64,000 nt of DNA, taken from assembly GCA_963734495.1 (NCBI GenBank), contig CAVTHK010000012.1, forward strand, positions 1 to 64,000, given 5' to 3'. Each line of letters opens with the position of its first letter. The stretch's first letter is position 1. The position numbers were made by a program, and so were the translations under genes. Source of the DNA: an uncultured Spirochaetota bacterium (lineage in GTDB: Bacteria; Spirochaetota; Spirochaetia; SZUA-6; CAVTHK01). Shown piece after piece: positions 1 through 64,000 of the stretch. The notes beneath the pieces were generated by a model. The model was not told the origin of the DNA, made no database searches, and saw only the letters and a program-made list of their open reading frames with translations.

Positions 1-133
1 GCCGCAGACCCAGCTCTCGGCCTGCCCGGCGCCTTGGCACAGATGATGTCGACCATGCTTCGCACTATGGACCGATCGGCGCGCGCCGGACAAGCCGAAT
101 CGCTCCCGCGGCTCATCGGCGGCGTCGGCCTCC

Positions 134-298
134 GGGCGTGCCCCCGAGCGGCGCCGGCCGCTTGCCGGCTCGGGGTCGCGCTCTGCGGGGGTCCCGTCCT
201 CGGCGGGCCTCGATGCGCACATGCGTGGGAACCGCCGCGCGCCGCGCCTTCGGACCGGGCGCGCTCGCGCGCGCCCGCCCCTCCGATCGCTCACGCCC
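134..298 (+). repeat. Structured interspersed repeat, copy 1 (GGGCGTG...CACGCCC)
   Basis: Shares blocks GGGCGTGCCCCCGAG, GGCTCGGGGTCGCG, GTCCTCGGCGGGC, CCGCCGCGCGCCGCGCCTTCGGACCGG and CGCTCACGC with 13921-14078. Confidence 0.8.
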
Positions 299-565
299 CG
301 CGCTCGCCCCGGGCTTCGCCCTTTCCAGCCGTCGCCCCTTGACCCGGCCGGCCTCGCTCCGGCATGCTCCTGTCGACGCGCGCACGGCGCACCCGCGGCG
401 AAGCATGCCTCGCGTGAGCCGCGACGCGAATAGATCCGCTCGCACGCGGCTCCGGGCAGAATGGTCGCTGCACCCGCTCGAAGTAAAGAGTCCGAAAAAT
501 GTTGGGTCTTGACGGCAGACCTGGATAGCTTATTCTGGGTCGAAGCCGATGAGCGAGGGGTGAAC

Positions 566-1525
566 GTGAGTCTATCAGCCAGATCGTTGGCCGGCATCCT
601 GACTCCCCGCACCAGCTTGTGGGCCAGGATACGCAGCGATCTCGCGCGCAACCGGCAGATCTACCTGATCCTGCTTCCGGTGCTTGCCTACTTTGCCATA
701 TTCTACTACGTACCGTTGTACGGCGCTCAGATCGCTTTCCGGGACTACAGCCCGGGCAAAGGCATCCTGGGCAGCCCGTGGGTCGGTCTTCAGTATTTCA
801 AGCAGTTCTTTGACAGCTACTATTTCTGGCGCCTCCTGAGAAACACGCTGCTCATAAACCTCTACGATATTGTGTTTGGGTTTCCCGCCCCCGTGATACT
901 GGCGCTCCTGCTCAACGAGATCAGACTGCGTTCCTTTAAACGCACGGCGCAGACCATCACGTATCTCCCCCATTTCATATCCATGGTCGTCGTGTGCGGC
1001 ATGATCATTGATTTCACCGCGAGCAAAGGACTGGTCAACTCCCTGCTTGGATATGTCGGAATCAAGCCGATTCAGTTCATGACGGAACCAGGTCTGTTTC
1101 GTCCGGTCTTCGTGAGCTCCGGGATCTGGCAGGAGTTCGGATGGGGATCGATCGTATATCTGGCAGCGCTTTCCGGCATCGACCCGGAGCTCTACGACGC
1201 CGCTCGTATCGACGGCGCGGGCCGGTGGAAGCAGACACTCTACGTGACGATTCCCTGTCTTCTGCCGGTCATTTCCATAATGCTCATTCTGCGATGCGGC
1301 AACATCATGAACGTCGGCGTTGAGAAGATTCTGCTCTTGTACAACCCGACCACGTACGAAGCCGCGGACGTCATCTCGTCTTTCATCTACAGAAAAGGCT
1401 TGATCGAAAACAGTTACAGCTACGCCTCAGCCGTCGGGCTCTTCAATTCAGTCATCAACTTTGTCGTGCTGTTGGCGGTCAATCAGGCGAGCAAGAGAAT
1501 GAGCGAAGATACCGGGCTGTTCTGA
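566..1525 (+). CDS. Carbohydrate ABC transporter permease (LplB-like)
   Basis: Multi-TM protein with YLPHFIS and EAA-like loop LYDAARIDGAGRW; GTG 566 after AGGGG chosen as start. Confidence 0.9.
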   Translation: MSLSARSLAGILTPRTSLWARIRSDLARNRQIYLILLPVLAYFAIFYYVPLYGAQIAFRDYSPGKGILGSPWVGLQYFKQFFDSYYFWRLLRNTLLINLYDIVFGFPAPVILALLLNEIRLRSFKRTAQTITYLPHFISMVVVCGMIIDFTASKGLVNSLLGYVGIKPIQFMTEPGLFRPVFVSSGIWQEFGWGSIVYLAALSGIDPELYDAARIDGAGRWKQTLYVTIPCLLPVISIMLILRCGNIMNVGVEKILLLYNPTTYEAADVISSFIYRKGLIENSYSYASAVGLFNSVINFVVLLAVNQASKRMSEDTGLF

Positions 1526-1583
1526 CAGTCAGCGAGCGAGATGGTGCCCGCGTTGTGCCGGCGTTAGCCGGGAGGTGCAAAGC

Positions 1584-2465
1584 GTGAGTTTGAGGACGAC
1601 GAAAGGCGAAAAGGCTTTTGCCGTAGTCGATTACGCAATTCTCATCTTTCTCGTGCTCATCTGCTTGTATCCCCTCTACTATGTGCTTCTGGGCTCTGTT
1701 TCGGATCCCATAAAGATGATGCAGAACAGCGGTTTCCTGCTCGTCCCGTTCGGGTTCCATCTGGATGCGTACAAGCTCGTGTTCGAAAACCCGATGATTC
1801 CGGCCGGTTATGTCAACACGCTGCTCTATCTGTCTGCCGGCACGGTGGTCAACATGATCCTCACGACGCTCGGCGCCTATGCTCTGTCCCGCAAGAACGT
1901 CATGTTCAGGGATTTCTTCATGTTCGCCATCGTATTCACCATGCTGTTCCAGGGCGGCATGATCCCCACGTACCTGGTAGTAAAGAACCTCGGCATGATT
2001 GACTCGTGGGTCGCGATGGTCCTGCCCAGGGCGGTCATACCGATGTACCTCATCATCATGAGGACCGTCTTCGCGGCGGTCCCGGAAAGCCTCATCGAGT
2101 CGGCACGGATGGAGGGCGCCGGAGAGCTCACGATCCTTTTTCGGATAGTCCTCCCGGTTTCCATGGCGGTCGTCGCGGTCGTGATTCTCTTTTACAGCGT
2201 CTACCACTGGAACACGTGGTTCCTGGCCATGCTCTACATGCGCACGAGGGCAAAGTACCCGCTGCAGCTCATCTTGCGGGAGATTCTGATCGCCAACAGC
2301 ACCTCCAACATGACGACGTCGATTTCGTCCGACGACAAGGAGTTCGTCAGCGTAACGATCAAATACGCCACGATCATTGTCGCGACCGTGCCGATCCTCT
2401 GCGTATACCCCTTCCTGCAGAAATACTTCGTCACGGGCGTCATGATCGGTGCTATCAAGGGCTGA
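1584..2465 (+). CDS. Carbohydrate ABC transporter permease (LplC-like)
   Basis: ESARMEGA loop, C-terminal YPFLQKYFVTGVMIGAIKG; GGAGG upstream of start. Confidence 0.9.
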   Translation: MSLRTTKGEKAFAVVDYAILIFLVLICLYPLYYVLLGSVSDPIKMMQNSGFLLVPFGFHLDAYKLVFENPMIPAGYVNTLLYLSAGTVVNMILTTLGAYALSRKNVMFRDFFMFAIVFTMLFQGGMIPTYLVVKNLGMIDSWVAMVLPRAVIPMYLIIMRTVFAAVPESLIESARMEGAGELTILFRIVLPVSMAVVAVVILFYSVYHWNTWFLAMLYMRTRAKYPLQLILREILIANSTSNMTTSISSDDKEFVSVTIKYATIIVATVPILCVYPFLQKYFVTGVMIGAIKG

Positions 2466-2610
2466 TGCGCGGTGAGCTGAGCTGAAGAGGCAGGCAGTAT
2501 GCGGGCGCTCAGGGGGCACCATCGATTCACCGGTTTTCGTATATTGGGAACCGCAGACCCGGCCGGAGTCCGGCCAGGTCCGTCGAGTATCGAGTCGCAC
2601 GGAGGTTTGC

Positions 2611-4243
2611 ATGAAGACGTTGCTGCGTGGGGGAATCGTTCTGATGATGGCGTTGGCGATCTGTGCGACCGCTGCGGCGAGCGGAAGCAAAGAGCCGACC
2701 AGTGGTGAGACGGCGGCGGCGACCACTGCCGGTTCCGGGGGCTCCCCGTATCCGATTGTGCAGAACAAGATCACCTTGAAATACTTCGCCGCGATGAATC
2801 CTGCGAGGGAAGGTGCCACCCACAAGAGCTTCAATGACATGATTGTCTTCCAGGACATAGAGAAGCTGACCAACATCCACATCGACTGGATCAATCCGCC
2901 CGAGGGCGAGGAGCTGCAGCAGCTCAACCTGATGATCTCGTCCAACGATCTGCCGGACATGGCATATTATAAATGGTCGAACTATCCCGGCGGCCCCGAC
3001 AAGCTGGTCGCCGACGGCGTGATACTCAAGCTCAACGACTACATCAACAAGTATTCCCCGAGTCTCGTAAAGGTCTATCAGGACAATCCGGATGTGCGCA
3101 AAGCCGTAATGACGGACTCCGGCAATCTCTATAGTTACCCGATCATCCAGAAAGATCCGCTTCTCTATGTCAACTTCGGCATGGTGCTCAGGAAGGACTG
3201 GCTTGCCAAGCTCGGCCTCAAGCCGCCTGTGACGATCGACGACTGGCATAATGTGCTTACGGCATTCAAGAACCGCGACCCCAATGGCAACGGCAAGCAG
3301 GACGAGATTCCGCTCGAAGCCGCGTACAACATCTCCTATGGGGTTCAGGACATGATATCCGCCTGGGGCATCAACTGGGATTTCTACGCGGGCAAGGACA
3401 ATCAAGCCCACTACGGCCCCTACGAGCCTCAGTACAAGGATTACCTGCGGACGATGGCAGCATGGTACAAAGAAGGGCTGATCGACACGGATTTTGCCAC
3501 GCTGAAGCAACAGCAGATCAGCGCAAAGGTCACCAGCAATCAGGCCGGTGCCGCCAAGATCGGACTTGGCGACCTTCTTACCTGGGCCAAGGGACTCGGC
3601 AACACGGATGCGTTTGTCGGCGTTCCGAACCCCGTTCTCAAGGCCGGTGATACGCCCATGGCCAATCAGCAGGTCACTCCCCCGTACAACGGCTCGGGCA
3701 CCGTGATCAGCATGAAGTCCAAGTACAAAGTCGAAGCCGCGAAATGGCTGGATTACGGCTACTCGCCTGCAGGTATCCTGCTGCTCAACTACGGCCGTGA
3801 GGGCGAGCAGTACAACATGGTAAACGGCAAACCGGTCCTGGTCGACTCCATCTCTGCGCAACCCGAAAATGAGCATCAACGTGGCCCTGTCCCAGTTCGC
3901 CATGGGCGCGTCGAGCATGGCCTTCTGGAACGATGCGGGCGTGCGCGAGGCGAGACAGATCTCGCTCCCCATGCAGCAGCAGTGCAGCGAGGCCTGGTCC
4001 ACCGAGGATACGTCAATGGTCTGGCCGGCTCCTGTCACGCCGACTCCCGCTGAGAGCCAGCAGCTCTCCTCGATCATGACCGACGTCAAGACCTACGTGG
4101 ACGAACGTACGCTCGCCTTTATCATGGGCAAAGCAAACGTCGACACGGACTTCGGCAAGTACGTTCAGACCCTCAAGGATCTGGGCGTCGAAAAGGCCAT
4201 CGCGATCGAGAACGCGGGGCTCCAGCGTTACCTCAAGAGATAG
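2611..4243 (+). CDS. Extracellular solute-binding protein, one frameshift near 3853
   Basis: Signal peptide, DPNGNGKQDEIP motif; ORF 2611-4053 continues in ORF 3869-4243. Confidence 0.85.
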
Positions 4244-4259
4244 ATTGCTCCCGGCTTCC

Positions 4260-4293
4260 ACACGGATGCCGCCGCCCAAGGCGGCATCCGTGT
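4260..4293. terminator. Hairpin between convergent genes
   Basis: Perfect 14-bp stem ACACGGATGCCGCC / GGCGGCATCCGTGT with 6-nt loop. Confidence 0.7.
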
Positions 4294-4348
4294 TGTGTCG
4301 GGCTGGCCTGCCGCCGCGTTCAGCGGGAAAACCTCTTGCGGTCCGCCG

Positions 4349-7300
4349 TCAGAACAGCTCCCGCTGCGCCGGCGGGCTCTGCGGCGCGCTGCCGTTGTCC
4401 GGCGGCTCCAGCACCGGGCGGTCGCGGATCTTGCGGCGGACGCGCTCGGAGTCCCTGCGATTGTGCCGGGCCTCGTGGATGGCGAGGGCCTCCTCGAAGC
4501 GGCCCATCCTCTCCAGGGCGCGCGCCCGGCCCGGGTCGCTGCCGAGACGCTCGTAGCACGAGAGCGCCCGCTCCGGCTCGTTCGCCTGCAGGTAGTGGCG
4601 GGCCGCACCCGGGAGGTCCTGCGCCGCTTCGGCGAGCCGTGCGGCGCGCGCGAAGTCGTCGTTGCGGAGGCACACGCTCACGGCGTCACCGGTCCGTCCG
4701 CTGGAGTGCAGGAGCTGCACCGCCTCCGCGTACCGGAGGCGGCTCAGGGCAAAGAGCTGCCAGGTCCTCAAGCTCAGCTCGACCCCCGCCAGGGCCGCGT
4801 CGAAGCTGCGCCGGTCCCGCACCAGCAGCGCGCACGCCGCGAGAGCGGGATCGCCGGCCCCCGCCTGGTCGATGCGCCGCAGAACCTCCATGGCCTCCGG
4901 CGACTGCATCGCGCTCCTGACAAGGGTCCAGCTCTGGAGGAGCCTCGCGAGGCTGTTGTAGTGACGCACCTCGAAGACCAGGTCAAGGACCGCGGGCTCC
5001 ACGTCCGTGTGTCCATAGACGATCGAAGTGAGCCCGCCGAGCCACGAGTCGATGCTGTCCCGTGAGGCCTGGACGCCGTGGACGCCGATCACTCTCTTGA
5101 AAAAGGCGGCGCCGAGAGATTCGACGGTGCCGCGCCTGCGCGCGGTGAGGGCGTACTTGCGCGCCTCGAGCGCGGCGGTGAACCTGGGGGCGAACTGGAG
5201 GCTCGGTGCGTAGCCCTCGCGCAGCCCGAGGTAGCGCTCGGCGAGATCGAATCGCTCCATCTCGACGAGCCAGAGCAGGGCCTCCTCGTCGTAGCGCAGG
5301 CACACGTATGCCTCGAGAGCCCGCTCTGCCAGCGTCAGCGAACGAAAGCGCGCCAGCGCGCGCAGGCAATCGCCCGACCGCATCAGCCGCTCGCCCTCGT
5401 CCGCCACCTCCCGGGCCCGCGCGTTTCGTTCCTGGCCCCGGCGAGCCTCCATCACGTGCCGGCTCAGGTACTGCGCCGCGCGCACGTGGCGATCGGGCAC
5501 CTGCGAGCCTTCGACCGCTTCGGCGGCGTCCTTGAACCGGCGCGCCCTGGCGAGGCAGTCGGCGGCTTCGGCCGCGAGACCGGCGGTGCTGTAGGCCGCG
5601 ACGGCGCGGTCGAGGAGCCCCGCGCGCGCAAAGAGCGGCGCGGCCTCCTGCTCGCGCCCGAGCGCGGCGTAGCGGATCGCGGCACGCGCGAGCTTGTTGG
5701 CCCCGCGGATACCCGCCGCGTCCTCCGCGATGCGCTCAGCCGCCCGCGGGACCGCGGCGATGAGCCCGCGCAGCGCCTGTTCGGCCGCCGGCCAGTCACG
5801 GAGCTTTTCCGCCAGCGCGGCGGCGCCCTGGTGGTCGCCGAGCCTCTGGTAGCAGGCGAGCAGCCGCCTGTGATCCCGCAGGCGGCTGTAGATCGCGGCC
5901 GCCCTGGCTACCCTGCCGGCGTCAAAGAGCCGGCCGGCCGCCTCGTCGAGCCTGCCGAGCTGGATCAGGGTGTCGGCGGCGCGCACGGCGTCGCCCGCCT
6001 TGTCCCACTCCGCGGCCGCCTCTTCGAGCTTGCCCTGATCAAAGTAGAAGGTGGCCAGCGCCGCGTGATCCCCGCCCTGCCGCGCCGCCTTGAGCGCGCG
6101 GTCGCCGTCGCCCGAGCGCCGCCAGAGCTCGGCGGCGCGCCGCCAGTCTCGGCGCGCCTCGGCGAGCTCCGCTTCGCAGGGGAGCGCGCGCGCGTCGTCG
6201 CCGAGGCGGCGCCAGAGGGCGAGCGCCTCGCCCCACGCGCGCGCCGCCTGCCAGCACTCGGCGGCGTCGCGATCGCGGCCGAGTGCGGCAAAGAGCGGCG
6301 CCGCCTCGTCGGGCTGCCCCGCGCGCCGCAGGCGCTCGGCCGTCGCGAGCTGCTCGCGCTCGCGCGAGCCCGCATGGCGGTAACACTCGGCCGCAGCCGC
6401 GAACTGCTCGTGGTCAAAGAGATAGTCGCCCTGCCGCGCCCAGTCCTGCGGGGTCGAGACGACCTGCCATGCCTGCTCGAGGGCATCCGGCTCCCGCGAG
6501 ACGAACAGCCGCCCCTGCAGCTCGGGCATCTGCCAGACCCCGCACGCGTCGCCCGTGTCGTCCGCGTCGTTGCCGTCATAGACGAGCAGGCTGTTGCGGG
6601 CCCGCGTGACCCCCACGTACAGCACGTTGATCTCGTGGCGGATCATGGCGGCGTGGTCGCGCTCCCGTCCCTGGCCCCGCGCGAGGCGCCGCCACAGGTC
6701 GGCGGCGCCCGCCGACGGCTTCCACAGCAGCACCGTGTCGAACTCCAGGCCCTTGGCCTCGGTGACGGTAAAGACCAGCTCCGTCCCGAGCCGCTCCTTG
6801 AGGCGCCGCTGCTCGGCAGGCGTGCGCGCGATGATCATGCGGCCCGGCGCGCTCAGATCGACCCGCGCGAGGACGGCCTCCTCCGCGACGCCGCTGATCA
6901 AGAGGGGAGGTCTGCCTTCAAATTTCCACTCTTCGCGAAACTCGCTCCCCTCGAGCCCGACGAGGCGGCGCTTGAGCTCGAGCAGCGCGTTGCCCAGGGC
7001 CACGATGCTGCCCACGCAGCGAAAGTTGAGATCGAGGTGGATCACGTCGGGGACCGCCGCGCGCCGCTCGTAAAAGCGCCGCCGCGTCTCTTCCCAGCGA
7101 AAGCCGGTCGGGTTGATGATCTGGCGCGGGTCGCCCGTGAGCACGAGGCCGCGCGGGTCGCGGGCGAGCCTGAAGAGGAGCGAGATCTGCGCTTCGGCAA
7201 AGTCCTGCAGCTCGTCGCAGACCACGAGGTCGTACTCGAAGCGGTCACCGGCGCGGGCGAGGGCGGCCATCGCGCGGCGGGTCAGGTCGATCTCGTCCCA

Positions 7301-8812
7301 GAGCCCTTCGGCATCGAGGCGGCCCTGGTAGTACTCGGCGACCGCGTAGATCTCGCGCCGGTCAAAGGCAAAGTTGGGCGCGCGCCTGCGTCCGAGCGCC
7401 TCGTAATCCGCGAGTGCGAGGAGCGGGCGCTCAAAGGCGCGGCCGCGCTTTTCGACAAGGGCCGCGACGAGGTCGAGGGCCGAGGCCGCGTCGGCGCGCT
7501 CGCCGCCTTCCTGGCTCCCGAGCGCCAGCACGAAGTCGTCGTACGCGCGAAAGCGGCTGCGCCGCGTCACCAGCTCCTCGGCTTTGCCGCCGAGGGCGAG
7601 CGCCTTGAGCCCGTAGAGAAGCTCGGCGAGCTCACGCAGATCGCGCGGGAGGAGGCTGCGACTGCTCCACAGGTCGGCGAGCTCCCGCAGGCGCCGCGGG
7701 CTCAGGTTGGCTTCCGCGCCCTTGATGAGGGATCGGATCTCTTCCCAGACGAGCTGGGTGTCATACCTGCCATACGAGGCGTGGCTGCGGAAGATGCGGT
7801 CGAACTCGGGCAGCCTGACTTCGCGAGCGGGGTCCACGGGCGAGCCGGCGGCTTCGAGGATCGCGTCGAGCAGCTCACGCAGCGTGAGAAAGTCGGCGGC
7901 ACCGTGGTCCGCGGCGCAGCCGGCGGCGCCGTCCGGGCCGGGCGGAGGCGCGGCGCGGTCGGCCGCCTTGGCCTGCCCCAAGGCGTTGCCGCTGCGCAGC
8001 CCGTCGTAGATCCGGCGCGAGTACCGCTTGAGCCAGGGGCTGTACGTGACAAAGAGCCTTCGCCTGGACGCACCGCTCCGCAGCAGGTAGTAGACGCTGA
8101 TCGTGGTCTTGCCGCTGCCCGCCGTTCCCGAGAGCAGGAGCGGCGGCTCGCGGGCGAGGATCGACTCCTGGGCCGAAGTGAGCCGCAGGTGCAGCTCGAT
8201 GTCGTCGGGCTTTGACGTGCGCAGCAGCCGCTCCCACTCGTCGTCGCCCACGACCATCCATTTCTGCGGGCCGTAGTCCGCCCGCGCCTTTTCCGCCAGG
8301 GCCTCCTGCGTGTACCAGTCCTCGGAGATCCCGTCGAGGGACAGCTCGGAGCGCTCTTCGGTCTCCTCGGGATCCGCTCTGAGAAAGGGTGCGTTCGCGG
8401 GGAGGACCTCGAGCTCGGGGGACTGCGCCTCGGCCGCGACCTCGCCGGCCGGCCGCGCTTTGTGCGTTTCCTCCCGAAGCGCCTCCGCGGGCGCCGCGCG
8501 CCCGGCGCTCGCCGCAGCCGCGATCCTCCTCGCTGCCGCGCCCACGTCGTCGTGAGCGACCACGCCCCACACGTGCACGGCGCTTTCGCCCCGGTCGCGG
8601 CCCAGGGTAAAGAGGAGCCTGCGGCCCCGGTCGAGCCGGGCTTCGAAAACCACCTGGCGGGCCGGGGCCCGGAGCTTTTTGACGCGGACTCCGCCTTCCC
8701 AGTAGCCGTTGGCGAGAAAGTAGAGCTTTTCGCGCAGCCTCTGCTTTTCGGCCGGCGCAGCCGTGACGAGGTACTCTTTGAGCGCTTCGTTGACCAGAAT
8801 GAGGTGCGGCAC
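4349..8812 (-). CDS. UvrD-like SF1 helicase with N-terminal RelE-like domain and C-terminal TPR-like repeats
   Basis: Walker A GTAGSGKT, VCDELQD, TGDPRQ, NFR, AKGLEFDTV, LYVGVTRAR; long AAECY/AAELW-type helical repeats. Confidence 0.85.
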   Translation of the reverse strand: MPHLILVNEALKEYLVTAAPAEKQRLREKLYFLANGYWEGGVRVKKLRAPARQVVFEARLDRGRRLLFTLGRDRGESAVHVWGVVAHDDVGAAARRIAAAASAGRAAPAEALREETHKARPAGEVAAEAQSPELEVLPANAPFLRADPEETEERSELSLDGISEDWYTQEALAEKARADYGPQKWMVVGDDEWERLLRTSKPDDIELHLRLTSAQESILAREPPLLLSGTAGSGKTTISVYYLLRSGASRRRLFVTYSPWLKRYSRRIYDGLRSGNALGQAKAADRAAPPPGPDGAAGCAADHGAADFLTLRELLDAILEAAGSPVDPAREVRLPEFDRIFRSHASYGRYDTQLVWEEIRSLIKGAEANLSPRRLRELADLWSSRSLLPRDLRELAELLYGLKALALGGKAEELVTRRSRFRAYDDFVLALGSQEGGERADAASALDLVAALVEKRGRAFERPLLALADYEALGRRRAPNFAFDRREIYAVAEYYQGRLDAEGLWDEIDLTRRAMAALARAGDRFEYDLVVCDELQDFAEAQISLLFRLARDPRGLVLTGDPRQIINPTGFRWEETRRRFYERRAAVPDVIHLDLNFRCVGSIVALGNALLELKRRLVGLEGSEFREEWKFEGRPPLLISGVAEEAVLARVDLSAPGRMIIARTPAEQRRLKERLGTELVFTVTEAKGLEFDTVLLWKPSAGAADLWRRLARGQGRERDHAAMIRHEINVLYVGVTRARNSLLVYDGNDADDTGDACGVWQMPELQGRLFVSREPDALEQAWQVVSTPQDWARQGDYLFDHEQFAAAAECYRHAGSREREQLATAERLRRAGQPDEAAPLFAALGRDRDAAECWQAARAWGEALALWRRLGDDARALPCEAELAEARRDWRRAAELWRRSGDGDRALKAARQGGDHAALATFYFDQGKLEEAAAEWDKAGDAVRAADTLIQLGRLDEAAGRLFDAGRVARAAAIYSRLRDHRRLLACYQRLGDHQGAAALAEKLRDWPAAEQALRGLIAAVPRAAERIAEDAAGIRGANKLARAAIRYAALGREQEAAPLFARAGLLDRAVAAYSTAGLAAEAADCLARARRFKDAAEAVEGSQVPDRHVRAAQYLSRHVMEARRGQERNARAREVADEGERLMRSGDCLRALARFRSLTLAERALEAYVCLRYDEEALLWLVEMERFDLAERYLGLREGYAPSLQFAPRFTAALEARKYALTARRRGTVESLGAAFFKRVIGVHGVQASRDSIDSWLGGLTSIVYGHTDVEPAVLDLVFEVRHYNSLARLLQSWTLVRSAMQSPEAMEVLRRIDQAGAGDPALAACALLVRDRRSFDAALAGVELSLRTWQLFALSRLRYAEAVQLLHSSGRTGDAVSVCLRNDDFARAARLAEAAQDLPGAARHYLQANEPERALSCYERLGSDPGRARALERMGRFEEALAIHEARHNRRDSERVRRKIRDRPVLEPPDNGSAPQSPPAQRELF

Positions 8813-9015
8813 CCGCGCGGCCCTTGCGCGAGTCTACGACGAGGGCGGCGCGCAGGACAACCCGGGGTCCCGCCGGCCACGACGACGCGACGAGCGAGCG
8901 GTGCGGCCTTTGTCCGGGCATGAGTTGGCGCCCCGAGCGCGGGGAGGCCGGCGGGCGAGCCCGGCCTCAACGAGAAGCGCCGGTACAGGTAGCCGCCCGG
9001 GCCGATGCTCCGCCG

Positions 9016-9088
9016 GGGCGTGCCCCCGGAGCGGCGCTTGGCCCTCGCTTGCCCCCTTTACTCGGGGGGCGGGCTCGGGGTCGCGTGC
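9016..9088 (+). repeat. Partial (5' half) copy of the structured repeat
   Basis: GGGCGTGCCCCCGGAGCGGCGC ... GGCTCGGGGTCGCGTGC. Confidence 0.65.
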
Positions 9089-9494
9089 GACTAACAAGGA
9101 TGTCAGGAGGCCGAGCGGGCGCGATGGATGGCGCCCGCTGCCCTGAGGGGGTTGCGACCGCTTCCGCGGAAATGTGGCGATCGCGGGCCGACAGGGCGAT
9201 CAGGCTCGCGGAGTCTTTGCTGGGCGCTTTGAGGCCCTCGCTGCCGATGGACAGCGGGCCGCCACCCCGCAAGCGGTCCGCCGCGTCCAGGAGGATGGCA
9301 GCCGCGCTGCCGCGGAAGCGTCAAGGCGGATCGCATGACTGTGCTTCGCCCGCCCCGGGTGCCGACGGCAGGGGACGCGTTTGTGGTGGTCTTGCGGGTC
9401 TTGCGGGGGCTGCAGCGCTCCCCGCAACACGAATTCCCACCCCGCGCGCGCCGCAGCCTTTGCGATCGACGCCGAAAGCGCTAACATCAGGCAC

Positions 9495-9791
9495 ATGACG
9501 CGAGATGACGTCGTGCGTGCGATCCGTCTCAACGTCGAGGCGATTCACTCTCTTGGTGTTGATCGACTTCGCCTGTTTGGCTCCTTTCTCGCCGGCACGG
9601 CGGAAGAGGAGAGCGACATCGATCTGCTCGTCGACTTTCTGCCGGGCAAAAAGACCTTTGACAACTACATGGATCTTCGGATTCTGCTCGAAGACGTGTT
9701 CCCCGGTCGCCGCATCGACCTGATCACCACTGAGTCGCTGCATCCGAGACTCCGCCCCGGGGTATTCGCGCAGGCGGAGTATGTCGCGTGA
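9495..9791 (+). CDS. Minimal nucleotidyltransferase (MNT antitoxin)
   Basis: LFGSFLAG...SDIDLLVDF motif, 98 aa. Confidence 0.85.
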   Translation: MTRDDVVRAIRLNVEAIHSLGVDRLRLFGSFLAGTAEEESDIDLLVDFLPGKKTFDNYMDLRILLEDVFPGRRIDLITTESLHPRLRPGVFAQAEYVA

Positions 9792-10040
9792 CCTGTCCCT
9801 TCTACCTCGAGGAGATCCCTGCGGCTGCTGACGCGGTGGCGGGATGGGAGCAAGAACGAGACCATCGATGCGTCGGCACGCCGCATTGAGGGGTGAGCCC
9901 GTGTCCGCCTGGCCGATAGGCGGGCTGCTTGCGAAACGAGCTCGCAGCGGCGTCCGCGCGGAGTACTGCCTTACCTGTCGAGAAGCTTGACCACGCGTGG
10001 ATCGCGCACCAGATCGCGCGTGGTCCATATGAGACTGTTG
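9781..10040 (+). pseudogene. Eroded HEPN (DUF86) toxin partner
   Basis: Overlapping ATG with MSRDLS..YLEEI start, later W..(G)LRNELA remnant; many indels; end approximate. Confidence 0.5.
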
Positions 10041-10171
10041 CCACACCCGGCAGGGTTGCCTTCCCATATTGTCATATCAGATATTGTAATTGTTTGACGT
10101 GGACTAACATCTGCAATACATTATCGTCTGGCGATCGAAACGTGACGGCAGACGTTCGCCAGGGACGAACA

Positions 10172-10996
10172 ATGGCAAGGCCGGATGTCACTCATACCGC
10201 TGTTGGGATGGAGTTGGTCAGGAAGCTGTCGGAGTCCGGGCAGCGGCTGTTCACCTCCGCGCAGGCGCGCAGGCTCGCGCCCGCGGCTGGCGTTTCAGCG
10301 GGCTATTTTCGCCAGGCACTTCACCATCTGGCGCGCTCGGGGTGGATCGTTCGCCTCAGAAAGGGTCTCTATTGCCTGTCCGGCGCCGTTCCAGGCGCAG
10401 CACCCCTCCATGAGTTCGAGATAGCGATGGCGCTTGTTGAGCCAGCGGCCATCAGTCACTGGTCCGCCCTGAGCTACCACGGCTTGACGGAGCAGACACC
10501 CCGGCGCGTCTTTGTCCTTACGACAGCGCGTGCGGTGCCTCGCCCGCGCAACGCCCGAACAGACGCCGGTTACAGCGTCGGCTCGGCGCGCTACCAGTTC
10601 GTTCAAGTCACCCTGGCGCGGTTTTTCGGCGTGACCGACGTCTGGATCGGCGAGTCGCGGGTCAAGGTGACGGACCCCGAACGGACACTGCTCGATGGGC
10701 TCATGATGCCGCAATACTGCGGCGACTTTTCAGAGGTGCTGCATGCGTTCGAGGTCCGGGCGCCGACGATCGACGTGGATCGCATCGTCGGCTACGCTCT
10801 GCGGCTCGACGCTGCCACGGCAAAGCGGTTGGGGTGGATCCTGGAGAGGCAACAGGTCGACCCGACGAGACTCGAGCGCCTCCTCCGGGTCCCTATCAAG
10901 GGCTATCGCGTGCTCGATCCGAGCGGACCGCGCCGAGGTGCCGGCGACCGTCGCTGGATGGTCCAATTGAACCTCGCGGGAAACACGCTGCCATGA
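10172..10996 (+). CDS. abiEi: Type IV TA AbiEi-family antitoxin
   Basis: wHTH RLRKGLY, SHWSALSYHGLTEQTP, TDPERTLLD. Confidence 0.85.
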   Translation: MARPDVTHTAVGMELVRKLSESGQRLFTSAQARRLAPAAGVSAGYFRQALHHLARSGWIVRLRKGLYCLSGAVPGAAPLHEFEIAMALVEPAAISHWSALSYHGLTEQTPRRVFVLTTARAVPRPRNARTDAGYSVGSARYQFVQVTLARFFGVTDVWIGESRVKVTDPERTLLDGLMMPQYCGDFSEVLHAFEVRAPTIDVDRIVGYALRLDAATAKRLGWILERQQVDPTRLERLLRVPIKGYRVLDPSGPRRGAGDRRWMVQLNLAGNTLP

Positions 10997-11862
10997 AGCC
11001 GCTGCGCACGCGCATGGAAGAAGCTCGCAAGCGGCTTGGCCTTCCCTGGGAGGTGCTCGAACGAGACTACCTTCTGTCCTGGATTCTGGCCGGCATCGGT
11101 CGTGTTCCTGGCTTTCGCGACGCACTTGCATTCAAGGGTGGGACTGCACTGAGAAAGTGTTACTTCGGCAACTACCGGTTCTCTGAAGACCTGGACTTCA
11201 CCGCAATCGGTTCGATCCCCGCAGGAGAGTCCATGGAGCGCGCGATCCGCGATGCGTGTGCGGTAGCGGCGAACCTCCTCGATCCCTATGCACCTGTGGA
11301 GATCGTGTCGACGCGCCACGTCGAACGCGATCCGCATCCCGCCGATCAGGAGGCGTTCGACATTCGCGCGCGATTGCCCTGGCACCGAGGGCTGCAAGTC
11401 AGGGTCATGGTCGAGGTGTCGACAGATGAGAAGGTGCTCAGACCGACTGTACGACGCCCGCTGTTTCACGACTACGGTGAGCCAATGGAGACTGAGTTGA
11501 CGGTTTATTCCCTGGAGGAGATCGTCGCGGAGAAGCTGCGCGCCATCCTCCAACACCTGCAGTCACTGGAGCGCCGGGGCTGGGCTCGTTCTCGCGCCCG
11601 CGACTACTATGACCTCTGGCGGATCCTCACCGGCTATCGCAACCGAATGGAGGTCTCCGACTTCCGCTCTTTCCTCCGTGCGAAGTGCGCCGTGAAGAGT
11701 GTGGCCTTCGCGGGCACCGAAGACTTCTTCTCGGAGGCGATGCTTTCGGCCGTCCAAACGACCTGGGAGCAGTGGCTCGGGCCGCTGGTGCCTGACCTTC
11801 CGCCCTGCGGGGAAGTGATCAGCCAACTCCGCCCACTTGTCGCCGATCTCGTTGGGTCCTGA
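10993..11862 (+). CDS. abiEii: AbiEii/AbiGii nucleotidyltransferase toxin
   Basis: FKGGTAL..CYF..YRFSEDLDF, EKLRA, RARDYYDL; ATGA overlap with abiEi. Confidence 0.9.
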   Translation: MKPLRTRMEEARKRLGLPWEVLERDYLLSWILAGIGRVPGFRDALAFKGGTALRKCYFGNYRFSEDLDFTAIGSIPAGESMERAIRDACAVAANLLDPYAPVEIVSTRHVERDPHPADQEAFDIRARLPWHRGLQVRVMVEVSTDEKVLRPTVRRPLFHDYGEPMETELTVYSLEEIVAEKLRAILQHLQSLERRGWARSRARDYYDLWRILTGYRNRMEVSDFRSFLRAKCAVKSVAFAGTEDFFSEAMLSAVQTTWEQWLGPLVPDLPPCGEVISQLRPLVADLVGS

Positions 11863-11889
11863 AGCGGCCCTTCAGAAGCATCACGTAGC

Positions 11890-12055
11890 TCTGAGCGGCT
11901 GGGCTACTTGTCCCTGCCGCCTTTTCCCCCGGCCTGCCGCAGCTTGTGATCATCATCGTGCAACTCCGGCATCCAGAGATCGATGACGAACCGTGCAGCG
12001 GGCGTGAGGTGCCGAGCTGCTGTGGACAGCGTGTCGCGATGAGGGTAACTTGGCA
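11890..12055 (+). pseudogene. Possible eroded HicA toxin remnant
   Basis: Fragments resembling ERLGY, HH and GI.EI directly upstream of hicB; no intact frame. Confidence 0.25.
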
Positions 12056-12057
12056 AC

Positions 12058-12267
12058 GTGGTGCGCTACGAGATCATCATCTACTGGAACAGCGAGGACG
12101 AGGCGTTCATCGCGGAAGTGCCGGAGCTTCCCGGATGCGCTGCTGACGGGTCCACTTACCAGGAGGCTCTGCGGAACGCGGAGACCATCATCGCGGAGTG
12201 GATCGAGACTGCCAAGGAGTTGGGACGCCCTATTCCCGAGCCCAGGGGACGGCTGGTCTTCGCGTAG
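12058..12267 (+). CDS. hicB: HicB-family antitoxin
   Basis: AFIAEVPELPGCAADGSTYQEAL...GRPIPEPRGRL. Confidence 0.9.
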   Translation: MVRYEIIIYWNSEDEAFIAEVPELPGCAADGSTYQEALRNAETIIAEWIETAKELGRPIPEPRGRLVFA

Positions 12268-12407
12268 GAGGGTTGATAGTTGCGGGCGGAGATGTCGCGC
12301 CCCGCTCGTTGAGGCGGCACGGCTCGGTGTGCTGCCTCACTTGCTCAGAGTTGGCGGCCCGCGGCAGGTTGCAGCTCGCCGCCAGCCGGGCACCGCCCGG
12401 GCCGCCG

Positions 12408-12884
12408 CTACGTCATGGGGGTGAGGCTCCCGTCCTTGAGAAGCCAGAGGTCCTCGATCCGCGCGAGGTGAAAGCCGTCGTGCAGCGCGATGTGCCGCAC
12501 AAGAAGCTCAAAGCCGTAGCTCTCGTATTCCGGATGCACCGCGGTCCTGCGCCAGACATCATCGGACACGCCGCGGATGAGGCGCACCTGCTTTTCGCGC
12601 CAGCGCGCAAAGGCCTCAACCAGCCCGGCCGCCGTGGGCGTGCCCTTGCCCGCGACCCTGGTCGGCGTATAGGGCGTGATCACGGGGTTGGGCTGGTCGC
12701 GGAACATCTCGAGGCGGGCCATCAGCACCTCCTGCGTCTCCACCAGGTGAAGCAGGTGCTCAAAGATGGTCCAGTAGCCTTCGCCCCGCTTCCTGTTGAG
12801 CGCCGGCTCCGGTATCGCCGACACGAGCTCCGCCAGCAGGCGCGGGCCGAGCTCGAGGGCGTCGATCAACGTCTTGTGATCCAT
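12408..12884 (-). CDS. DinB-family protein
   Basis: WTIFEHLLHL ... HIALHDGFHL; ATG 12884 after AAGGAGG. Confidence 0.8.
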   Translation of the reverse strand: MDHKTLIDALELGPRLLAELVSAIPEPALNRKRGEGYWTIFEHLLHLVETQEVLMARLEMFRDQPNPVITPYTPTRVAGKGTPTAAGLVEAFARWREKQVRLIRGVSDDVWRRTAVHPEYESYGFELLVRHIALHDGFHLARIEDLWLLKDGSLTPMT

Positions 12885-12901
12885 GGGGTCCTCCTTGGCG
12901 C

Positions 12902-13874
12902 TCACCCAGCCACGCGGATGACGATCTTGCCCTTGGCGTGCCCCTGCTCGAGCTCCCGCAGCGCCTGCGCGGTCTCCGCCAGCGGATAGACGCGGTCGAT
13001 GACCGCCTTCACCTTGCCCTCGTCGACGAGGCGCGTGAGGAATTCGATCCTCTCCGTCTCGGGCTTCGCGTTGACGACTGCGAGTGTCTTGCCCTGCGAG
13101 CCCAGGAACGGGCCGAGCAGCAACGCCTCGGCCAGCTGCCTGTTCTTGCCGCCGACCATCAGGTATCGCCCGCCCGGGACGCAGCGCGTCCCTGTAGCGC
13201 CGGATCGGGATGTAGCCGTTGACCGCGATGATCACGTCGTAGCGCTGCCCGCTGCGGGTGAAGTCCTCCCTGCCGTAGTCGACGACAAAGTCGGCGCCCA
13301 GCGCGCGGGCCTGCTCGGCCTTGCCGGCACTGCAGACCGCAGTGACCTCGGCGCCCAGGGCCTTGGCGATCTGCACGGCAAAGATCCCGACGCCTCCCGA
13401 CGCGCCGGCGATCACCACCCTGGCACCCGGGCCGACGCGGCCCATGTCCCGCAGCGCCCTCACCGCCGTGCCGCCCGCCAGCGGAAGGGTTGCCGCTTCC
13501 TCAAAGCTCATGGATTTCGGCTTGAGCGCGAGCAGGCCGTGGGGCACGCAGGTGTACTCGGCGCAGCCGCCGAACCCGGCCGGGAACAGGTCGGCGATCA
13601 CCTCGTCGCCGGGCTTGAAGCGCGACACGCCGGGGCCCATGGCCTCGACGGTGCCCGCCATGTCGCTGCCCGGCCCCTTGATGCGCGGGCGGGCGAGGCC
13701 CATATTCAGCCGCACGAGAAACGGGTCGGCCCTCACCATGCGCCAGTCCGCGGCGTTGAGGCCGGCCGCGGCGATGCGCACGAGCACCTGGTTGGCGGCC
13801 GGCACCGGCTTGGGCACGTCCCGCAACTCGAGCACGTCGGGCGATCCGTAGCGGGGGCAGACGATAGCTTTCAT
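12902..13874 (-). CDS. MDR-family NAD(P)-dependent oxidoreductase, frameshift near 13176
   Basis: YGSPDVLEL, GASGGVG, C-terminal GHAKGKIVI in the second frame. Confidence 0.85.
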
Positions 13875-13920
13875 GGGGATAGGGTAGCGGGGGGGCGCTG
13901 GTGGGGCAAGGGCGCGCTCT

Positions 13921-14078
13921 GGGCGTGCCCCCGAGGGCGACGATCGCTGCGGCTCGGGGTCGCGTGCTGCGGGGGTTCGGTCCTCGGCGGGCGGCGCTGG
14001 CGAGCATCGAGCCCCGCCGCGCGCCGCGCCTTCGGACCGGCCGGGCTCTCGCCCGGCCGCCCCTCCGCCCGCTCACGC
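13921..14078 (+). repeat. Structured interspersed repeat, copy 2
   Basis: Same conserved blocks as 134-298, with different but still base-paired internal hairpins. Confidence 0.8.
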
Positions 14079-14428
14079 AGGGAGCTGGCGATGACGCGCG
14101 TGTTGGCCGTGGCTGAGTGTGGCAGCAGGCCGCTCCCACTGATTCGGCAAAAGCATCCCGTCGTGCTATTGCTGCCGCAGCAGGGCGAGCAGGCTCTCTC
14201 GGTTCAGGGCAGCGGCCGCGCCGGGCGATTCCAGAAAGGCCTCACGTCGGCCACTGCCGCAGGCCAGTCCAGGCGGGTCAGTCTCTCCGCGACGATGGCG
14301 CGCCACAATTGCGCATCCACCGCGGGGCCGCTCCAGCCAGTCTGCGCAAGAGCGTTGCGCAAGAGCGTGATGTTGGGCCCCGGTCACGAGCGGTCGGCGA
14401 GATACCAGGCCAGGTCAAAGAGGGGGTG

Positions 14429-14458
14429 TTGACAATGTAGCCACAAGAAGCTACATTG
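14429..14458 (+). promoter_or_regulatory. Sigma70 promoter with overlapping palindromic operator of the TA operon
   Basis: TTGACA-17nt-TACATT; inverted repeat CAATGTAGC-N8-GCTACATTG; ATG 7 nt after the -10. Confidence 0.8.
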
Positions 14459-14464
14459 GGACAA

Positions 14465-14761
14465 ATGCCGACGCTCAAGACGGTCGGGATACGGGAGCTC
14501 AAGAATCGGCTTAGCGAGTACCTGCGGGAGGTCCGGCTGGGCACAACCATCTTGGTGACCGACCGAGGGACGGCCATCGCCGAGATCAGAGAGCCGTCGA
14601 TGGGCAGCACACCGCTGACAGACAACAGCCTGCTCCAAGCCTGGATTGGCGAGGGCAAGGTGCGCGGTCCTCTCTCGGCAAGGAAGCAAGCGGGGCTCAC
14701 GCCCCTCCACTTGCCTGACGGCACATCGCAGGCGCTTCTCGACAAGGAACGGGGCTCATGA
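14465..14761 (+). CDS. Phd/YefM-type antitoxin (VapB)
   Basis: VGIRELKNRLSEYLREV..G..ILVTDRG. Confidence 0.9.
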   Translation: MPTLKTVGIRELKNRLSEYLREVRLGTTILVTDRGTAIAEIREPSMGSTPLTDNSLLQAWIGEGKVRGPLSARKQAGLTPLHLPDGTSQALLDKERGS

Positions 14762-15189
14762 GGTCGGTGTACGTCGAGACTTCGGCGGTCCTTGCGTGGC
14801 TCCTCGGGGAGAGCAGGGCGACAACTGTCCTGTCAATCATCAACGATGCCGAGAGCGTGCTGACTTCGGTGCTCACCGGAGTCGAGGTGCGCAGGAGCCT
14901 GGCCAGGGCCCGCGCAGCCGGAGCAATCAGCGAGGCGGCGGCCGCTCACCTTGATGGCATCTTCGAGACCGTCTCGCGGACTTGGATCCTGATGGAAGCA
15001 GGTCCCGAAGTGCGGGCGCGCGCCGCCGCGCCGTTCCCCGTCGAGCCGATTCGGACTCTGGACGCAATACATCTGGCGACGGCCCTGGAGTTCCTCAGGG
15101 CAGTCGAGGACGTGCGTGTGCTTTCGCTCGACAAGAGGGTTCTCGACAACATCGGACCGCTCGGAATGCAGCCAGCCGCAGCAGCCTGA
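14758..15189 (+). CDS. vapC: PIN-domain VapC toxin
   Basis: YVETSA..., IRTLDAIHLATA, LSLDKR. Confidence 0.9.
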   Translation: MRSVYVETSAVLAWLLGESRATTVLSIINDAESVLTSVLTGVEVRRSLARARAAGAISEAAAAHLDGIFETVSRTWILMEAGPEVRARAAAPFPVEPIRTLDAIHLATALEFLRAVEDVRVLSLDKRVLDNIGPLGMQPAAAA

Positions 15190-15461
15190 CCCGGGATCTG
15201 GGCGCCCATAGGGAGTGGTCCGAGCCGCCGCGGCCCTTTGACGCCGCCGGCCGCTGGGTGGTCGACGACCGGCGCAGCGACGACTAGGTCGACTACGGGA
15301 TTTGGGTCGAGCCCGAAACGGGCGTCGTGCGCGCCCTATGGCGGAGCAGCCGGCGCGCCAGTTGGCCAAGCGCACTGCGCGCCCGGTTGCGGAACGTCAC
15401 CATCCGCGCACAATGTTTGCTGCCCGGCCGCCCCGGCGCGGCGAGCGACTGGAGAAGAGGC

Positions 15462-16923
15462 ATGCAGGCACTCGACGAGCTGGTTCAGGGCATGAGCCGG
15501 GGGCGGGGCTGGAGCCACATGGGCGACGCGGACGCCGTGCGCGATCTGCTCTCGCGGGTCTACGACGAGCGGTATCACAAGGGCGCTCACCACAAAGACC
15601 GTTTCCAGGTGAGGGTCAACCTTCAGAAAAAGGACGACGCAGCCTCGTACGCCGGGTGGATCACCGCCGAAAACCCCACCTCGGGCCCTTATCAGGGCAC
15701 CTCGTTCGTGTGGTTCCCTGGCGAGGAGGGGAGCGTTGCCGTCCTGGTGGTGGGCACCGACGGCTTTGGAGCCGACAGCTCGATCCTCGGCCGACCCGGA
15801 CACGCGCGGCGCTTGCGCGCGTTGTCTCGCCTGCACAAGGGCAGGCTCTGGGTCAAGCCAGATCTCCTGGACATCACGACCGAAGTCCCCGGCGCGACCT
15901 CGCAGCAGTGGCCTGACATCGCGGCCGCGCTCAAGGCCTACGCGCGGGTCATCTACGCCGCGGCGGCCGTGCGCGGCGACGCCGACCGCCCGGTCGTGGA
16001 GGACCTGCTCGACCTGTTCTTCCACGAGCACGGCACGCCGCTCACGGGCGCCGCCAAGGAGCGATGGGCAGACCGGCTCGGGAGCATCGCCGGAGCGGTC
16101 TTTCCCGCCGTCGATGCCGAGCAAGTGCTTGCGATCCTGAGGGAACGGCGCTTTGTCATCCTCGAAGGGCCGCCGGGCACCGGCAAGACCCGGCTCGCCT
16201 TTGCGCTCGCCCGGGCGATCGGATCGTCCACGCGCGTGCAGTTCCACGCGGCGCGCACCTACGAGGATTTCGTGGTCGGCCTCTTTCCGCGTCCCACGGG
16301 GCAGGGGCTCGCCTTCGACGTGCGCCCCGGCGATCTGCTCGTGGCCAACGCCGCGGCCAGGGACCGCGAGCACGTGCTCGTCATCGACGAGATCAATCGC
16401 GCGGACCTTGCGCGGGTGCTGGGCGAAGCCGTGGCCCTCTTTGAAGTCGGCGAAACAGCGCGCAGCGTCCGCCTTCCGCACACGCCGCAGGGGTTCGAGC
16501 CGGATCTCACGCTGTCGCCCCACCTTCTCGTTGTCGGGACCAGGAACACGGCCGACCGGACCATCGCGCGAATGGACCTGGCCATCCGTCGCCGCTTCGC
16601 GTTTATCGAGGTGTGGCCGGACCTGCGGGCGGTCGAGGCCGAAGGCGTGGACCTCGCCACGCAGCTCTTTGAGGACACCGTCCACACGTTCGTGGAGTTT
16701 GCCGACGACGACACCTTGCGACTGGTCCCCGGCCACGCGTACTTTCTGGACCCGCGTCCCGATCTCGACGCCGGCGGCCGGGGCGGCCGCGTGGCGCGCC
16801 GCATGCGCTTTGAGCTCGTGCCGCTGCTGCGGCACTACCTCGACGAAAAGCTGTGCGGCGCGGCCACGGAGGCCATAGCCGGGCTCGCCGATCGGATCGA
16901 CGCGCGGCTGCTGGAGACGCTGA
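15462..16923 (+). CDS. mcrB: McrB-family AAA+ GTPase
   Basis: GPPGTGKT, QFH...YEDFV, IDEINRA, McrB NxxD motif (NTADRT), IRRRFAF; the expected TGA at 16921 is out of frame by one extra base in this sequence. Confidence 0.85.
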
Positions 16924-16927
16924 CGGC
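16892..16927 (+). repeat. Direct repeat L (mcrB end / mcrC start junction)
   Basis: TCGGATCGACGCGCGGCTGCTGGAGACGCTGACGGC, matches 26557-26591. Confidence 0.85.
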
Positions 16928-16974
16928 GGGTGCGCGGGCCGCCGAGCCAGGGGCGGAAGCGTGTAGCGCTTCGA

Positions 16975-17365
16975 CGGACCTGTTTCCTCGGAAACGTTTT
17001 TTCAGAAACGCCGCGGACATTTCTGGAGCAGGGTGCGGTCGGGCTTGGCCGGAAGCGTCGATTTCGGCCGACCGGGCCTTCTTCAATTTTCCAGAGCCCG
17101 AAGTCGAGCGTGTCGGGCGCGGCCTCTACCGCATCGCCGCCGCCGAGCCCACCGAGAGTTGCTCGCTCGCCATGGCCTGCGCACGCGTGCCGCAGCGTCA
17201 TCTGCGTGTGCACGGGATAGGAACCCAGACCCCTGCCGAGGTATGGCTGGCAATCCCGCATAAGGCGCGGGCACCTCGACTCCGCGAGCTGCGGCTGCGC
17301 ATCGTGCGATTCAGTGGTTCTGTGTTGACCTTGGGGTACAGGAGATCGAGCTCGAGGGCGTCCAC
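16975..17365 (+). pseudogene. Truncated AbiEi-family antitoxin
   Basis: VERVGRGLYR, HGIGTQTPAEVWLAI, RIVRFSG, then GVQEIELEGV after a frameshift; cut off at the PIN gene end. Confidence 0.65.
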
Positions 17366-17391
17366 CGCGCGGAGGCCTCGCCCAGCCGATC

Positions 17392-17799
17392 CTATCTCAG
17401 CTCGGGGAGCACCCGCAGGCCCTGCTCGGCGAAGTGAGCATCGAAGCAGAAGGCGGTGTTCAGGTGGAGCCGGCGCATCGTCTCGAAACTCACGCAATCG
17501 ACCAGGCTCAGCTCCCGCCGCCCCGCGACGAGCAGCGCATGATGGGCGGACCTGTGGGTCCCCTCATCGACCCAGGACACGTCGAGGACCGGCAGGATGT
17601 CGGATGTCAAGACACGCACCGCGTCGATCCCGATGCGCGCCTGCATGAGCGCAACCGTCTCGACGAGAACGTAGCTGCTCGTGTAAAGCGAGTGCTCTCC
17701 TCGCAGCATCTCGGTCCACTCGGCTCTCGCGGCTTCGTGATGCTCATCGGCCGCGTCGATCACGGCGTAGAGGGCCGAGGTGTCGACGAAGACGTTCAC
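17392..17799 (-). CDS. vapC: PIN-domain VapC toxin
   Basis: VFVDTSA, LSLVDCVSF, FCFDAHF. Confidence 0.9.
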   Translation of the reverse strand: MNVFVDTSALYAVIDAADEHHEAARAEWTEMLRGEHSLYTSSYVLVETVALMQARIGIDAVRVLTSDILPVLDVSWVDEGTHRSAHHALLVAGRRELSLVDCVSFETMRRLHLNTAFCFDAHFAEQGLRVLPELR

Positions 17800-18044
17800 C
17801 GCCCAAAGGCCTCGCCCAGGTAGTCGTCGTGGCGCCGGGAAACATCGCTGCGGGACGATCGGAAGCGTCCTGCGGCCTCGATGGCCCGCCGGCGAAGATC
17901 CTCGGGCTGCGCGGTCGTGTCCCGTTCCAAGACGGTGTCGATCCCCTGGCGGATCAACTCGGCGACGGAAGAACCCGTGCGAGCCGCAAGGGCCTTTAGC
18001 CTTTGCGATTGCTTCTCGGTGAGTTGGATCTGTGTCCGCACCAT
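17796..18044 (-). CDS. Ribbon-helix-helix (CopG-like) antitoxin
   Basis: MVRTQIQLT...SVAELIRQGID...HDDYL. Confidence 0.85.
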   Translation of the reverse strand: MVRTQIQLTEKQSQRLKALAARTGSSVAELIRQGIDTVLERDTTAQPEDLRRRAIEAAGRFRSSRSDVSRRHDDYLGEAFGR

Positions 18045-18087
18045 GATTAATCCGAGGCCATCATGATAACGCCGCCCGGTGCGGAAG

Positions 18088-18315
18088 TCAACTGACAGTC
18101 CGACCGGTTCGACACCCGGCTGCTCGAGCTCTGACGGGCAGGGCACGGGCCGCACCGCCCATTGTAAAGGCGTTCACGGGATTGGGTCGGGGGATGGTCA
18201 AGATGCGGCTGCCGTCGGTCATCACGATATGCTTGCTCTCGCGAACGACGCGAAATCCAGCTCTCTGGAGCGCGCGCACCGCATCCAGGTGGTTGATGCC
18301 CGGAATCTTGGGCAC
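18088..18315 (-). CDS. hicA: HicA-family toxin, C-terminus aberrant
   Basis: ALQRAGFRVVRESKHIVMTDG..ILTIPR; similarity lost after MGG. Confidence 0.7.
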   Translation of the reverse strand: MPKIPGINHLDAVRALQRAGFRVVRESKHIVMTDGSRILTIPRPNPVNAFTMGGAARALPVRARAAGCRTGRTVS

Positions 18316-18319
18316 GAGA

Positions 18320-18517
18320 CTACGCCGGGACCTCGACCTCGCGAATCACGGCTCCTTCGAGCAACTGATCTCTCGCGGCGAGATACTCCCGGATCGCGTC
18401 CTTTATGTTCTCGACCGCTTCGTGCTCCGTCGCCCCCTGTGACCAACAGCCGGGTAGTCCGGGGACACTGACGCTGAAGCCTTCGTCGTTCTGTTGCAGC
18501 GCGATCTTGTACCTCAT
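18320..18517 (-). CDS. hicB: HicB-family antitoxin
   Basis: SVSVPGLPGCWSQGATEHEAVENIKDAI. Confidence 0.9.
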   Translation of the reverse strand: MRYKIALQQNDEGFSVSVPGLPGCWSQGATEHEAVENIKDAIREYLAARDQLLEGAVIREVEVPA

Positions 18518-18550
18518 CGGCGTGATCTCCACCTTGCCCGCTTCCAGCCG

Positions 18551-18811
18551 CTACTCCCGGTCGCTTCGCGCGACGAGCGGGTACCTGTCGGGATGCCGGA
18601 TGCAGTCGACGTCCAGGTCGACATCAAGGTCGGGCCAATAGAAGTGACCTTCGCCTTGTTCGACTACGTTGAAGATCCGGTCCACCGCGGCCCGCCGGAA
18701 CCACGGGAACAAGTCGTGGTCGAGAAAGAGCTCCTCGGTCCCCCATGCCAGCCACAGGCCGAACGGGGTGACCTGGACGACTTCAACCTTCGAAGTGACG
18801 GTTCCAGGCAT
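18551..18811 (-). CDS. DUF2442 protein
   Basis: FPWFRRA...FYWPDLDVDL...HPDRYPL. Confidence 0.8.
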   Translation of the reverse strand: MPGTVTSKVEVVQVTPFGLWLAWGTEELFLDHDLFPWFRRAAVDRIFNVVEQGEGHFYWPDLDVDLDVDCIRHPDRYPLVARSDRE

Positions 18812-19022
18812 CGATGATCTCCTGCCTTCGTCTCCGAACGATTTCCTGGGCCTCCCGGGTCGACTGCTCACTCAGTCCTTTGGATGAGCACAGCTCGACT
18901 ACAGGTTCGATCCAGAACTTCGCCTCGCCGTCGGGACAGATGACGTGGACATGCAGTCGCGTCTCTTCGCGCGAGAAGAAGAAGAACCTGTAGCGACCTT
19001 CCCGAAAGATCGTGGGGCTCAC
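18783..19022 (-). CDS. DUF4160 protein
   Basis: SPTIFREGRYRFFFFSREE..LHVHV...EAKFWIEP. Confidence 0.85.
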   Translation of the reverse strand: MSPTIFREGRYRFFFFSREETRLHVHVICPDGEAKFWIEPVVELCSSKGLSEQSTREAQEIVRRRRQEIIDAWNRHFEG

Positions 19023-19212
19023 GCGACCATTATACAGCCGGAGGTTGCACCTGGCGAGGTCAGGGGAGTTGAGCAACGCTCGTTGGCGACCGGCTCGAGC
19101 GTCGGCACCGCGGCGGACACGACCCTCGGAGCCCGGCCGCGCCGCCTGCCTGGACCGCGGCGCCGTCGGGCCCTTTTTCGGCGCGACGAATCCGCGCCTC
19201 GTCGGCGCCGTG

Positions 19213-20427
19213 TCAGCCCGGCGTTTGTCCCTGGCCGATCTGAACACCGCCTGCCAATCGAAAGCCCATCTCGAGCAGGCGCGCTACCAGGTCGGCCTGC
19301 GGGATACGCTCCTGCTCCAGGCGCGCCGTTTTCGCCTCACGGCCCAATAGGGCCGCGAGAGCGAGCTCGCTCTCCGCGAGACCCTCGAGCGGCCCGTCGC
19401 GCCCGGCGGCGGTGTCTTCGACCGCCATCGACTTGTAGCGCTCCCACGTGGCCGCGTCCATGAGCAGCGGCTCTGCCCGGCCGAGGGCGGCGCGCACGGC
19501 GGCGAGGATCCTCAAGCCCGTGCGATCCATGTCTCCCCAGTACACGACGCGGCAGGATCGCAGCCACGGCAGCGAGCCGAGCACCGCGGCCTGAAAGCCG
19601 CTGCCCCAGATGCAGACCGCGCCCTCGACCGCGGGAAACGCCAGGAACGGCATCAGGTTCTCGACGACAAAGGCGGTGCGGCAGCGAACGTCGAGGCGCG
19701 CGAGCCGGGACGCGGGAGCGGCCAGGTCGTCCAACGGGCCGGGGGCGAGCGCCGGGTCGAGAAAGCGGACCCGGATCGTCGGCTCCGGGGTCTTGAGGCC
19801 AAAGCGCTGCTCAAAGGTCGTCGCCGCGGGGTCGATCGCCGTCGCCGGCAGCAGCAGGTCCAGGACGTCCCCGAGGATCCTGCGGTGCTCCTCGATGAAC
19901 TTGGTGTGAACGGGAACCGGCAGCTCGCGCACGTACAGGTCCGGGCGGGGATGGGCGGCAAAGTATCCGCACACGAGCACCAGATCCGGCCATTCGCCCA
20001 GGTGCTCGACAAAGCGCAGCGGCTTGTCCAGGACCCAGGTCGCAAGCCGAGGCAGCCGTTCCAGCACCAGCCGCGCCTCGGACACAAAGCGCTCGAGCTC
20101 GCGGCGCTTTCCCAGAAAGTCCAGGTAGTCCTCGCGGCTTTCAAAGGCGATCCGCTCGATGACCGTCTGCCGGCCGAGTGCGAGCGTGTTGACCTGCCGG
20201 TAGGTGAGGGTATAGCCGCGGCCCGTGGCGTTCTTGGACGCTGCGTGCAGGGCCTCCACGTCCCGACGGCCGGTCACGGCCTCCGTGCTCTTCCCACGGT
20301 CGGCGCGGACAGTCATCGGAAACAGCGGGTCGCCCGCGGTTGCGCCCGACGCCTCGTCGAGGGCCTCCCGCAGGACCTCCCCGTACCTGCGCAGGGCCTT
20401 GGCTCTGATCCCGTCGGGATCGATCAC
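19213..20427 (-). CDS. jetD: Wadjet JetD TOPRIM nuclease (DUF3322/DUF2220)
   Basis: YVRELPVPVHTKFIE, VVENL, YWGDMDRTG, RLEQERIP; GTGA overlap with jetC. Confidence 0.9.
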   Translation of the reverse strand: MIDPDGIRAKALRRYGEVLREALDEASGATAGDPLFPMTVRADRGKSTEAVTGRRDVEALHAASKNATGRGYTLTYRQVNTLALGRQTVIERIAFESREDYLDFLGKRRELERFVSEARLVLERLPRLATWVLDKPLRFVEHLGEWPDLVLVCGYFAAHPRPDLYVRELPVPVHTKFIEEHRRILGDVLDLLLPATAIDPAATTFEQRFGLKTPEPTIRVRFLDPALAPGPLDDLAAPASRLARLDVRCRTAFVVENLMPFLAFPAVEGAVCIWGSGFQAAVLGSLPWLRSCRVVYWGDMDRTGLRILAAVRAALGRAEPLLMDAATWERYKSMAVEDTAAGRDGPLEGLAESELALAALLGREAKTARLEQERIPQADLVARLLEMGFRLAGGVQIGQGQTPG

Positions 20428-23400
20428 GACAGGGGCTCCGCGACGCCGCGGCCGGCCTTGCGATACTCTTCTTTGCTCTCGAGGTAGCGCTCCAGCGTCA
20501 TGTTGTAGACCGACGAGCGGCGCTGGTCGCGGTTCTCCACGAAATGAACCGCGGACACGTAGTCCTCGACGACGTTGATCTTGTCCAGCGGCGTAACAAC
20601 CATGAGCTGGAGCTCCAAGGTGCGGAACAACTCCATGGCATAGGCGGCGTTGGCGGGATCGACCTTGCTGAACGCCTCGTCGACGATGACGAATCGAAAC
20701 GAGCGCGCCCGCGTGTCCGCCGCGCGGATCCCGAACTGGAACGCGATCGCCGAGGCGAGGATCGTGTAGGCGAGCTTGGCCTTTTCGCCGCCGGAGAGGC
20801 TGCGGGAGTCCTGGTAGTATTGCTTTTGGCTGCCGTCGGCCTTGTGTCTCTCCATCGCCGAGAACTGCAGCCAGTTGCGCACGTCCAGCACCTTGCGCCG
20901 CCACGCATCGTCGCCCCGCAGCGCGAGGACCAGGTCGCGCGTGCGGCCGAACGCGTGCTCCAACTCCGCCTCGTCGCCCTGGGCGATGAGGGCGGCGTCG
21001 CCGATGGCACCCCGCAGCTTTTCCCGGAACTCGCGCACCTGGACGTCCGTCGTGGCGCGCGCCTGGATCTCGATGTACGTGGGCGGGTTGCGGTTGTAGA
21101 GGATCTGGCCGAGGCTCTCGTTGAGCTCCGCGACCCCTTCTTCGATCTCGCGGCGGGCGGTGTCCAGGCTCTGGCTGAAATCGACGAGCTCCTCGAGCAT
21201 GCGGTCGTTGAGGTACTGGCGGAACCGCTGCTGGTACTTCGGCAGGTCCTCCTTGCTGATGCGCTCGTGGACCCGCTCGAACTCCTCGAGGTAGGCCGCG
21301 TCGGCCCTGAGGTCGATCACGTCCGCCGACCACCCCGGGTACTTCGTGGCGATCGCTGCCGGCGGGGTGCAGTACCGCGCCATCGCGAGCTCGAGGCCGC
21401 GGTGCGCGTCGGCCTCGGCGCGGCGGGCCGCCTCCTGGTCGCGCGCGATCGCATCGCGGCTGCTCTCGCGCTGCGCTTCGATCAGCTCCCACTCCGGGAG
21501 CGGAAAGGGCCGCGCGAGGTAGGGCGCCAGGGCGGCGACAAAGGCGTCGAGGTCGACGTGGTCATAGGCCAGGAGAAGGGTTTCGCGGTCGGCGAGCAGG
21601 GCGCGGTCCCGCGCGTCGGCCTCGGCGAGGGAGCGCGCCTGCGCCACGAGGCCGTCGCGCCGGTCCCGTTCCGCCTTGAGACGGGCGTCGACCCGCGCGA
21701 TACCCTGGTCGAGCTCCTTGAGCTTGGCGGAGGCGCCGACGAGGGAGCGGTGCTCGGATGCCAGCTCCTCGATGCGCACGACGCACTCTTTCCAGTCGAG
21801 CGGCTCGTATTCGCGGTACTCGAGCAGCCGCTCGATGGCGCTCTGGCGGGCCTGCGCCTCCTCGAGCTCACTTTCAGCCGCGGCAAGCCGTTCGCGCGCC
21901 GCCGCGACCTGCGCTCTCCAGGTCCCGCGCCTGGGCCGTGAGGGTGCGCAGCTTTTCGCGGTTGTCCCACCCGAGGACGTTGTCGGCGCCTCCGGGCCGC
22001 GGCGGCCGGTCGTCCTTTTCGTGGCGGGTCTCGCTCTTGATGAGGCCGCTGCTCGTGATGCCGCGCGCGAGCCGGGCAAAGGTCTCCAGGTCGTCCGTGC
22101 ACCGGTAGTCGAACGACGCCCGCAGGTGGTCTTCGATCCAGTCCTTGAAGGGCGTGTCCGGCTTGACCTCGAGCTTGGTGATGGCGCTCTCCGCGTCGAG
22201 CGGGCCGCTCCGGGAGCTTCGCGATCCGGGCGGCCACCTGGAAGTAGACGAGCCTGCCCCGCAGGTCGTGGTCCCGCACGAACCCGTTGATCCTGCGGTA
22301 GTGGTGCTGCGGGACCAGGACGCACAGCGCAAAGGACCTCAGGAGCTTTTCGAGAGCCGGCTCCCACGCCGACTCCTCGCGCCGCACGCGGATCAGCTCG
22401 CCGGCAAACGGGATCTCCGACTCCGCGATCCCCGTCCCGCGGCCTACGAGGGTGCGCAGGTCGAGGTTGCGCCGGGGGATGTTGCTCGTGCGGGAACTGA
22501 GCGAACGGACCTCCTCCGCCACCTCATCGTGCGCCGAGCGCAGCGTGTTCAGCTCGCCGCTGAGAGACACCAGACGCTGCCTCGCCTCGGCGGAGCCGGC
22601 AACGCCCTCGGCGTGCGCTGCGGCGAGACGGGTGCGATTGGCGCGAAAGTCGTCCTGCGACGTCACGGGCAGCCCGACCTCCGATGCGAGCTCGTCGTAG
22701 CGGGCGCGGGCCGCGCGGCGTTCGTCGCGCCGCTCCTCGAGGTGGCGGATCTCCTGCTCGATCTGCTGCAGGCGCATGGCGGTGCTGTCGGCCGCTCGGT
22801 CCCTGTTGAGCGTGTCGCGTTCCTCGGTCAACCCCGCGATGGCCTCGTCCGCTCGACCGAGCGCCAGCCCGTTGGCAGCTTGCTCCTCCGCCAGGCGCTC
22901 GAGGCGTCCGGTCAAAAAGCGCAGGGCTTCCCTCGCAAAGAGGGCGGGGTGGGCCTCGATCAGCTCGGCGAGGCGCTTGTGCTCCGCCTTGGCCGCCCGA
23001 AAGGACGCACCATGCTCGAGGACCGGGGCGAGCAGGGCGAGCTGCTCCCTTGCCTTTTCGATCTCGAGGTGGCTCGACAGCAGGTCGTCGTAGCTCTTGT
23101 CCAGGGCCGCGAATCGCTCCTGGAACCCCTGCTCCTCGAGCATGTGGGTCCGGATGAACTCGTTGAGATCTCCCAGCACCTTGACGCCGACGGTCTGCGA
23201 GAACAGCGACAGGGCCTTCTCGGACCGGAAACCGAACTCGCGGCCGAACGCCTGGCTGTACTGCTCAAAGCTGTCGTAGACCCGCCCCTTGAGGGCGTCT
23301 TTGATGCGGCGCTTCCAGTCGCCCGCTTTGTCAAAGGGCTCCAGGTCGCCGATCGAAATCTCGGCCGGGACCAGGAGGTATACACGTTGAAGGTTGCCGC

Positions 23401-23827
23401 CGGTGAGCCAGCGCACCTGCGCGAGCGTGAGCGCAGTCCCGAGGGCGGCGTTGCGGAACACCCCCGCGAGCACCGAGTACGTGTCGCGCTCGCGCAGGTA
23501 CTGGGCGCTCTGCCGCTGCCCCTCGGTATCCTGGAGGTTCCCGTAGGCCCCCAGCACGTACGTGAGCTCGGTGCGCTCGCGCTTGAGCTCGGCGCCGGAG
23601 GACTGGTTGTAGTGACGGCGGGCGGGCGGGACCAGGAGCGTGACCAGGGCGTCGACGAGCGTCGTCTTTCCCGAGCCGTTGGCCCCCGTGAGCAGGCTCG
23701 AGTCGCAGCCCGGCTCGAGGCGGTAGATGCTGCCGTCAAAGCTGCCCCAGTTGAGCAGCTCAAAGCTCTGGAGGCGGTAGCCTTCGCCACGGCCGTCGTC
23801 CTCGGCGAACAGGGAGGCCTCGCTCAT
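20424..23827 (-). CDS. jetC: Wadjet JetC SMC-like ATPase, two apparent frameshifts (~22210, ~21915)
   Basis: NWGSF, Walker A GANGSGKTT, coiled coil, LSGGEKAKL signature, Walker B VDEAF. Confidence 0.9.
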
Positions 23828-24396
23828 GCCAGGTGCGCCTCCATCGCCCGCTTGAACTCCTCGAGCAGATCGTTGTTGACCTTGGCCTTGACGATGCGCC
23901 TGACCTCGTACAGCACGTCCCCACCGGCCCCGCCTGAGCCCGCCTCCCGCAGAAAGCCCAGCTCCACCACCTGGCGGATGTAGCGGTCGAGCTCGCGCAT
24001 CAGCCGCGTCTGGTCCGTCTTTTCCTTAAAGTAGAGCGAGATCCGTTCCCGCAGATCGCGCGCGGAGAGGTAGAGCCTGCGGGCGTCGGCGCTGGTGGCG
24101 TCAAAGCGGTCCAGCTCCTCCCGCAGGATCACGAGGAGCAGCGATACCTCGAAAGAAAGGGGCATCCGGCGAAGCAGGCGCGGGCGGCCCTCCTCACCCT
24201 CGCCGTCGCTTTCCCGCAGGTAGGCAAAGCCTTCGGCCTCATCGAGTACCAGCTCCACGCCGATCTCGGCGAGGTAACGCTGCACCCCGGCGGCGTTGGC
24301 CACCAGCAGTTTCCACACCGGGTCCTCGTCGTAGACCGGCCCCTGGAGCAGCCGCACCACGGCGGGCGCCAGCTCGCGATAGTCTCCGTCGTTCAT
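23824..24396 (-). CDS. jetB: Wadjet JetB (DUF4194)
   Basis: LVLDEAEGFAYLR, LSFEVSLLLVILRE, YEVRRIVKA; position in operon. Confidence 0.9.
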   Translation of the reverse strand: MNDGDYRELAPAVVRLLQGPVYDEDPVWKLLVANAAGVQRYLAEIGVELVLDEAEGFAYLRESDGEGEEGRPRLLRRMPLSFEVSLLLVILREELDRFDATSADARRLYLSARDLRERISLYFKEKTDQTRLMRELDRYIRQVVELGFLREAGSGGAGGDVLYEVRRIVKAKVNNDLLEEFKRAMEAHLA

Positions 24397-25820
24397 AGCG
24401 CGTAGATCACCCTCGGGATGCGCAGCCTGACGATCCCATCATCCCTCTCGAACGTGACCTCGTCCCGGCCGCTGTCGCTCACGATCGAGGCGAGCGCCAC
24501 GTAGGTCACGATCTCCGCGAGGCCCTCGCGCGCGGGAAAGCGCTCCAGGACCTCCGGAAGCGAGACCTGGCTGCGTCCCTGGAGCATCTCCTGTATCTGC
24601 CCGCGCAGCCGCCGCTCGTCCACCGCCAGCTGCGAGAACAGCGCCCCAAAGGCGGCCGTGCTCATCTCCTGCTCCGCCTCGTCGGCGCGGACAAAGACGG
24701 TCTCCTTTTGCGGCAGCGAGAGGGGACGTGCCATCACGGTCCCCAGCGAAGCGCTGCCCTGCACCGCGAGAAAGGCCTCTTCCCGCGGCGGCGCGTCCAC
24801 CGCGGCGAGGGCGAGCCGCTTGATGTCCGCGATCAGCTCGCGCGTCCTCCGCTGCTCCCTGACGACTCGCTCGGCGAGCACGCGGCTCAGCTTTTCGGCG
24901 AGGATCCGGTTGCTGTCCACGACCTTGCGGCCGGCCTGGTGGAGGTGGTGCTTGAGGCGCCGAAGGAGCGCGTCAGGTCCCTCGACGCTGTGCTCGCCGG
25001 CCACGCGATAGACCTGGTCGACGAGGGCGTCGATCTCGTCGCGGCCGGAGTCGGCGACGAGGAAGCGCCAGAACGCGTCAAAGCTCTGGCCCTGCGGCGC
25101 CTTGTGCAGGGCTTCGACCATGTCAAGGGTGTGGCCGAGGATGCCGCCGCGGTCCGTCTGCCCTTCGCTCTGCTCCCGGTGGATCTCGCGCACGAGGTCG
25201 CGAAAGTTCTCCTCGACCTGGCGAAAATCGCCGAGCAGGGCCCGCGCATCGCGGCTGATCTCCTGCAGGCGCTCGCGGATCTGCACCGACGAGAACGTCC
25301 GGGCCTGTCCCGTCGTACGGATCGCCTCGATCTCGGCGTCGATCTCCGCCCGCCGCTGCTCGAGGTCCGCGATCCTCTTGCCGGGGTCGCCGCTGCTTTT
25401 CTCCGCGAGGTCGGCGATGCGGCGCAGGAGGTCCTGAAAGCGGCTCTCGGTCCCCACGAACTCCCTGGGCTGCAGGTCGTCGAGCCAGCGCAGCGCGAGC
25501 TCCATGGCCGGGGTCAGCTCGTGCTGCACCACGCCGTCGTCGTCGGTGTACTTGCGCAGGTAGCGGGACTGCTCTCCGCACCACGCGTCGATGAGCTGCG
25601 CGGCCCTGTCCACGACGTCGCCGTCGACGCTCTCGTCGTGTCCCCTGGCTTCGAGAGAGGACGCGAGCTGGAGCACCAGGTCCTGGTGCGACACCACGAT
25701 GATCTGCTTCGTCTTGAACGCTGCGTGCAGGAACCCCAGAATGAGCGAGGCATGCCGAGCCGCGAGCACCCGGACCGCCGGGTTGTCGGCGAGGACGTGT
25801 GTGAGCCAGGTGTCGTCCAT
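24393..25820 (-). CDS. jetA: Wadjet JetA (DUF3375)
   Basis: FVGTESR, DFRQVEENFR, QGQSFDAFW, EGLAEIVTY. Confidence 0.9.
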   Translation of the reverse strand: MDDTWLTHVLADNPAVRVLAARHASLILGFLHAAFKTKQIIVVSHQDLVLQLASSLEARGHDESVDGDVVDRAAQLIDAWCGEQSRYLRKYTDDDGVVQHELTPAMELALRWLDDLQPREFVGTESRFQDLLRRIADLAEKSSGDPGKRIADLEQRRAEIDAEIEAIRTTGQARTFSSVQIRERLQEISRDARALLGDFRQVEENFRDLVREIHREQSEGQTDRGGILGHTLDMVEALHKAPQGQSFDAFWRFLVADSGRDEIDALVDQVYRVAGEHSVEGPDALLRRLKHHLHQAGRKVVDSNRILAEKLSRVLAERVVREQRRTRELIADIKRLALAAVDAPPREEAFLAVQGSASLGTVMARPLSLPQKETVFVRADEAEQEMSTAAFGALFSQLAVDERRLRGQIQEMLQGRSQVSLPEVLERFPAREGLAEIVTYVALASIVSDSGRDEVTFERDDGIVRLRIPRVIYAL

Positions 25821-25987
25821 GTCGGTCTCCCGAGGTCTTCCGAGGTCCTCCGAGGCCCGGCCATTATACCCGGGCGGCGGCCGCGGGTCTCGCTGTCGAC
25901 CAGCGCATGTCGACCAGCGCACGCCCCCCGGGGCAACTGGCCTGCGCCACCCGGGCATGATAGGCTGGTCGGGCAGGTGAGACGCCC

Positions 25988-26173
25988 ATGGAGTTGAAGG
26001 TCACGACCCACGAGGAGCAGAGCCGGCAGGATCGCGCCTACTGGCGCAGTCGCACCCCGGAGGAGCGTCTGGACGCTGTCGAGGCGCTCAGGATCGAGGC
26101 AGGGAAGTTCCTCTATGAATACCCATCCCGACTTCGAAGAGTTGTTGCGATTGCTCGAAGAGAACGGCGTTGA
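25988..26173 (+). CDS. Small protein, partner of downstream nucleotidyltransferase
   Basis: D.AYWRSRTPEERLDAVE.LR pattern, 61 aa. Confidence 0.65.
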   Translation: MELKVTTHEEQSRQDRAYWRSRTPEERLDAVEALRIEAGKFLYEYPSRLRRVVAIARRERR

Positions 26174-26552
26174 CTCCATGATCGTCGGCGCTACGCCGTC
26201 GCCTTCCATGGTCATCCCGCTTTTCGACGACATCGAGCTGTTCTTTCGCGCGACCGAGGAGAACGTCGATCGCCTCCGCAAGGCGCTTGTGAGCTTCGGC
26301 TTTGACGAGACGGACCTCCCCGCGAGTGCGTTTCTCTCAAGAGGGAGCGTTCTTGCATTCGGGGTCGTCCCCACACGAGTCGACCTGGTCAACGAGATCG
26401 ACGGCGTCGGCTATGACGAGGCCAAGGCAAACGTCGTTCGGGGAACATACGGAAAGGTGAGCGTGCCTTTCATCGGCCGTGCGGACCTGATCAGGAACAA
26501 AAAGGCCATCCCTCGCGCCAGGGACAAGGCCGACGTCGAGGATCTGGAGTAG
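26115..26552 (+). CDS. Nucleotidyltransferase-family protein (local compensating frameshifts ~26190-26225)
   Basis: Alternative frame reads YAVAFHGHP; C-terminus DLIRNKKA..RARDKADVE. Confidence 0.7.
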   Translation: MNTHPDFEELLRLLEENGVDSMIVGATPSPSMVIPLFDDIELFFRATEENVDRLRKALVSFGFDETDLPASAFLSRGSVLAFGVVPTRVDLVNEIDGVGYDEAKANVVRGTYGKVSVPFIGRADLIRNKKAIPRARDKADVEDLE

Positions 26553-26556
26553 TGCC

Positions 26557-26591
26557 TCGGATCGACGCGGGGCTGCTGGAGACCTGATGGC
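26557..26591 (+). repeat. Direct repeat R (mcrB end / mcrC start junction)
   Basis: TCGGATCGACGCGGGGCTGCTGGAGACCTGATGGC; encodes RIDAGLLET-stop overlapping the mcrC ATG. Confidence 0.85.
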
Positions 26592-27990
26592 CAAAGCCAG
26601 GGGCAGGACAGAGAAGGGCAGGGCGCGGGCCGCCCTCATGGCAGCCGCGCCGTCCTCGCGCCCGCTGCTCAAGGGCCGCGATCACGGCGAGCCCGTGTCC
26701 GTGCGGCCCGACGACATCGGCGCTGCCGGCGACCGGTGGGTCGAGCCTTTCATCACGGCAAACAGGGCGTGTCTCCAGCGCCTCGAGCTCAAATATGAAG
26801 TGAAGGCCGACCCCACGCTCCGTGTCCTGATCAAACCCGGGCCGCGCATCGGCGCGGTCCCGCTGCTCAACCCGTCGACCCGCCGCGTGGCCGCGGGCCT
26901 CCTGATCGAGCCGCGCTTCCGCTGGGCCGCGCTGGGAGCGGTCTTTGGTGCGGTCGGCTTTTCCGTCGAGCCCGCCCTCGGCGGCGCTCCGCTCGTGCCT
27001 GGGTCCGCGCGCGAGGTGCCGCCGTGGCTGCTCGCGGGGCCGGTCATCGAGCGGATCGCGGCGCTGCTCCGCCACAAGCGGCGCGGATTCGTCGAACGCC
27101 GCGAGACCAGGAGCAGCCCGCGGGGACGCATCGAGTGGACGACGTGGGCCGCGTCGCAGGTCCCGCGTGGCGCGTGGGCCACCTTCCCCTGTGTCTTTTC
27201 TGAGCCCGACGACGATCCGGACCTGATCGCCGCTGTGCGCTGGACCCTCGCGAGGCTGCAGGACGATCTCGCGTCGGTGGCGGACTCGCTGCCGGCGCGC
27301 TATCTGCTCCGGCGCACAGCCGAGATCCAGGCCGAGGTCGGGCCGGGCGCGCTTCACAGGCCGCCGTCGAGCTGGACGCTGCCGGGCTCTTCGGCGTGGG
27401 TGGCCGCCGCGGTCGAGGCGATGACGTGGGTGGCCGAGGAGCGCGGCCTCGGCGGCGCCCGGACTCTCGACGGGCTGGCCTGGGATCTCCCGATCGATGC
27501 TGTGTGGGAAGCGTGGGTGGCCGCCTTTTCATCGACCCTTGCCAGGAGCCTGGGCATGGTCGCGACCCCGTTCCGCGCTGCCCGCAGGCACCTGCGCTGG
27601 GTCGGGCCTCACCATTCCATGCAGTCGCTGGCGCCCGACGTGGAGCTCAGGAGCGCCGAGCGTGTCGTCTGGATCGACGCCAAGTACAAGCCGCACCTCG
27701 AGCTCCTCGAGCGCAGGGACTGGCACGCCCTGTCCGAGGAGGTTCGCGCCGAGCACCGCGCCGACCTTCACCAGGCTCTTGCTTACGCCTCGCTCGCCGA
27801 CGTCTCGCAGGTGGACACGCTGTTGCTGTACCCGCAGATCGGCCGCGAGCTCGACGCCGTGACCACGGCGACCGTCACTTCGGGCCGGCGCAGGGTGCGC
27901 CTCGTGCTCGCGTCGGTGCCTTTCGGCTACAGCAGCCCGGACCAGCAGGAGCGGTGCCTGCGGCTTTTCCGCGAGCTGCTGGCGGCGTGA
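26587..27990 (+). CDS. mcrC: McrC-family PD-(D/E)XK restriction nuclease
   Basis: PRGRIEW, VWEAWV, LAPDVEL...WIDAKYK, ADLHQALAY, LLLYP. Confidence 0.8.
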   Translation: MAKARGRTEKGRARAALMAAAPSSRPLLKGRDHGEPVSVRPDDIGAAGDRWVEPFITANRACLQRLELKYEVKADPTLRVLIKPGPRIGAVPLLNPSTRRVAAGLLIEPRFRWAALGAVFGAVGFSVEPALGGAPLVPGSAREVPPWLLAGPVIERIAALLRHKRRGFVERRETRSSPRGRIEWTTWAASQVPRGAWATFPCVFSEPDDDPDLIAAVRWTLARLQDDLASVADSLPARYLLRRTAEIQAEVGPGALHRPPSSWTLPGSSAWVAAAVEAMTWVAEERGLGGARTLDGLAWDLPIDAVWEAWVAAFSSTLARSLGMVATPFRAARRHLRWVGPHHSMQSLAPDVELRSAERVVWIDAKYKPHLELLERRDWHALSEEVRAEHRADLHQALAYASLADVSQVDTLLLYPQIGRELDAVTTATVTSGRRRVRLVLASVPFGYSSPDQQERCLRLFRELLAA

Positions 27991-28256
27991 GGTGCTCGTG
28001 CCGCGCCCACACCGGGTGTAGTATGCTTGAGGCGTCGGATCTCGAGGCCGGACGCTCGCTGCCGAGCGGTTGATACCGCACTTCGCGGAACGAGTCGGGC
28101 GCGAGGCCGGTCTCGCCCAGCCGCCGCTTCGCAGCACCGGACCGGACAGCCGAAGCCTTCACCTTTGTTCTTCTCTTCCAGGCGCGCCAGGCTTCTGTCG
28201 AACTCGGCGTGCCCCCAGGGGCCCTCATCGGCCCGCGGCGTGCTACTCTGACACCC

Positions 28257-28619
28257 GTGATCTACGAGCTTCGCAGCTATGACATTGTTCCGGAGTTGGT
28301 ACAGGAGTATCTCGGATGGGTCCAGGAGCACGCGCTGCCCGTGATGCGTCGCTTCGGGTTCCGGATCGTGGGCTTCTGGTGGGTCGCGAAAGACGGGACC
28401 GACCCCCGTCCACGCACGAACATCCGCTGGATCGTCGCCTGGGACTCGCAGGAGCAGATGGAGGCGCGATGGGCCCAGATGAAATCGTCGGAGGAGTGGC
28501 AAGCGGTTTGGAGGATGGTCAAGGACGATAGCGACCGCTCCCGGTTCCATCGCGGGACCCGGCGGGCGATCCTCCACGCGCTCGTGGATCCGGTGGTCCC
28601 GGACGCCCCGCCGGAGTGA
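28257..28619 (+). CDS. NIPSNAP-family protein
   Basis: IYELRSY...GFRIVGFW...WDSQEQMEARW. Confidence 0.75.
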   Translation: MIYELRSYDIVPELVQEYLGWVQEHALPVMRRFGFRIVGFWWVAKDGTDPRPRTNIRWIVAWDSQEQMEARWAQMKSSEEWQAVWRMVKDDSDRSRFHRGTRRAILHALVDPVVPDAPPE

Positions 28620-28682
28620 CCGATCGTCACATCGGCTGCGGCAAGTGTCAACTTCTTACGCCAGTGCGCGTCGGGCTGGGCT

Positions 28683-29823
28683 TCAGAGCGGGCCGCGACT
28701 TTGAGCCTCCGTCAGCTTGCGCGCGGGGCAGCGATCCACGTGGCCGCCAAAGTGGTGGCAGATCCTGCACTGCCGGCACCGCGAGATCTGATCTTCTCTG
28801 CCACTCAAGCTCTTGATCGCCCAGTCAGGGTCAGCGAGCATCGCCTTTCCCACGGCCACGAGGTCGACTGACCCTTCGGCCAGAATCGCCTCTGCCTGGG
28901 CCACGTTCGTGACGCCGCCTACGCCGATCACCGGGACCCTCACCGACTTTCTTTACCGCGATGGCGAGGTGCATCCGATCCGACCAGGGACTCCCCGGGG
29001 GCGCGATGGGCGGCGCATTGCCGATGCCCGACGAGATGTCCAGGAAGTCGACGCCGTCTTCCTCCAGCCACCTGGCGACCTGGATGCCTTGCTCGAGCGG
29101 GAGGCCCTGCTGGCCGTCCTCTCTCGGCCCGTCCGCGACGCCGAGTCGGACGGAGACGAGTAGTCTGCCGCCCGAGGCACCGCGGGCCCTGCGCGCCGCC
29201 TCCCGAACGAAACGCGCCCTGTTTTCCAGGCTGCCGCCCCATGCGTCGGTCCGCTGGTTGGCAAGGGGAGACAGGAACTGGCTCGCGAGGTACCCATGGG
29301 CGCCATGGATCTCCACCGCGTCAAAGCCGGCCTGCGCGGCGCGTCGGGCTGCCGATGCAAAGCAGGTGAGGATGCGCTCGATGCCCTCCTCCGTCAGCTC
29401 CTGCGGCACGATGTCTCGGGCCGCGATAGCCGAAGGCGCCAGCAGTGGGCTTCCAAAGGTGTTGTCGAGGTTGGTGCTGCGGCCCGCGTGGTGGATCTGA
29501 ATCGAGGCGAAAGCACCCCGGGAATGGATGATGTCGACGATCTTCGCCAGCCCATCGACGTGGCGATCCTCGAAGATCCCGAGCTGCGTCCGGGCCAGCC
29601 TTCCCTCGGGAGAGACCACGGTCGCCTCGACAACGGTCAGACCCGGGCCAGCAGTCCTGCGGTAGTGCTCGAGCACGTAAGGGGTGACGCTGCCGTCTTC
29701 GCCCCCCTTCCAGAGGACGAGGGGCGGCATCACGAGTCTGTTCGGCAGCGTGACGGACCTGCCGGACCCTCCCGGCGCGGTTCGTCCAAGGACAAATGGC
29801 TGCAAGAGGTGCGGGTATTCCAT
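28683..29823 (-). CDS. NADH:flavin oxidoreductase (old yellow enzyme family), frameshift ~28947
   Basis: NRLVMPP, QIHHAGR, GFDAVEIHGAHGYL..QFLSP..NQRTD, terminal CxxCxxC. Confidence 0.9.
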
Positions 29824-30219
29824 GGGACATGCTCCAGCGTGGGCAGCAGTCTATCGGGATGCGGGCAGGTGGGGCAAGCGCATCTCTGAGCCCCACCGCG
29901 CTCCTGCAAAAGGAGCGGGCGCGAAACTCCGTTTCGCCGCGGGCTTTGTCGCGAGGCACCACAGGCCTTAGGCTTGTATGGATCCTCGCGCTATCGCCCG
30001 TGTCGGCGTAAACCACAGGGCTTTGCTGGCTGCCCTCGCGACGACAGGCAAGTCTGTGGGACTCGGGCCGCGACGGCCGCGTGGGGAATCCGGGCGACCA
30101 GCGGGCAATCCGCCGTATCTACCAGATCCATGCCAGCGGCGAGTCGCATCACGGAATCGCCGACGAGCCGAACCACCGCGTGGTACTACTACGAAGCAGC
30201 TGCGCTTGTCCCGTGTCGC

Positions 30220-30513
30220 TCAGCGACGACCGCTTACAGGGTCGCTGTGGGTCCGCCCTGCGGTTCGGTCAGCGCGTCGACCCGCTCGTCGTGTTCGCCC
30301 TTCATTCTGCCATAGCACACTCGGCTTCAGTTCTTTGGAGGCGCACTCGGCGAGAAAGAGGTTGATCAAACTCTGGTAAGGAATGGCCGTTTGGACTGCC
30401 AAGGTCTTGAAGTACTCGATCGTGTCGTTGTCGATGCGGATCGAAATCTGCTTCTTGAGCTTGTTCACGTAGGGGTTGGCTATTGAACGGCCGAAGTCGT
30501 ATTCGCTGCGCAT
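30220..30513 (-). CDS. brnA: BrnA/CopG-like antitoxin
   Basis: MRSEYDF...NPY...KKQISIRID...PYQSLINL; 3' end uncertain. Confidence 0.8.
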   Translation of the reverse strand: MRSEYDFGRSIANPYVNKLKKQISIRIDNDTIEYFKTLAVQTAIPYQSLINLFLAECASKELKPSVLWQNEGRTRRAGRRADRTAGRTHSDPVSGRR

Positions 30514-30813
30514 GCTCATTCTCCTTGGGCGCTGTGGTACTGCTCCGCCTCACGTCTTGTGGCCCTTCGTGCGGAGACAATCCGGATGACTTCGTCGTTC
30601 TGCCGATAGCAGTGGCAGACGACCAAGAGCCAGAAGGTGACGGCTGAAATCCAGCAGAAGGAATCGGTCTTCCGGATCCGAATGCGCTGGATCGGCCATC
30701 ACGCGGGCGTTGGGATCATAGAAGGCGGTCCGCGCCTCCTCAAACGAAACCCCGTGCTTCTTGAGGTTCACTTGGCTCTCATCTTTGTCCCAAGTGAACC
30801 GTATGTATTGCAT
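30510..30813 (-). pseudogene. brnT: BrnT toxin, frameshifted
   Basis: FTWD...NLKKHGVSFEEA..FYDP...HS..EDRF; later frame LVVCHCYR..DEVIRIVSAR. Confidence 0.75.
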
Positions 30814-30975
30814 ATCTCTATTGTATAGACGCAGGCGCGAATCGGTCAACCGACGATGCGCACTTCAGTCTTCTCTCCTGATTGCGCACAGATGGGGGCG
30901 ACCCCCAGGCAGCAAGAATCCGCCTCGCGGACCTCTGGTCTATGTCCCAGAGCCCGCTGTTAGCTGTTCGTCTCA

Positions 30976-31018
30976 GCTCCCCCGGCCGGACTCGAACCAG
31001 CGACCTAGTGGTTAACAG
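30976..31018 (-). repeat. att core: duplicate of tRNA-Asn 3' half
   Basis: GCTCCCCCGGCCGGACTCGAACCAGCGACCTAGTGGTTAACAG identical to 34817-34859. Confidence 0.95.
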
Positions 31019-31130
31019 GCGATCGGCTGTCTTCTCCAGGGCTCCGGACCCCCTCCGGAGTGCCTCCGAACGGCCGGAAACGGGCCTCCGAGGCCCTCCC
31101 GTCTCACCGCCGGCGGCCCGTCTCGCCAGT

Positions 31131-31152
31131 CTGCGGACCCGCTGCGGACCCG
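31131..31152. repeat. Tandem 11-mer, putative integrase arm-binding sites
   Basis: CTGCGGACCCG x2; identical tandem at 34723-34744. Confidence 0.7.
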
Positions 31153-31345
31153 GCCCTGGCCTTCCTGCTGCGCTTGGGCGCAGTCCTCCTGGCCGGCTTG
31201 GCCTTCGCCGCAGCCCTCTTCACGGCTGCGATGGCCCTGGTAGCCGCCTCGGTCTCGTGGCCGTACCGCATCGTCCACGAGTGGGCAGCGAAGGCCGCGA
31301 GGTAGCGCCGCTGGAGGCCCGCGTTACGCAGCGCACCGGGATGAG

Positions 31346-31681
31346 GTGAACGCCAAACGCCGCGTATGGTGGGCCAAGCATGGGGACGCGCTGAAGCGTG
31401 AGGTGATGGCCGTCTACGGCAAGGGTCGGTGCGCGCTGTGTGGGGAGACGAGGCTCGAGCTGCTGACCCTGGATCACAGGCGCGGAGATGGCAGAGAATT
31501 CCGTCTGCTCGTCAAACCGCGGCACCCCGAGCGGGCGGCTGGGTTCTGGTCCTATGAGTGGCTCAGGAAGCGAGACTACCCACTGAACCTCGGCATACGC
31601 GTGCTGTGCCGGTCGTGCCACCAGGCAGTCGACTCAGCCAAGCGTGCGAGAACGAAGAAGCGGAGGCGGAAGGCAGCTTGA
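31346..31681 (+). CDS. HNH-like zinc-binding protein
   Basis: CALCG...LTLDHRRGDG...VLCRSCH. Confidence 0.65.
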   Translation: MNAKRRVWWAKHGDALKREVMAVYGKGRCALCGETRLELLTLDHRRGDGREFRLLVKPRHPERAAGFWSYEWLRKRDYPLNLGIRVLCRSCHQAVDSAKRARTKKRRRKAA

Positions 31682-31928
31682 GTGGATAGGTGGCCCGTGT
31701 CCGAGTCCAGGATACCCACCTACCCCACCCCTTACATTCGTTCCGGAACCCTCATGCATCACCGTCACCCCAGCCTCATGTTTCTGCAGGCAGTAACGAT
31801 ATAAGCTTGTCTACGCGGGAACGGCCCCTGTCAGATAGGTCGAGGCCCGAGGAAACTCGTCTACGGCGCGTCACGAAGGTGGGTCCCTGTGTCCACGACC
31901 CTCGGGACGAAGCGCGGGACGCTGAATG

Positions 31929-32492
31929 CTACTTCAGCCCCAGCTTCGCTTGGAGGTCGGCGTCGAACTGCTCAGCTGCTCTCTTGTACGGCATGTTAGC
32001 AGACCAAAGGAGTAACAAGCCAACGACCGACACTGCCGCACTGATTCCCATCGTGGCGTTTGTGTCGGTCCGGAGCTTCTCGATCCCGGGTGCTTCCTCG
32101 TCGGTGCCAGTAACTACCAGCCCATTTCCGATCTCCCCGAAGAGACGGATCATAAGCGCCCCCGTTAGCACGGCGAACGCGCCCAGTCCCACCATGGTGC
32201 CCACGATGGTCACGGCCGAGCCGGTGCGGTAGCTGGCGCTCGCTTCGGCACCGTCAGATTCAAATAGCTCCGACATCCGTCCAGTCGGATACACCTCACC
32301 ACGCGACCCCTGCTGGTAGCCGCCCTGGACCTTGGTGACCTTCAGCTCGTCGTACAACCGCTGTGCTTTCTCGCGAGAAGCTGGCGGTTCCTCGGGCGGC
32401 AATTGTGGTGGAGGGCCAACGCTCTGGCAGGAAGCTACAAGAACCGACACCGCGACCACACAGATGCCAAGACCCCGCAGCCGAGATTCCAT
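31929..32492 (-). CDS. Hypothetical membrane lipoprotein
   Basis: Lipobox LVASC, two hydrophobic segments, AGGAGG RBS. Confidence 0.7.
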   Translation of the reverse strand: MESRLRGLGICVVAVSVLVASCQSVGPPPQLPPEEPPASREKAQRLYDELKVTKVQGGYQQGSRGEVYPTGRMSELFESDGAEASASYRTGSAVTIVGTMVGLGAFAVLTGALMIRLFGEIGNGLVVTGTDEEAPGIEKLRTDTNATMGISAAVSVVGLLLLWSANMPYKRAAEQFDADLQAKLGLK

Positions 32493-32842
32493 CGCGAACC
32501 TCCTGTCGAAGCTGGCTATCTCTCCCGCTCTCGCTCACCTCTGGCGAGGGCACTATCGCCAAGACCAATTATAGGCGAATGCCGTGCAGAAATCGAACAC
32601 GCCTCCAAACGCGCGTCGCGGTCCCACGGACGGGTCCGGGGGTCCTCGGGGGTGCCGAGGGACGGTGGGGACCCCGGAGACCGGCGGGGAGTGCCGCCGC
32701 GCGTAAGCGGCGGGGTCCCACGACGTTAGCGAACCTCGGGCGTGCGATCACAGCGTCGACGTCGTCATAAGACCGAAAAGTGGAGCCATCCACGGCACCT
32801 CAATGGCAAACAGGCTCCCGCCGCTTCGTGTATGATGGGGTA

Positions 32843-34291
32843 ATGCGAGTTGGCCTATCCCTGACACTAAAGCAATTCGGTGTCTTCGTCGACTCAATTC
32901 CGCTCTTCTTCAAATCGCCGCGCAGGTACCTGGAAAAAGTTAGCTCCGAATCGCTTGGGCAGAATGCGCTGCGGAACGGGCTCTACGTGGCTGCGCTCGT
33001 CTTCCTGACGTTCGGTCTACTGGCAGTCAAGTTCAAGAAGATCGGGCAATTCTCGCTGCTTCAGATAGGCGGGTACGGCCTGCTTCAGTTTCTTGTGGAC
33101 TTGCTTGCTCTGCCGGGCATCTACTTGGCAGCTCGCCTTTCTGGAGCCACCAGAGCGGCATTTGTCGCAACCAACTACATCGTCTTTCAACGTTCGATCA
33201 CGTTCGCGTTACCCGCCGTCATGTTGCTCTTGTTCTATGTCACCGAGATGTACTTGCTGTATTTCTGCGCCGCGCTGCTGATCCTGGCATTCCTTGTCTA
33301 TTACATCGGGGCCTTTCCGTTGGCCATTGCTGCCTCTCCCAAGCTACTGCGACGTCCGATGACAAGGCGCACAAAGATGATGCGCATCTTGATCTCGTTA
33401 GGCTTGTCGGCGCTCTGGTATGTCGTAACAACGGGACTCGCAGGCGGTCTGATCTATGCCGGGCAGCGCCTATCGCCGGACCCGAGGGCCTGGGTGGAAT
33501 GGAGCCCACTCTACGATCCGATAGCGGAAGAAGTGTTCACGTCGTTGCTCCCCCGATATCAGAATCTACTGGCCTGTTCGCGCGAGATTCTTGACATCAC
33601 CAGGGCTATGCACGAAGCCCTTGGGTCCGAGGGAGTAACTGGATCGAAGGGTCGGCCTGAGCTTCTGGTAGAGATACGGCTCCGTGTGGCGAGTGCAAAG
33701 GAAAGGACGCACGCGTTACTGCAAGACGACATAGCGTCAGAACCGCCTCATTTCCAGTGGACGGCCAAGTTGTCGAGCGCGATCAATACTTCCTCGGGCC
33801 ACCTTGCGGCGTCGTTGGAACAGTTGGACGAGTACCTGCGTAACAACGCTGATCGGATCATTCGGATTTGGACTCTCTTCCGAGAGCTTGACCGACTGGT
33901 CGAGGAGCAGGAGCAAACGAGACGTGATCTAGCCGCGGTCGTCGAACGTGCCAAGGTCGCCATCGCTGCTGGCACTGCCACGACTCCGCAGGAAGCTGCC
34001 GAGATCAGAGCAAAGGGCGATGGGTTAGCTACTAAGCTCAAGCAAGTGAATGCAGAGGGCGCGGCAACGGTATCGGCGTTGAAAGCGGAAGCCGGACCGA
34101 ACGCAACCCCGGCAGACAAGGTGCGAGAGTCCCTCGACCAATTCCCGCAAGCATGGTCCGCATCAGCCAAAGCGTTCGATGAGGCGTCAGCGGCGTCCGC
34201 GATGGTTGACTCCTATGTGAGGCTTGCCAATTGGCTGCTCACGTATGTGCCCTTCTACATCTATCGAACCGACCTACCAGAGGGAGAATAA
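32843..34291 (+). CDS. Hypothetical multi-TM protein with C-terminal coiled coil
   Basis: Long ORF with lower GC; about 6 TM segments then a helical domain; TATGAT-6nt-ATG. Confidence 0.7.
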   Translation: MRVGLSLTLKQFGVFVDSIPLFFKSPRRYLEKVSSESLGQNALRNGLYVAALVFLTFGLLAVKFKKIGQFSLLQIGGYGLLQFLVDLLALPGIYLAARLSGATRAAFVATNYIVFQRSITFALPAVMLLLFYVTEMYLLYFCAALLILAFLVYYIGAFPLAIAASPKLLRRPMTRRTKMMRILISLGLSALWYVVTTGLAGGLIYAGQRLSPDPRAWVEWSPLYDPIAEEVFTSLLPRYQNLLACSREILDITRAMHEALGSEGVTGSKGRPELLVEIRLRVASAKERTHALLQDDIASEPPHFQWTAKLSSAINTSSGHLAASLEQLDEYLRNNADRIIRIWTLFRELDRLVEEQEQTRRDLAAVVERAKVAIAAGTATTPQEAAEIRAKGDGLATKLKQVNAEGAATVSALKAEAGPNATPADKVRESLDQFPQAWSASAKAFDEASAASAMVDSYVRLANWLLTYVPFYIYRTDLPEGE

Positions 34292-34474
34292 CCACCCTTG
34301 AGTCCGGAATCGCAGGCATCGCCATCAAACCTGCCCCTCTCTCCGCTGCGTAGTAGGACGTTTCTACACACAGTAACAGTTTCTCCCCTGCTCTCCGCGA
34401 CGTCGGACTGATCCGGGTTCTCAGAAAGCAGCGGGCGCCCGCACGTCGCGCAGGCGACAGTCCCGTAGACCCCT

Positions 34475-34693
34475 TTACATTCTTGCAGCCCGGCGCCTCC
34501 CGCTCTGGTCGCCATGGTCATTCGGGCTCGTGCCCCCGCACTTCGCGTCTATGTACTCGCGGATTCGAGCGCGGGCGGCCTCCTTGGTGCGCTCGCCCGT
34601 CGACAGTCTCCTGCGCCGGCCGCCCTCGACGACCTCGAACACGTAGTGCGGCTTGCCCGGCTTCAGGTACGGCTCCGGATAGAGCTTCTTCAT
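34475..34693 (-). pseudogene. N-terminal (arm-binding-like) fragment of a tyrosine integrase
   Basis: YVFEVVEGGRRRRLSTGERTKEAARAR next to att; no catalytic domain follows. Confidence 0.5.
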
Positions 34694-34722
34694 ACCCTCA
34701 CTCCCCCCGTCCAGCCCGGAAG

Positions 34723-34744
34723 CTGCGGACCCGCTGCGGACCCG
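34723..34744. repeat. Tandem 11-mer, putative arm-binding sites
   Basis: CTGCGGACCCG x2 about 70 bp inside the tRNA-side att. Confidence 0.7.
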
Positions 34745-34817
34745 AGGTCCCCCAATGCAGAAAGCCTCGGGGTCTCCGAGGCTTTCCAAATCCCGCCCGT
34801 GACGGGCTTTCCGCTTG

Positions 34818-34890
34818 CTCCCCCGGCCGGACTCGAACCAGCGACCTAGTGGTTAACAGCCACCCGCTCTACCAACTGAGCTACAGGGGA
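34818..34890 (-). tRNA. tRNA-Asn (GTT)
   Basis: TCCCCTGTAGCTCAGTTGGTAGAGCGGGTGGCTGTTAACCACTAGGTCGCTGGTTCGAGTCCGGCCGGGGGAG; CCA not encoded. Confidence 0.97.
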
Positions 34891-35029
34891 ATGTTTCGGG
34901 AAACGTAGCGCGGCCGGCGCGGCCTGTCAATAGGCTGTGCCGGCGGAATCCCGGCAGTGGCCCGGGAGGGCAGGGGAGACCGCCTGGGACGGCGACGGAG
35001 CGCTGCGGCCTGAGGCGGCCGCGGCCAGT

Positions 35030-35412
35030 CCGGCGGCGGAAGCCTTCAAGTTTGAGTCTGTGCGGCACGATTGCGTCATTTCGCGAGCCCCGGCGAGCTC
35101 AGATTCCACCTCGGAGAGCCGCCGTGCGGCGGCGAGCAGTAGCGACGAACGCGAACATACCAGTGCGGGTCGTGGCCCTGCCGGCAGTTGGAGGGCTGGT
35201 GGTCTGGGGCGTGCGTCTCGGCCGGGCGCCGCGACGGCGCGGCGACCACCGGATCACCTTGGCCGACGGCAAGGGACGATGTGGAGGCTCTACTCCGACG
35301 AGCGGACCCCCAAGGCGGGCGGCCCGACGAAAACGACTACAGCGATGTCCTGCTCATCCTGCGGGCTCAGCCCGACAACTCTCGGAAGAAGTGCCAGCCC
35401 GGCCCGGAGTAG
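35030..35412 (+). pseudogene. Eroded copy of the SnoaL/DUF4440 gene with its upstream region
   Basis: Colinear matches to 37170-37740 with internal deletions (e.g. CTCTACTCCGACGAGCGGACCCCCAAGGC). Confidence 0.75.
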
Positions 35413-35568
35413 GAAGAACGGAAGATGGCCCCCGCGCCGCGCCTCTCCCGTCCCCGGCGCCGGCCCGCGGGCGTCGACGGGCGGCGTGGCGCGGTTGTGA
35501 GCGCCGCCGCCGCCGGTGTATGATGCGCTGCCGAACCTCACCGCAGGACCCGCCACGGAGCGCAGCGA

Positions 35569-37092
35569 ATGCCGCCGATCTTTCTCCTGGTCGCGTTACT
35601 GCTCGTCGTCGTAAACGCTTTCCTCGCGATGGCCGAATACTCCCTGGTGCGCATCCGAGCCAGCCGCCTCGAGGAGCTGGTGCGGCAGGGAAAGCCCACG
35701 GCCCGGCTCATCCGCTACGCCGTGGAGCACCTCGACGGGTACATGTCCGCGGTGCAGGTCGGCATCACGATGACGTCGCTGGGTCTCGGGTGGATCGGCG
35801 AGCCCTCGGTCGCGAGCCTCATCCAGCGCGCGCTTCCCCTGCTGGGGCCGGCAGGGACCACGGCCCTGGCCTACTCGCTGTCCTTTACCGCTGCGTTCCT
35901 CCTGATCACCGCCGTGCACATCGTCTTCGGCGAGCTCGTCCCCAAGCTCATCGCGATCGCAAGCCCCGAACGCGCGGCCGCGTTTACGATCTACCCGATG
36001 ACCGCCTTCTACTTTGTGAATTTCCTTCCCATGCAGGTGCTGCGCTCCACGGCGAACCTCGTGCTGCGCCTGGGGCGGATCCGCACCTCCCGGGGCAGCC
36101 GCGAGGGCGAGGTGCACTCGGAAAACGAGATCAAGATCCTGCTGGAGCAACGAGAAGAAGAAGGAGCCCTCTCCCTTCAGCGCCTCCTGATGTTCGAGAA
36201 CCTGTTCGACTTCGGCAGGACGCGCGTGCGCGAAGTCATGGCCCCCCGCGGCTCGATCGCCTACCTGTCGCGCGCCCGGGCCTGGGAGGACAACGTCGTG
36301 GTCATGCTGCAGCGCAAGGCCTCCCGGTATCCCGTCTGCCGCGACGACCTGGACTCGGTCGAGGGCTACGTGCACATCAAGGACGTCGCCTTCGCGGTCA
36401 TGGCCGGCGAAGGGCCGCCCGACCTCCGCGCGCTCAAGCGGCCCGTCCTGCGCGTGCCCGACGGCACGCCCCTGGAGGAGGCGTTGCGCAGGCTGCAGCA
36501 GAGCCGCACGAACATGGCCGTGGTGGTGAATCGCCACAGGAAAGTCGTGGGCCTCCTGTCGATGGAGGACCTCATCGAGGAGATCATCGGGGAGATCCGG
36601 GACGAGTTCGAGCGGGTCCCCGACATCCGGCTGCCGGTGGCCTTTGTCCCCGAAGCCTGCGAGCTCGAGCTGGACGCCCGCGAGCTCCTGGAGATCCTGC
36701 GGTTGGGAGTCCAGCGGCTCCACTCGGCCCGGCCGATCTTTGACGCGGAGGACGCCCTGGAGCAGGTCTACACGAGGGAGAAGGGCTTGAGCTCCGCGCT
36801 CGGCCACGAGACGGCCTTTCCCCACGCGCGCATCGAGAGCCTGTCGAAGTCGCTCTACACCATGCTGCGCGTGCGCGAACCGATCGACCTCGCGGCGCCC
36901 GATGCGAGGCCCGTGCGGCTCTTCTTTCTCATCCTCACGCCGTACTCCGAGCCCGCGGCACAGCTTCGCCTGCTGTCGCAGCTCGCCCGCCTCGTGCTCA
37001 ACGTCTCGCTGCGGGAGCGGCTGCTGCAGGCGGAGCAGCCGAGCGAAGTCCTCGAGGTCATCCAGGCGTTCGAGACCACCATCCCCCTGTAG
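35569..37092 (+). CDS. CNNM/hemolysin-family CBS protein fused to a PTS EIIA-like domain
   Basis: AEYSLV, QVGIT..SLGLGWIGEP, GELVPK, CBS pair, GEIRDEF; C-terminal REKGLSSALG..TAFPHAR. Confidence 0.85.
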   Translation: MPPIFLLVALLLVVVNAFLAMAEYSLVRIRASRLEELVRQGKPTARLIRYAVEHLDGYMSAVQVGITMTSLGLGWIGEPSVASLIQRALPLLGPAGTTALAYSLSFTAAFLLITAVHIVFGELVPKLIAIASPERAAAFTIYPMTAFYFVNFLPMQVLRSTANLVLRLGRIRTSRGSREGEVHSENEIKILLEQREEEGALSLQRLLMFENLFDFGRTRVREVMAPRGSIAYLSRARAWEDNVVVMLQRKASRYPVCRDDLDSVEGYVHIKDVAFAVMAGEGPPDLRALKRPVLRVPDGTPLEEALRRLQQSRTNMAVVVNRHRKVVGLLSMEDLIEEIIGEIRDEFERVPDIRLPVAFVPEACELELDARELLEILRLGVQRLHSARPIFDAEDALEQVYTREKGLSSALGHETAFPHARIESLSKSLYTMLRVREPIDLAAPDARPVRLFFLILTPYSEPAAQLRLLSQLARLVLNVSLRERLLQAEQPSEVLEVIQAFETTIPL

Positions 37093-37286
37093 GCCACACC
37101 GCACCGCGGGCGGCGGGCAGAGCCGGCCAGGCCCGCACGGACCGGCCCGCCGGCGGCGGCAGCGGACGGACCGGCGGCGGGAGCCTTCAATTTTGGTCTG
37201 GATGGCACGATCGTGCCATTTCGCGGGTCCCTTTGCACGCTCAGGCTTCCCCTCGGAAAGCCGCCGGACGGCGGCGAGGAGGAGCG

Positions 37287-37778
37287 ATGAACGCGAAGGT
37301 ACCCGTGTGGCTCGTGGTCGTGCTGGCGCTGGCGGGGCTGGCGGTCTGGGCGTGCGTCTCGGCGGGGCCCCGCGACGAGGCAGCGCAGGTCGAGGGCATC
37401 GCGAAGGGCTTCCAGGAGCGGGCCGCCGCGGTCAACCGGCAGGACATCGACGCGCTGAACGACTTCTGGTGCGACGACGGGATCAACCTGGCCGACGGCA
37501 AAGCGCCCGTCACGGGCAAGGACGCGCTGGTCGCGCAGGCCAAGGCGAACTGGGCGGTCACCACCATGTCCAACCGGGTGCACAACCTCAAGGAAATCCG
37601 GGTCTTCAGCGACGACTGGGCCATGATGTGGGGCCTCTACTCGGACGAGCGGACTCCCAAGGCCGGCGGCCCGACGAAGAAGTTCTACGGCAAGGTGTTG
37701 CTCATCCTCAAGCGGCAGCCCGACGGATCCTGGAAGAAGTACATCGACATCGCCAACGACGACGCGCCTCCCAAGTAA
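37287..37778 (+). CDS. Secreted SnoaL/NTF2-like (DUF4440) protein
   Basis: Signal peptide; GKVLLILKRQPDGSWK; AGGAGG RBS. Confidence 0.8.
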   Translation: MNAKVPVWLVVVLALAGLAVWACVSAGPRDEAAQVEGIAKGFQERAAAVNRQDIDALNDFWCDDGINLADGKAPVTGKDALVAQAKANWAVTTMSNRVHNLKEIRVFSDDWAMMWGLYSDERTPKAGGPTKKFYGKVLLILKRQPDGSWKKYIDIANDDAPPK

Positions 37779-37882
37779 TAGAAGAAGGCTGCCGCCCGGC
37801 GCTTACCTCACTACGGGCAGGTCCGCCGCCGCAGGTGGGCTGCGCGCCGGCCCGCCCGTTGCCCGTCAGGGAAGGGGAAGCG

Positions 37883-38587
37883 ATGCCAGCGCGAATTACC
37901 CTCGAGGTCGTTGGCTTGCGGACGGAGATCGATCGGCCCATGCCGCGGGCCCGGCTGGGCGAGCGCGGCCTGTTGGCAGTCGAGGCGCTCGTCCTGGTTG
38001 CGCTCGCAGCCGGAGCGGTCGCGGGCAGCCTGGCCCCCGTGGCGCTCCCCACCTCCATCGTGGCTCGCAAGGCGGGAGTCGAGCTGCGGTATCCCGCCGG
38101 GTGGGGTCCCGCCTGGACGGCCTGGGTGGGCGTCTTCGTCAGCGAAAAAGCGGACCGACGGGGCGAGGCAAGCAGGCGTGAGCCATGCAGTGCCTTCGTC
38201 ATGCGCATGTCTTTCGAGGATTTCGCGGAGCTCCACCATCTCGCAACGCGGCGCTCGCTGGGCCGAAGCTGGCACGACCACGAAGCAGCACTGCTGTCGA
38301 CTGTGGCGGCCCGTTTTCGCATGGACGCGCGACGAGCGCTTGTGTCAGTTGAACGCGTGCGGATCGGAAGCCGGCAGGCCACCATGTTGGCGTCGCGCTG
38401 CGGCGACAAGTGGATGGCTTTGGCCGTTGCGCCCGCGGACGATCTGGTTATCGCCGGCATGTGCGCTCCGACGGCGAAGGACCTGAAACGCGTCTGGAAG
38501 GAATGGATGGCCATGCTCGCCGCCGCAAGGCTGATCGAACCCGGCGGCGGCACGGCCGACCCCGCGACTGTGCCCTGCTCCGACTGA
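37883..38587 (+). CDS. Hypothetical exported protein
   Basis: ORF with hydrophobic N-terminal segment and LRYPAGW; start uncertain. Confidence 0.5.
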   Translation: MPARITLEVVGLRTEIDRPMPRARLGERGLLAVEALVLVALAAGAVAGSLAPVALPTSIVARKAGVELRYPAGWGPAWTAWVGVFVSEKADRRGEASRREPCSAFVMRMSFEDFAELHHLATRRSLGRSWHDHEAALLSTVAARFRMDARRALVSVERVRIGSRQATMLASRCGDKWMALAVAPADDLVIAGMCAPTAKDLKRVWKEWMAMLAAARLIEPGGGTADPATVPCSD

Positions 38588-38742
38588 GGGCCCCGGCGAC
38601 GCGGTTCGCTGGCCGGGTTCACCACGCGCAGTCAGGTCATTTCGGGGGCCGAGTCGGGCGCTTCTCGCGGCGACGATGCACGCGGGCCCTCCCGCATCAG
38701 TATCGCGCGATCGTGCCATCTCTGGGGCAATTTTCACGCCGA

Positions 38743-38888
38743 GCCTCCACTCGGACGAGCGGACCCCCAAGGCCGGCGGCCCGACGGAAGAGTTCTACGG
38801 CAAGGTGCTGCTCATCCTGAAGCGGCAGCCCGACGGATCCTGGAAGAAGTACATCGACATCGCCAACGACGACGCGCCGCCCAAGTAG
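38743..38888 (+). repeat. Duplicate of the last 146 bp of the DUF4440 gene
   Basis: 9 mismatches versus 37633-37778 by hand alignment. Confidence 0.9.
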
Positions 38889-39290
38889 AGTAAAGTTGAA
38901 GGTCGCCGCGCGGCGCCCCGCCCCGCACCTGCGCCGGGGCAGCCGCACGGCAGCGCTGTTCGTGCTCGCGGCCGATTGTGGCGGAAACGCCGCTATCCAG
39001 TGTCAAGGGAAACGTCCCCGTTCGAGTGGGTCGGGTGAACACGACCGCGAAGACTTGCACAGGCTTCGTGCCTCTAGAACGCAGGGCGCTTCGTTTGAAC
39101 GGGGCCGCCGCTGTCGGCTCGCCAATCCCGTCCCGTGTCGCTGTTGCGGCGGGCCACCGGGCCGGGGCGACGCATGGGCAAGGCAAGCCGAGCTACCCGG
39201 GCGGGCCGTGGTGCTTAACCGAGATGCCGTTTGTCGATCGTTTGTCTGGGATTCCCCACCGTAGTAAGATAAGCCGAGGCTGAGACTATC

Positions 39291-39515
39291 ATGGACTACC
39301 ATGACCGGATCCAGGTCGATCCTAACGTGATGCTTGGCAAGCCTACCATCAAGGGCACGCGCATCACAGTTGAGTTGATACTGAGGAAGATGTCAGAGGG
39401 CGCTGACGTAGGCGATATACTCGAGGGCTACCCACACCTGCGGCGCGAGGACGTCTTGGCGGCTCTATCTTACGGCGCCGACGTCGTCTCCCACGAGGAA
39501 GTCATTGCCGGTTGA
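39291..39515 (+). CDS. DUF433 antitoxin-like protein
   Basis: DPNVMLGKPTIKGTRITVE...YPHL..EDV.AAL.Y. Confidence 0.9.
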   Translation: MDYHDRIQVDPNVMLGKPTIKGTRITVELILRKMSEGADVGDILEGYPHLRREDVLAALSYGADVVSHEEVIAG

Positions 39516-39861
39516 TCTGCTTGCCGACGAAGGGGTCGACGCGCGCCTGATACGTTCCCTTCGCCAGGGCGGGCTGTCCGTTCGTTCCGTGCGAGAGGAA
39601 AGCCCCGGTATTTCGGATCGTGACGTCCTCGCCCGAGCGCGAGGGATCAACTGCGTGTTGGTCACGGAAGACAGCGACTTCGGAGAGTGGATCTTTGCCC
39701 ATGGGGAGCCATCGGTGGGGATCGTGTTCCTGCGCTACCGCCCGTCCGAGTTGGATCGAGTCTCGCGTATCGTCCTGGAGCTCGTCACGGCCCACGGCGA
39801 AGGACTCTACCGTAAGTTCACAACGGTAACGGCGCGCAAGACCCGGATGAGAGGAATCTAG
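39505..39861 (+). CDS. DUF5615 PIN-like toxin
   Basis: LLADEGV, GISDRDVL, LVTEDSDFGE. Confidence 0.85.
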   Translation: MPVDLLADEGVDARLIRSLRQGGLSVRSVREESPGISDRDVLARARGINCVLVTEDSDFGEWIFAHGEPSVGIVFLRYRPSELDRVSRIVLELVTAHGEGLYRKFTTVTARKTRMRGI

Positions 39862-39928
39862 CTGCGCGGCCAACTGGGAACGCGCACGACGACACGAACG
39901 GCTGGAGTGGATTCCGGGACTGGAGTAG
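39862..39928 (+). pseudogene. 3' remnant of a DUF4160-like gene
   Basis: Encodes ANWERARRHERLEWIPGLE-stop just before DUF2442. Confidence 0.55.
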
Positions 39929-39933
39929 AAGAG

Positions 39934-40194
39934 ATGGCAAAAGACATTCTTCGTATTCTGCGGGCCAGGCCGGTCGGCGATCACCTTCTGGAGCTCGAAT
40001 TCAGCGACGGCGTGCGCAAGACTGTTGACTTAACCACACTGCTGACGGGGTCGGTATTCCAGCCGCTAAAGGACCCTCAATACTTCGCTCGAGTGGTGGT
40101 CGATCCTATCTGCGGCACTGTTGTCTGGCCGAACGGCGCAGATCTGGCACCGGAGGCGCTGCACGATCTGGCCGCTATTGAGGATGTCGCGTGA
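39934..40194 (+). CDS. DUF2442 protein
   Basis: LELEFSDG...GSVFQPLKD...TVVWPNGADLAPE. Confidence 0.85.
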   Translation: MAKDILRILRARPVGDHLLELEFSDGVRKTVDLTTLLTGSVFQPLKDPQYFARVVVDPICGTVVWPNGADLAPEALHDLAAIEDVA

Positions 40195-40412
40195 GCACTG
40201 GTACCGGGGTCCACCTTGCGCGGAAGGCGTTGCAGGCTGCTGCCGGCCGCAAGAAGGTGACGTTGGAGGAATACGTCAGGTCACTGAGACTCCGGCCCCC
40301 GAGCTCGGCTCGCGGATAGCGTCGGCCCTGCAACAGAAGTCTGTGCGGCGCGAACGCGCACGCAGCCGGGCCGTCAGGAAGCAGACACTTATCCGCCGGA
40401 AAGGCGCTGAAC

Positions 40413-42872
40413 ATGCCCGACCGTGAGGAATTGCTCGCCGCGATCGCCCGCGAGGAGGCTCGCCTCGCCGCACTTACCGCCGAGGTCGACACGAGCGGTG
40501 TCCGTTTGGCGGAGCTCCGCGAGCAACTGGCCGCTGCCCGATCTGAACCGTGTCCCTCGTCGACCTCGCCGCCCATGCCGAACGCGGCCAAGGTCGCCCT
40601 GTTTCGTTCGCTGTTCCGCGGTCGTGAAGATGTCTTTGCCCGCCGATGGGAAAACGCGAAGCGCGGAACGTCGGGATACTCCCCCGCGTGCGCCAACGAA
40701 TGGGAGTATGGCCTATGCGCCAAGAAGAGAACACCCGTCACCGGCCGCCGTGCGACGTGCTGGGAATGCCCGAACCAGGCGTTCATCACGCTCAGCGACG
40801 GCGAGATCGTCAGACATCTTCGTGGCGACCAGGTCATAGGGGTCTACGCTCTCTTGCGCGACGAGAGTTGCTGGTTTCTCGCGGTCGATTTCGACGGTGA
40901 GTCCTGGAAGGAGGACGTTGCAGCCTTCACCAAATCTTGTGAGATGAACAGTGTCCCTGTGGCGATCGAACGGTCCCGGTCGGGCAACGGCGCACATGCC
41001 TGGTTCTTCTTTACATCGCCAGTGGAGGCGATCACCGCGCGCAAGCTCGGCTGCTTCCTCATCACCGATGCCATGACCCGCCGGCACCAGCTCTCGATGG
41101 CGTCCTACGACCGGCTGTTCCCCAACCAGGACACCATGCCCAAGGGGGGCTTCGGCAACCTGATCGCGCTTCCTCTGCAGCGTCACCCGCGTGACGCGGG
41201 CAACTCCGTGTTTGTCGATTCGGCGCTCAAGCCATGGCCAGACCAGTGGGCCTTTCTGGCCGGCACGAAACGGCTCGATCCAACTTTCGTCCATGCGCTG
41301 GCCGAAGAAGCCAGCCGCCGCGGGCAGGTGATCGGCGTCCGCATGGCTGACACCCTCGACGAGGACGACCGAACGCCTTGGGACCGACCGCCTTCGGGTC
41401 GTCTGAGAGAGGGCGTGATCAGCGAACCGCTGCCGCAGAAGGTCAAGGCGGTGTTGAGCCAGCGACTGTTCATCGAGAAGGCAGGCCTGCCGTCTCCTCT
41501 GCTCAATCAGCTCATGCGGCTGGCAGCCTTCCAGAACCCAGAGTTCCACAAGAAGCAGAGCATGCGGCTATCTACGGCGCTCACGCCCCGGGTGATCGCC
41601 TGTGCCGAGGACCTCCCCGAGCACATCGCCCTTCCCCGTGGCTGTCTGCCGGAGGTTGACGCGGTCCTTCGCGAGCACGGGGTCACGCTCGCCGTCGAGG
41701 ACAGGCGCGAAGACGGCTCCTCGGTCGACTTCGCATTCCACGGGAAGTTGACACCGCTCCAGGAACAGGCCGCGAAGGCGCTGCTCGAGCACGACACCGG
41801 GGTGTTCGTTGCGCCGCCGGGCATCGGCAAGACGGTGGTTGGCACGTACCTGGTCGCGGCCCGGAAGAGGAGTACGCTTATCCTCGTCCACCGCAAGCCG
41901 CTCCTCGATCAGTGGATCGGCCAGCTCGCGATGTTCCTCGGCCTCGAGCCCAGGGACATCGGCCAGATCGGCGCGGGCAGGGCGAAACCCAATGGCCGGC
42001 TCGACGTGGCCATGGTCCAGAGCCTCGTCCGCAAGGGTGCGGTCGCTGACCTCGTGGCCGGCTACGGCCAGGTCATCCAGGATGAGGCACACCATTGCCC
42101 GGCGGTCAGCTTTGAGCGCGTTCTTGCCGAGGCAAAGGCTCGATATGTCGTCGGCCTCACCGCGACACCCCAGCGCCGCGACGGACACCAGCCGATCCTC
42201 CACATGCAGCTCGGGCCCGTGCGGTTCGCCGTGGACGCGAAGAGCCAGTCTGCCCGGCGTCCGTTCGGCCACGAGCTCGTCGCCAGGGAGACGGGCTTTC
42301 TGGCCACGGGCGTTCCCAATGACGCCGGCATCCAGGAGCTCTACGCTGCGCTCGCGGCCGACGAACGCCGCAACGACCTCATCTTCGACGACGTGGTCCA
42401 CGCCCTCGAGGAGAGGCGATCGCCGATTCTGCTGACCGAACGCCGAGACCACCTGGAACATTTCGCGGACCGGCTTGCGAGCTTCACGCGCCACCTCATC
42501 GTGCTCCGCGGCGGCATGACGGCCAAGGAGCGGCGGGACGTGATCGCGCGGCTCGCGTCGATCCCCGACGGCGAGGAGAGGCTGCTCATTGCCACGGGCA
42601 GGTACATCGGCGAGGGCTTTGACGACGCCCGGCTCGACACGCTGTTCCTGGCGCTGCCGGTCTCGTGGAAGGGGACGCTCATCCAGTACACCGGCCGGCT
42701 GCACCGCCAGCACCCGAACAAGACCGAGGTGCGCATCTTCGACTATGTGGACCGCGCCGTACCGATGCTGGCAAGGATGTTCGAGAAGCGCCTGCGCGGC
42801 TACCGGGCGATCGGCTACACCCGCGTAGAGGCACCGCGCCGGCTGCAGGAAGAGAACGACGGCAAGAGCTGA
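40413..42872 (+). CDS. Archaeo-eukaryotic primase-like (TOTE-type) domain fused to SF2 helicase
   Basis: LFRGREDV, FLAVDFD, ERSRSGNGAHAW, DRLFPNQD, GNLIALPLQ; APPGIGKT, DEAHH, GLTATP, GEGFD, QYTGRLHR. Confidence 0.9.
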   Translation: MPDREELLAAIAREEARLAALTAEVDTSGVRLAELREQLAAARSEPCPSSTSPPMPNAAKVALFRSLFRGREDVFARRWENAKRGTSGYSPACANEWEYGLCAKKRTPVTGRRATCWECPNQAFITLSDGEIVRHLRGDQVIGVYALLRDESCWFLAVDFDGESWKEDVAAFTKSCEMNSVPVAIERSRSGNGAHAWFFFTSPVEAITARKLGCFLITDAMTRRHQLSMASYDRLFPNQDTMPKGGFGNLIALPLQRHPRDAGNSVFVDSALKPWPDQWAFLAGTKRLDPTFVHALAEEASRRGQVIGVRMADTLDEDDRTPWDRPPSGRLREGVISEPLPQKVKAVLSQRLFIEKAGLPSPLLNQLMRLAAFQNPEFHKKQSMRLSTALTPRVIACAEDLPEHIALPRGCLPEVDAVLREHGVTLAVEDRREDGSSVDFAFHGKLTPLQEQAAKALLEHDTGVFVAPPGIGKTVVGTYLVAARKRSTLILVHRKPLLDQWIGQLAMFLGLEPRDIGQIGAGRAKPNGRLDVAMVQSLVRKGAVADLVAGYGQVIQDEAHHCPAVSFERVLAEAKARYVVGLTATPQRRDGHQPILHMQLGPVRFAVDAKSQSARRPFGHELVARETGFLATGVPNDAGIQELYAALAADERRNDLIFDDVVHALEERRSPILLTERRDHLEHFADRLASFTRHLIVLRGGMTAKERRDVIARLASIPDGEERLLIATGRYIGEGFDDARLDTLFLALPVSWKGTLIQYTGRLHRQHPNKTEVRIFDYVDRAVPMLARMFEKRLRGYRAIGYTRVEAPRRLQEENDGKS

Positions 42873-42933
42873 GCAGCCTGCGCACAAAAGGAAGAGCCTC
42901 ACGAACCGTCTGTCGACCGCGAGGCTCGATCGA

Positions 42934-43263
42934 ATGATCGAGGGAGCCGTCGTCGATGCCTATGGAGAGGCCGAGCAGGCAACCGCGTTCTACACGATGC
43001 TCGATGAGAACCTCGTTGTACCGTTTCGGACTGTTGTGCTCGGTGTCGAAGTCACGGTCGAAAGCGTTGACATGATCGGCCATGACCAGATCGTCGCGAT
43101 CTGCTCGCGCGGCAAATCGCGACAGCGTGTCCCGATTCTGGATCTCCCGCTGCCCGATCCGCCTCCCGTGGGTGCCGAGTGGATTGAGGCCTTTCGCCGC
43201 TGGACGCCTGAACTCCGCCCCCCCGACCGCAAGGGTCGGCGGAGGGGTACGGGCCGCGCATAG
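42934..43263 (+). CDS. Conserved small protein (so-called calcium-binding family)
   Basis: VVDAYGEAEQ..FYTML...PF...LDLPLP..GAEWIEAFRRW; true start may be upstream. Confidence 0.65.
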   Translation: MIEGAVVDAYGEAEQATAFYTMLDENLVVPFRTVVLGVEVTVESVDMIGHDQIVAICSRGKSRQRVPILDLPLPDPPPVGAEWIEAFRRWTPELRPPDRKGRRRGTGRA

Positions 43264-43470
43264 ACCCCCGCGATGGGCTCGCAGAAGTCGAGAATCGTTG
43301 TTGGCCTCCTCGGAGCTGTCGAACAGCGGAGACTGCCGGCGAAAGACTCCGCGCCTTCGTTCGGGTACGGCGCGGATCGGCCGGTTCTCGCGGACACTTC
43401 TGGACACTGCCGATTTCGTTGACGTCGGCAGGCGATCGCCCTATCATGCGGCGGCTGTGGGAGCTTGCAG

Positions 43471-44292
43471 GTGTTCAAGCTGGCGGTGACGGCTGGCACG
43501 CATTCCGCATCGCCGCAGGCGCTGGTGGTATTTCGGGGCCTCGACGAAAGCGCGCCGGTAGCCAAAGAGCTGGGCTACGGGGGTCTGGAGATCGCCGTAG
43601 CTGCGAGAGAAGACCTCGACTCCCGCTCGTTGCGTCTTCTGCTTGCTCGCTACGAGCTGGACGTGCCCGTGTTCTCGACAGGCCAGATGTCGCGGGTGCT
43701 CGGGCTGCATTTCAGCGATCCTGATCCCGACACGCGGAACCGCGCCGTTGATGTCTTTAAGGGAATCGTCGATCTGGCGGGTGAGTTCGGAGCGGATGTC
43801 AATGTCAGCCTCGTGCGGGGGTGGCTGCCTGACGGTGGGGATCCGAAAGAGGCGCTGGGATGGGTCACGGCCTGCCTCGAAGCGGCGTGTCGCCGTGCCG
43901 AGAGGCACGGGTCTCGTCTGCTTCTGGAACAGATGAACCGCTACGAGACCAACTACCTGAACAGCGCCGCCGAAGTCGGCGAGTACATCAGGGCGATCGG
44001 CATTCCCAACCTCAAACTGCACGCCGACACCTTCCACATGAACATAGAGGATCGCGACATTCCGGGCACCCTCGAGGAGTATCGATCCGAGCTCGGCTAC
44101 GTCCACTTTGCGGACAGCAATCGGCTGGCCCCGGGCTCGGGCCACCTGGACTTTGCCGGCGTCGTCGGAGCCCTCGCGCGGATTGGCTACACCGGCTGGG
44201 TCGGGCTGGAAGTTCTGAGAGTCCCGAACGCGATTCAGGCCGCCAAAAGCTCAATAGAGTACTTGCGGGGCCTGTCCACCATAGAAGCATGA
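43471..44292 (+). CDS. Sugar phosphate isomerase/epimerase (xylose-isomerase-like TIM barrel)
   Basis: EQMNRYET, DTFHMNIE, HFADSNRLAPGSGH; TTGACG-17-TATCAT promoter upstream. Confidence 0.9.
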   Translation: MFKLAVTAGTHSASPQALVVFRGLDESAPVAKELGYGGLEIAVAAREDLDSRSLRLLLARYELDVPVFSTGQMSRVLGLHFSDPDPDTRNRAVDVFKGIVDLAGEFGADVNVSLVRGWLPDGGDPKEALGWVTACLEAACRRAERHGSRLLLEQMNRYETNYLNSAAEVGEYIRAIGIPNLKLHADTFHMNIEDRDIPGTLEEYRSELGYVHFADSNRLAPGSGHLDFAGVVGALARIGYTGWVGLEVLRVPNAIQAAKSSIEYLRGLSTIEA

Positions 44293-44308
44293 GAACACAG
44301 GTGATGAG

Positions 44309-45247
44309 ATGAACACGGCTCTCGTTTTCGTGAACTTGAAGCGCTTTGATGTTCCCAGGGACAGGGGTGGAGTCTGCCCTGACACGGACCCGAAGCGGTG
44401 GATCCAGGGCGTGATGCGCCGAAGCGTCGACCTGGGGCTTGGAAGGAACCCGGGGCTGCGACTCGTGTACCTGGCTCCCGAAGCCCTCATTCTTCCGGCG
44501 GTCGAAGCGCTTGGCGCTCACTCGGGGATTGACGTCGGATGTCAGGGGGTCTTTCGCGAAGACGTCACCCACGGCGGCAACTTCGGTGCTTTCACCACAA
44601 ACCTGCCGGCTGCGGCTGCGGCGAACCTCGGCTGCCGCTGGTCCATCATCGGCCATTCGGAGGAGCGAAAGGACAAGACCCAGATCCTGCAAGCCTACGA
44701 TCCGGCCGTCGTGGCGGAGCCCGAGGCGGAACGGAGAGCCGCCGAAGCCGTGGGCCGTCTCATGAATGCGGAGGTTCTGCGTGCTCTGGAGGCGACCCTC
44801 GATGTCCTGGTGTGCCTCGGAGAAAGCGCAGCGGAGCGGGGTGGCGGCTCCTTCGAGGAGCAGGCGCCGCGCGTCCAGGCGGTCTTGCAGGGACAGGTTC
44901 GGATCGCGCTGCAGAGGGTGTCCGCTCATCTCCCTGGTCGAAGGCTCGTGATCGGGTACGAGCCCGTCTGGGCAATCGGGCCTGGCAAGACTCCGCCCGG
45001 CGGAGAGTACATCGACTTCGTCGCCGGCATAGTCAAGAGTGCAGCACACAGCGAATTCGCCCTGGAGGTGCCCGTCGTCTACGGCGGCGGCCTCAAGCGC
45101 GAGAACGCGGCGGAAGTCGGCAGGGCAGCCAACGTGGACGGCGGGCTCGTGGCGCTCACCAGGTTCACGCCGCCCGTCGGGTTCGATCCCGAGGAGCTCG
45201 CCCGCATCGTGGAGGCGTACCTCCAGGGCAAGGAGCGCGGCCGATGA
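44309..45247 (+). CDS. Triosephosphate-isomerase family paralog
   Basis: NLK, GAFT, IIGHSEER, YEPVWAIG, VVYGGG. Confidence 0.9.
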   Translation: MNTALVFVNLKRFDVPRDRGGVCPDTDPKRWIQGVMRRSVDLGLGRNPGLRLVYLAPEALILPAVEALGAHSGIDVGCQGVFREDVTHGGNFGAFTTNLPAAAAANLGCRWSIIGHSEERKDKTQILQAYDPAVVAEPEAERRAAEAVGRLMNAEVLRALEATLDVLVCLGESAAERGGGSFEEQAPRVQAVLQGQVRIALQRVSAHLPGRRLVIGYEPVWAIGPGKTPPGGEYIDFVAGIVKSAAHSEFALEVPVVYGGGLKRENAAEVGRAANVDGGLVALTRFTPPVGFDPEELARIVEAYLQGKERGR

Positions 45248-46692
45248 AGCGGGTGGCCTTTGAATACGGCGAGGGATACCTGGAGGCGGAGCTGCCGGAA
45301 AGCGCGAGCATCTTTGTGCCCGGGGAGACCGTTCCCGATCCGCCGGCCATTTCCGAGGGCCGCCTGCGGGAGGAAACGCGCAAATCGATCACCAGTCCCA
45401 TCGGCATGCCTCCGATCCGCGAGCTGGTCAAGGAGGGGTCCCGGGTCACGATTGTCTTTCCAGACCGCGTCAAGGGAGGGTTTCAGTCTTCCAGCCACCG
45501 GAAGACGGCGATCCCTTTGGTCATCGAGGAGTGCGAGGCAGCCGGTGTCCGCAGGGCGGACATCAGGCTCGTGTGTTCGAACGGGCTTCATCGGAAGAAC
45601 ACGCAACAGGAAATGCGGATGATGCTGGGCGAGGAGCTCTTTGACGAGCTCTGGGCGCGCGGTCAGATCGATAACCACGATTCCGAGGACTGGGACAACC
45701 TGGTCGACCTGGGCAAGGACGAGCTGGGAGACCCGGTGATCATGAATCGGGAGGTCTTCGAGAGCGACTTGTCCGTCCTCATCGGCCACACCCTCGGGAA
45801 TCCCTACGGCGGCTACTCGGGAGGCTACAAGCACTGTGCGACCGGTATCACGCACTGGCGCACCATCGCCGCGAGTCACGTTCCTGCGGTGATGCATCGC
45901 CCGGACTTTACTCCGGTTTCCGGTAAGAGTCTCATGCGCGCAAAGTTCGACGCCATCGGCCGGCATATCGAGAAGAAGATGGGCCGGAAGTTCTTCATGT
46001 GCGACGCGGTGCTGGACACGATGGCGCGCCAGATCGCCGTGTTCAGTGGTTACGGCGAGCATGTGCAGCCCGCCTCATGGCACGTGGCCGACCAGCGCAC
46101 ATATGTCCCCTGGGCCGAAAAGAAGCACGACGTGATGATCTTCGGCATGCCGCAGTCATTCCACTACGGCAACGGACACGGAACGAACCCGATCCTGATC
46201 ATGCAGGCGATTGCGGCAAACGTGATCCGCCACCGGCGGGTTCTCTCGGACCGCAGCGTCGTGATCTGTTCTTCTCTCTGCAACGGGTTCTTCAACGACG
46301 AGGAGTTTCCCGCCTATCGGGAGCTGTTCGAGCTGTTCCAGAAGGACGGCCACGACACGCTGCCCGACCTCGAAGAGCACGGCGAGTATTTCTGCGGCAA
46401 GGAAGAATACGTCAAGGCCTATCGATTCAACTATGGATACCATCCCTATCACGGCTTCTCCATGGTGAGCTGCGGTCACATCGCGGAGCAGCATTGCGCC
46501 GCCGTCTACATCGTCGGCGCTCAGCAGCCGGGCATGGCTCGTGCGATGGGGGCAAAGACCCGCGCCACCTTTGCGGAGGCTCTCGAGGACGCCAGGCAGA
46601 AGTACGTGGGACCGACACCCGACATCCTGGCCTTGCCCCGCACATTTAAGACCGCCGGCGTCCACCTGATGATGAAGGGCGATCGGCCCTGA
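45244..46692 (+). CDS. Lactate-racemase (LarA) domain protein
   Basis: PIGMPPI, SNGLHRK, NHDSED, YSGGYK. Confidence 0.85.
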   Translation: MKRVAFEYGEGYLEAELPESASIFVPGETVPDPPAISEGRLREETRKSITSPIGMPPIRELVKEGSRVTIVFPDRVKGGFQSSSHRKTAIPLVIEECEAAGVRRADIRLVCSNGLHRKNTQQEMRMMLGEELFDELWARGQIDNHDSEDWDNLVDLGKDELGDPVIMNREVFESDLSVLIGHTLGNPYGGYSGGYKHCATGITHWRTIAASHVPAVMHRPDFTPVSGKSLMRAKFDAIGRHIEKKMGRKFFMCDAVLDTMARQIAVFSGYGEHVQPASWHVADQRTYVPWAEKKHDVMIFGMPQSFHYGNGHGTNPILIMQAIAANVIRHRRVLSDRSVVICSSLCNGFFNDEEFPAYRELFELFQKDGHDTLPDLEEHGEYFCGKEEYVKAYRFNYGYHPYHGFSMVSCGHIAEQHCAAVYIVGAQQPGMARAMGAKTRATFAEALEDARQKYVGPTPDILALPRTFKTAGVHLMMKGDRP

Positions 46693-46785
46693 ACTGTTCG
46701 TTCCGCCGTGAGCGGCGCTGCGCCGGAGGCCCCCGGGCTGAGCGCCGTGTTCCATCGTCGGGCGCGACCCTCTGGTCCCCTCTTG

Positions 46786-46814
46786 TTGACAGCCCGCTAG
46801 GCGCACCCTACTAT
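46786..46814 (+). promoter_or_regulatory. Sigma70 promoter of ABC operon 2
   Basis: TTGACA-17nt-TACTAT. Confidence 0.65.
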
Positions 46815-46914
46815 GACCGCGAGCGGTCGTAGGAAATGCCTGGCGCTCATCAGGTCGCAGGTGAAAAACGTCGCAGTCCCACACGTCAAGGCCGAGGCCT
46901 TGGGAGGTGAAGTC

Positions 46915-48480
46915 ATGAAGAGACTGGTGCTCGTTGCGCTCATCGCGCTCGCGGCGGCGGCCGTATGGGCCGCGGGCGACAAGGAAGCGGCCACGCCGCA
47001 GCAGAAGCTCACGCTCACGTTCTGGGTACCCCTGGGGTTCAAGCAGCAGACGGTCATGAACTCCTGGGACGGGATCGAGTTCTTCAAGGCGGTCGAGCAG
47101 AAGACGAACGTCAAGCTGCAGTTCCTCCACCCGCCCGTCGGCGGCGAGGTCGAGCAGCGGAACGCCATGATCGCGGCCAGGAACCTGCCCGACGTCATGT
47201 ACACGAACTGGGACAGCATCCCCGGCGGGCCGGGCAAGATGATCTCCGATGGCATCATCATCGACATCGACCCCCTGCTGAAAAAGAACGCGCCCGCGCT
47301 CCTCGCCTACTGGGCCAAAAACCCCGAGCTGCGGCAGTACACCTACACCGACGAAAAGCAGTGCTACGGCATGCCGTACTATTGGCCCGCGGGCGGCGGC
47401 TATATCTACCACTTCGGGTTCGTGATCCGCGGCGACTGGGCGACCAGGCTCAACGTCAAGCCGCCGGCGAACGTCGACGAGTGGTATACGTACCTCAAGG
47501 CGGTCAAGCAGGGCGACCCTAACGGAAACAAGACAGCCGACGAGCTGCCGTTCGTCGCGCAGGGGTACGGCGGGCTTCTCCAGACGCAGCGTATGTTCGG
47601 CATCGAGCCCAACGTGCTCTTCTACAACGAGAAAGGGACCGTCGTCACCGCGGTCAACCAGCCGGAGTACCGCCAGTGGCTGCTCACCATGGCCAGGTGG
47701 TACCGCGAGGGGCTCATCGACCGGGACGTCCTGTCGACCAACCGCCAGATGCTGGACAACAAGGTCCTCACCAACCTCGCGGGTTCCCTCTGGTCCGGTG
47801 CGGGTACGGGACAGCTCGGCCTTTACATGCGACAAAAGCAAAACGCAAACGACAAGGTCTTTTCGCTCGACCCGGTCCCGATCCCGACGACAGCCAAAGG
47901 CGAGCGGCTCGGCTGGCTCAAGATCATCCCCGACGTCGCGGCCGGGATCACCACGGCCAACAAGCACCCCGCCGAGAGCATCCGCTACTTCGACTATTTC
48001 TTCACCGACGAGGGGCACCTGCTTTCACAACTCGGTCCCGAGGGCGTGGCCTACAAGAAAGCCAACGGCGACATCGCGTTCAACGACCTCGTCACAAAAA
48101 ACCCCGACGGTCTCTCCTTTGACTCGGCGCTGATCAAGCACGGCCTGGCTCCGATGGACTTTGTCGGGTACCAGTGGCCGGGTTACTGGAAGTTCAACAT
48201 CTCCTTTACCCCGCAGGCGGCCTCCAGCGACAAGCTGTGGTCGAACTACACCGTCAACAAGCTGCTCACCGGGCTGCGGTTCACCACGGCCGAGGCGTCC
48301 AAGGTGGCTTCGATCACCAACGACGTGCAGGCGCTCGTCGAGGAGACCGTCTCCAAGATCATCCTGGGCCAGTGGGACATCGCCAAGTACGACGACATGG
48401 TGAACCAGGTGAAGAAGGCGGGCATCGAGGACCTCAGGGCGATCTACGCCGCCGCGTACGAGCGCAGCACGAAACGCTAG
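46915..48480 (+). CDS. Extracellular solute-binding protein
   Basis: Signal peptide, DPNGNKTADELP, WYREGLID; paralog of 2611-4243. Confidence 0.9.
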   Translation: MKRLVLVALIALAAAAVWAAGDKEAATPQQKLTLTFWVPLGFKQQTVMNSWDGIEFFKAVEQKTNVKLQFLHPPVGGEVEQRNAMIAARNLPDVMYTNWDSIPGGPGKMISDGIIIDIDPLLKKNAPALLAYWAKNPELRQYTYTDEKQCYGMPYYWPAGGGYIYHFGFVIRGDWATRLNVKPPANVDEWYTYLKAVKQGDPNGNKTADELPFVAQGYGGLLQTQRMFGIEPNVLFYNEKGTVVTAVNQPEYRQWLLTMARWYREGLIDRDVLSTNRQMLDNKVLTNLAGSLWSGAGTGQLGLYMRQKQNANDKVFSLDPVPIPTTAKGERLGWLKIIPDVAAGITTANKHPAESIRYFDYFFTDEGHLLSQLGPEGVAYKKANGDIAFNDLVTKNPDGLSFDSALIKHGLAPMDFVGYQWPGYWKFNISFTPQAASSDKLWSNYTVNKLLTGLRFTTAEASKVASITNDVQALVEETVSKIILGQWDIAKYDDMVNQVKKAGIEDLRAIYAAAYERSTKR

Positions 48481-48494
48481 CCACGGAACCAGCC

Positions 48495-48532
48495 GGAAGG
48501 CTGCGGGCGGAACGGTCCGCCTGCGGCCTTCC
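48495..48532 (+). terminator. Intercistronic hairpin after the binding-protein gene
   Basis: GGAAGGCTGCGGGCGGA-ACGG-TCCGCCTGCGGCCTTCC. Confidence 0.55.
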
Positions 48533-48552
48533 TCTGTCGGGGGACACCGGGC

Positions 48553-49494
48553 ATGGGCGCAAGCACTCTGGGTCGGCGCCTCGGCAGCGAGTATGCGCTG
48601 ATCCGGAAAGACCTGCGGCGCCGGCCGCACGTCTACCTCATGATCGTGCCGGTGCTCGCGTTCTACGTCGTCTTTCACTACGCGCCGCTGGTGGGCGCCA
48701 TCATCGCCTTCAAGGATTTCTCCCCCAAGGCCGGGATCTTCGGCAGCCCCTGGGTGGGGTTCAAGCACTTTCAGGCGTTCTTCGCAAGCATCTACTTCGT
48801 GCGCATCCTCAGCAACACTCTGATCATCAGCGCTCTGGACATCCTGTTCGGATTCCCCGCGCCGATCATCCTGGCACTGCTGATCAATGAGCTCAACGCC
48901 CGGACGTTCAAGCGGACCATTCAGACGGTCAGCTACCTGCCGCATTTTATCTCGATCGTAGTCATCTGCGGGCTGATCCGGGACTTTTTCGCGTCGACGG
49001 GGGTGGTCAACGAGATCGCGGCGGGCCTCGGGCTGTCGGTCCAGCAGTACCTCAATGACCCCCGGTGGTTCCGCTCGATCTACGTCGGCTCCAACGTCTG
49101 GCAGACCTTTGGCTGGAACAGCATCATCTACCTGGCGGCCCTTACCTCGATCAACCCGCAGCTCTACGAGGCCGCCCGGATGGACGGCGCCGGCCGCTGG
49201 AGGCAGACCGTCGCCATCACCCTTCCCGGAATCCTCCCGGTGACGGTCACGCTGCTCATCCTGCGGATCGGCAACGTGATGTCGGTAGGCTTCGAGAAGA
49301 TCATCCTGCTCTACAACCCTCTCACGTACGAGACCGCGGAGGTGATATCGACGTTCGTGTACAAAAAGGGCATCCTCGAGATGAGCTACAGCTACAGCGC
49401 GGCCATCGGTCTCTTCAACGCTGCCATCAACTGCCTCTTCCTCGTGATGGCCAACGGCCTCAGCCGCAAGGTCAACGAGACTTCGATCTGGTGA
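48553..49494 (+). CDS. Carbohydrate ABC transporter permease
   Basis: YLPHFIS, LYEAARMDGAGRW. Confidence 0.9.
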   Translation: MGASTLGRRLGSEYALIRKDLRRRPHVYLMIVPVLAFYVVFHYAPLVGAIIAFKDFSPKAGIFGSPWVGFKHFQAFFASIYFVRILSNTLIISALDILFGFPAPIILALLINELNARTFKRTIQTVSYLPHFISIVVICGLIRDFFASTGVVNEIAAGLGLSVQQYLNDPRWFRSIYVGSNVWQTFGWNSIIYLAALTSINPQLYEAARMDGAGRWRQTVAITLPGILPVTVTLLILRIGNVMSVGFEKIILLYNPLTYETAEVISTFVYKKGILEMSYSYSAAIGLFNAAINCLFLVMANGLSRKVNETSIW

Positions 49495-49501
49495 GCCCCG
49501 G

Positions 49502-50407
49502 ATGAACGTTCAGGCGCGGCGCGGCATGAGGATCAGGGACCCCATCGGGCAGAGGGTCTTTAGCGTCTTCAACTACGTGATCCTCACCCTCGTCATCGGC
49601 TTGACACTCTACCCGTTCTGGCACGCCGTCATGGTCTCCCTGAGCCGGGCCTCGCTCTACATGAATCACCGCGGGCTGCTTTTCGGTCCGCTCGGCTTCG
49701 ACCTGGCGTCGTTCCGCGCCGTGTTTCGCAACCCGAACGTCGGCTACGGGTTCTACAACTCCTTTGTCAACATCACGGTCGGCACCTCGCTGGCGGCTCT
49801 GCTCACGCTCTTTGCGGCCTACGCCCTGTGCCAGAAGGAGTTCTATTTCCGCAAGGCCCTGATGATCCTGATGGTCGTCACCATGTTCGTGTCGGGCGGC
49901 CTGATCCCGCTCTACCTGACCGTCTACTACCTCAAGCTCATCAACACGCGCTGGGCCCTGATCCTGCCGCCGCTGCTGAGCACCTACAACATCATCGTGA
50001 CGCGGGTGTACTTTGCCTCGATCCCAGACAGCCTCCAGGAGTCGGCCTTGATGGACGGGGCCACCGATTCGCGGGTGCTCTTCAGCATCTTTCTGCCCGT
50101 GTCCAAGCCGATTATCGCGGTCATTCTGCTGTTCTACACCGTCGAGAAGTGGAACGCCTGGTTCCTGGCATCGATCTTTCTCAACCGCCGCCCGCTCTTC
50201 CCGATCTCGCTGATCCTCCGCGAGATCCTCATATCGAACGACACCAGCTCGCTGGTGTCCAATATCGACGTCACCGACAAGGAACCGATTTCCGACACGA
50301 TCAAGTACGCGATCATGGTCATCACCGTACTGCCGGTGGTGATCATCTACCCCTTCCTGCAGAGGTACTTCATCACCGGCGTGATGCTCGGTTCGGTCAA
50401 AGAATAG
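49502..50407 (+). CDS. Carbohydrate ABC transporter permease
   Basis: ESALMDGA, YPFLQRYFITGVMLGSVKE. Confidence 0.9.
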   Translation: MNVQARRGMRIRDPIGQRVFSVFNYVILTLVIGLTLYPFWHAVMVSLSRASLYMNHRGLLFGPLGFDLASFRAVFRNPNVGYGFYNSFVNITVGTSLAALLTLFAAYALCQKEFYFRKALMILMVVTMFVSGGLIPLYLTVYYLKLINTRWALILPPLLSTYNIIVTRVYFASIPDSLQESALMDGATDSRVLFSIFLPVSKPIIAVILLFYTVEKWNAWFLASIFLNRRPLFPISLILREILISNDTSSLVSNIDVTDKEPISDTIKYAIMVITVLPVVIIYPFLQRYFITGVMLGSVKE

Positions 50408-50507
50408 CCGCGCCGCGCGTACGGCGGCCCCGGGGCCCCGCTGCGGAACCGGCGCGCCGGGCGACCGCGTCCCGCGACAGCGCCGGCCCGCACTCCCGCG
50501 AGGGGCG

Positions 50508-51863
50508 CTATTTCTTCGCCGCCTTCCGCTCGTTCCAGATGGCGAGCAGCGGGTCCGCAAGCGGCCCCTTGGCGACCTGCGCTTCGACCCAGTCGGTCAT
50601 CCGTGCGGTGAGCGCGGCGACGAGGTCCGGCCGCTGCGAGGCGATGTTGCGGGCCTGCCAGGGGTCGGCGTTCATGTCGTAGAGCTCGATCGGGTCAAAA
50701 CGATAGCCAAAGTCGTCAATCGTGCGCACCAGCAAGTGGTCATGGGTGCGCACGGCGCGCTGCAGCGTGTACAGCCCGTGGTCCCATACGAGGTAGTCGC
50801 GGCCCGGTCCCTTGCCGCCGCGCAGCGTCCCGGCGAAGCTTGCGCCGTCCCATTCCGGGGGCGACGGAATGGAGAGGAGGTCGCAGATCGTCGGCGCAAA
50901 ATCCGCGTTGGTGAGTAGCTCGTCGCCTACGACCGCCGGCTGCGCGCCGGGCCACTTGATGAGCAGCGGCACGTGGTGGATGCATTCGTCGGCGCACACG
51001 TGGTCGGAGTAGATGCCGTGCTCGCCAAAGGCGTCGCCGTGGTCGCCGGAGATGATGATCGCGGTGTCGTCGAGCAGTTTCTGGCGATCCAGCTCCTCCA
51101 GCACCTGCCGCAGCGCGTCGTCCACGTAGGCGATCGAGGCGTCGTACCCCGTGATCATGTGCTCGAAGTCCGCGCGGCTTGCCACCGATCCCGGCATCAG
51201 CGGGTAGGGGCTGCGGTGGTCGGGGAACTGCCCCGTGGCTGTAAAGGGCCCGCGGATCGACTGGTGGCCGCGGATGGCTGCCTCGTCCGGCCACGCCTGC
51301 GGCACGGGGTGGCCGCGGAAGCGGTCGGCCCAGCGGGCGTCCATCTTGTAGCAGCGGTGAGCGTCCCAGTAGTTGACGTGGAGATAGTAGTCCTCCCGCG
51401 CGGCGTTGGCGCGCAGCCACGGCAGGAGCATCGCGTTGACCTCGTCGGCGGTCTCCGCCCCTCCCTTGAGGTTCGGCGTGTGGAACTCCGACCATCCGTA
51501 CATGAACCACAGCGCGTTATGGCGGTCCGCGAAGTTGGAAAAGCAGAAGGTGTCGTAGCCGTTGCGCCTGAGCTGGCGCGGGAACATCTCGTTGTCGGCC
51601 TCGGGCCCGACGTAGTTGCGCGTGCGCAGCCGGAAGCGCGCGCCTTCGCCGTGATTGGAGAGCACGCCGTTACGGATGCCGAAGCGGCCGGACACCATCG
51701 CGGTCCGCGAAGGCAGGCACGGTGAGCTCTGGCAATAGTAGCGGTCATAGCGGACGGCCTGCCGGGCAACAGCATCGATGGTCGGCGACGTGGGCCGCGG
51801 GTAGCCGTAGCAGCCGAGGTGGTCGGGCCTGAGGCAGTCGATGTCGAAATAGAGGATGCGCAT
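50508..51863 (-). CDS. Sulfatase
   Basis: DIDCLRPDHLGCYGY, CxPxR (CLPSR), SGDHG. Confidence 0.9.
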   Translation of the reverse strand: MRILYFDIDCLRPDHLGCYGYPRPTSPTIDAVARQAVRYDRYYCQSSPCLPSRTAMVSGRFGIRNGVLSNHGEGARFRLRTRNYVGPEADNEMFPRQLRRNGYDTFCFSNFADRHNALWFMYGWSEFHTPNLKGGAETADEVNAMLLPWLRANAAREDYYLHVNYWDAHRCYKMDARWADRFRGHPVPQAWPDEAAIRGHQSIRGPFTATGQFPDHRSPYPLMPGSVASRADFEHMITGYDASIAYVDDALRQVLEELDRQKLLDDTAIIISGDHGDAFGEHGIYSDHVCADECIHHVPLLIKWPGAQPAVVGDELLTNADFAPTICDLLSIPSPPEWDGASFAGTLRGGKGPGRDYLVWDHGLYTLQRAVRTHDHLLVRTIDDFGYRFDPIELYDMNADPWQARNIASQRPDLVAALTARMTDWVEAQVAKGPLADPLLAIWNERKAAKK

Positions 51864-51944
51864 GGCGGGAGTAAACCGCGGCCCCCGCGCTCTCGTCAAG
51901 CGCGGCTCGCACGGTATTGCGGTCTCCGGCTGCCGCAGGCCGCG

Positions 51945-52883
51945 TCAGGCGATCGCCGCGAGCTGTCCGGCCAGCGCCGCGATCCGCTCGCGGTCCTCGA
52001 GCCCGTCGAGCCAGCGCCGCGGTATCGCATCCTCGCCGTTGAGCGCGCCGCTCACGGCGCCGGCCATGGCCGCCACCGAATCGGCGTCGCCGCCGAGGCT
52101 CACGGCAAAGCCCACCGTCTCCTCGTAACTCGCGGGCGAGCGCAGAAAGCAATAGATCGCCGTCGGCACCGAGTTCTGAACCTCGACCGTGTTGCCGATC
52201 GCCTTGATCACGCCGTAGGCGTCCGGCTCCGTCGCGAGCATCTCCTCGACGCGGCGCAGCCGACGGACCAGGACCTCCTGGCTCGCGGCGCCGATCAGGG
52301 CGCGCAGAAACGCGGCCTTGTCGAACCGGCCGCCGTCCCGTGTCCGGATGGCGAGCCCCACGGCGAGCGCCTGGAGCGCGCAGGCGTCCTGCGCGAGCTC
52401 GCCGCAGTGCGTGACCTCCCCCGAGTCGAGCGCAGCCCGCCTGAGCGCCTCGAGATCGCCGGAGTACAACGCGCCCACCGGCGCGACACGCATGGCTGAC
52501 CCGTTCCAGGAGGCGTTGAACACATCGAGGATCTGCCGCGAGGCCTTGCGCCAGTCCCACCCCAGGTCGACGAGGTAGACGAAGTTCCGAAAGACGATCC
52601 CGTACCCCCGGAAGTTGTCGTAGATCTCCACAAAGCGCCTTGCGAGGTCGTCCTGGCGGACGCCTCTGTTCGCGATGAGGCACTCCGCCAGCGCGATCAT
52701 GAGCTGGGTGTCGTCGGTGTAGCTTCCTCGCGGCAGCTTGCCGTCGAGCAGCTCGGTGACCTTTCCATGCTCGCGTCGGACCTGCAGGTAGTTCATGCCC
52801 TCGACCGGCATCCCGAGGGCGTCGCCCACGGCTGCGCCGAGGAGGCAGCCGCGAAAGCGCGACAGCGACGGCTTCTCTTTCAT
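51945..52883 (-). CDS. ADP-ribosylglycohydrolase family
   Basis: GDALG, YTDDTQ, NGSAMR, GGDADS. Confidence 0.9.
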   Translation of the reverse strand: MKEKPSLSRFRGCLLGAAVGDALGMPVEGMNYLQVRREHGKVTELLDGKLPRGSYTDDTQLMIALAECLIANRGVRQDDLARRFVEIYDNFRGYGIVFRNFVYLVDLGWDWRKASRQILDVFNASWNGSAMRVAPVGALYSGDLEALRRAALDSGEVTHCGELAQDACALQALAVGLAIRTRDGGRFDKAAFLRALIGAASQEVLVRRLRRVEEMLATEPDAYGVIKAIGNTVEVQNSVPTAIYCFLRSPASYEETVGFAVSLGGDADSVAAMAGAVSGALNGEDAIPRRWLDGLEDRERIAALAGQLAAIA

Positions 52884-53042
52884 GCGCTCCCGCCTTTCCC
52901 TGCGGGCAGGATGGCGCGAAGCGCCGCCGGCCGTCAACAGCCGCCCGGCGGCCGGACGTTCGATAGGGCTGCCGCCGTGGGGCTGACCTCATCTCATGAC
53001 AACGACGAGCCGCGCTGCCATAATGGGCCGCGGGAGGCGACC

Positions 53043-53732
53043 ATGACCACGCCCGTTGGGGAGGGCGCCGCGTCCTGCGCGGAGTGTCCTTTCGCGAACA
53101 CGGACCGGATCTGCCGGACGCCCACAGGGCGGCACCCGGAGGAGTGCCCGACAATCACACAGGAAGCGGCTCTCGCCAGGGCGCTGCAGCGGTACGACGA
53201 GCCGGAGACGCGCGACTTTGCCGCTCAGGCATCGATCCAGGAGGCCGAAGGGTACGCGGAACGCGGGACCCCCGGCGTGAGGCCGGCCAAACCCCGCATC
53301 GTCGAGATCGCCGAGTTCGCGCGCCGCATGGGGTACTCGCACCTGGGGCTGGTGTTCTGCAGCGGGTTGTTCCGGGAGGCGACCGTTGTGGCGCGCTTCT
53401 ATCGCGAGCGGGGTTTCACAGTCACCTCTGCGGTCTGCAAGGTGGGCGGCGTGCCCAAGGAGCGGATTGGCGTGACAGACGACCAGAAGATCGCGATCGG
53501 CAGTTTCGAGTCGATGTGCAACCCGATCACGCAGGCCGAGATCATGAACGCCGCCGGCACCGACTTGAACGTCGTGCTGGGCCTCTGCGTCGGGCACGAC
53601 TCCCTCGTGTTCCGCCACAGCCGGGCGCCCTGCACCGTGCTCGCGGCCAAGGACCGGGTCCTCGGACACAACCCGCTGGCCGCGGTCTACACCATGCAGG
53701 GATACTACGCCCACCTCACGCGCAGCCCGTGA
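53043..53732 (+). CDS. DUF1847 metal-binding protein
   Basis: CKVG, MCNPITQA, GLCVGHDS, KDRVLGHNP. Confidence 0.85.
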   Translation: MTTPVGEGAASCAECPFANTDRICRTPTGRHPEECPTITQEAALARALQRYDEPETRDFAAQASIQEAEGYAERGTPGVRPAKPRIVEIAEFARRMGYSHLGLVFCSGLFREATVVARFYRERGFTVTSAVCKVGGVPKERIGVTDDQKIAIGSFESMCNPITQAEIMNAAGTDLNVVLGLCVGHDSLVFRHSRAPCTVLAAKDRVLGHNPLAAVYTMQGYYAHLTRSP

Positions 53733-53845
53733 TGCGGCGGCGGCCTCCGTCGGCTCGTGTCAGCGACAGTCCCGACGGAGAGCGCGCGCGGCCGCCCCGC
53801 CGGCGCGGCGGACCCGCGAAAGGCCGGGCAGGCTCCCGCACTCGC

Positions 53846-54730
53846 CTACATCCCGATCTGCAGTCCCCCTTGCACGAACCACGACTGCTCCAGGTTCAAG
53901 GAGCTGGTCTCTTCGCTGCCGTCGAAGAACTCGAACCGGCGCACAAATGTGGCGCCGCCCTTGAGCGTGAGCTGAGCCCACGGGGTCACGTGCACCTGGA
54001 CCAGGGGGCCGGCAGTGGTCACCGAGTACTTGAGCAGCGGGTTTCCCACACCGAACTTGTCGGGGTCGCCGTGATACAGGTTGCCGCCGACCTCGCCGAA
54101 GACTCCGACGTCAAAGGTCTTGGAGGGCGAGTACAGGAGCGTGGCGTTCATGGGCAGGAGCGCGTCGAGCGCCAGTCGCGGGCTGATGGCCCACTTGACG
54201 AGCACAAAGGGCAGGGGGATCGCGTCACCAAAGTCCCTCGTGTAGGCGACGCCCGCCCCGAGGGAGAACCTGTCGCTAAAGTCGTGCTTCGCCCCCAGCA
54301 CGCCGGTGAACGACACATCGTTGCCGGAGAGCTTCCCTTCGAGGTCCGAGGCGATCCCCGGAGTGGCGACCGCGACGAGCTGCCACTTTTCCGAGAGCTT
54401 CTCGATCAGGAACAGCGTGTAGGTCACCGAGTGCGTGCGGTTGATGGGGGTTGCGATCACCCCCGAGGGATCGTCGTAGCCGATGGTGACCTCTTCGTAG
54501 GTGACGCTGTTCAGGATCAACGTCCTGCCGCCGCCAAAGGACAGCGGAAAGGCGGCGCCCGTCTGCCACGAGCTCACCTGGAGCTCCACGCCCTGGGGCG
54601 CATCCGAATCCGAGAACCGGGACGGCGGGAAGTACGTGTACTTGCCCCAGACGCCAAGGGCCTGGGCGGAGAGCCCTCCGCCCGCCACCAACACCAGCAG
54701 AACCACTGCCGCGAAGATTGCCTTCTTCAT
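53846..54730 (-). CDS. Outer-membrane beta-barrel protein (DUF6268-like)
   Basis: Signal peptide, alternating beta strands, PGIASD and PLPF motifs; ATGA overlap. Confidence 0.7.
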   Translation of the reverse strand: MKKAIFAAVVLLVLVAGGGLSAQALGVWGKYTYFPPSRFSDSDAPQGVELQVSSWQTGAAFPLSFGGGRTLILNSVTYEEVTIGYDDPSGVIATPINRTHSVTYTLFLIEKLSEKWQLVAVATPGIASDLEGKLSGNDVSFTGVLGAKHDFSDRFSLGAGVAYTRDFGDAIPLPFVLVKWAISPRLALDALLPMNATLLYSPSKTFDVGVFGEVGGNLYHGDPDKFGVGNPLLKYSVTTAGPLVQVHVTPWAQLTLKGGATFVRRFEFFDGSEETSSLNLEQSWFVQGGLQIGM

Positions 54731-56605
54731 TTTCCTTCTCCTCTCTTGTTCATAGCCACGGTCACTCTCTCCAGGACCACACCGCCCCAATAGAGCCTCT
54801 CCACACCCGCCTCGTTCACGACACGCAGGGTCTCTCCCATGTGCCGGCCGAGCCCGGCGCTCACGAGGGCGTTGTCCCCGCGGGGCAGCACGGGAATCAC
54901 GAGCGGCTCGGGTATCATGGCCACGTTCACCTGCAGCGTCAGGAACCCCAGGGCCTCGTCGAACGCCAGTCTCACGCCGTGGACAAAGGGCTGCGGATCG
55001 GGGTCTTTGACCGACCAGTCGCCGCGGCGCGCGAGCCAGACGGCAGGGACCGGCTGCGGCTCCACGGCCAGCGCCACGCTGCGGAACATGCCGGACTCGT
55101 AGATGCCTACCACTCGCCTGCCGTCGATCTCGCGGAACACGACCTGGATTCGGGCCAGCTCCGGGATCGGCAGCGGCAGGAACCCGGCGATCCGCGCCTG
55201 CAGGCCGTAGCTTTCCGCGTCCCTGGGGACGAGGTGCAAAGTCTTGCCTCCCATCGTCACGGTGGCCCGGCCGGGGCGACCGCCGACCGCGAGGGCTCCG
55301 ATTTCGCTCATGTAGACGCCCCGAAGCTCCGCGGGCTCGAGCGCCCGGCCCGGCAGGTCGCCAAAGCGGTGCACCGGCGTGTTGTGCCGTGGCCTCTGGC
55401 CGGTCCGGGCCTCCACCGCCTTTGCCAGAGCCCTGTAGGCGAGCTCAAAGGGCACACGCTCGCCGGTGTTGCTGAGCAGGGCCACCCCGACGCCGTAATC
55501 CGGCGCCACCAGGAGCACGGACGCAAAGGGTGCTATTCCCCCGTCGTGCCAGGCGACGCGGATGTCCGGGTAGCCCGGGAGGCTCGCGAGGCGGAAGGCC
55601 AGCCCCATCTCGTAGTCGAGGTCGAGCGCAACGCCGGCGTTCTGGCGGCGGAGCATCTCGCGGAGCGTCGCCGGCTGCAGGACGCGTGTGGGCTTTCGCC
55701 GCGGGCTCCGCTGCGCCGTCGGCGAGGATCATCTCGATAAACCGGACCACGTCGTCAGCGGTCGCCCAGAGCCCGCCTTCGGATCGTCCCACAAACCGGG
55801 GCGCAGTCACCTCCTGCTTGCCGTCAAACCCGCGCGAGAGCGCTTCGTCGAACTGAGGATCGGCGAACTCAGAGTCCCGCATCCCGAGGGGCAGCAGGAT
55901 CTCGTCCTTTACGTATTCGACGTAGGGGCGCCCGCTCACGCGCGCCACCAGCACGCCGAGCAGCGTGTATCCCAGGTTGCTGTAGTGAGCGAGGAGCCGC
56001 GGGGGCTCGGTCACGGGGCCGGCCGCGATCAGCGGGACGAAGTCCATAAAGGCCTCGTTCAGCCCGGAGGTCGGACCGTCGTAGAGAACCCCCTTGAGCA
56101 CGTCCGAAGCGATGCCGGCGTGATGGGTCAGCACGTCCCTCACCGTCGGCTCCGGCGCCCCTGGGTACCTGACCCCCGCCATCTCCTTGACGTACCGGCC
56201 CATCGGCGCGTCCAGGTCCACCAGCCCCTTCTCCACGAGTTGCATGACCGCCACGGCTGTAAAGAGCTTGGTCACCGAGGCCAGCATCATCGGTGTCCGG
56301 GGGGTGAGAGGCCTCCCGGCTCCCGCCGAGCCGAAGGCCGCGGTCCAGGAGCCGCCATCTTTGTCCACGAGCGCGATGGCGAGACCCTGCAGGTGCTCCC
56401 GCCGCATCGTTCTCTCTATGTCCCGGCTGAGCTCCGCGGCGAGGGACTGCGGGCCGGCGCCGGTTTGCCCCGCCTTCGCGCTGCACCCGGCCAGCGCGAC
56501 CAGCGCCAGCGCGGCCAGCGCCAGCGCGAGCGCCGCAACCGCGCGCGCGGCCGCGAGGGCCTGTCTCGCTCCCGCCTCGCGGTGCTGTTTCCATGTGTGT
56601 TTCAC
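54727..56605 (-). CDS. Lipoprotein serine hydrolase (beta-lactamase family), frameshift ~55690
   Basis: Lipobox LAGC, SxxK (SVTK), YSN, WHDGG. Confidence 0.85.
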
Positions 56606-56653
56606 GTGTTTCCTCCTGACGCCGAATAATGGCCCTGACAGCGGCTCTCCGGT

Positions 56654-56702
56654 ATCCATCGATGGGACGATTCTGACGGAAAGGCCTCAACCTTCGGGTT
56701 GA
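56654..56702 (-). promoter_or_regulatory. Conserved 49-bp double-palindrome site, copy 1
   Basis: ATCCATC...GGGACGA-N15-CTCAACCTTCGGGTTGA, 22 nt from a CATTAT -10. Confidence 0.55.
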
Positions 56703-56753
56703 TTTTGACGTCAACCCGGCCGAACCCGCCTCTGCGTGAGCGGCGAGCCCCGC

Positions 56754-57638
56754 TCATGCGAGCCAACCGGCCACAACGGCGAGGACAACGACCATCAGCA
56801 CGACGCCCTCCACCCCGTGGATGATGACGGACATCCAGTTCGACCGGAACACCCTGGACGGGAGTGCGATGAAGATGTCGCTGATCAGGAAGACCGGGAT
56901 GTACGAAGCCTTGTGCACGTGGTAGGCCGCGAAGAGCCAGGCATTCGCGAGCCAGTCGAAGCGGCCAAAGGCGCCGTTCATCTTCGGGAGCAGGATGCCG
57001 CGAAAGAGCAGCTCTTCGCCGAGCAGGTAGTTGAAGACGCTGCTCACCAGCGCGAGACCGACGAGCCACCACGCTCCGACGAACATGGGGCTCGCGAGAC
57101 CCCTTATGTCGGCGTATCCGGGCGTTGCGAGCCACGGCGCCAGCCTGAGGACGGCCGCTCGAAGCGGTTCCAGGATGCCGGTCTCGCTGAACGCGAATAC
57201 GTAGACGAGGACCGGTATGACCGCGAGAAAGAGGATGGGCCGGCGCCGCCCCGAGCGCGGGTCGGTGGGCGCGGCAAGCCAGAGCCGTTTCTTGAGGTTC
57301 TCCCAGGTAAGCGGCCGGACCTCGCGCCGGATGATGATCGCCGACAGGACGAACTGCCAGGCCATGCCGAGAACCATCATGATCCAGAAGAAGATTCCAG
57401 GGGCAAGAGTCGCCGGCAGCCGCGGTATTGCGAGCGGCACGACGACGTAGCGCAAGAGTCCCATCGGCGCGGTCGCGGCGAGCCAGATCCCCAGGATCTT
57501 TGCGAGCGTGTACTGGCGCTCTTCGACGGCGGCTGTTGCGGTCGATGATCGATCCGCCCCCAGACCCTGATCCGCGGCGAGCTCGAGCGCACTCTCGCCG
57601 CGGACTTCATTTCGATTCCTGTTCATGCGAGCCTCCAT
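56754..57638 (-). CDS. CPBP (CAAX protease-like) intramembrane metalloprotease
   Basis: GEELLFRG, FAAYH, IIHG. Confidence 0.9.
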   Translation of the reverse strand: MEARMNRNRNEVRGESALELAADQGLGADRSSTATAAVEERQYTLAKILGIWLAATAPMGLLRYVVVPLAIPRLPATLAPGIFFWIMMVLGMAWQFVLSAIIIRREVRPLTWENLKKRLWLAAPTDPRSGRRRPILFLAVIPVLVYVFAFSETGILEPLRAAVLRLAPWLATPGYADIRGLASPMFVGAWWLVGLALVSSVFNYLLGEELLFRGILLPKMNGAFGRFDWLANAWLFAAYHVHKASYIPVFLISDIFIALPSRVFRSNWMSVIIHGVEGVVLMVVVLAVVAGWLA

Positions 57639-57672
57639 GGCGGGAGTGTAGGAGGGCTCCGCGGACAGAACT

Positions 57673-57721
57673 ATCGATCGAAGGGTGGATTTGGCCAGTG
57701 GGGCATCGATCAAGCGGTTGA
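57673..57721 (-). promoter_or_regulatory. Conserved 49-bp double-palindrome site, copy 2
   Basis: 35/49 identical to 60591-60639; 22 nt from a TACACT -10. Confidence 0.65.
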
Positions 57722-57848
57722 TTTGCCCGCGGGCGAACCAATCTACAGGCGAGCCTGTTAGGGGGCGGGTCAGCCTGCCGGCGCGGGCGCAATCCGCAGG
57801 CAGGTCATGAGCGGGCGAGTCAGCCTGCGCGCGCAGTGCACACGCGGG

Positions 57849-58800
57849 CTAATGCACGGGCGAGTCAGCCTGCGGGCGGGTCAGGTTGTAGAGCCCGTAG
57901 CGGCTCTTGGTCCCGGTCTTCTCGTAGATGTTGTGGATGTGGGTCTTGACCGTGGCGAGGCTCACGAAGAGCTTTTCGGCGATCTCCTTGTTCGAGAGGC
58001 CCTGGTTGAGGAGGGGGATGACTTCGCGCTCGCGGGGAGACAATCCGTACTCGTCTACAAAGGTCGGGTGCACTATCGGGAGGCGCCTGCCAGTCCGCCA
58101 GGATATAGGCGCCAAAGTAGTACATCAGGATCCCGCCAAAGAGCAGGTGCGGGACGGAGGCCACCATAAAGGAGCCTCCGACCGGCTCCAGAGAGATCTC
58201 TCGCGTGCCCGCGAAGTACAGGATCATTCCCCAGACATTCGAGACGAAGGCCACGAACCCGAAGACGGTCAGAGACCAGATCAGGACGAGCTCGCGAACC
58301 GGGCGGTCCCTCTTCGGGCCCGTAACCCCGAGGGCGAGCAGGTAGGCGAACAGTGCAAGGAGCAGGAAGTAGGAGGCGCTGCCGAGGCCGGTGTACCGCA
58401 TCGTGGCGCGTGCGAGATCGACGGTCCCGGACCCGGGCAGGAAGCTGAGGATAAGGCCGACCGCATAGGCGCCGACCACGACCCAATCCCGCAGCGTTCG
58501 TCCCTTCTCGACGAACAGTCGGTGAAAGTAAAGCGTTACGATGCACATGAACAGCGCGTTGAGAACGTTTCCGACCGTGTGCGTGGCAAAGAAGACACCG
58601 ACGGAAACGGGATGCACGTTCACATAGAGGTACTGCTCGACCGCGACGATGGAGATCCTGACCGTCAGGATGCCGTAAAAGGCGATGAGCAGCCAGTACG
58701 CTCCGATCCGGGACCTGATCGTGCCGAGGACCGACACGGCGACGGCAACGAACCCTGTCAGGGCCACGACGACGTAATAGACGATCATCGCGTGGGGCAC
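57849..58800 (-). CDS. Multi-TM LuxR-family regulator, frameshift ~58070
   Basis: About 7 TM segments, then [41 protein letters not shown]. Confidence 0.85.
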
Positions 58801-58948
58801 GCCGCTAATCTACGCACTGCGATGGCTTGCGTTCAAGCGGAAGCGCCGGGCGCAGGGTGGGGGTGAAAAAAGGGGAACGGGTGGGAAGAAGGGCGCCTGC
58901 GGCCGGCATCACCAATCGAGCCGGCCGCAGGCGCCCGGGGAGTCGCGC

Positions 58949-60543
58949 CTACTTCGACTGTGACAGGAGAGCCGCCGTGTGCTCGAGCACCAGGCCGGGC
59001 CCGTAGCCATTCACGTTTCCGAGCACCGCGATCGAGAGCCCCCGCCTGGGGTAGATCCGCAGGAGCGAATCGACCCCAGGGGCGCCTCCCGCGTGCTCCA
59101 CGAAGGGCTCGCGCCCCTGCTGTCCGAGACGCCATGCGAGTCCCATGCCGAGCGGCTTGCCGTCCGTGGATTTCTGCATGCGTCAGCATCTTTCGCACCG
59201 TCGATTGTGCCAGCACGCGGTTGCCCGCGATCTCGCCGTCGTTGAGGAACATCCAGCCGAACAGCGCCGCGTCCGCGGCCGGGCTCTTGACGCCTGCCCA
59301 GGCCGGAAGGATGTCGAACGGCGCGAGATGAGCGAGCTTGCCCGCTCTGTACGCGACAAAGTCGCCTGTTTCGAGCCCGTTTCGCTCGAAGAGCGCTTTG
59401 GTCGCGGCGAGCTGCTCGCCCGTCACCACCGCAAGGGCTTCCGGCGCTCCGGCGAGAGCCGCCGTGGTGTACGCGGTCCCTTTCATGCCCGCCGGCGCGA
59501 AGATGTGCCGCCTGACGTAGGCGGTGAGCTCCTCCCCCGACACCTTTTCGACCAGTCTCCCCAGGATCAGGAAGTTCCAGTTGTTGTAGGTGGAAAGGGA
59601 GCCCGGCTCGTACTCCAGCCCGTTCACTCGCGGCCAGTAGCTCTCGAGCACGGACGTCATGGTCCGGCATCCGGTTCGCACCGAACGCCACCAGATGATC
59701 CACTTCGAAAACAGGAAGGCCGGCGCTGTGAGTGAGAAGGTTGCGGACCGTGATCCTTCTTCCCAGGGGAAACTCCGGGAAATAGGTGTCGAGGGTGGCA
59801 TCGAGATCCACCCGGCCCTGTTCCACCTGCTGCATCACGGCCGTGGCGGTCACGATCTTGGTGATGGAGCCCCAGTGGTAGGCGACATCCGGGCTCGCCG
59901 CGACGCCGCGTCCCCGGTCTCCCGCCGCGTACTGGTAGACGACCTTGCCGGTCCTGACGGCCGCAACGGAGATGCTGCCGCCGAACGATGCGGCGGTGCT
60001 GTCGATAAAGCGCTCGAGCTCCGCGAAGGTGCGAGGTCGAAACGGCTCGCCGGCGGCCTTGCCGAACTCGAAGCTCGCGATGATCCCGGCGACCGGCGCC
60101 GGCAGCGTATCCGGCGTCGAATCGCCCCCACCGTAGACGACCATGCCGTAGAGCGTGCCGCCGCGGTACTGGTAGGCGATGCCCGCCCACTCGCCTTTGG
60201 TCGCCGTGCTGAACGCATCGGCCCGCCACGCGCCGAACGACGTGCTTCCGGCGAGCTCGAGTGAGGCGAAGTCTTTTCCGATCCGCTCGAACGCGAGCGC
60301 CCGGCCGGCCTGCTCGTTCGGCGCCTCGGCCGCGACCAGGTACGCCTCCATCGCCGGCGAATCCAGCGTGTAGTGGTCGTAGGTGCCATCGGTGACCTGC
60401 GGCTTCAGATCCGCGGAGGCCCGGTAGGTGAACCGCCCCTGCGGATCCTCCACCAGCTTTCCACCGCCCGAGGTCGCGCAGCCCGATAGCGCGATGGCGA
60501 CAGCCGCGACTGCCGCAATGAGCCAACGCCAATTTCGATTCAT
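58949..60543 (-). CDS. Lipoprotein serine hydrolase (beta-lactamase family), frameshifts ~59660 and ~59180
   Basis: Lipobox LSGC, SITK, LLTHSAG, YNN, HAGG. Confidence 0.85.
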
Positions 60544-60590
60544 ACGATCCTCCTGGCGCCAGAGGATAGGCGGGCGGCGAGGCGGGAACC

Positions 60591-60639
60591 ATCGATCATC
60601 GGGTGGAAATGGCGCCGCGAGCATCCATCAACGGGTTGA
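60591..60639 (-). promoter_or_regulatory. Conserved 49-bp double-palindrome site, copy 3
   Basis: 22 nt from a TATCCT -10 (60563-60568). Confidence 0.65.
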
Positions 60640-60739
60640 ATCGGTGCCGCTCACGGCGCTCACCGGGCCCGGCGTGGTCCGCGCGCGGCCGTTGAACAGT
60701 CCCCCCCGGCCGTAGCATCATGCCGCGACGGAGGCACGC

Positions 60740-61553
60740 ATGCTGCTCAAGGACAAAGTCGCGCTGGTCACGGGGTCGGGCACGGGCATCGGCAAAGGGA
60801 TCGCGCTGCGGTTTGCCCGCGAAGGCGCCGCGGTCGTCGTCAACTCCCGCACAGAGGCTAATGTGAAGGCGACTGCCGAGGAGATCCGCAAGCTCGGCGG
60901 GACCGCGCTCGAGGCGGCGGCCGACGTCACGGTCGAAGCCGAAGTCGAGCGCCTCTTCGCCCGCCTCATGGCCGAGCTCGGCCGGATCGACATCCTCGTG
61001 AACAACGCGATGACGCCCAACGCCCGCTGGAGCGCCCCGTTCCTCCAGCTTACCTCGGCCGAGTGGGACGGCTTTATGAAGGCGAACCTCGGCTCGCTCT
61101 TCTACTGCACCCACCGGGCCGCGAAGATCATGGCGCGGCAGAAGATCCGCGGCAGCATCATCAACATCAGCACCAACGGCGCCGTCCGTCCCGCACCGCG
61201 GGATCATCGCCTACGACTCGATGAAGGGCGCCATGGACAGCTTTACCCGCGCCGTGGCGGTCGACCTCGGGCCGTGGGGCATCCGCGTCAACGCCATCCG
61301 GCCCGGCCGCATCCTCATCGAGTCGAGGGCGGGCTTCTTCGACGCGCGGCCGATGGCTGACCCCAATATCCCGCTGCAGCGCGTGGGCTACCCCGAGGAC
61401 GTCGCGGGCGCCGCCCTCTTTCTCGCCTCGGACGACTCGAGCTACGTCACGGGGCAGGCCTTCGAGGTCGACGGCGGCTTGATCGTGCAGGGCCGCTCGC
61501 CCTGCGCGGAGGGGAAGCCGCCGGCCAACCCGCAGACGGTGACCGAGTTCTAG
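60740..61553 (+). CDS. SDR-family oxidoreductase, frameshift ~61190
   Basis: TGSGTGIG, LVNNA, YxxxK (YDSMK), IRVNAIRPG, VDGG. Confidence 0.9.
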
Positions 61554-63076
61554 GAGCCTGTCGGACTTGATCCGCCGCACACGCGGGTCTTGGCCGGTTC
61601 GGGGCGGTCATTTATGGCTTCGGTCCGGCTGAGCGGTGCTTGTTCCCGTTCAGTGCCACTGTCTAGACTTTTGGCCGGATAGCCCCCGCCCCTGATAGCC
61701 TCTTTCATGTCGTTCGCAAGCTCCATATACGCTTTATGTTGTACGCGAGGCACACCAGGTCCCACTCGATGCGGACCCGGTCCAAGCCTCGCATCAGGAA
61801 TTGACGCAGACCCATGGGCGGGCCCTTGATGATGCCGAACACCGGCTCGACGGTGGACGCCCGTTTGCCGTAGATGCGCTTGCCGTCTTCGCTGGTTACC
61901 TTCTCGCGCATCGCTACCAGCCGTGGGTCGGTAACTTTCTTGACGGCCGTCTTCTTCGGAGGGCGGTAGTCGTAGCGGCGGTAGTTGTTGTCCTCGCTGG
62001 CAATCGCAACGTAGAGATCAACCTTCTGCCCAACTCGCTCGATAGCCTCAGTGTTGACGTAGCCGCCGTCGGCCAACATCCGCTGCACGGTCCCGGCAAA
62101 CTCCGGAACGCTCTCCAGAGCCGGCTCCAACTGATTCGCATCGCTGGGAGTGCGGATCACATCGGTAGCCAGCACCAGTTGGCTGCCGTCGCTGTCGACC
62201 ACAGCCTGCGCGTTGTACGCCTGCTCGTAGCTGTCCCGCCGGCTCTTGCGCATCAGGGCGCTATCGGGGTCCGTCAGGTTGATCTGCTGAGAGTCCTTCG
62301 GCAACGAGGGCGGCTGCTCGCTCCCCGCCGAGCCCACATCCCCGCCCTTGTCTTGGCGCTGCGCATCAGCCTCGTCTTTGGCTCGCTGCTCAAGCTCCCG
62401 CCGCGCCTCCTTCATCTTCTCTCGCAGCCGCTCGCGTCGCGCAATCTCATCCGGCAGTTGCTGCTCGTCGAGGCGATCTTCTCGATCGCTGGCCTCGGCC
62501 AGCTCAAGCAGTTTCTGCACGTCCTCGCGCAGCACCCGCTCCAACTCCACCGCCCGATCGTAGCGGATGCTCTTGTGTTTGGAGGCGTTCGCTTTGATGT
62601 GAGTGCCGTCCACGGCCACAGTGCCCACCTTCAACAACCCCATCTGGCGAGCAAGGCGCAACACCTGCTCAAACGTCTCCTTTACCAGTTCACGGTTGTC
62701 TCGGCGAAACGCGCAGATCGTATCGTGGTCCGGATGAGTATTCCCTGTGAGGTACCTCACCGCTATGTCCCGGTGGGTCGCCCGCTCGATCCGGCGCGAG
62801 GAGAACACCCCGTTGGCGTAGCAGTAGATCAACAACGCCAGCATCATCGAGGGCGGATACTGCTTGCTGCCCGTCCCCCGGCTGTTCACCCGCACCGACT
62901 CAAGCTGCATCGTGTCAACCGCGGAGATCACAAAATGCACCAGGTCGTTCTCGGGCACCCAGTCTCGCATATCCACCGGGAGCAGCATCGGCGTCTCCCG
63001 ATCCACGTTCACAAGTCGTTCCGCCACGCCGCCACCTTACCACGCCTTGACCGCACCGCCAAAGTCCGACAGGCTC
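61554..63076 (-). mobile_element. IS1182-type insertion sequence
   Basis: Perfect 15-bp inverted repeats GAGCCTGTCGGACTT, flanked by CTAG duplications (61550-61553, 63077-63080). Confidence 0.9.
61705..63027 (-). CDS. IS1182-family DDE transposase
   Basis: SSRRIE, PDHDTI, VDGTHIKANAS, TDPDS, ADGGY, VEPVFGIIK. Confidence 0.9.
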   Translation of the reverse strand: MAERLVNVDRETPMLLPVDMRDWVPENDLVHFVISAVDTMQLESVRVNSRGTGSKQYPPSMMLALLIYCYANGVFSSRRIERATHRDIAVRYLTGNTHPDHDTICAFRRDNRELVKETFEQVLRLARQMGLLKVGTVAVDGTHIKANASKHKSIRYDRAVELERVLREDVQKLLELAEASDREDRLDEQQLPDEIARRERLREKMKEARRELEQRAKDEADAQRQDKGGDVGSAGSEQPPSLPKDSQQINLTDPDSALMRKSRRDSYEQAYNAQAVVDSDGSQLVLATDVIRTPSDANQLEPALESVPEFAGTVQRMLADGGYVNTEAIERVGQKVDLYVAIASEDNNYRRYDYRPPKKTAVKKVTDPRLVAMREKVTSEDGKRIYGKRASTVEPVFGIIKGPPMGLRQFLMRGLDRVRIEWDLVCLAYNIKRIWSLRTT

Positions 63077-63391
63077 CTAGCGCTGCGCGCGGCGCAGCGC
63101 CGCGGCCACCAGCGCCGGAGACGGCGCTCCAGCGAGCCGCCCCGCGTCACGATACAGGCGGCAGCAGTCCGCGCCTCCCGACGGCTCTGTACCCGCGACG
63201 TCGCGGCCTTCGACGAGGATCGTCGGCGAGCCGAAGCTCCTCGCATACGGCGGGCTTGCGTCCGACCCGCGCTCCCACTCGACCCACTCCGCGGTGAGTT
63301 GCGCTTCGGCAAAGCCCTCCGTCAGCGACTTCCGAGCCGCCTCGACGTTGGGGCAATCACGGTCGTAGATGAGCTCGACTCTTGGGCTCAC
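63077..63391 (-). CDS. Thioredoxin-like small protein (DUF2703-like)
   Basis: DCPN, GSPTILVEGRDV, CCRLY. Confidence 0.7.
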   Translation of the reverse strand: MSPRVELIYDRDCPNVEAARKSLTEGFAEAQLTAEWVEWERGSDASPPYARSFGSPTILVEGRDVAGTEPSGGADCCRLYRDAGRLAGAPSPALVAAALRRAQR

Positions 63392-63508
63392 TGGTCCTCC
63401 CCAGGCATCGATAATGTACCGCTCGCATCGAGGCACCGGCCGACCAGACGGTTCAGCCACGGGGCTCTTCTTGTTGCCCCTGCGCTCGAGCGTTCACAGC
63501 TTTGTCCG

Positions 63509-64000
63509 GTGAAAAAGAGCTGGCGAGCGCCTCTTATGATGCGCCGGAACTATGCCGCACCGTCCCTGTTCAAGCCGGAGAACCTCCTGCGCGAAGGGCG
63601 TCGACAGCTTCGCCGCAAGAGTGGTCGCATACCTTCAGTCTGCCTTCTCGACCCGGACGGGGACATCGCGCGACACTCTGATCGCCACGGGCGAAAGCGC
63701 GCATGAATCCCGCATGGGCCTGTTATCACACGAACCTCTATGACTGCGAGGCGGCCGGCAGGACGATCGGGATCGTTCCCTTCGCGGTCGGCGCCTCGTT
63801 TGCCGTCCTCGTCGCCGAGGAGCTCTTTGCCAGCGGCTGCCGGCTCCTGATCAGCCTGACCTCCGCCGGCCAGATCGATTCGCGCCTTCGACCGCCGCTC
63901 TTCCTCCTGATCGATAAGGCGCTGCGGGACGAGGGGACGAGTTACCATTACCTGCCTCCGGCCGACTTTGCCCGTCTCGACCCTGGCCTGCGCGCCCGTC
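63509..64000 (+). CDS. Nucleoside phosphorylase family protein, partial and frameshifted
   Basis: FKPENLLRE, CLLDPDGD, AVGASFAVLVAEELFASG, ALRDEGTSYHY; runs off the window. Confidence 0.75.

Follow-up and report, generated by a model that had tools for sequence, protein, structure and literature searches.

Wadjet and TA genes lie between copies of the mcrB-mcrC junction in an uncultured Spirochaetota bacterium

The entry of TA and defence systems that lack mobility genes into chromosomal defence islands, and their piling up there, are poorly explained. The same question is raised by a locus of an uncultured Spirochaetota bacterium in which 9.6 kb of Wadjet and TA genes separates mcrB from mcrC, and which is marked by three copies of the mcrB-mcrC junction (J1, J2 and J3). 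How did this block come to lie inside a restriction operon, and can it leave? We analysed a stretch of 64,000 nucleotides, referred to as the window, with the following features.

15462..16919, forward strand: mcrB-like AAA+ GTPase gene, 486 codons homologous to relatives; ORF stop at 17648
16888..16942, forward strand: J1, the left junction copy (core 16892-16918), live mcrB end and decayed mcrC start
17100..17348, forward strand: AbiEi antitoxin fragment in the mcrB frame (PADLOC AbiEi, E 1.6e-17, residues 592-671 of the long ORF)
17392..18091, reverse strand: vapBC module, with RHH antitoxin (17796-18044) and PIN toxin (17392-17799)
18091-18063, reverse strand: sigma70-like promoter match of vapBC, abutting J2
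18100-18153, forward strand: J2, the third junction copy, reading DRFDTRLLEL-stop, with the stop kept
18154..18532, reverse strand: hicB and 3'-truncated hicA, joined to J2 at its right end
18551..19057, reverse strand: DUF4160-DUF2442 TA-type pair, promoter match at 19057-19029
19213..25820, reverse strand: Wadjet type I system (PADLOC JetA1/B1/C1/D1)
19213-20430, reverse strand: jetD (PADLOC E 5e-109)
20424-23827, reverse strand: jetC, two frame changes in the assembly (PADLOC E 2e-164/2e-128)
23824-24396, reverse strand: jetB (PADLOC E 3e-56)
24393-25820, reverse strand: jetA (PADLOC E 9e-116)
25988..26552, forward strand: 61-aa ORF and DUF6036-like nucleotidyltransferase gene (frameshifted), immediately upstream of J3 and the same-strand mcrC
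26557..26589, forward strand: J3, the junction copy on the right, with the final 9 codons of mcrB, reading RIDAGLLET-stop
26587..27990, forward strand: mcrC-like nuclease subunit gene, intact, 467 aa (PF10117, E 1.3e-5, over the cut-off; 78% identical to G001)

Both members of McrBC are present: a predicted AAA+ GTPase with an NTAD motif (the motifs are readable in the mcrB translation), and an McrC partner. The mcrB-like gene matches AAA_5 and PRK11331 (the latter at E 1.7e-23, below the cut-off), and is 80% identical to its counterpart in G001, a genome of the same genus; its product matches the E. coli McrB structure 6hz4 at E 9e-25. A sequence-only reading of this DNA had mcrB end within the left junction copy. 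Instead, one extra base in J1 removes the stop, and the ORF that opens at the ATG at 15462 continues in the same frame across the AbiEi fragment as far as 17648.

The same reading had reported a direct repeat of the junction, and this repeat is real. The J1 and J3 cores (16892-16918 and 26557-26583) are identical at 26 of 27 positions, or at 33 of 36 when one indel is allowed. At up to four mismatches the core was found at these two places only in the 5.4-Mb genome, and 30 shuffles of the window yielded no repeat as good. Also borne out is the description of the right copy as the end of mcrB, with a TGA (26585-26587) overlapping the mcrC ATG; a GGAG motif lies 5 nt before that ATG. On its mcrC-start side, J1 combines the extra base with ACG in place of ATG, a 27-nt deletion and the absence of an in-frame stop. 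The two copies originally counted both stand, and the count was incomplete: J2 matches J1 at 78% over 55 nt (E 2.4e-5 against the whole genome; alignment score 59, compared with at most 45 in 40 shuffles) and has the same ACG and 27-nt deletion. A J3-only probe scored 50, and 1 of 40 shuffles scored higher, so it is the match to J1 on which the assignment of J2 depends. Inside the cargo, long probes gave no more junction copies above background, and the score of a weak 33-bp repeat around vapC (17353/17787) was inside the shuffle range. The duplication is 27 bp ungapped or 36 bp with one indel for J1/J3, and 55 bp at 78% for J1/J2. All three sequences differ from one another. The allele signal at this locus is thin, with 3 synonymous and 2 non-synonymous differences in 8 codons between J1 and J2, and a single, non-synonymous base between J1 and J3.

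J2 divides the cargo in two parts and is the point where the 3' end of hicA is cut. PADLOC and family matches confirmed a cargo of jetABCD, four TA-type pairs and an AbiEi fragment, and no integrase or transposase family was matched among the scanned ORFs of the 9.6-kb insert. The jet genes stand in the order jetA, jetB, jetC, jetD of Wadjet type I (PADLOC), a system predicted to restrict plasmids here. The jetC gene is spread over three frames, with two frame changes in 3.4 kb, where about one is expected from the assembly error rate. Conserved genes of the assembly (38 of the 146 tested have frame changes) show about 0.29 frameshifts per kb, a rough value given that the query set included some shadow ORFs. 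At such a rate the jetC frame changes need not be decay, and we rejected decay of Wadjet as unproven. The window copy of the 61-aa ORF and DUF6036-like pair gave no Pfam match; the G001 copy is 81% identical and matches PF19502 at E 1.2e-4, below the cut-off.

In G001 the mcrB-mcrC junction is coupled (the genes overlap by one base in relatives), and mcrC adjoins mcrB in all 145 informative loci among 160 homologous loci examined. These came from genomes (the best 80 of 482 loci) and from metagenomes (the best 80 of 491 loci), two sets that partly overlap; in the remaining 15, the sequence ends within 410 bp of mcrB. Given this adjacency, the 9.6-kb block is an insertion, in agreement with the ancestral coupling and duplicated junction proposed from the sequence. 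A comparison of homologous mcrBC loci for different cargo at the same site had been suggested as a check, and none of the 145 contained any. A DNA search of G001 found no jet gene match, and G001 is absent from the genomes listed as Wadjet-bearing. Wadjet homologues occur in 37 of 301 genomes of the class, with identity no higher than 43% across most of JetA, too distant for the ends of the insert to be compared with these loci.

An independent metagenome from another study (run X3) contains two informative contigs, at a depth of 4-5 and matched at 80% likeness. One crosses J1 (16404-17089; 695 nt, 74 differences, 10 gaps). The other joins 17774-18111, in the vapBC module, to mcrC at 26806-27020 with no Wadjet between; about 220 bp of mcrC is lost at this joint, indicating an imprecise loss. 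In five genomes of one genus in a neighbouring family, remnants of mcrB/mcrC lie among TA genes; stubs of the junction recur in genomes G369 and G022. The proposal of a local defence hotspot is partly supported, by J2, by the relative's vapBC-without-Wadjet contig and by these remnants; none of the 145 loci is split. Separately, three genomes of genus g2 have a methyltransferase-HNH gene next to their mcrBC remnants; it matched only 3 of 161 mcrB loci.

We favour, with modest confidence, the explanation that mcrB was split from mcrC by general homology-dependent recombination with related strains' DNA, in two or more successive insertions, and not by a dedicated integrase. It is likely that more than one insertion built the block and that no dedicated enzyme took part. 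Donor DNA carrying a short junction copy beside a defence or TA module would anchor at the resident junction and integrate, leaving one live and one dead copy derived from different alleles. Repeated rounds would stack the modules: AbiEi with vapBC and, afterwards or beforehand, hicAB with DUF4160/2442, jetABCD and the DUF6036 pair. Small deletions would then trim the dead copies and their neighbours. Either insertion may have come first, as J2 has the deletion of J1 yet diverges more from J1 than J3 does. Copies of 27-55 bp are short for a RecA-type crossover. The genome has a ComEC-family gene, a near-universal gene and weak support for this explanation.

Duplications of this kind also occur elsewhere in the genome. 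Target-type repeats flank 4 of 29 TA genes, compared with 9 of 300 random sites (p 0.02); excluding the five TA genes of the window, 3 of 24 are flanked (p 0.06, computed with 26 as the denominator). At one unrelated target, an 88-bp junction copy lies around a PIN module, and the homologues are coupled in both readable loci; further unrelated targets have 418-bp and 127-bp copies. Among relatives, target-type repeats were found at 3 of 83 PIN/HepT loci and 2 of 200 controls, a difference that was not significant (p 0.15). This test took 72 of 96 PIN matches with some overlap between HepT and PIN loci, left out three G034:C55 PIN genes known to lie between repeats, and dropped three of the first 30 loci for short flanks. 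Eight hand-picked coding repeat pairs showed 45 synonymous and 41 non-synonymous differences (pS 0.143, pN 0.049), with five non-coding or unframed repeat sets left out (L304, the 66-bp L305 set, L306, L307 and the second L303 pair). The pooled bias had p 0.053 against a model in which the dead copy drifts while the live copy gains silent changes. A synonymous bias of this kind suggests that homologous recombination took place with related strains' DNA, and it is a testable signature that sets donor-allele recombination against copying of the target.

Copying of the target is the less probable account: in a true target duplication by break repair or replication restart, either a staggered break or template switching would capture foreign DNA, the junction would be copied from resident DNA, and the dead copies would decay later. 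The near-identity of the J1 and J3 cores, with zero synonymous differences, fits this account, as do the stops and non-synonymous changes in several repeat pairs, which decay predicts. Double-strand breakage is proposed as the common cause in Furuta 2010 (PMC2853133). However, decay of one copy predicts a pN of at least half pS, and one G034 repeat pair has 16 synonymous to 3 non-synonymous differences (p 5e-4 against one-copy decay). J2, moreover, should be dead, yet it keeps its stop and shows silent changes. We regard it as improbable that the junction is an attachment site served by a recombinase in trans, with excision toggling between Wadjet and coupled McrBC. The genome does have 17 tyrosine-recombinase (PF00589) matches, integron integrases included; the junction was hit more than once, and junction stubs recur in G369 and G022. 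Excision would also, as had been proposed, restore the coupled frame, since a crossover within the core is computed to give an McrB of 486 residues whose end falls on the mcrC start. The H47 island of E. coli is an example of an island that has no integrase and yet can recombine at imperfect repeats, although its excision was described as not recoverable in vivo (PMC5426353). Against an attachment site, none of the 17 matches is on this contig, none of the 145 loci is split, J1 does not regenerate the stop, and J1-J3 show neither inverted symmetry, nor likeness to attC, nor a stable hairpin, folding no better than shuffles. The only loss observed deletes part of mcrC, and the joints listed include no J1-to-J3 joint, precise excision or circle, in runs that contain relatives only (at most 7% of the sequence words).

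Still less credible is non-autonomous transposition by an IS1634-family transposase, or insertion by an integron integrase at a secondary site. The IS1634 family makes long, variable target duplications, and the genome encodes such a transposase as well as integrons and attC arrays with TA cassettes. But the 12-bp IS1634 end is missing from every cassette boundary, neither terminal nor inner inverted repeats occur at the boundaries of insert and modules or at J1-J3, and nothing in the window matches the genome's attC; the absence of these features has largely refuted the idea already. An artefact of error-prone long-read assembly, to which the frequent frame changes in conserved genes might point, is the least credible of all, since J1, J2 and J3 are mutually different and the X3 contigs independently cross J1 into the cargo and link vapB/J2 to mcrC.

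The proposals of a junction-targeting element that restores the gene end, and of a reversible exchange between Wadjet and McrBC, were not supported, and the locus is probably not a reversible switch. While the insert is present, mcrC keeps a ribosome-binding motif and a whole ORF; both McrBC genes are whole, and therefore an either-or switch is not needed. McrC can probably still be produced, because J3 carries the GGAG motif and follows a gene pair on the same strand, and for this reason coexistence of Wadjet and McrBC is likely. Between 27-bp stretches of homology 9.6 kb apart, precise loss would be a rare event.

The record kept at the locus can be read from the empty site, the three copies of the junction and a relative that has part of the cargo. 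It is tentatively possible that in this bacterial order the mcrB-mcrC junction is a recurrent, recombinase-free landing pad, at which defence and TA modules that move from strain to strain with junction stubs of about 30-50 bp stack by homology and diverged stubs reflect separate donors. If so, the 'release and re-infection' step missing from the long-target-duplication model would gain evidence from genomes, and defence islands would have a way to grow within a defence operon that is still expressed. The locus itself is neither a new mobile element nor a demonstrated switch, and its footprint is already in print.

Judged from its sequence, the locus fits insertion accompanied by a long duplication of the target, a mode with which Nobusato et al. 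2000 is said to be linked for restriction-modification genes, though it is not an RM case. The cases in Furuta, Abe & Kobayashi 2010 (PMC2853133) likewise have an insert of <20 kb with no mobility gene, an imperfect long direct repeat of the target that overlaps a gene end, gene fusion at the junction and an empty site in a relative. That paper states that evidence of release or re-infection was lacking. The present locus differs in that its cargo is Wadjet and TA modules rather than R and M genes, its target is itself a restriction operon, its core repeat of 27-36 bp is at their 30-bp limit, its three copies imply stacked events, and the copies show signs of different alleles. Literature searches, which largely covered sources other than subscription journals, returned no report joining McrBC or Wadjet with nesting or repeats, and no title on TA insertion with long duplication. 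The H47 island (about 13 kb) is, as described in PMC3191183 and PMC5426353, also integrase-less between imperfect direct repeats; its repeats are longer (148/144 bp, 77% identity), its cargo is microcin, and its excision was detected by PCR only, whereas the joints listed here show none. Nesting of one defence system in the operon of another is described in bioRxiv 10.1101/2024.01.29.577857 with Hma, BREX, DISARM and Type I RM as hosts, where the host here is McrBC; its main text contains neither the word 'McrBC' nor the word 'recombination'. Wadjet type I (PADLOC JetA1-D1) has the same four-gene jetABCD order. By its predicted genes, the host operon resembles E. coli McrBC (PDB 6hz4, 6ut6) in pairing an AAA+ GTPase with a nuclease-like partner; it differs in the N-terminal 203 residues of McrB, which match no Pfam family at E up to 1, and any dependence on modification is putative.

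The sequence-only reading had placed a direct repeat of the mcrB/mcrC junction around a defence block, with mcrB on the left and mcrC on the right. The window holds three copies of this junction:

16892-16918: left copy (J1)
18100-18153: additional, middle copy (J2)
26557-26583: right copy (J3), with a GGAG motif 5 nt ahead of the mcrC ATG

As claimed, J1 and J3 are identical at 26 of 27 positions (33 of 36 with one indel). Their core has no other occurrence at up to four mismatches in the 5.4-Mb genome, and a repeat of this quality arose in 0 of 30 shuffled windows. J2 matches J1 at 78% over 55 nt (E = 2.4e-5 against the genome), scoring 59 compared with at most 45 in 40 shuffles; its translation, DRFDTRLLEL*, keeps the stop. 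In J1 and J2 alike, ATG is replaced by ACG and 27 nt of the mcrC start are deleted. Since J2 is immediately flanked by a vapB promoter match and the cut end of hicA, the insert consists of two blocks. Contrary to the proposal, mcrB does not end at J1: an extra base there moves the frame off the TGA, so the ORF reads on through the AbiEi fragment to 17648.

The cargo is largely as described (Wadjet, TA pairs and an AbiEi fragment), comprising jetABCD, vapBC, hicB with a 3'-truncated hicA, DUF4160-DUF2442, a DUF6036-like pair (a 61-aa ORF and a DUF6036-like gene on the mcrC strand) and the AbiEi fragment. The reported lack of an integrase or transposase also held, with no mobility families among the scanned ORFs of the block; none of the genome's 17 tyrosine recombinase matches lies on the window's contig. 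Relative to proteins of a same-genus genome (G001), 38 of 146 conserved genes in this assembly carry frame changes. This rate, ~0.29 per kb, predicts about one in jetC, which has two. The extra base in J1 and both jetC changes could be errors; an error falling at J1 itself by chance is less likely.

Independent metagenome contigs argue against a misassembly of the locus. The runs represent relatives rather than this organism (shares 0.05-0.07) and were mapped at 80% likeness. In a run from another study (X3), one 695-nt contig crosses J1 and enters the AbiEi region, with 74 differences and 10 gaps. Another, of 574 nt, links vapB plus the initial 12 bases of J2, via 21 other letters, to mcrC at 26806. 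Both are single contigs, at a depth of 4-5. A relative therefore has the split, and also vapBC beside a truncated mcrC without Wadjet between them. The vapB-mcrC contig shows an imprecise state and no clean excision, and the empty J1-to-J3 joint was absent among the 15 of 30 joints listed for the relatives' runs.

A crossover in the core would indeed restore a coupled mcrBC, with McrB 486 residues long and its gene ending on the start of mcrC. The suggested reversible Wadjet/McrBC switch fared less well. Expression of mcrC without excision is plausible, because mcrC is intact, J3 carries GGAG and the same-strand DUF6036-like pair ends 4 nt before J3; a promoter scan gave no match for this pair. 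For H47, an integrase-less E. coli island (PMC3191183) with longer repeats, excision was not recoverable in vivo according to the accessible text of PMC5426353. A working switch is very unlikely. The McrB N-terminal domain (15462-16070, ~200 aa) is kept in close homologues and is a candidate undescribed recognition domain; the first 203 residues have no Pfam match.

In G001, McrB and McrC are 80% and 78% identical to those studied here, and the mcrB stop overlaps the mcrC start. Among 160 homologous loci (the best 80 of 482 and the best 80 of 491), mcrC is adjacent in 145, 15 end too early and none is split, by different cargo or otherwise. The junction is not a broad hotspot; a local one is partly supported, by J2, by the relative's vapBC contig without Wadjet and by mcrB/mcrC remnants among TA genes in a neighbouring family. 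Within the order, 7 of 92 genomes have McrC matches, intact in G001 and as fragments only in five of a genus of that family; the genome studied here is the seventh. McrBC fragments lie among TA genes in relatives G022, G034 and G055. G022 has pieces on five contigs, 82-97% identical to each other; among them, the mcrC end is duplicated over 204 bp around an AAA_14/DUF4143 gene. In G369, the last mcrB codons and the mcrC start form a stub ahead of a hicAB-like pair, recognised from translation. On G055:C4 (L022 5096-14040), two inverted XerC-like recombinase genes, 77% identical, enclose a TA array and mcrC remnant; a methyltransferase-HNH gene and mcrB scrap follow the array.

Since TA-type modules lie on either side, mcrBC sits within a wider TA-rich island. 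Its surroundings include:

130-296, 9069-9442 and 13912-14078: dispersed repeats, GC-rich, that recur on other contigs
4349-8812: UvrD-like helicase (1487 aa) with a long repeat-rich C-terminal part, adjoining the island
9381-15189 and 30220-30849: TA-type modules (MNT, AbiEi/AbiEii, HicB, Phd-PIN, BrnT/BrnA)
30976-31018 and 34817-34859: perfect 43-bp repeat of a tRNA-Asn 3' end, enclosing a 3.8-kb island that itself contains a 22-bp repeat (31131/34723)
34475-34789: ORF in that island without a Pfam match, which we take to resemble an integrase N-terminal remnant

Of 29 TA genes in this genome, 6 are flanked by a direct repeat scoring 40 bits or more within 1.5 kb, compared with 9 of 300 random sites. 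Integron attC arrays account for two of the six; the other four repeats are copies of a neighbouring gene or junction (4/29, P = 0.02), J1/J2 among them. The attC-like arrays (~110-bp repeats) lie at C1:485-15577, C11:1-1082, C9:23188-26665 and C18:956-6111; the recombinases beside them (C1:17407, C11:2778) both match the integron integrase model. One case closely parallels the locus: a PIN module is surrounded by an 88-bp duplication of a helicase gene/upstream partner junction, and the pair is coupled in both readable homologues. On C11 (L299 6826-7711 and 9931-12011), a UvrD-type helicase gene has a duplicate-bracketed vapBC module on either side: the first duplicate is 88 bp of the upstream junction, its downstream copy having ATA for ATG, and the second is 418 bp internal to the gene, ending ~450 bp before its end. 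On C6 (L301 3391-4904), the bracketed gene encodes a 2-hydroxyacid dehydrogenase and the duplicate is 135 bp of an aldo-keto reductase 3' part; the footprint therefore extends beyond TA cargo. This insertion mode is real but minor, because five relatives show such repeats at only 3 of 83 PIN/HepT loci compared with 2 of 200 controls (P = 0.15).

J1-J3 have no terminal inverted repeats, ends of the genome's IS1634 element, attC likeness or stable fold. Donor DNA bearing a junction stub beside a module could have been anchored by homology at the resident junction and integrated, at least twice and in an order we leave unassigned; the main rival is break-repair copying of the target. Eight hand-picked coding repeat pairs hold 45 synonymous and 41 non-synonymous differences (pS 0.143, pN 0.049), which pooled give P = 1e-6 against neutrality and P = 0.053 against a dead copy drifting while the live copy gains silent changes. 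In G034:C55 (L305 1272-3322), the end of an NADH dehydrogenase/antiporter subunit gene is duplicated over 288 bp around two vapBC modules, with 16 synonymous and 3 non-synonymous differences (P = 5e-4). Taken alone, this pair is decisive: both copies were under selection and hence are alleles of different strains. J1/J2 points in that direction too (3 synonymous and 2 non-synonymous differences over 8 codons), and J1/J3 gives no signal. We lean towards repeated homology-anchored integration and regard break-repair copying as unlikely. That donor alleles make the junction a lineage-wide, recombinase-free landing pad seems doubtful, if conceivable.

Nested defence systems have been described (bioRxiv 10.1101/2024.01.29.577857), and the supplements to that work could list McrBC hosts; our literature search found no paper with Wadjet or TA cargo inside mcrBC and a junction duplication. 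The locus is not shown to be a mobile element or switch. Going by the accessible part of PMC2853133, insertion with long target duplication comes closest as a class: it agrees in empty site, size and absence of mobility genes, although the repeat length here is borderline and the RM cargo of that class is missing. The locus is a genuine insertion site that was hit twice; its type is known, its cargo and target are unusual.
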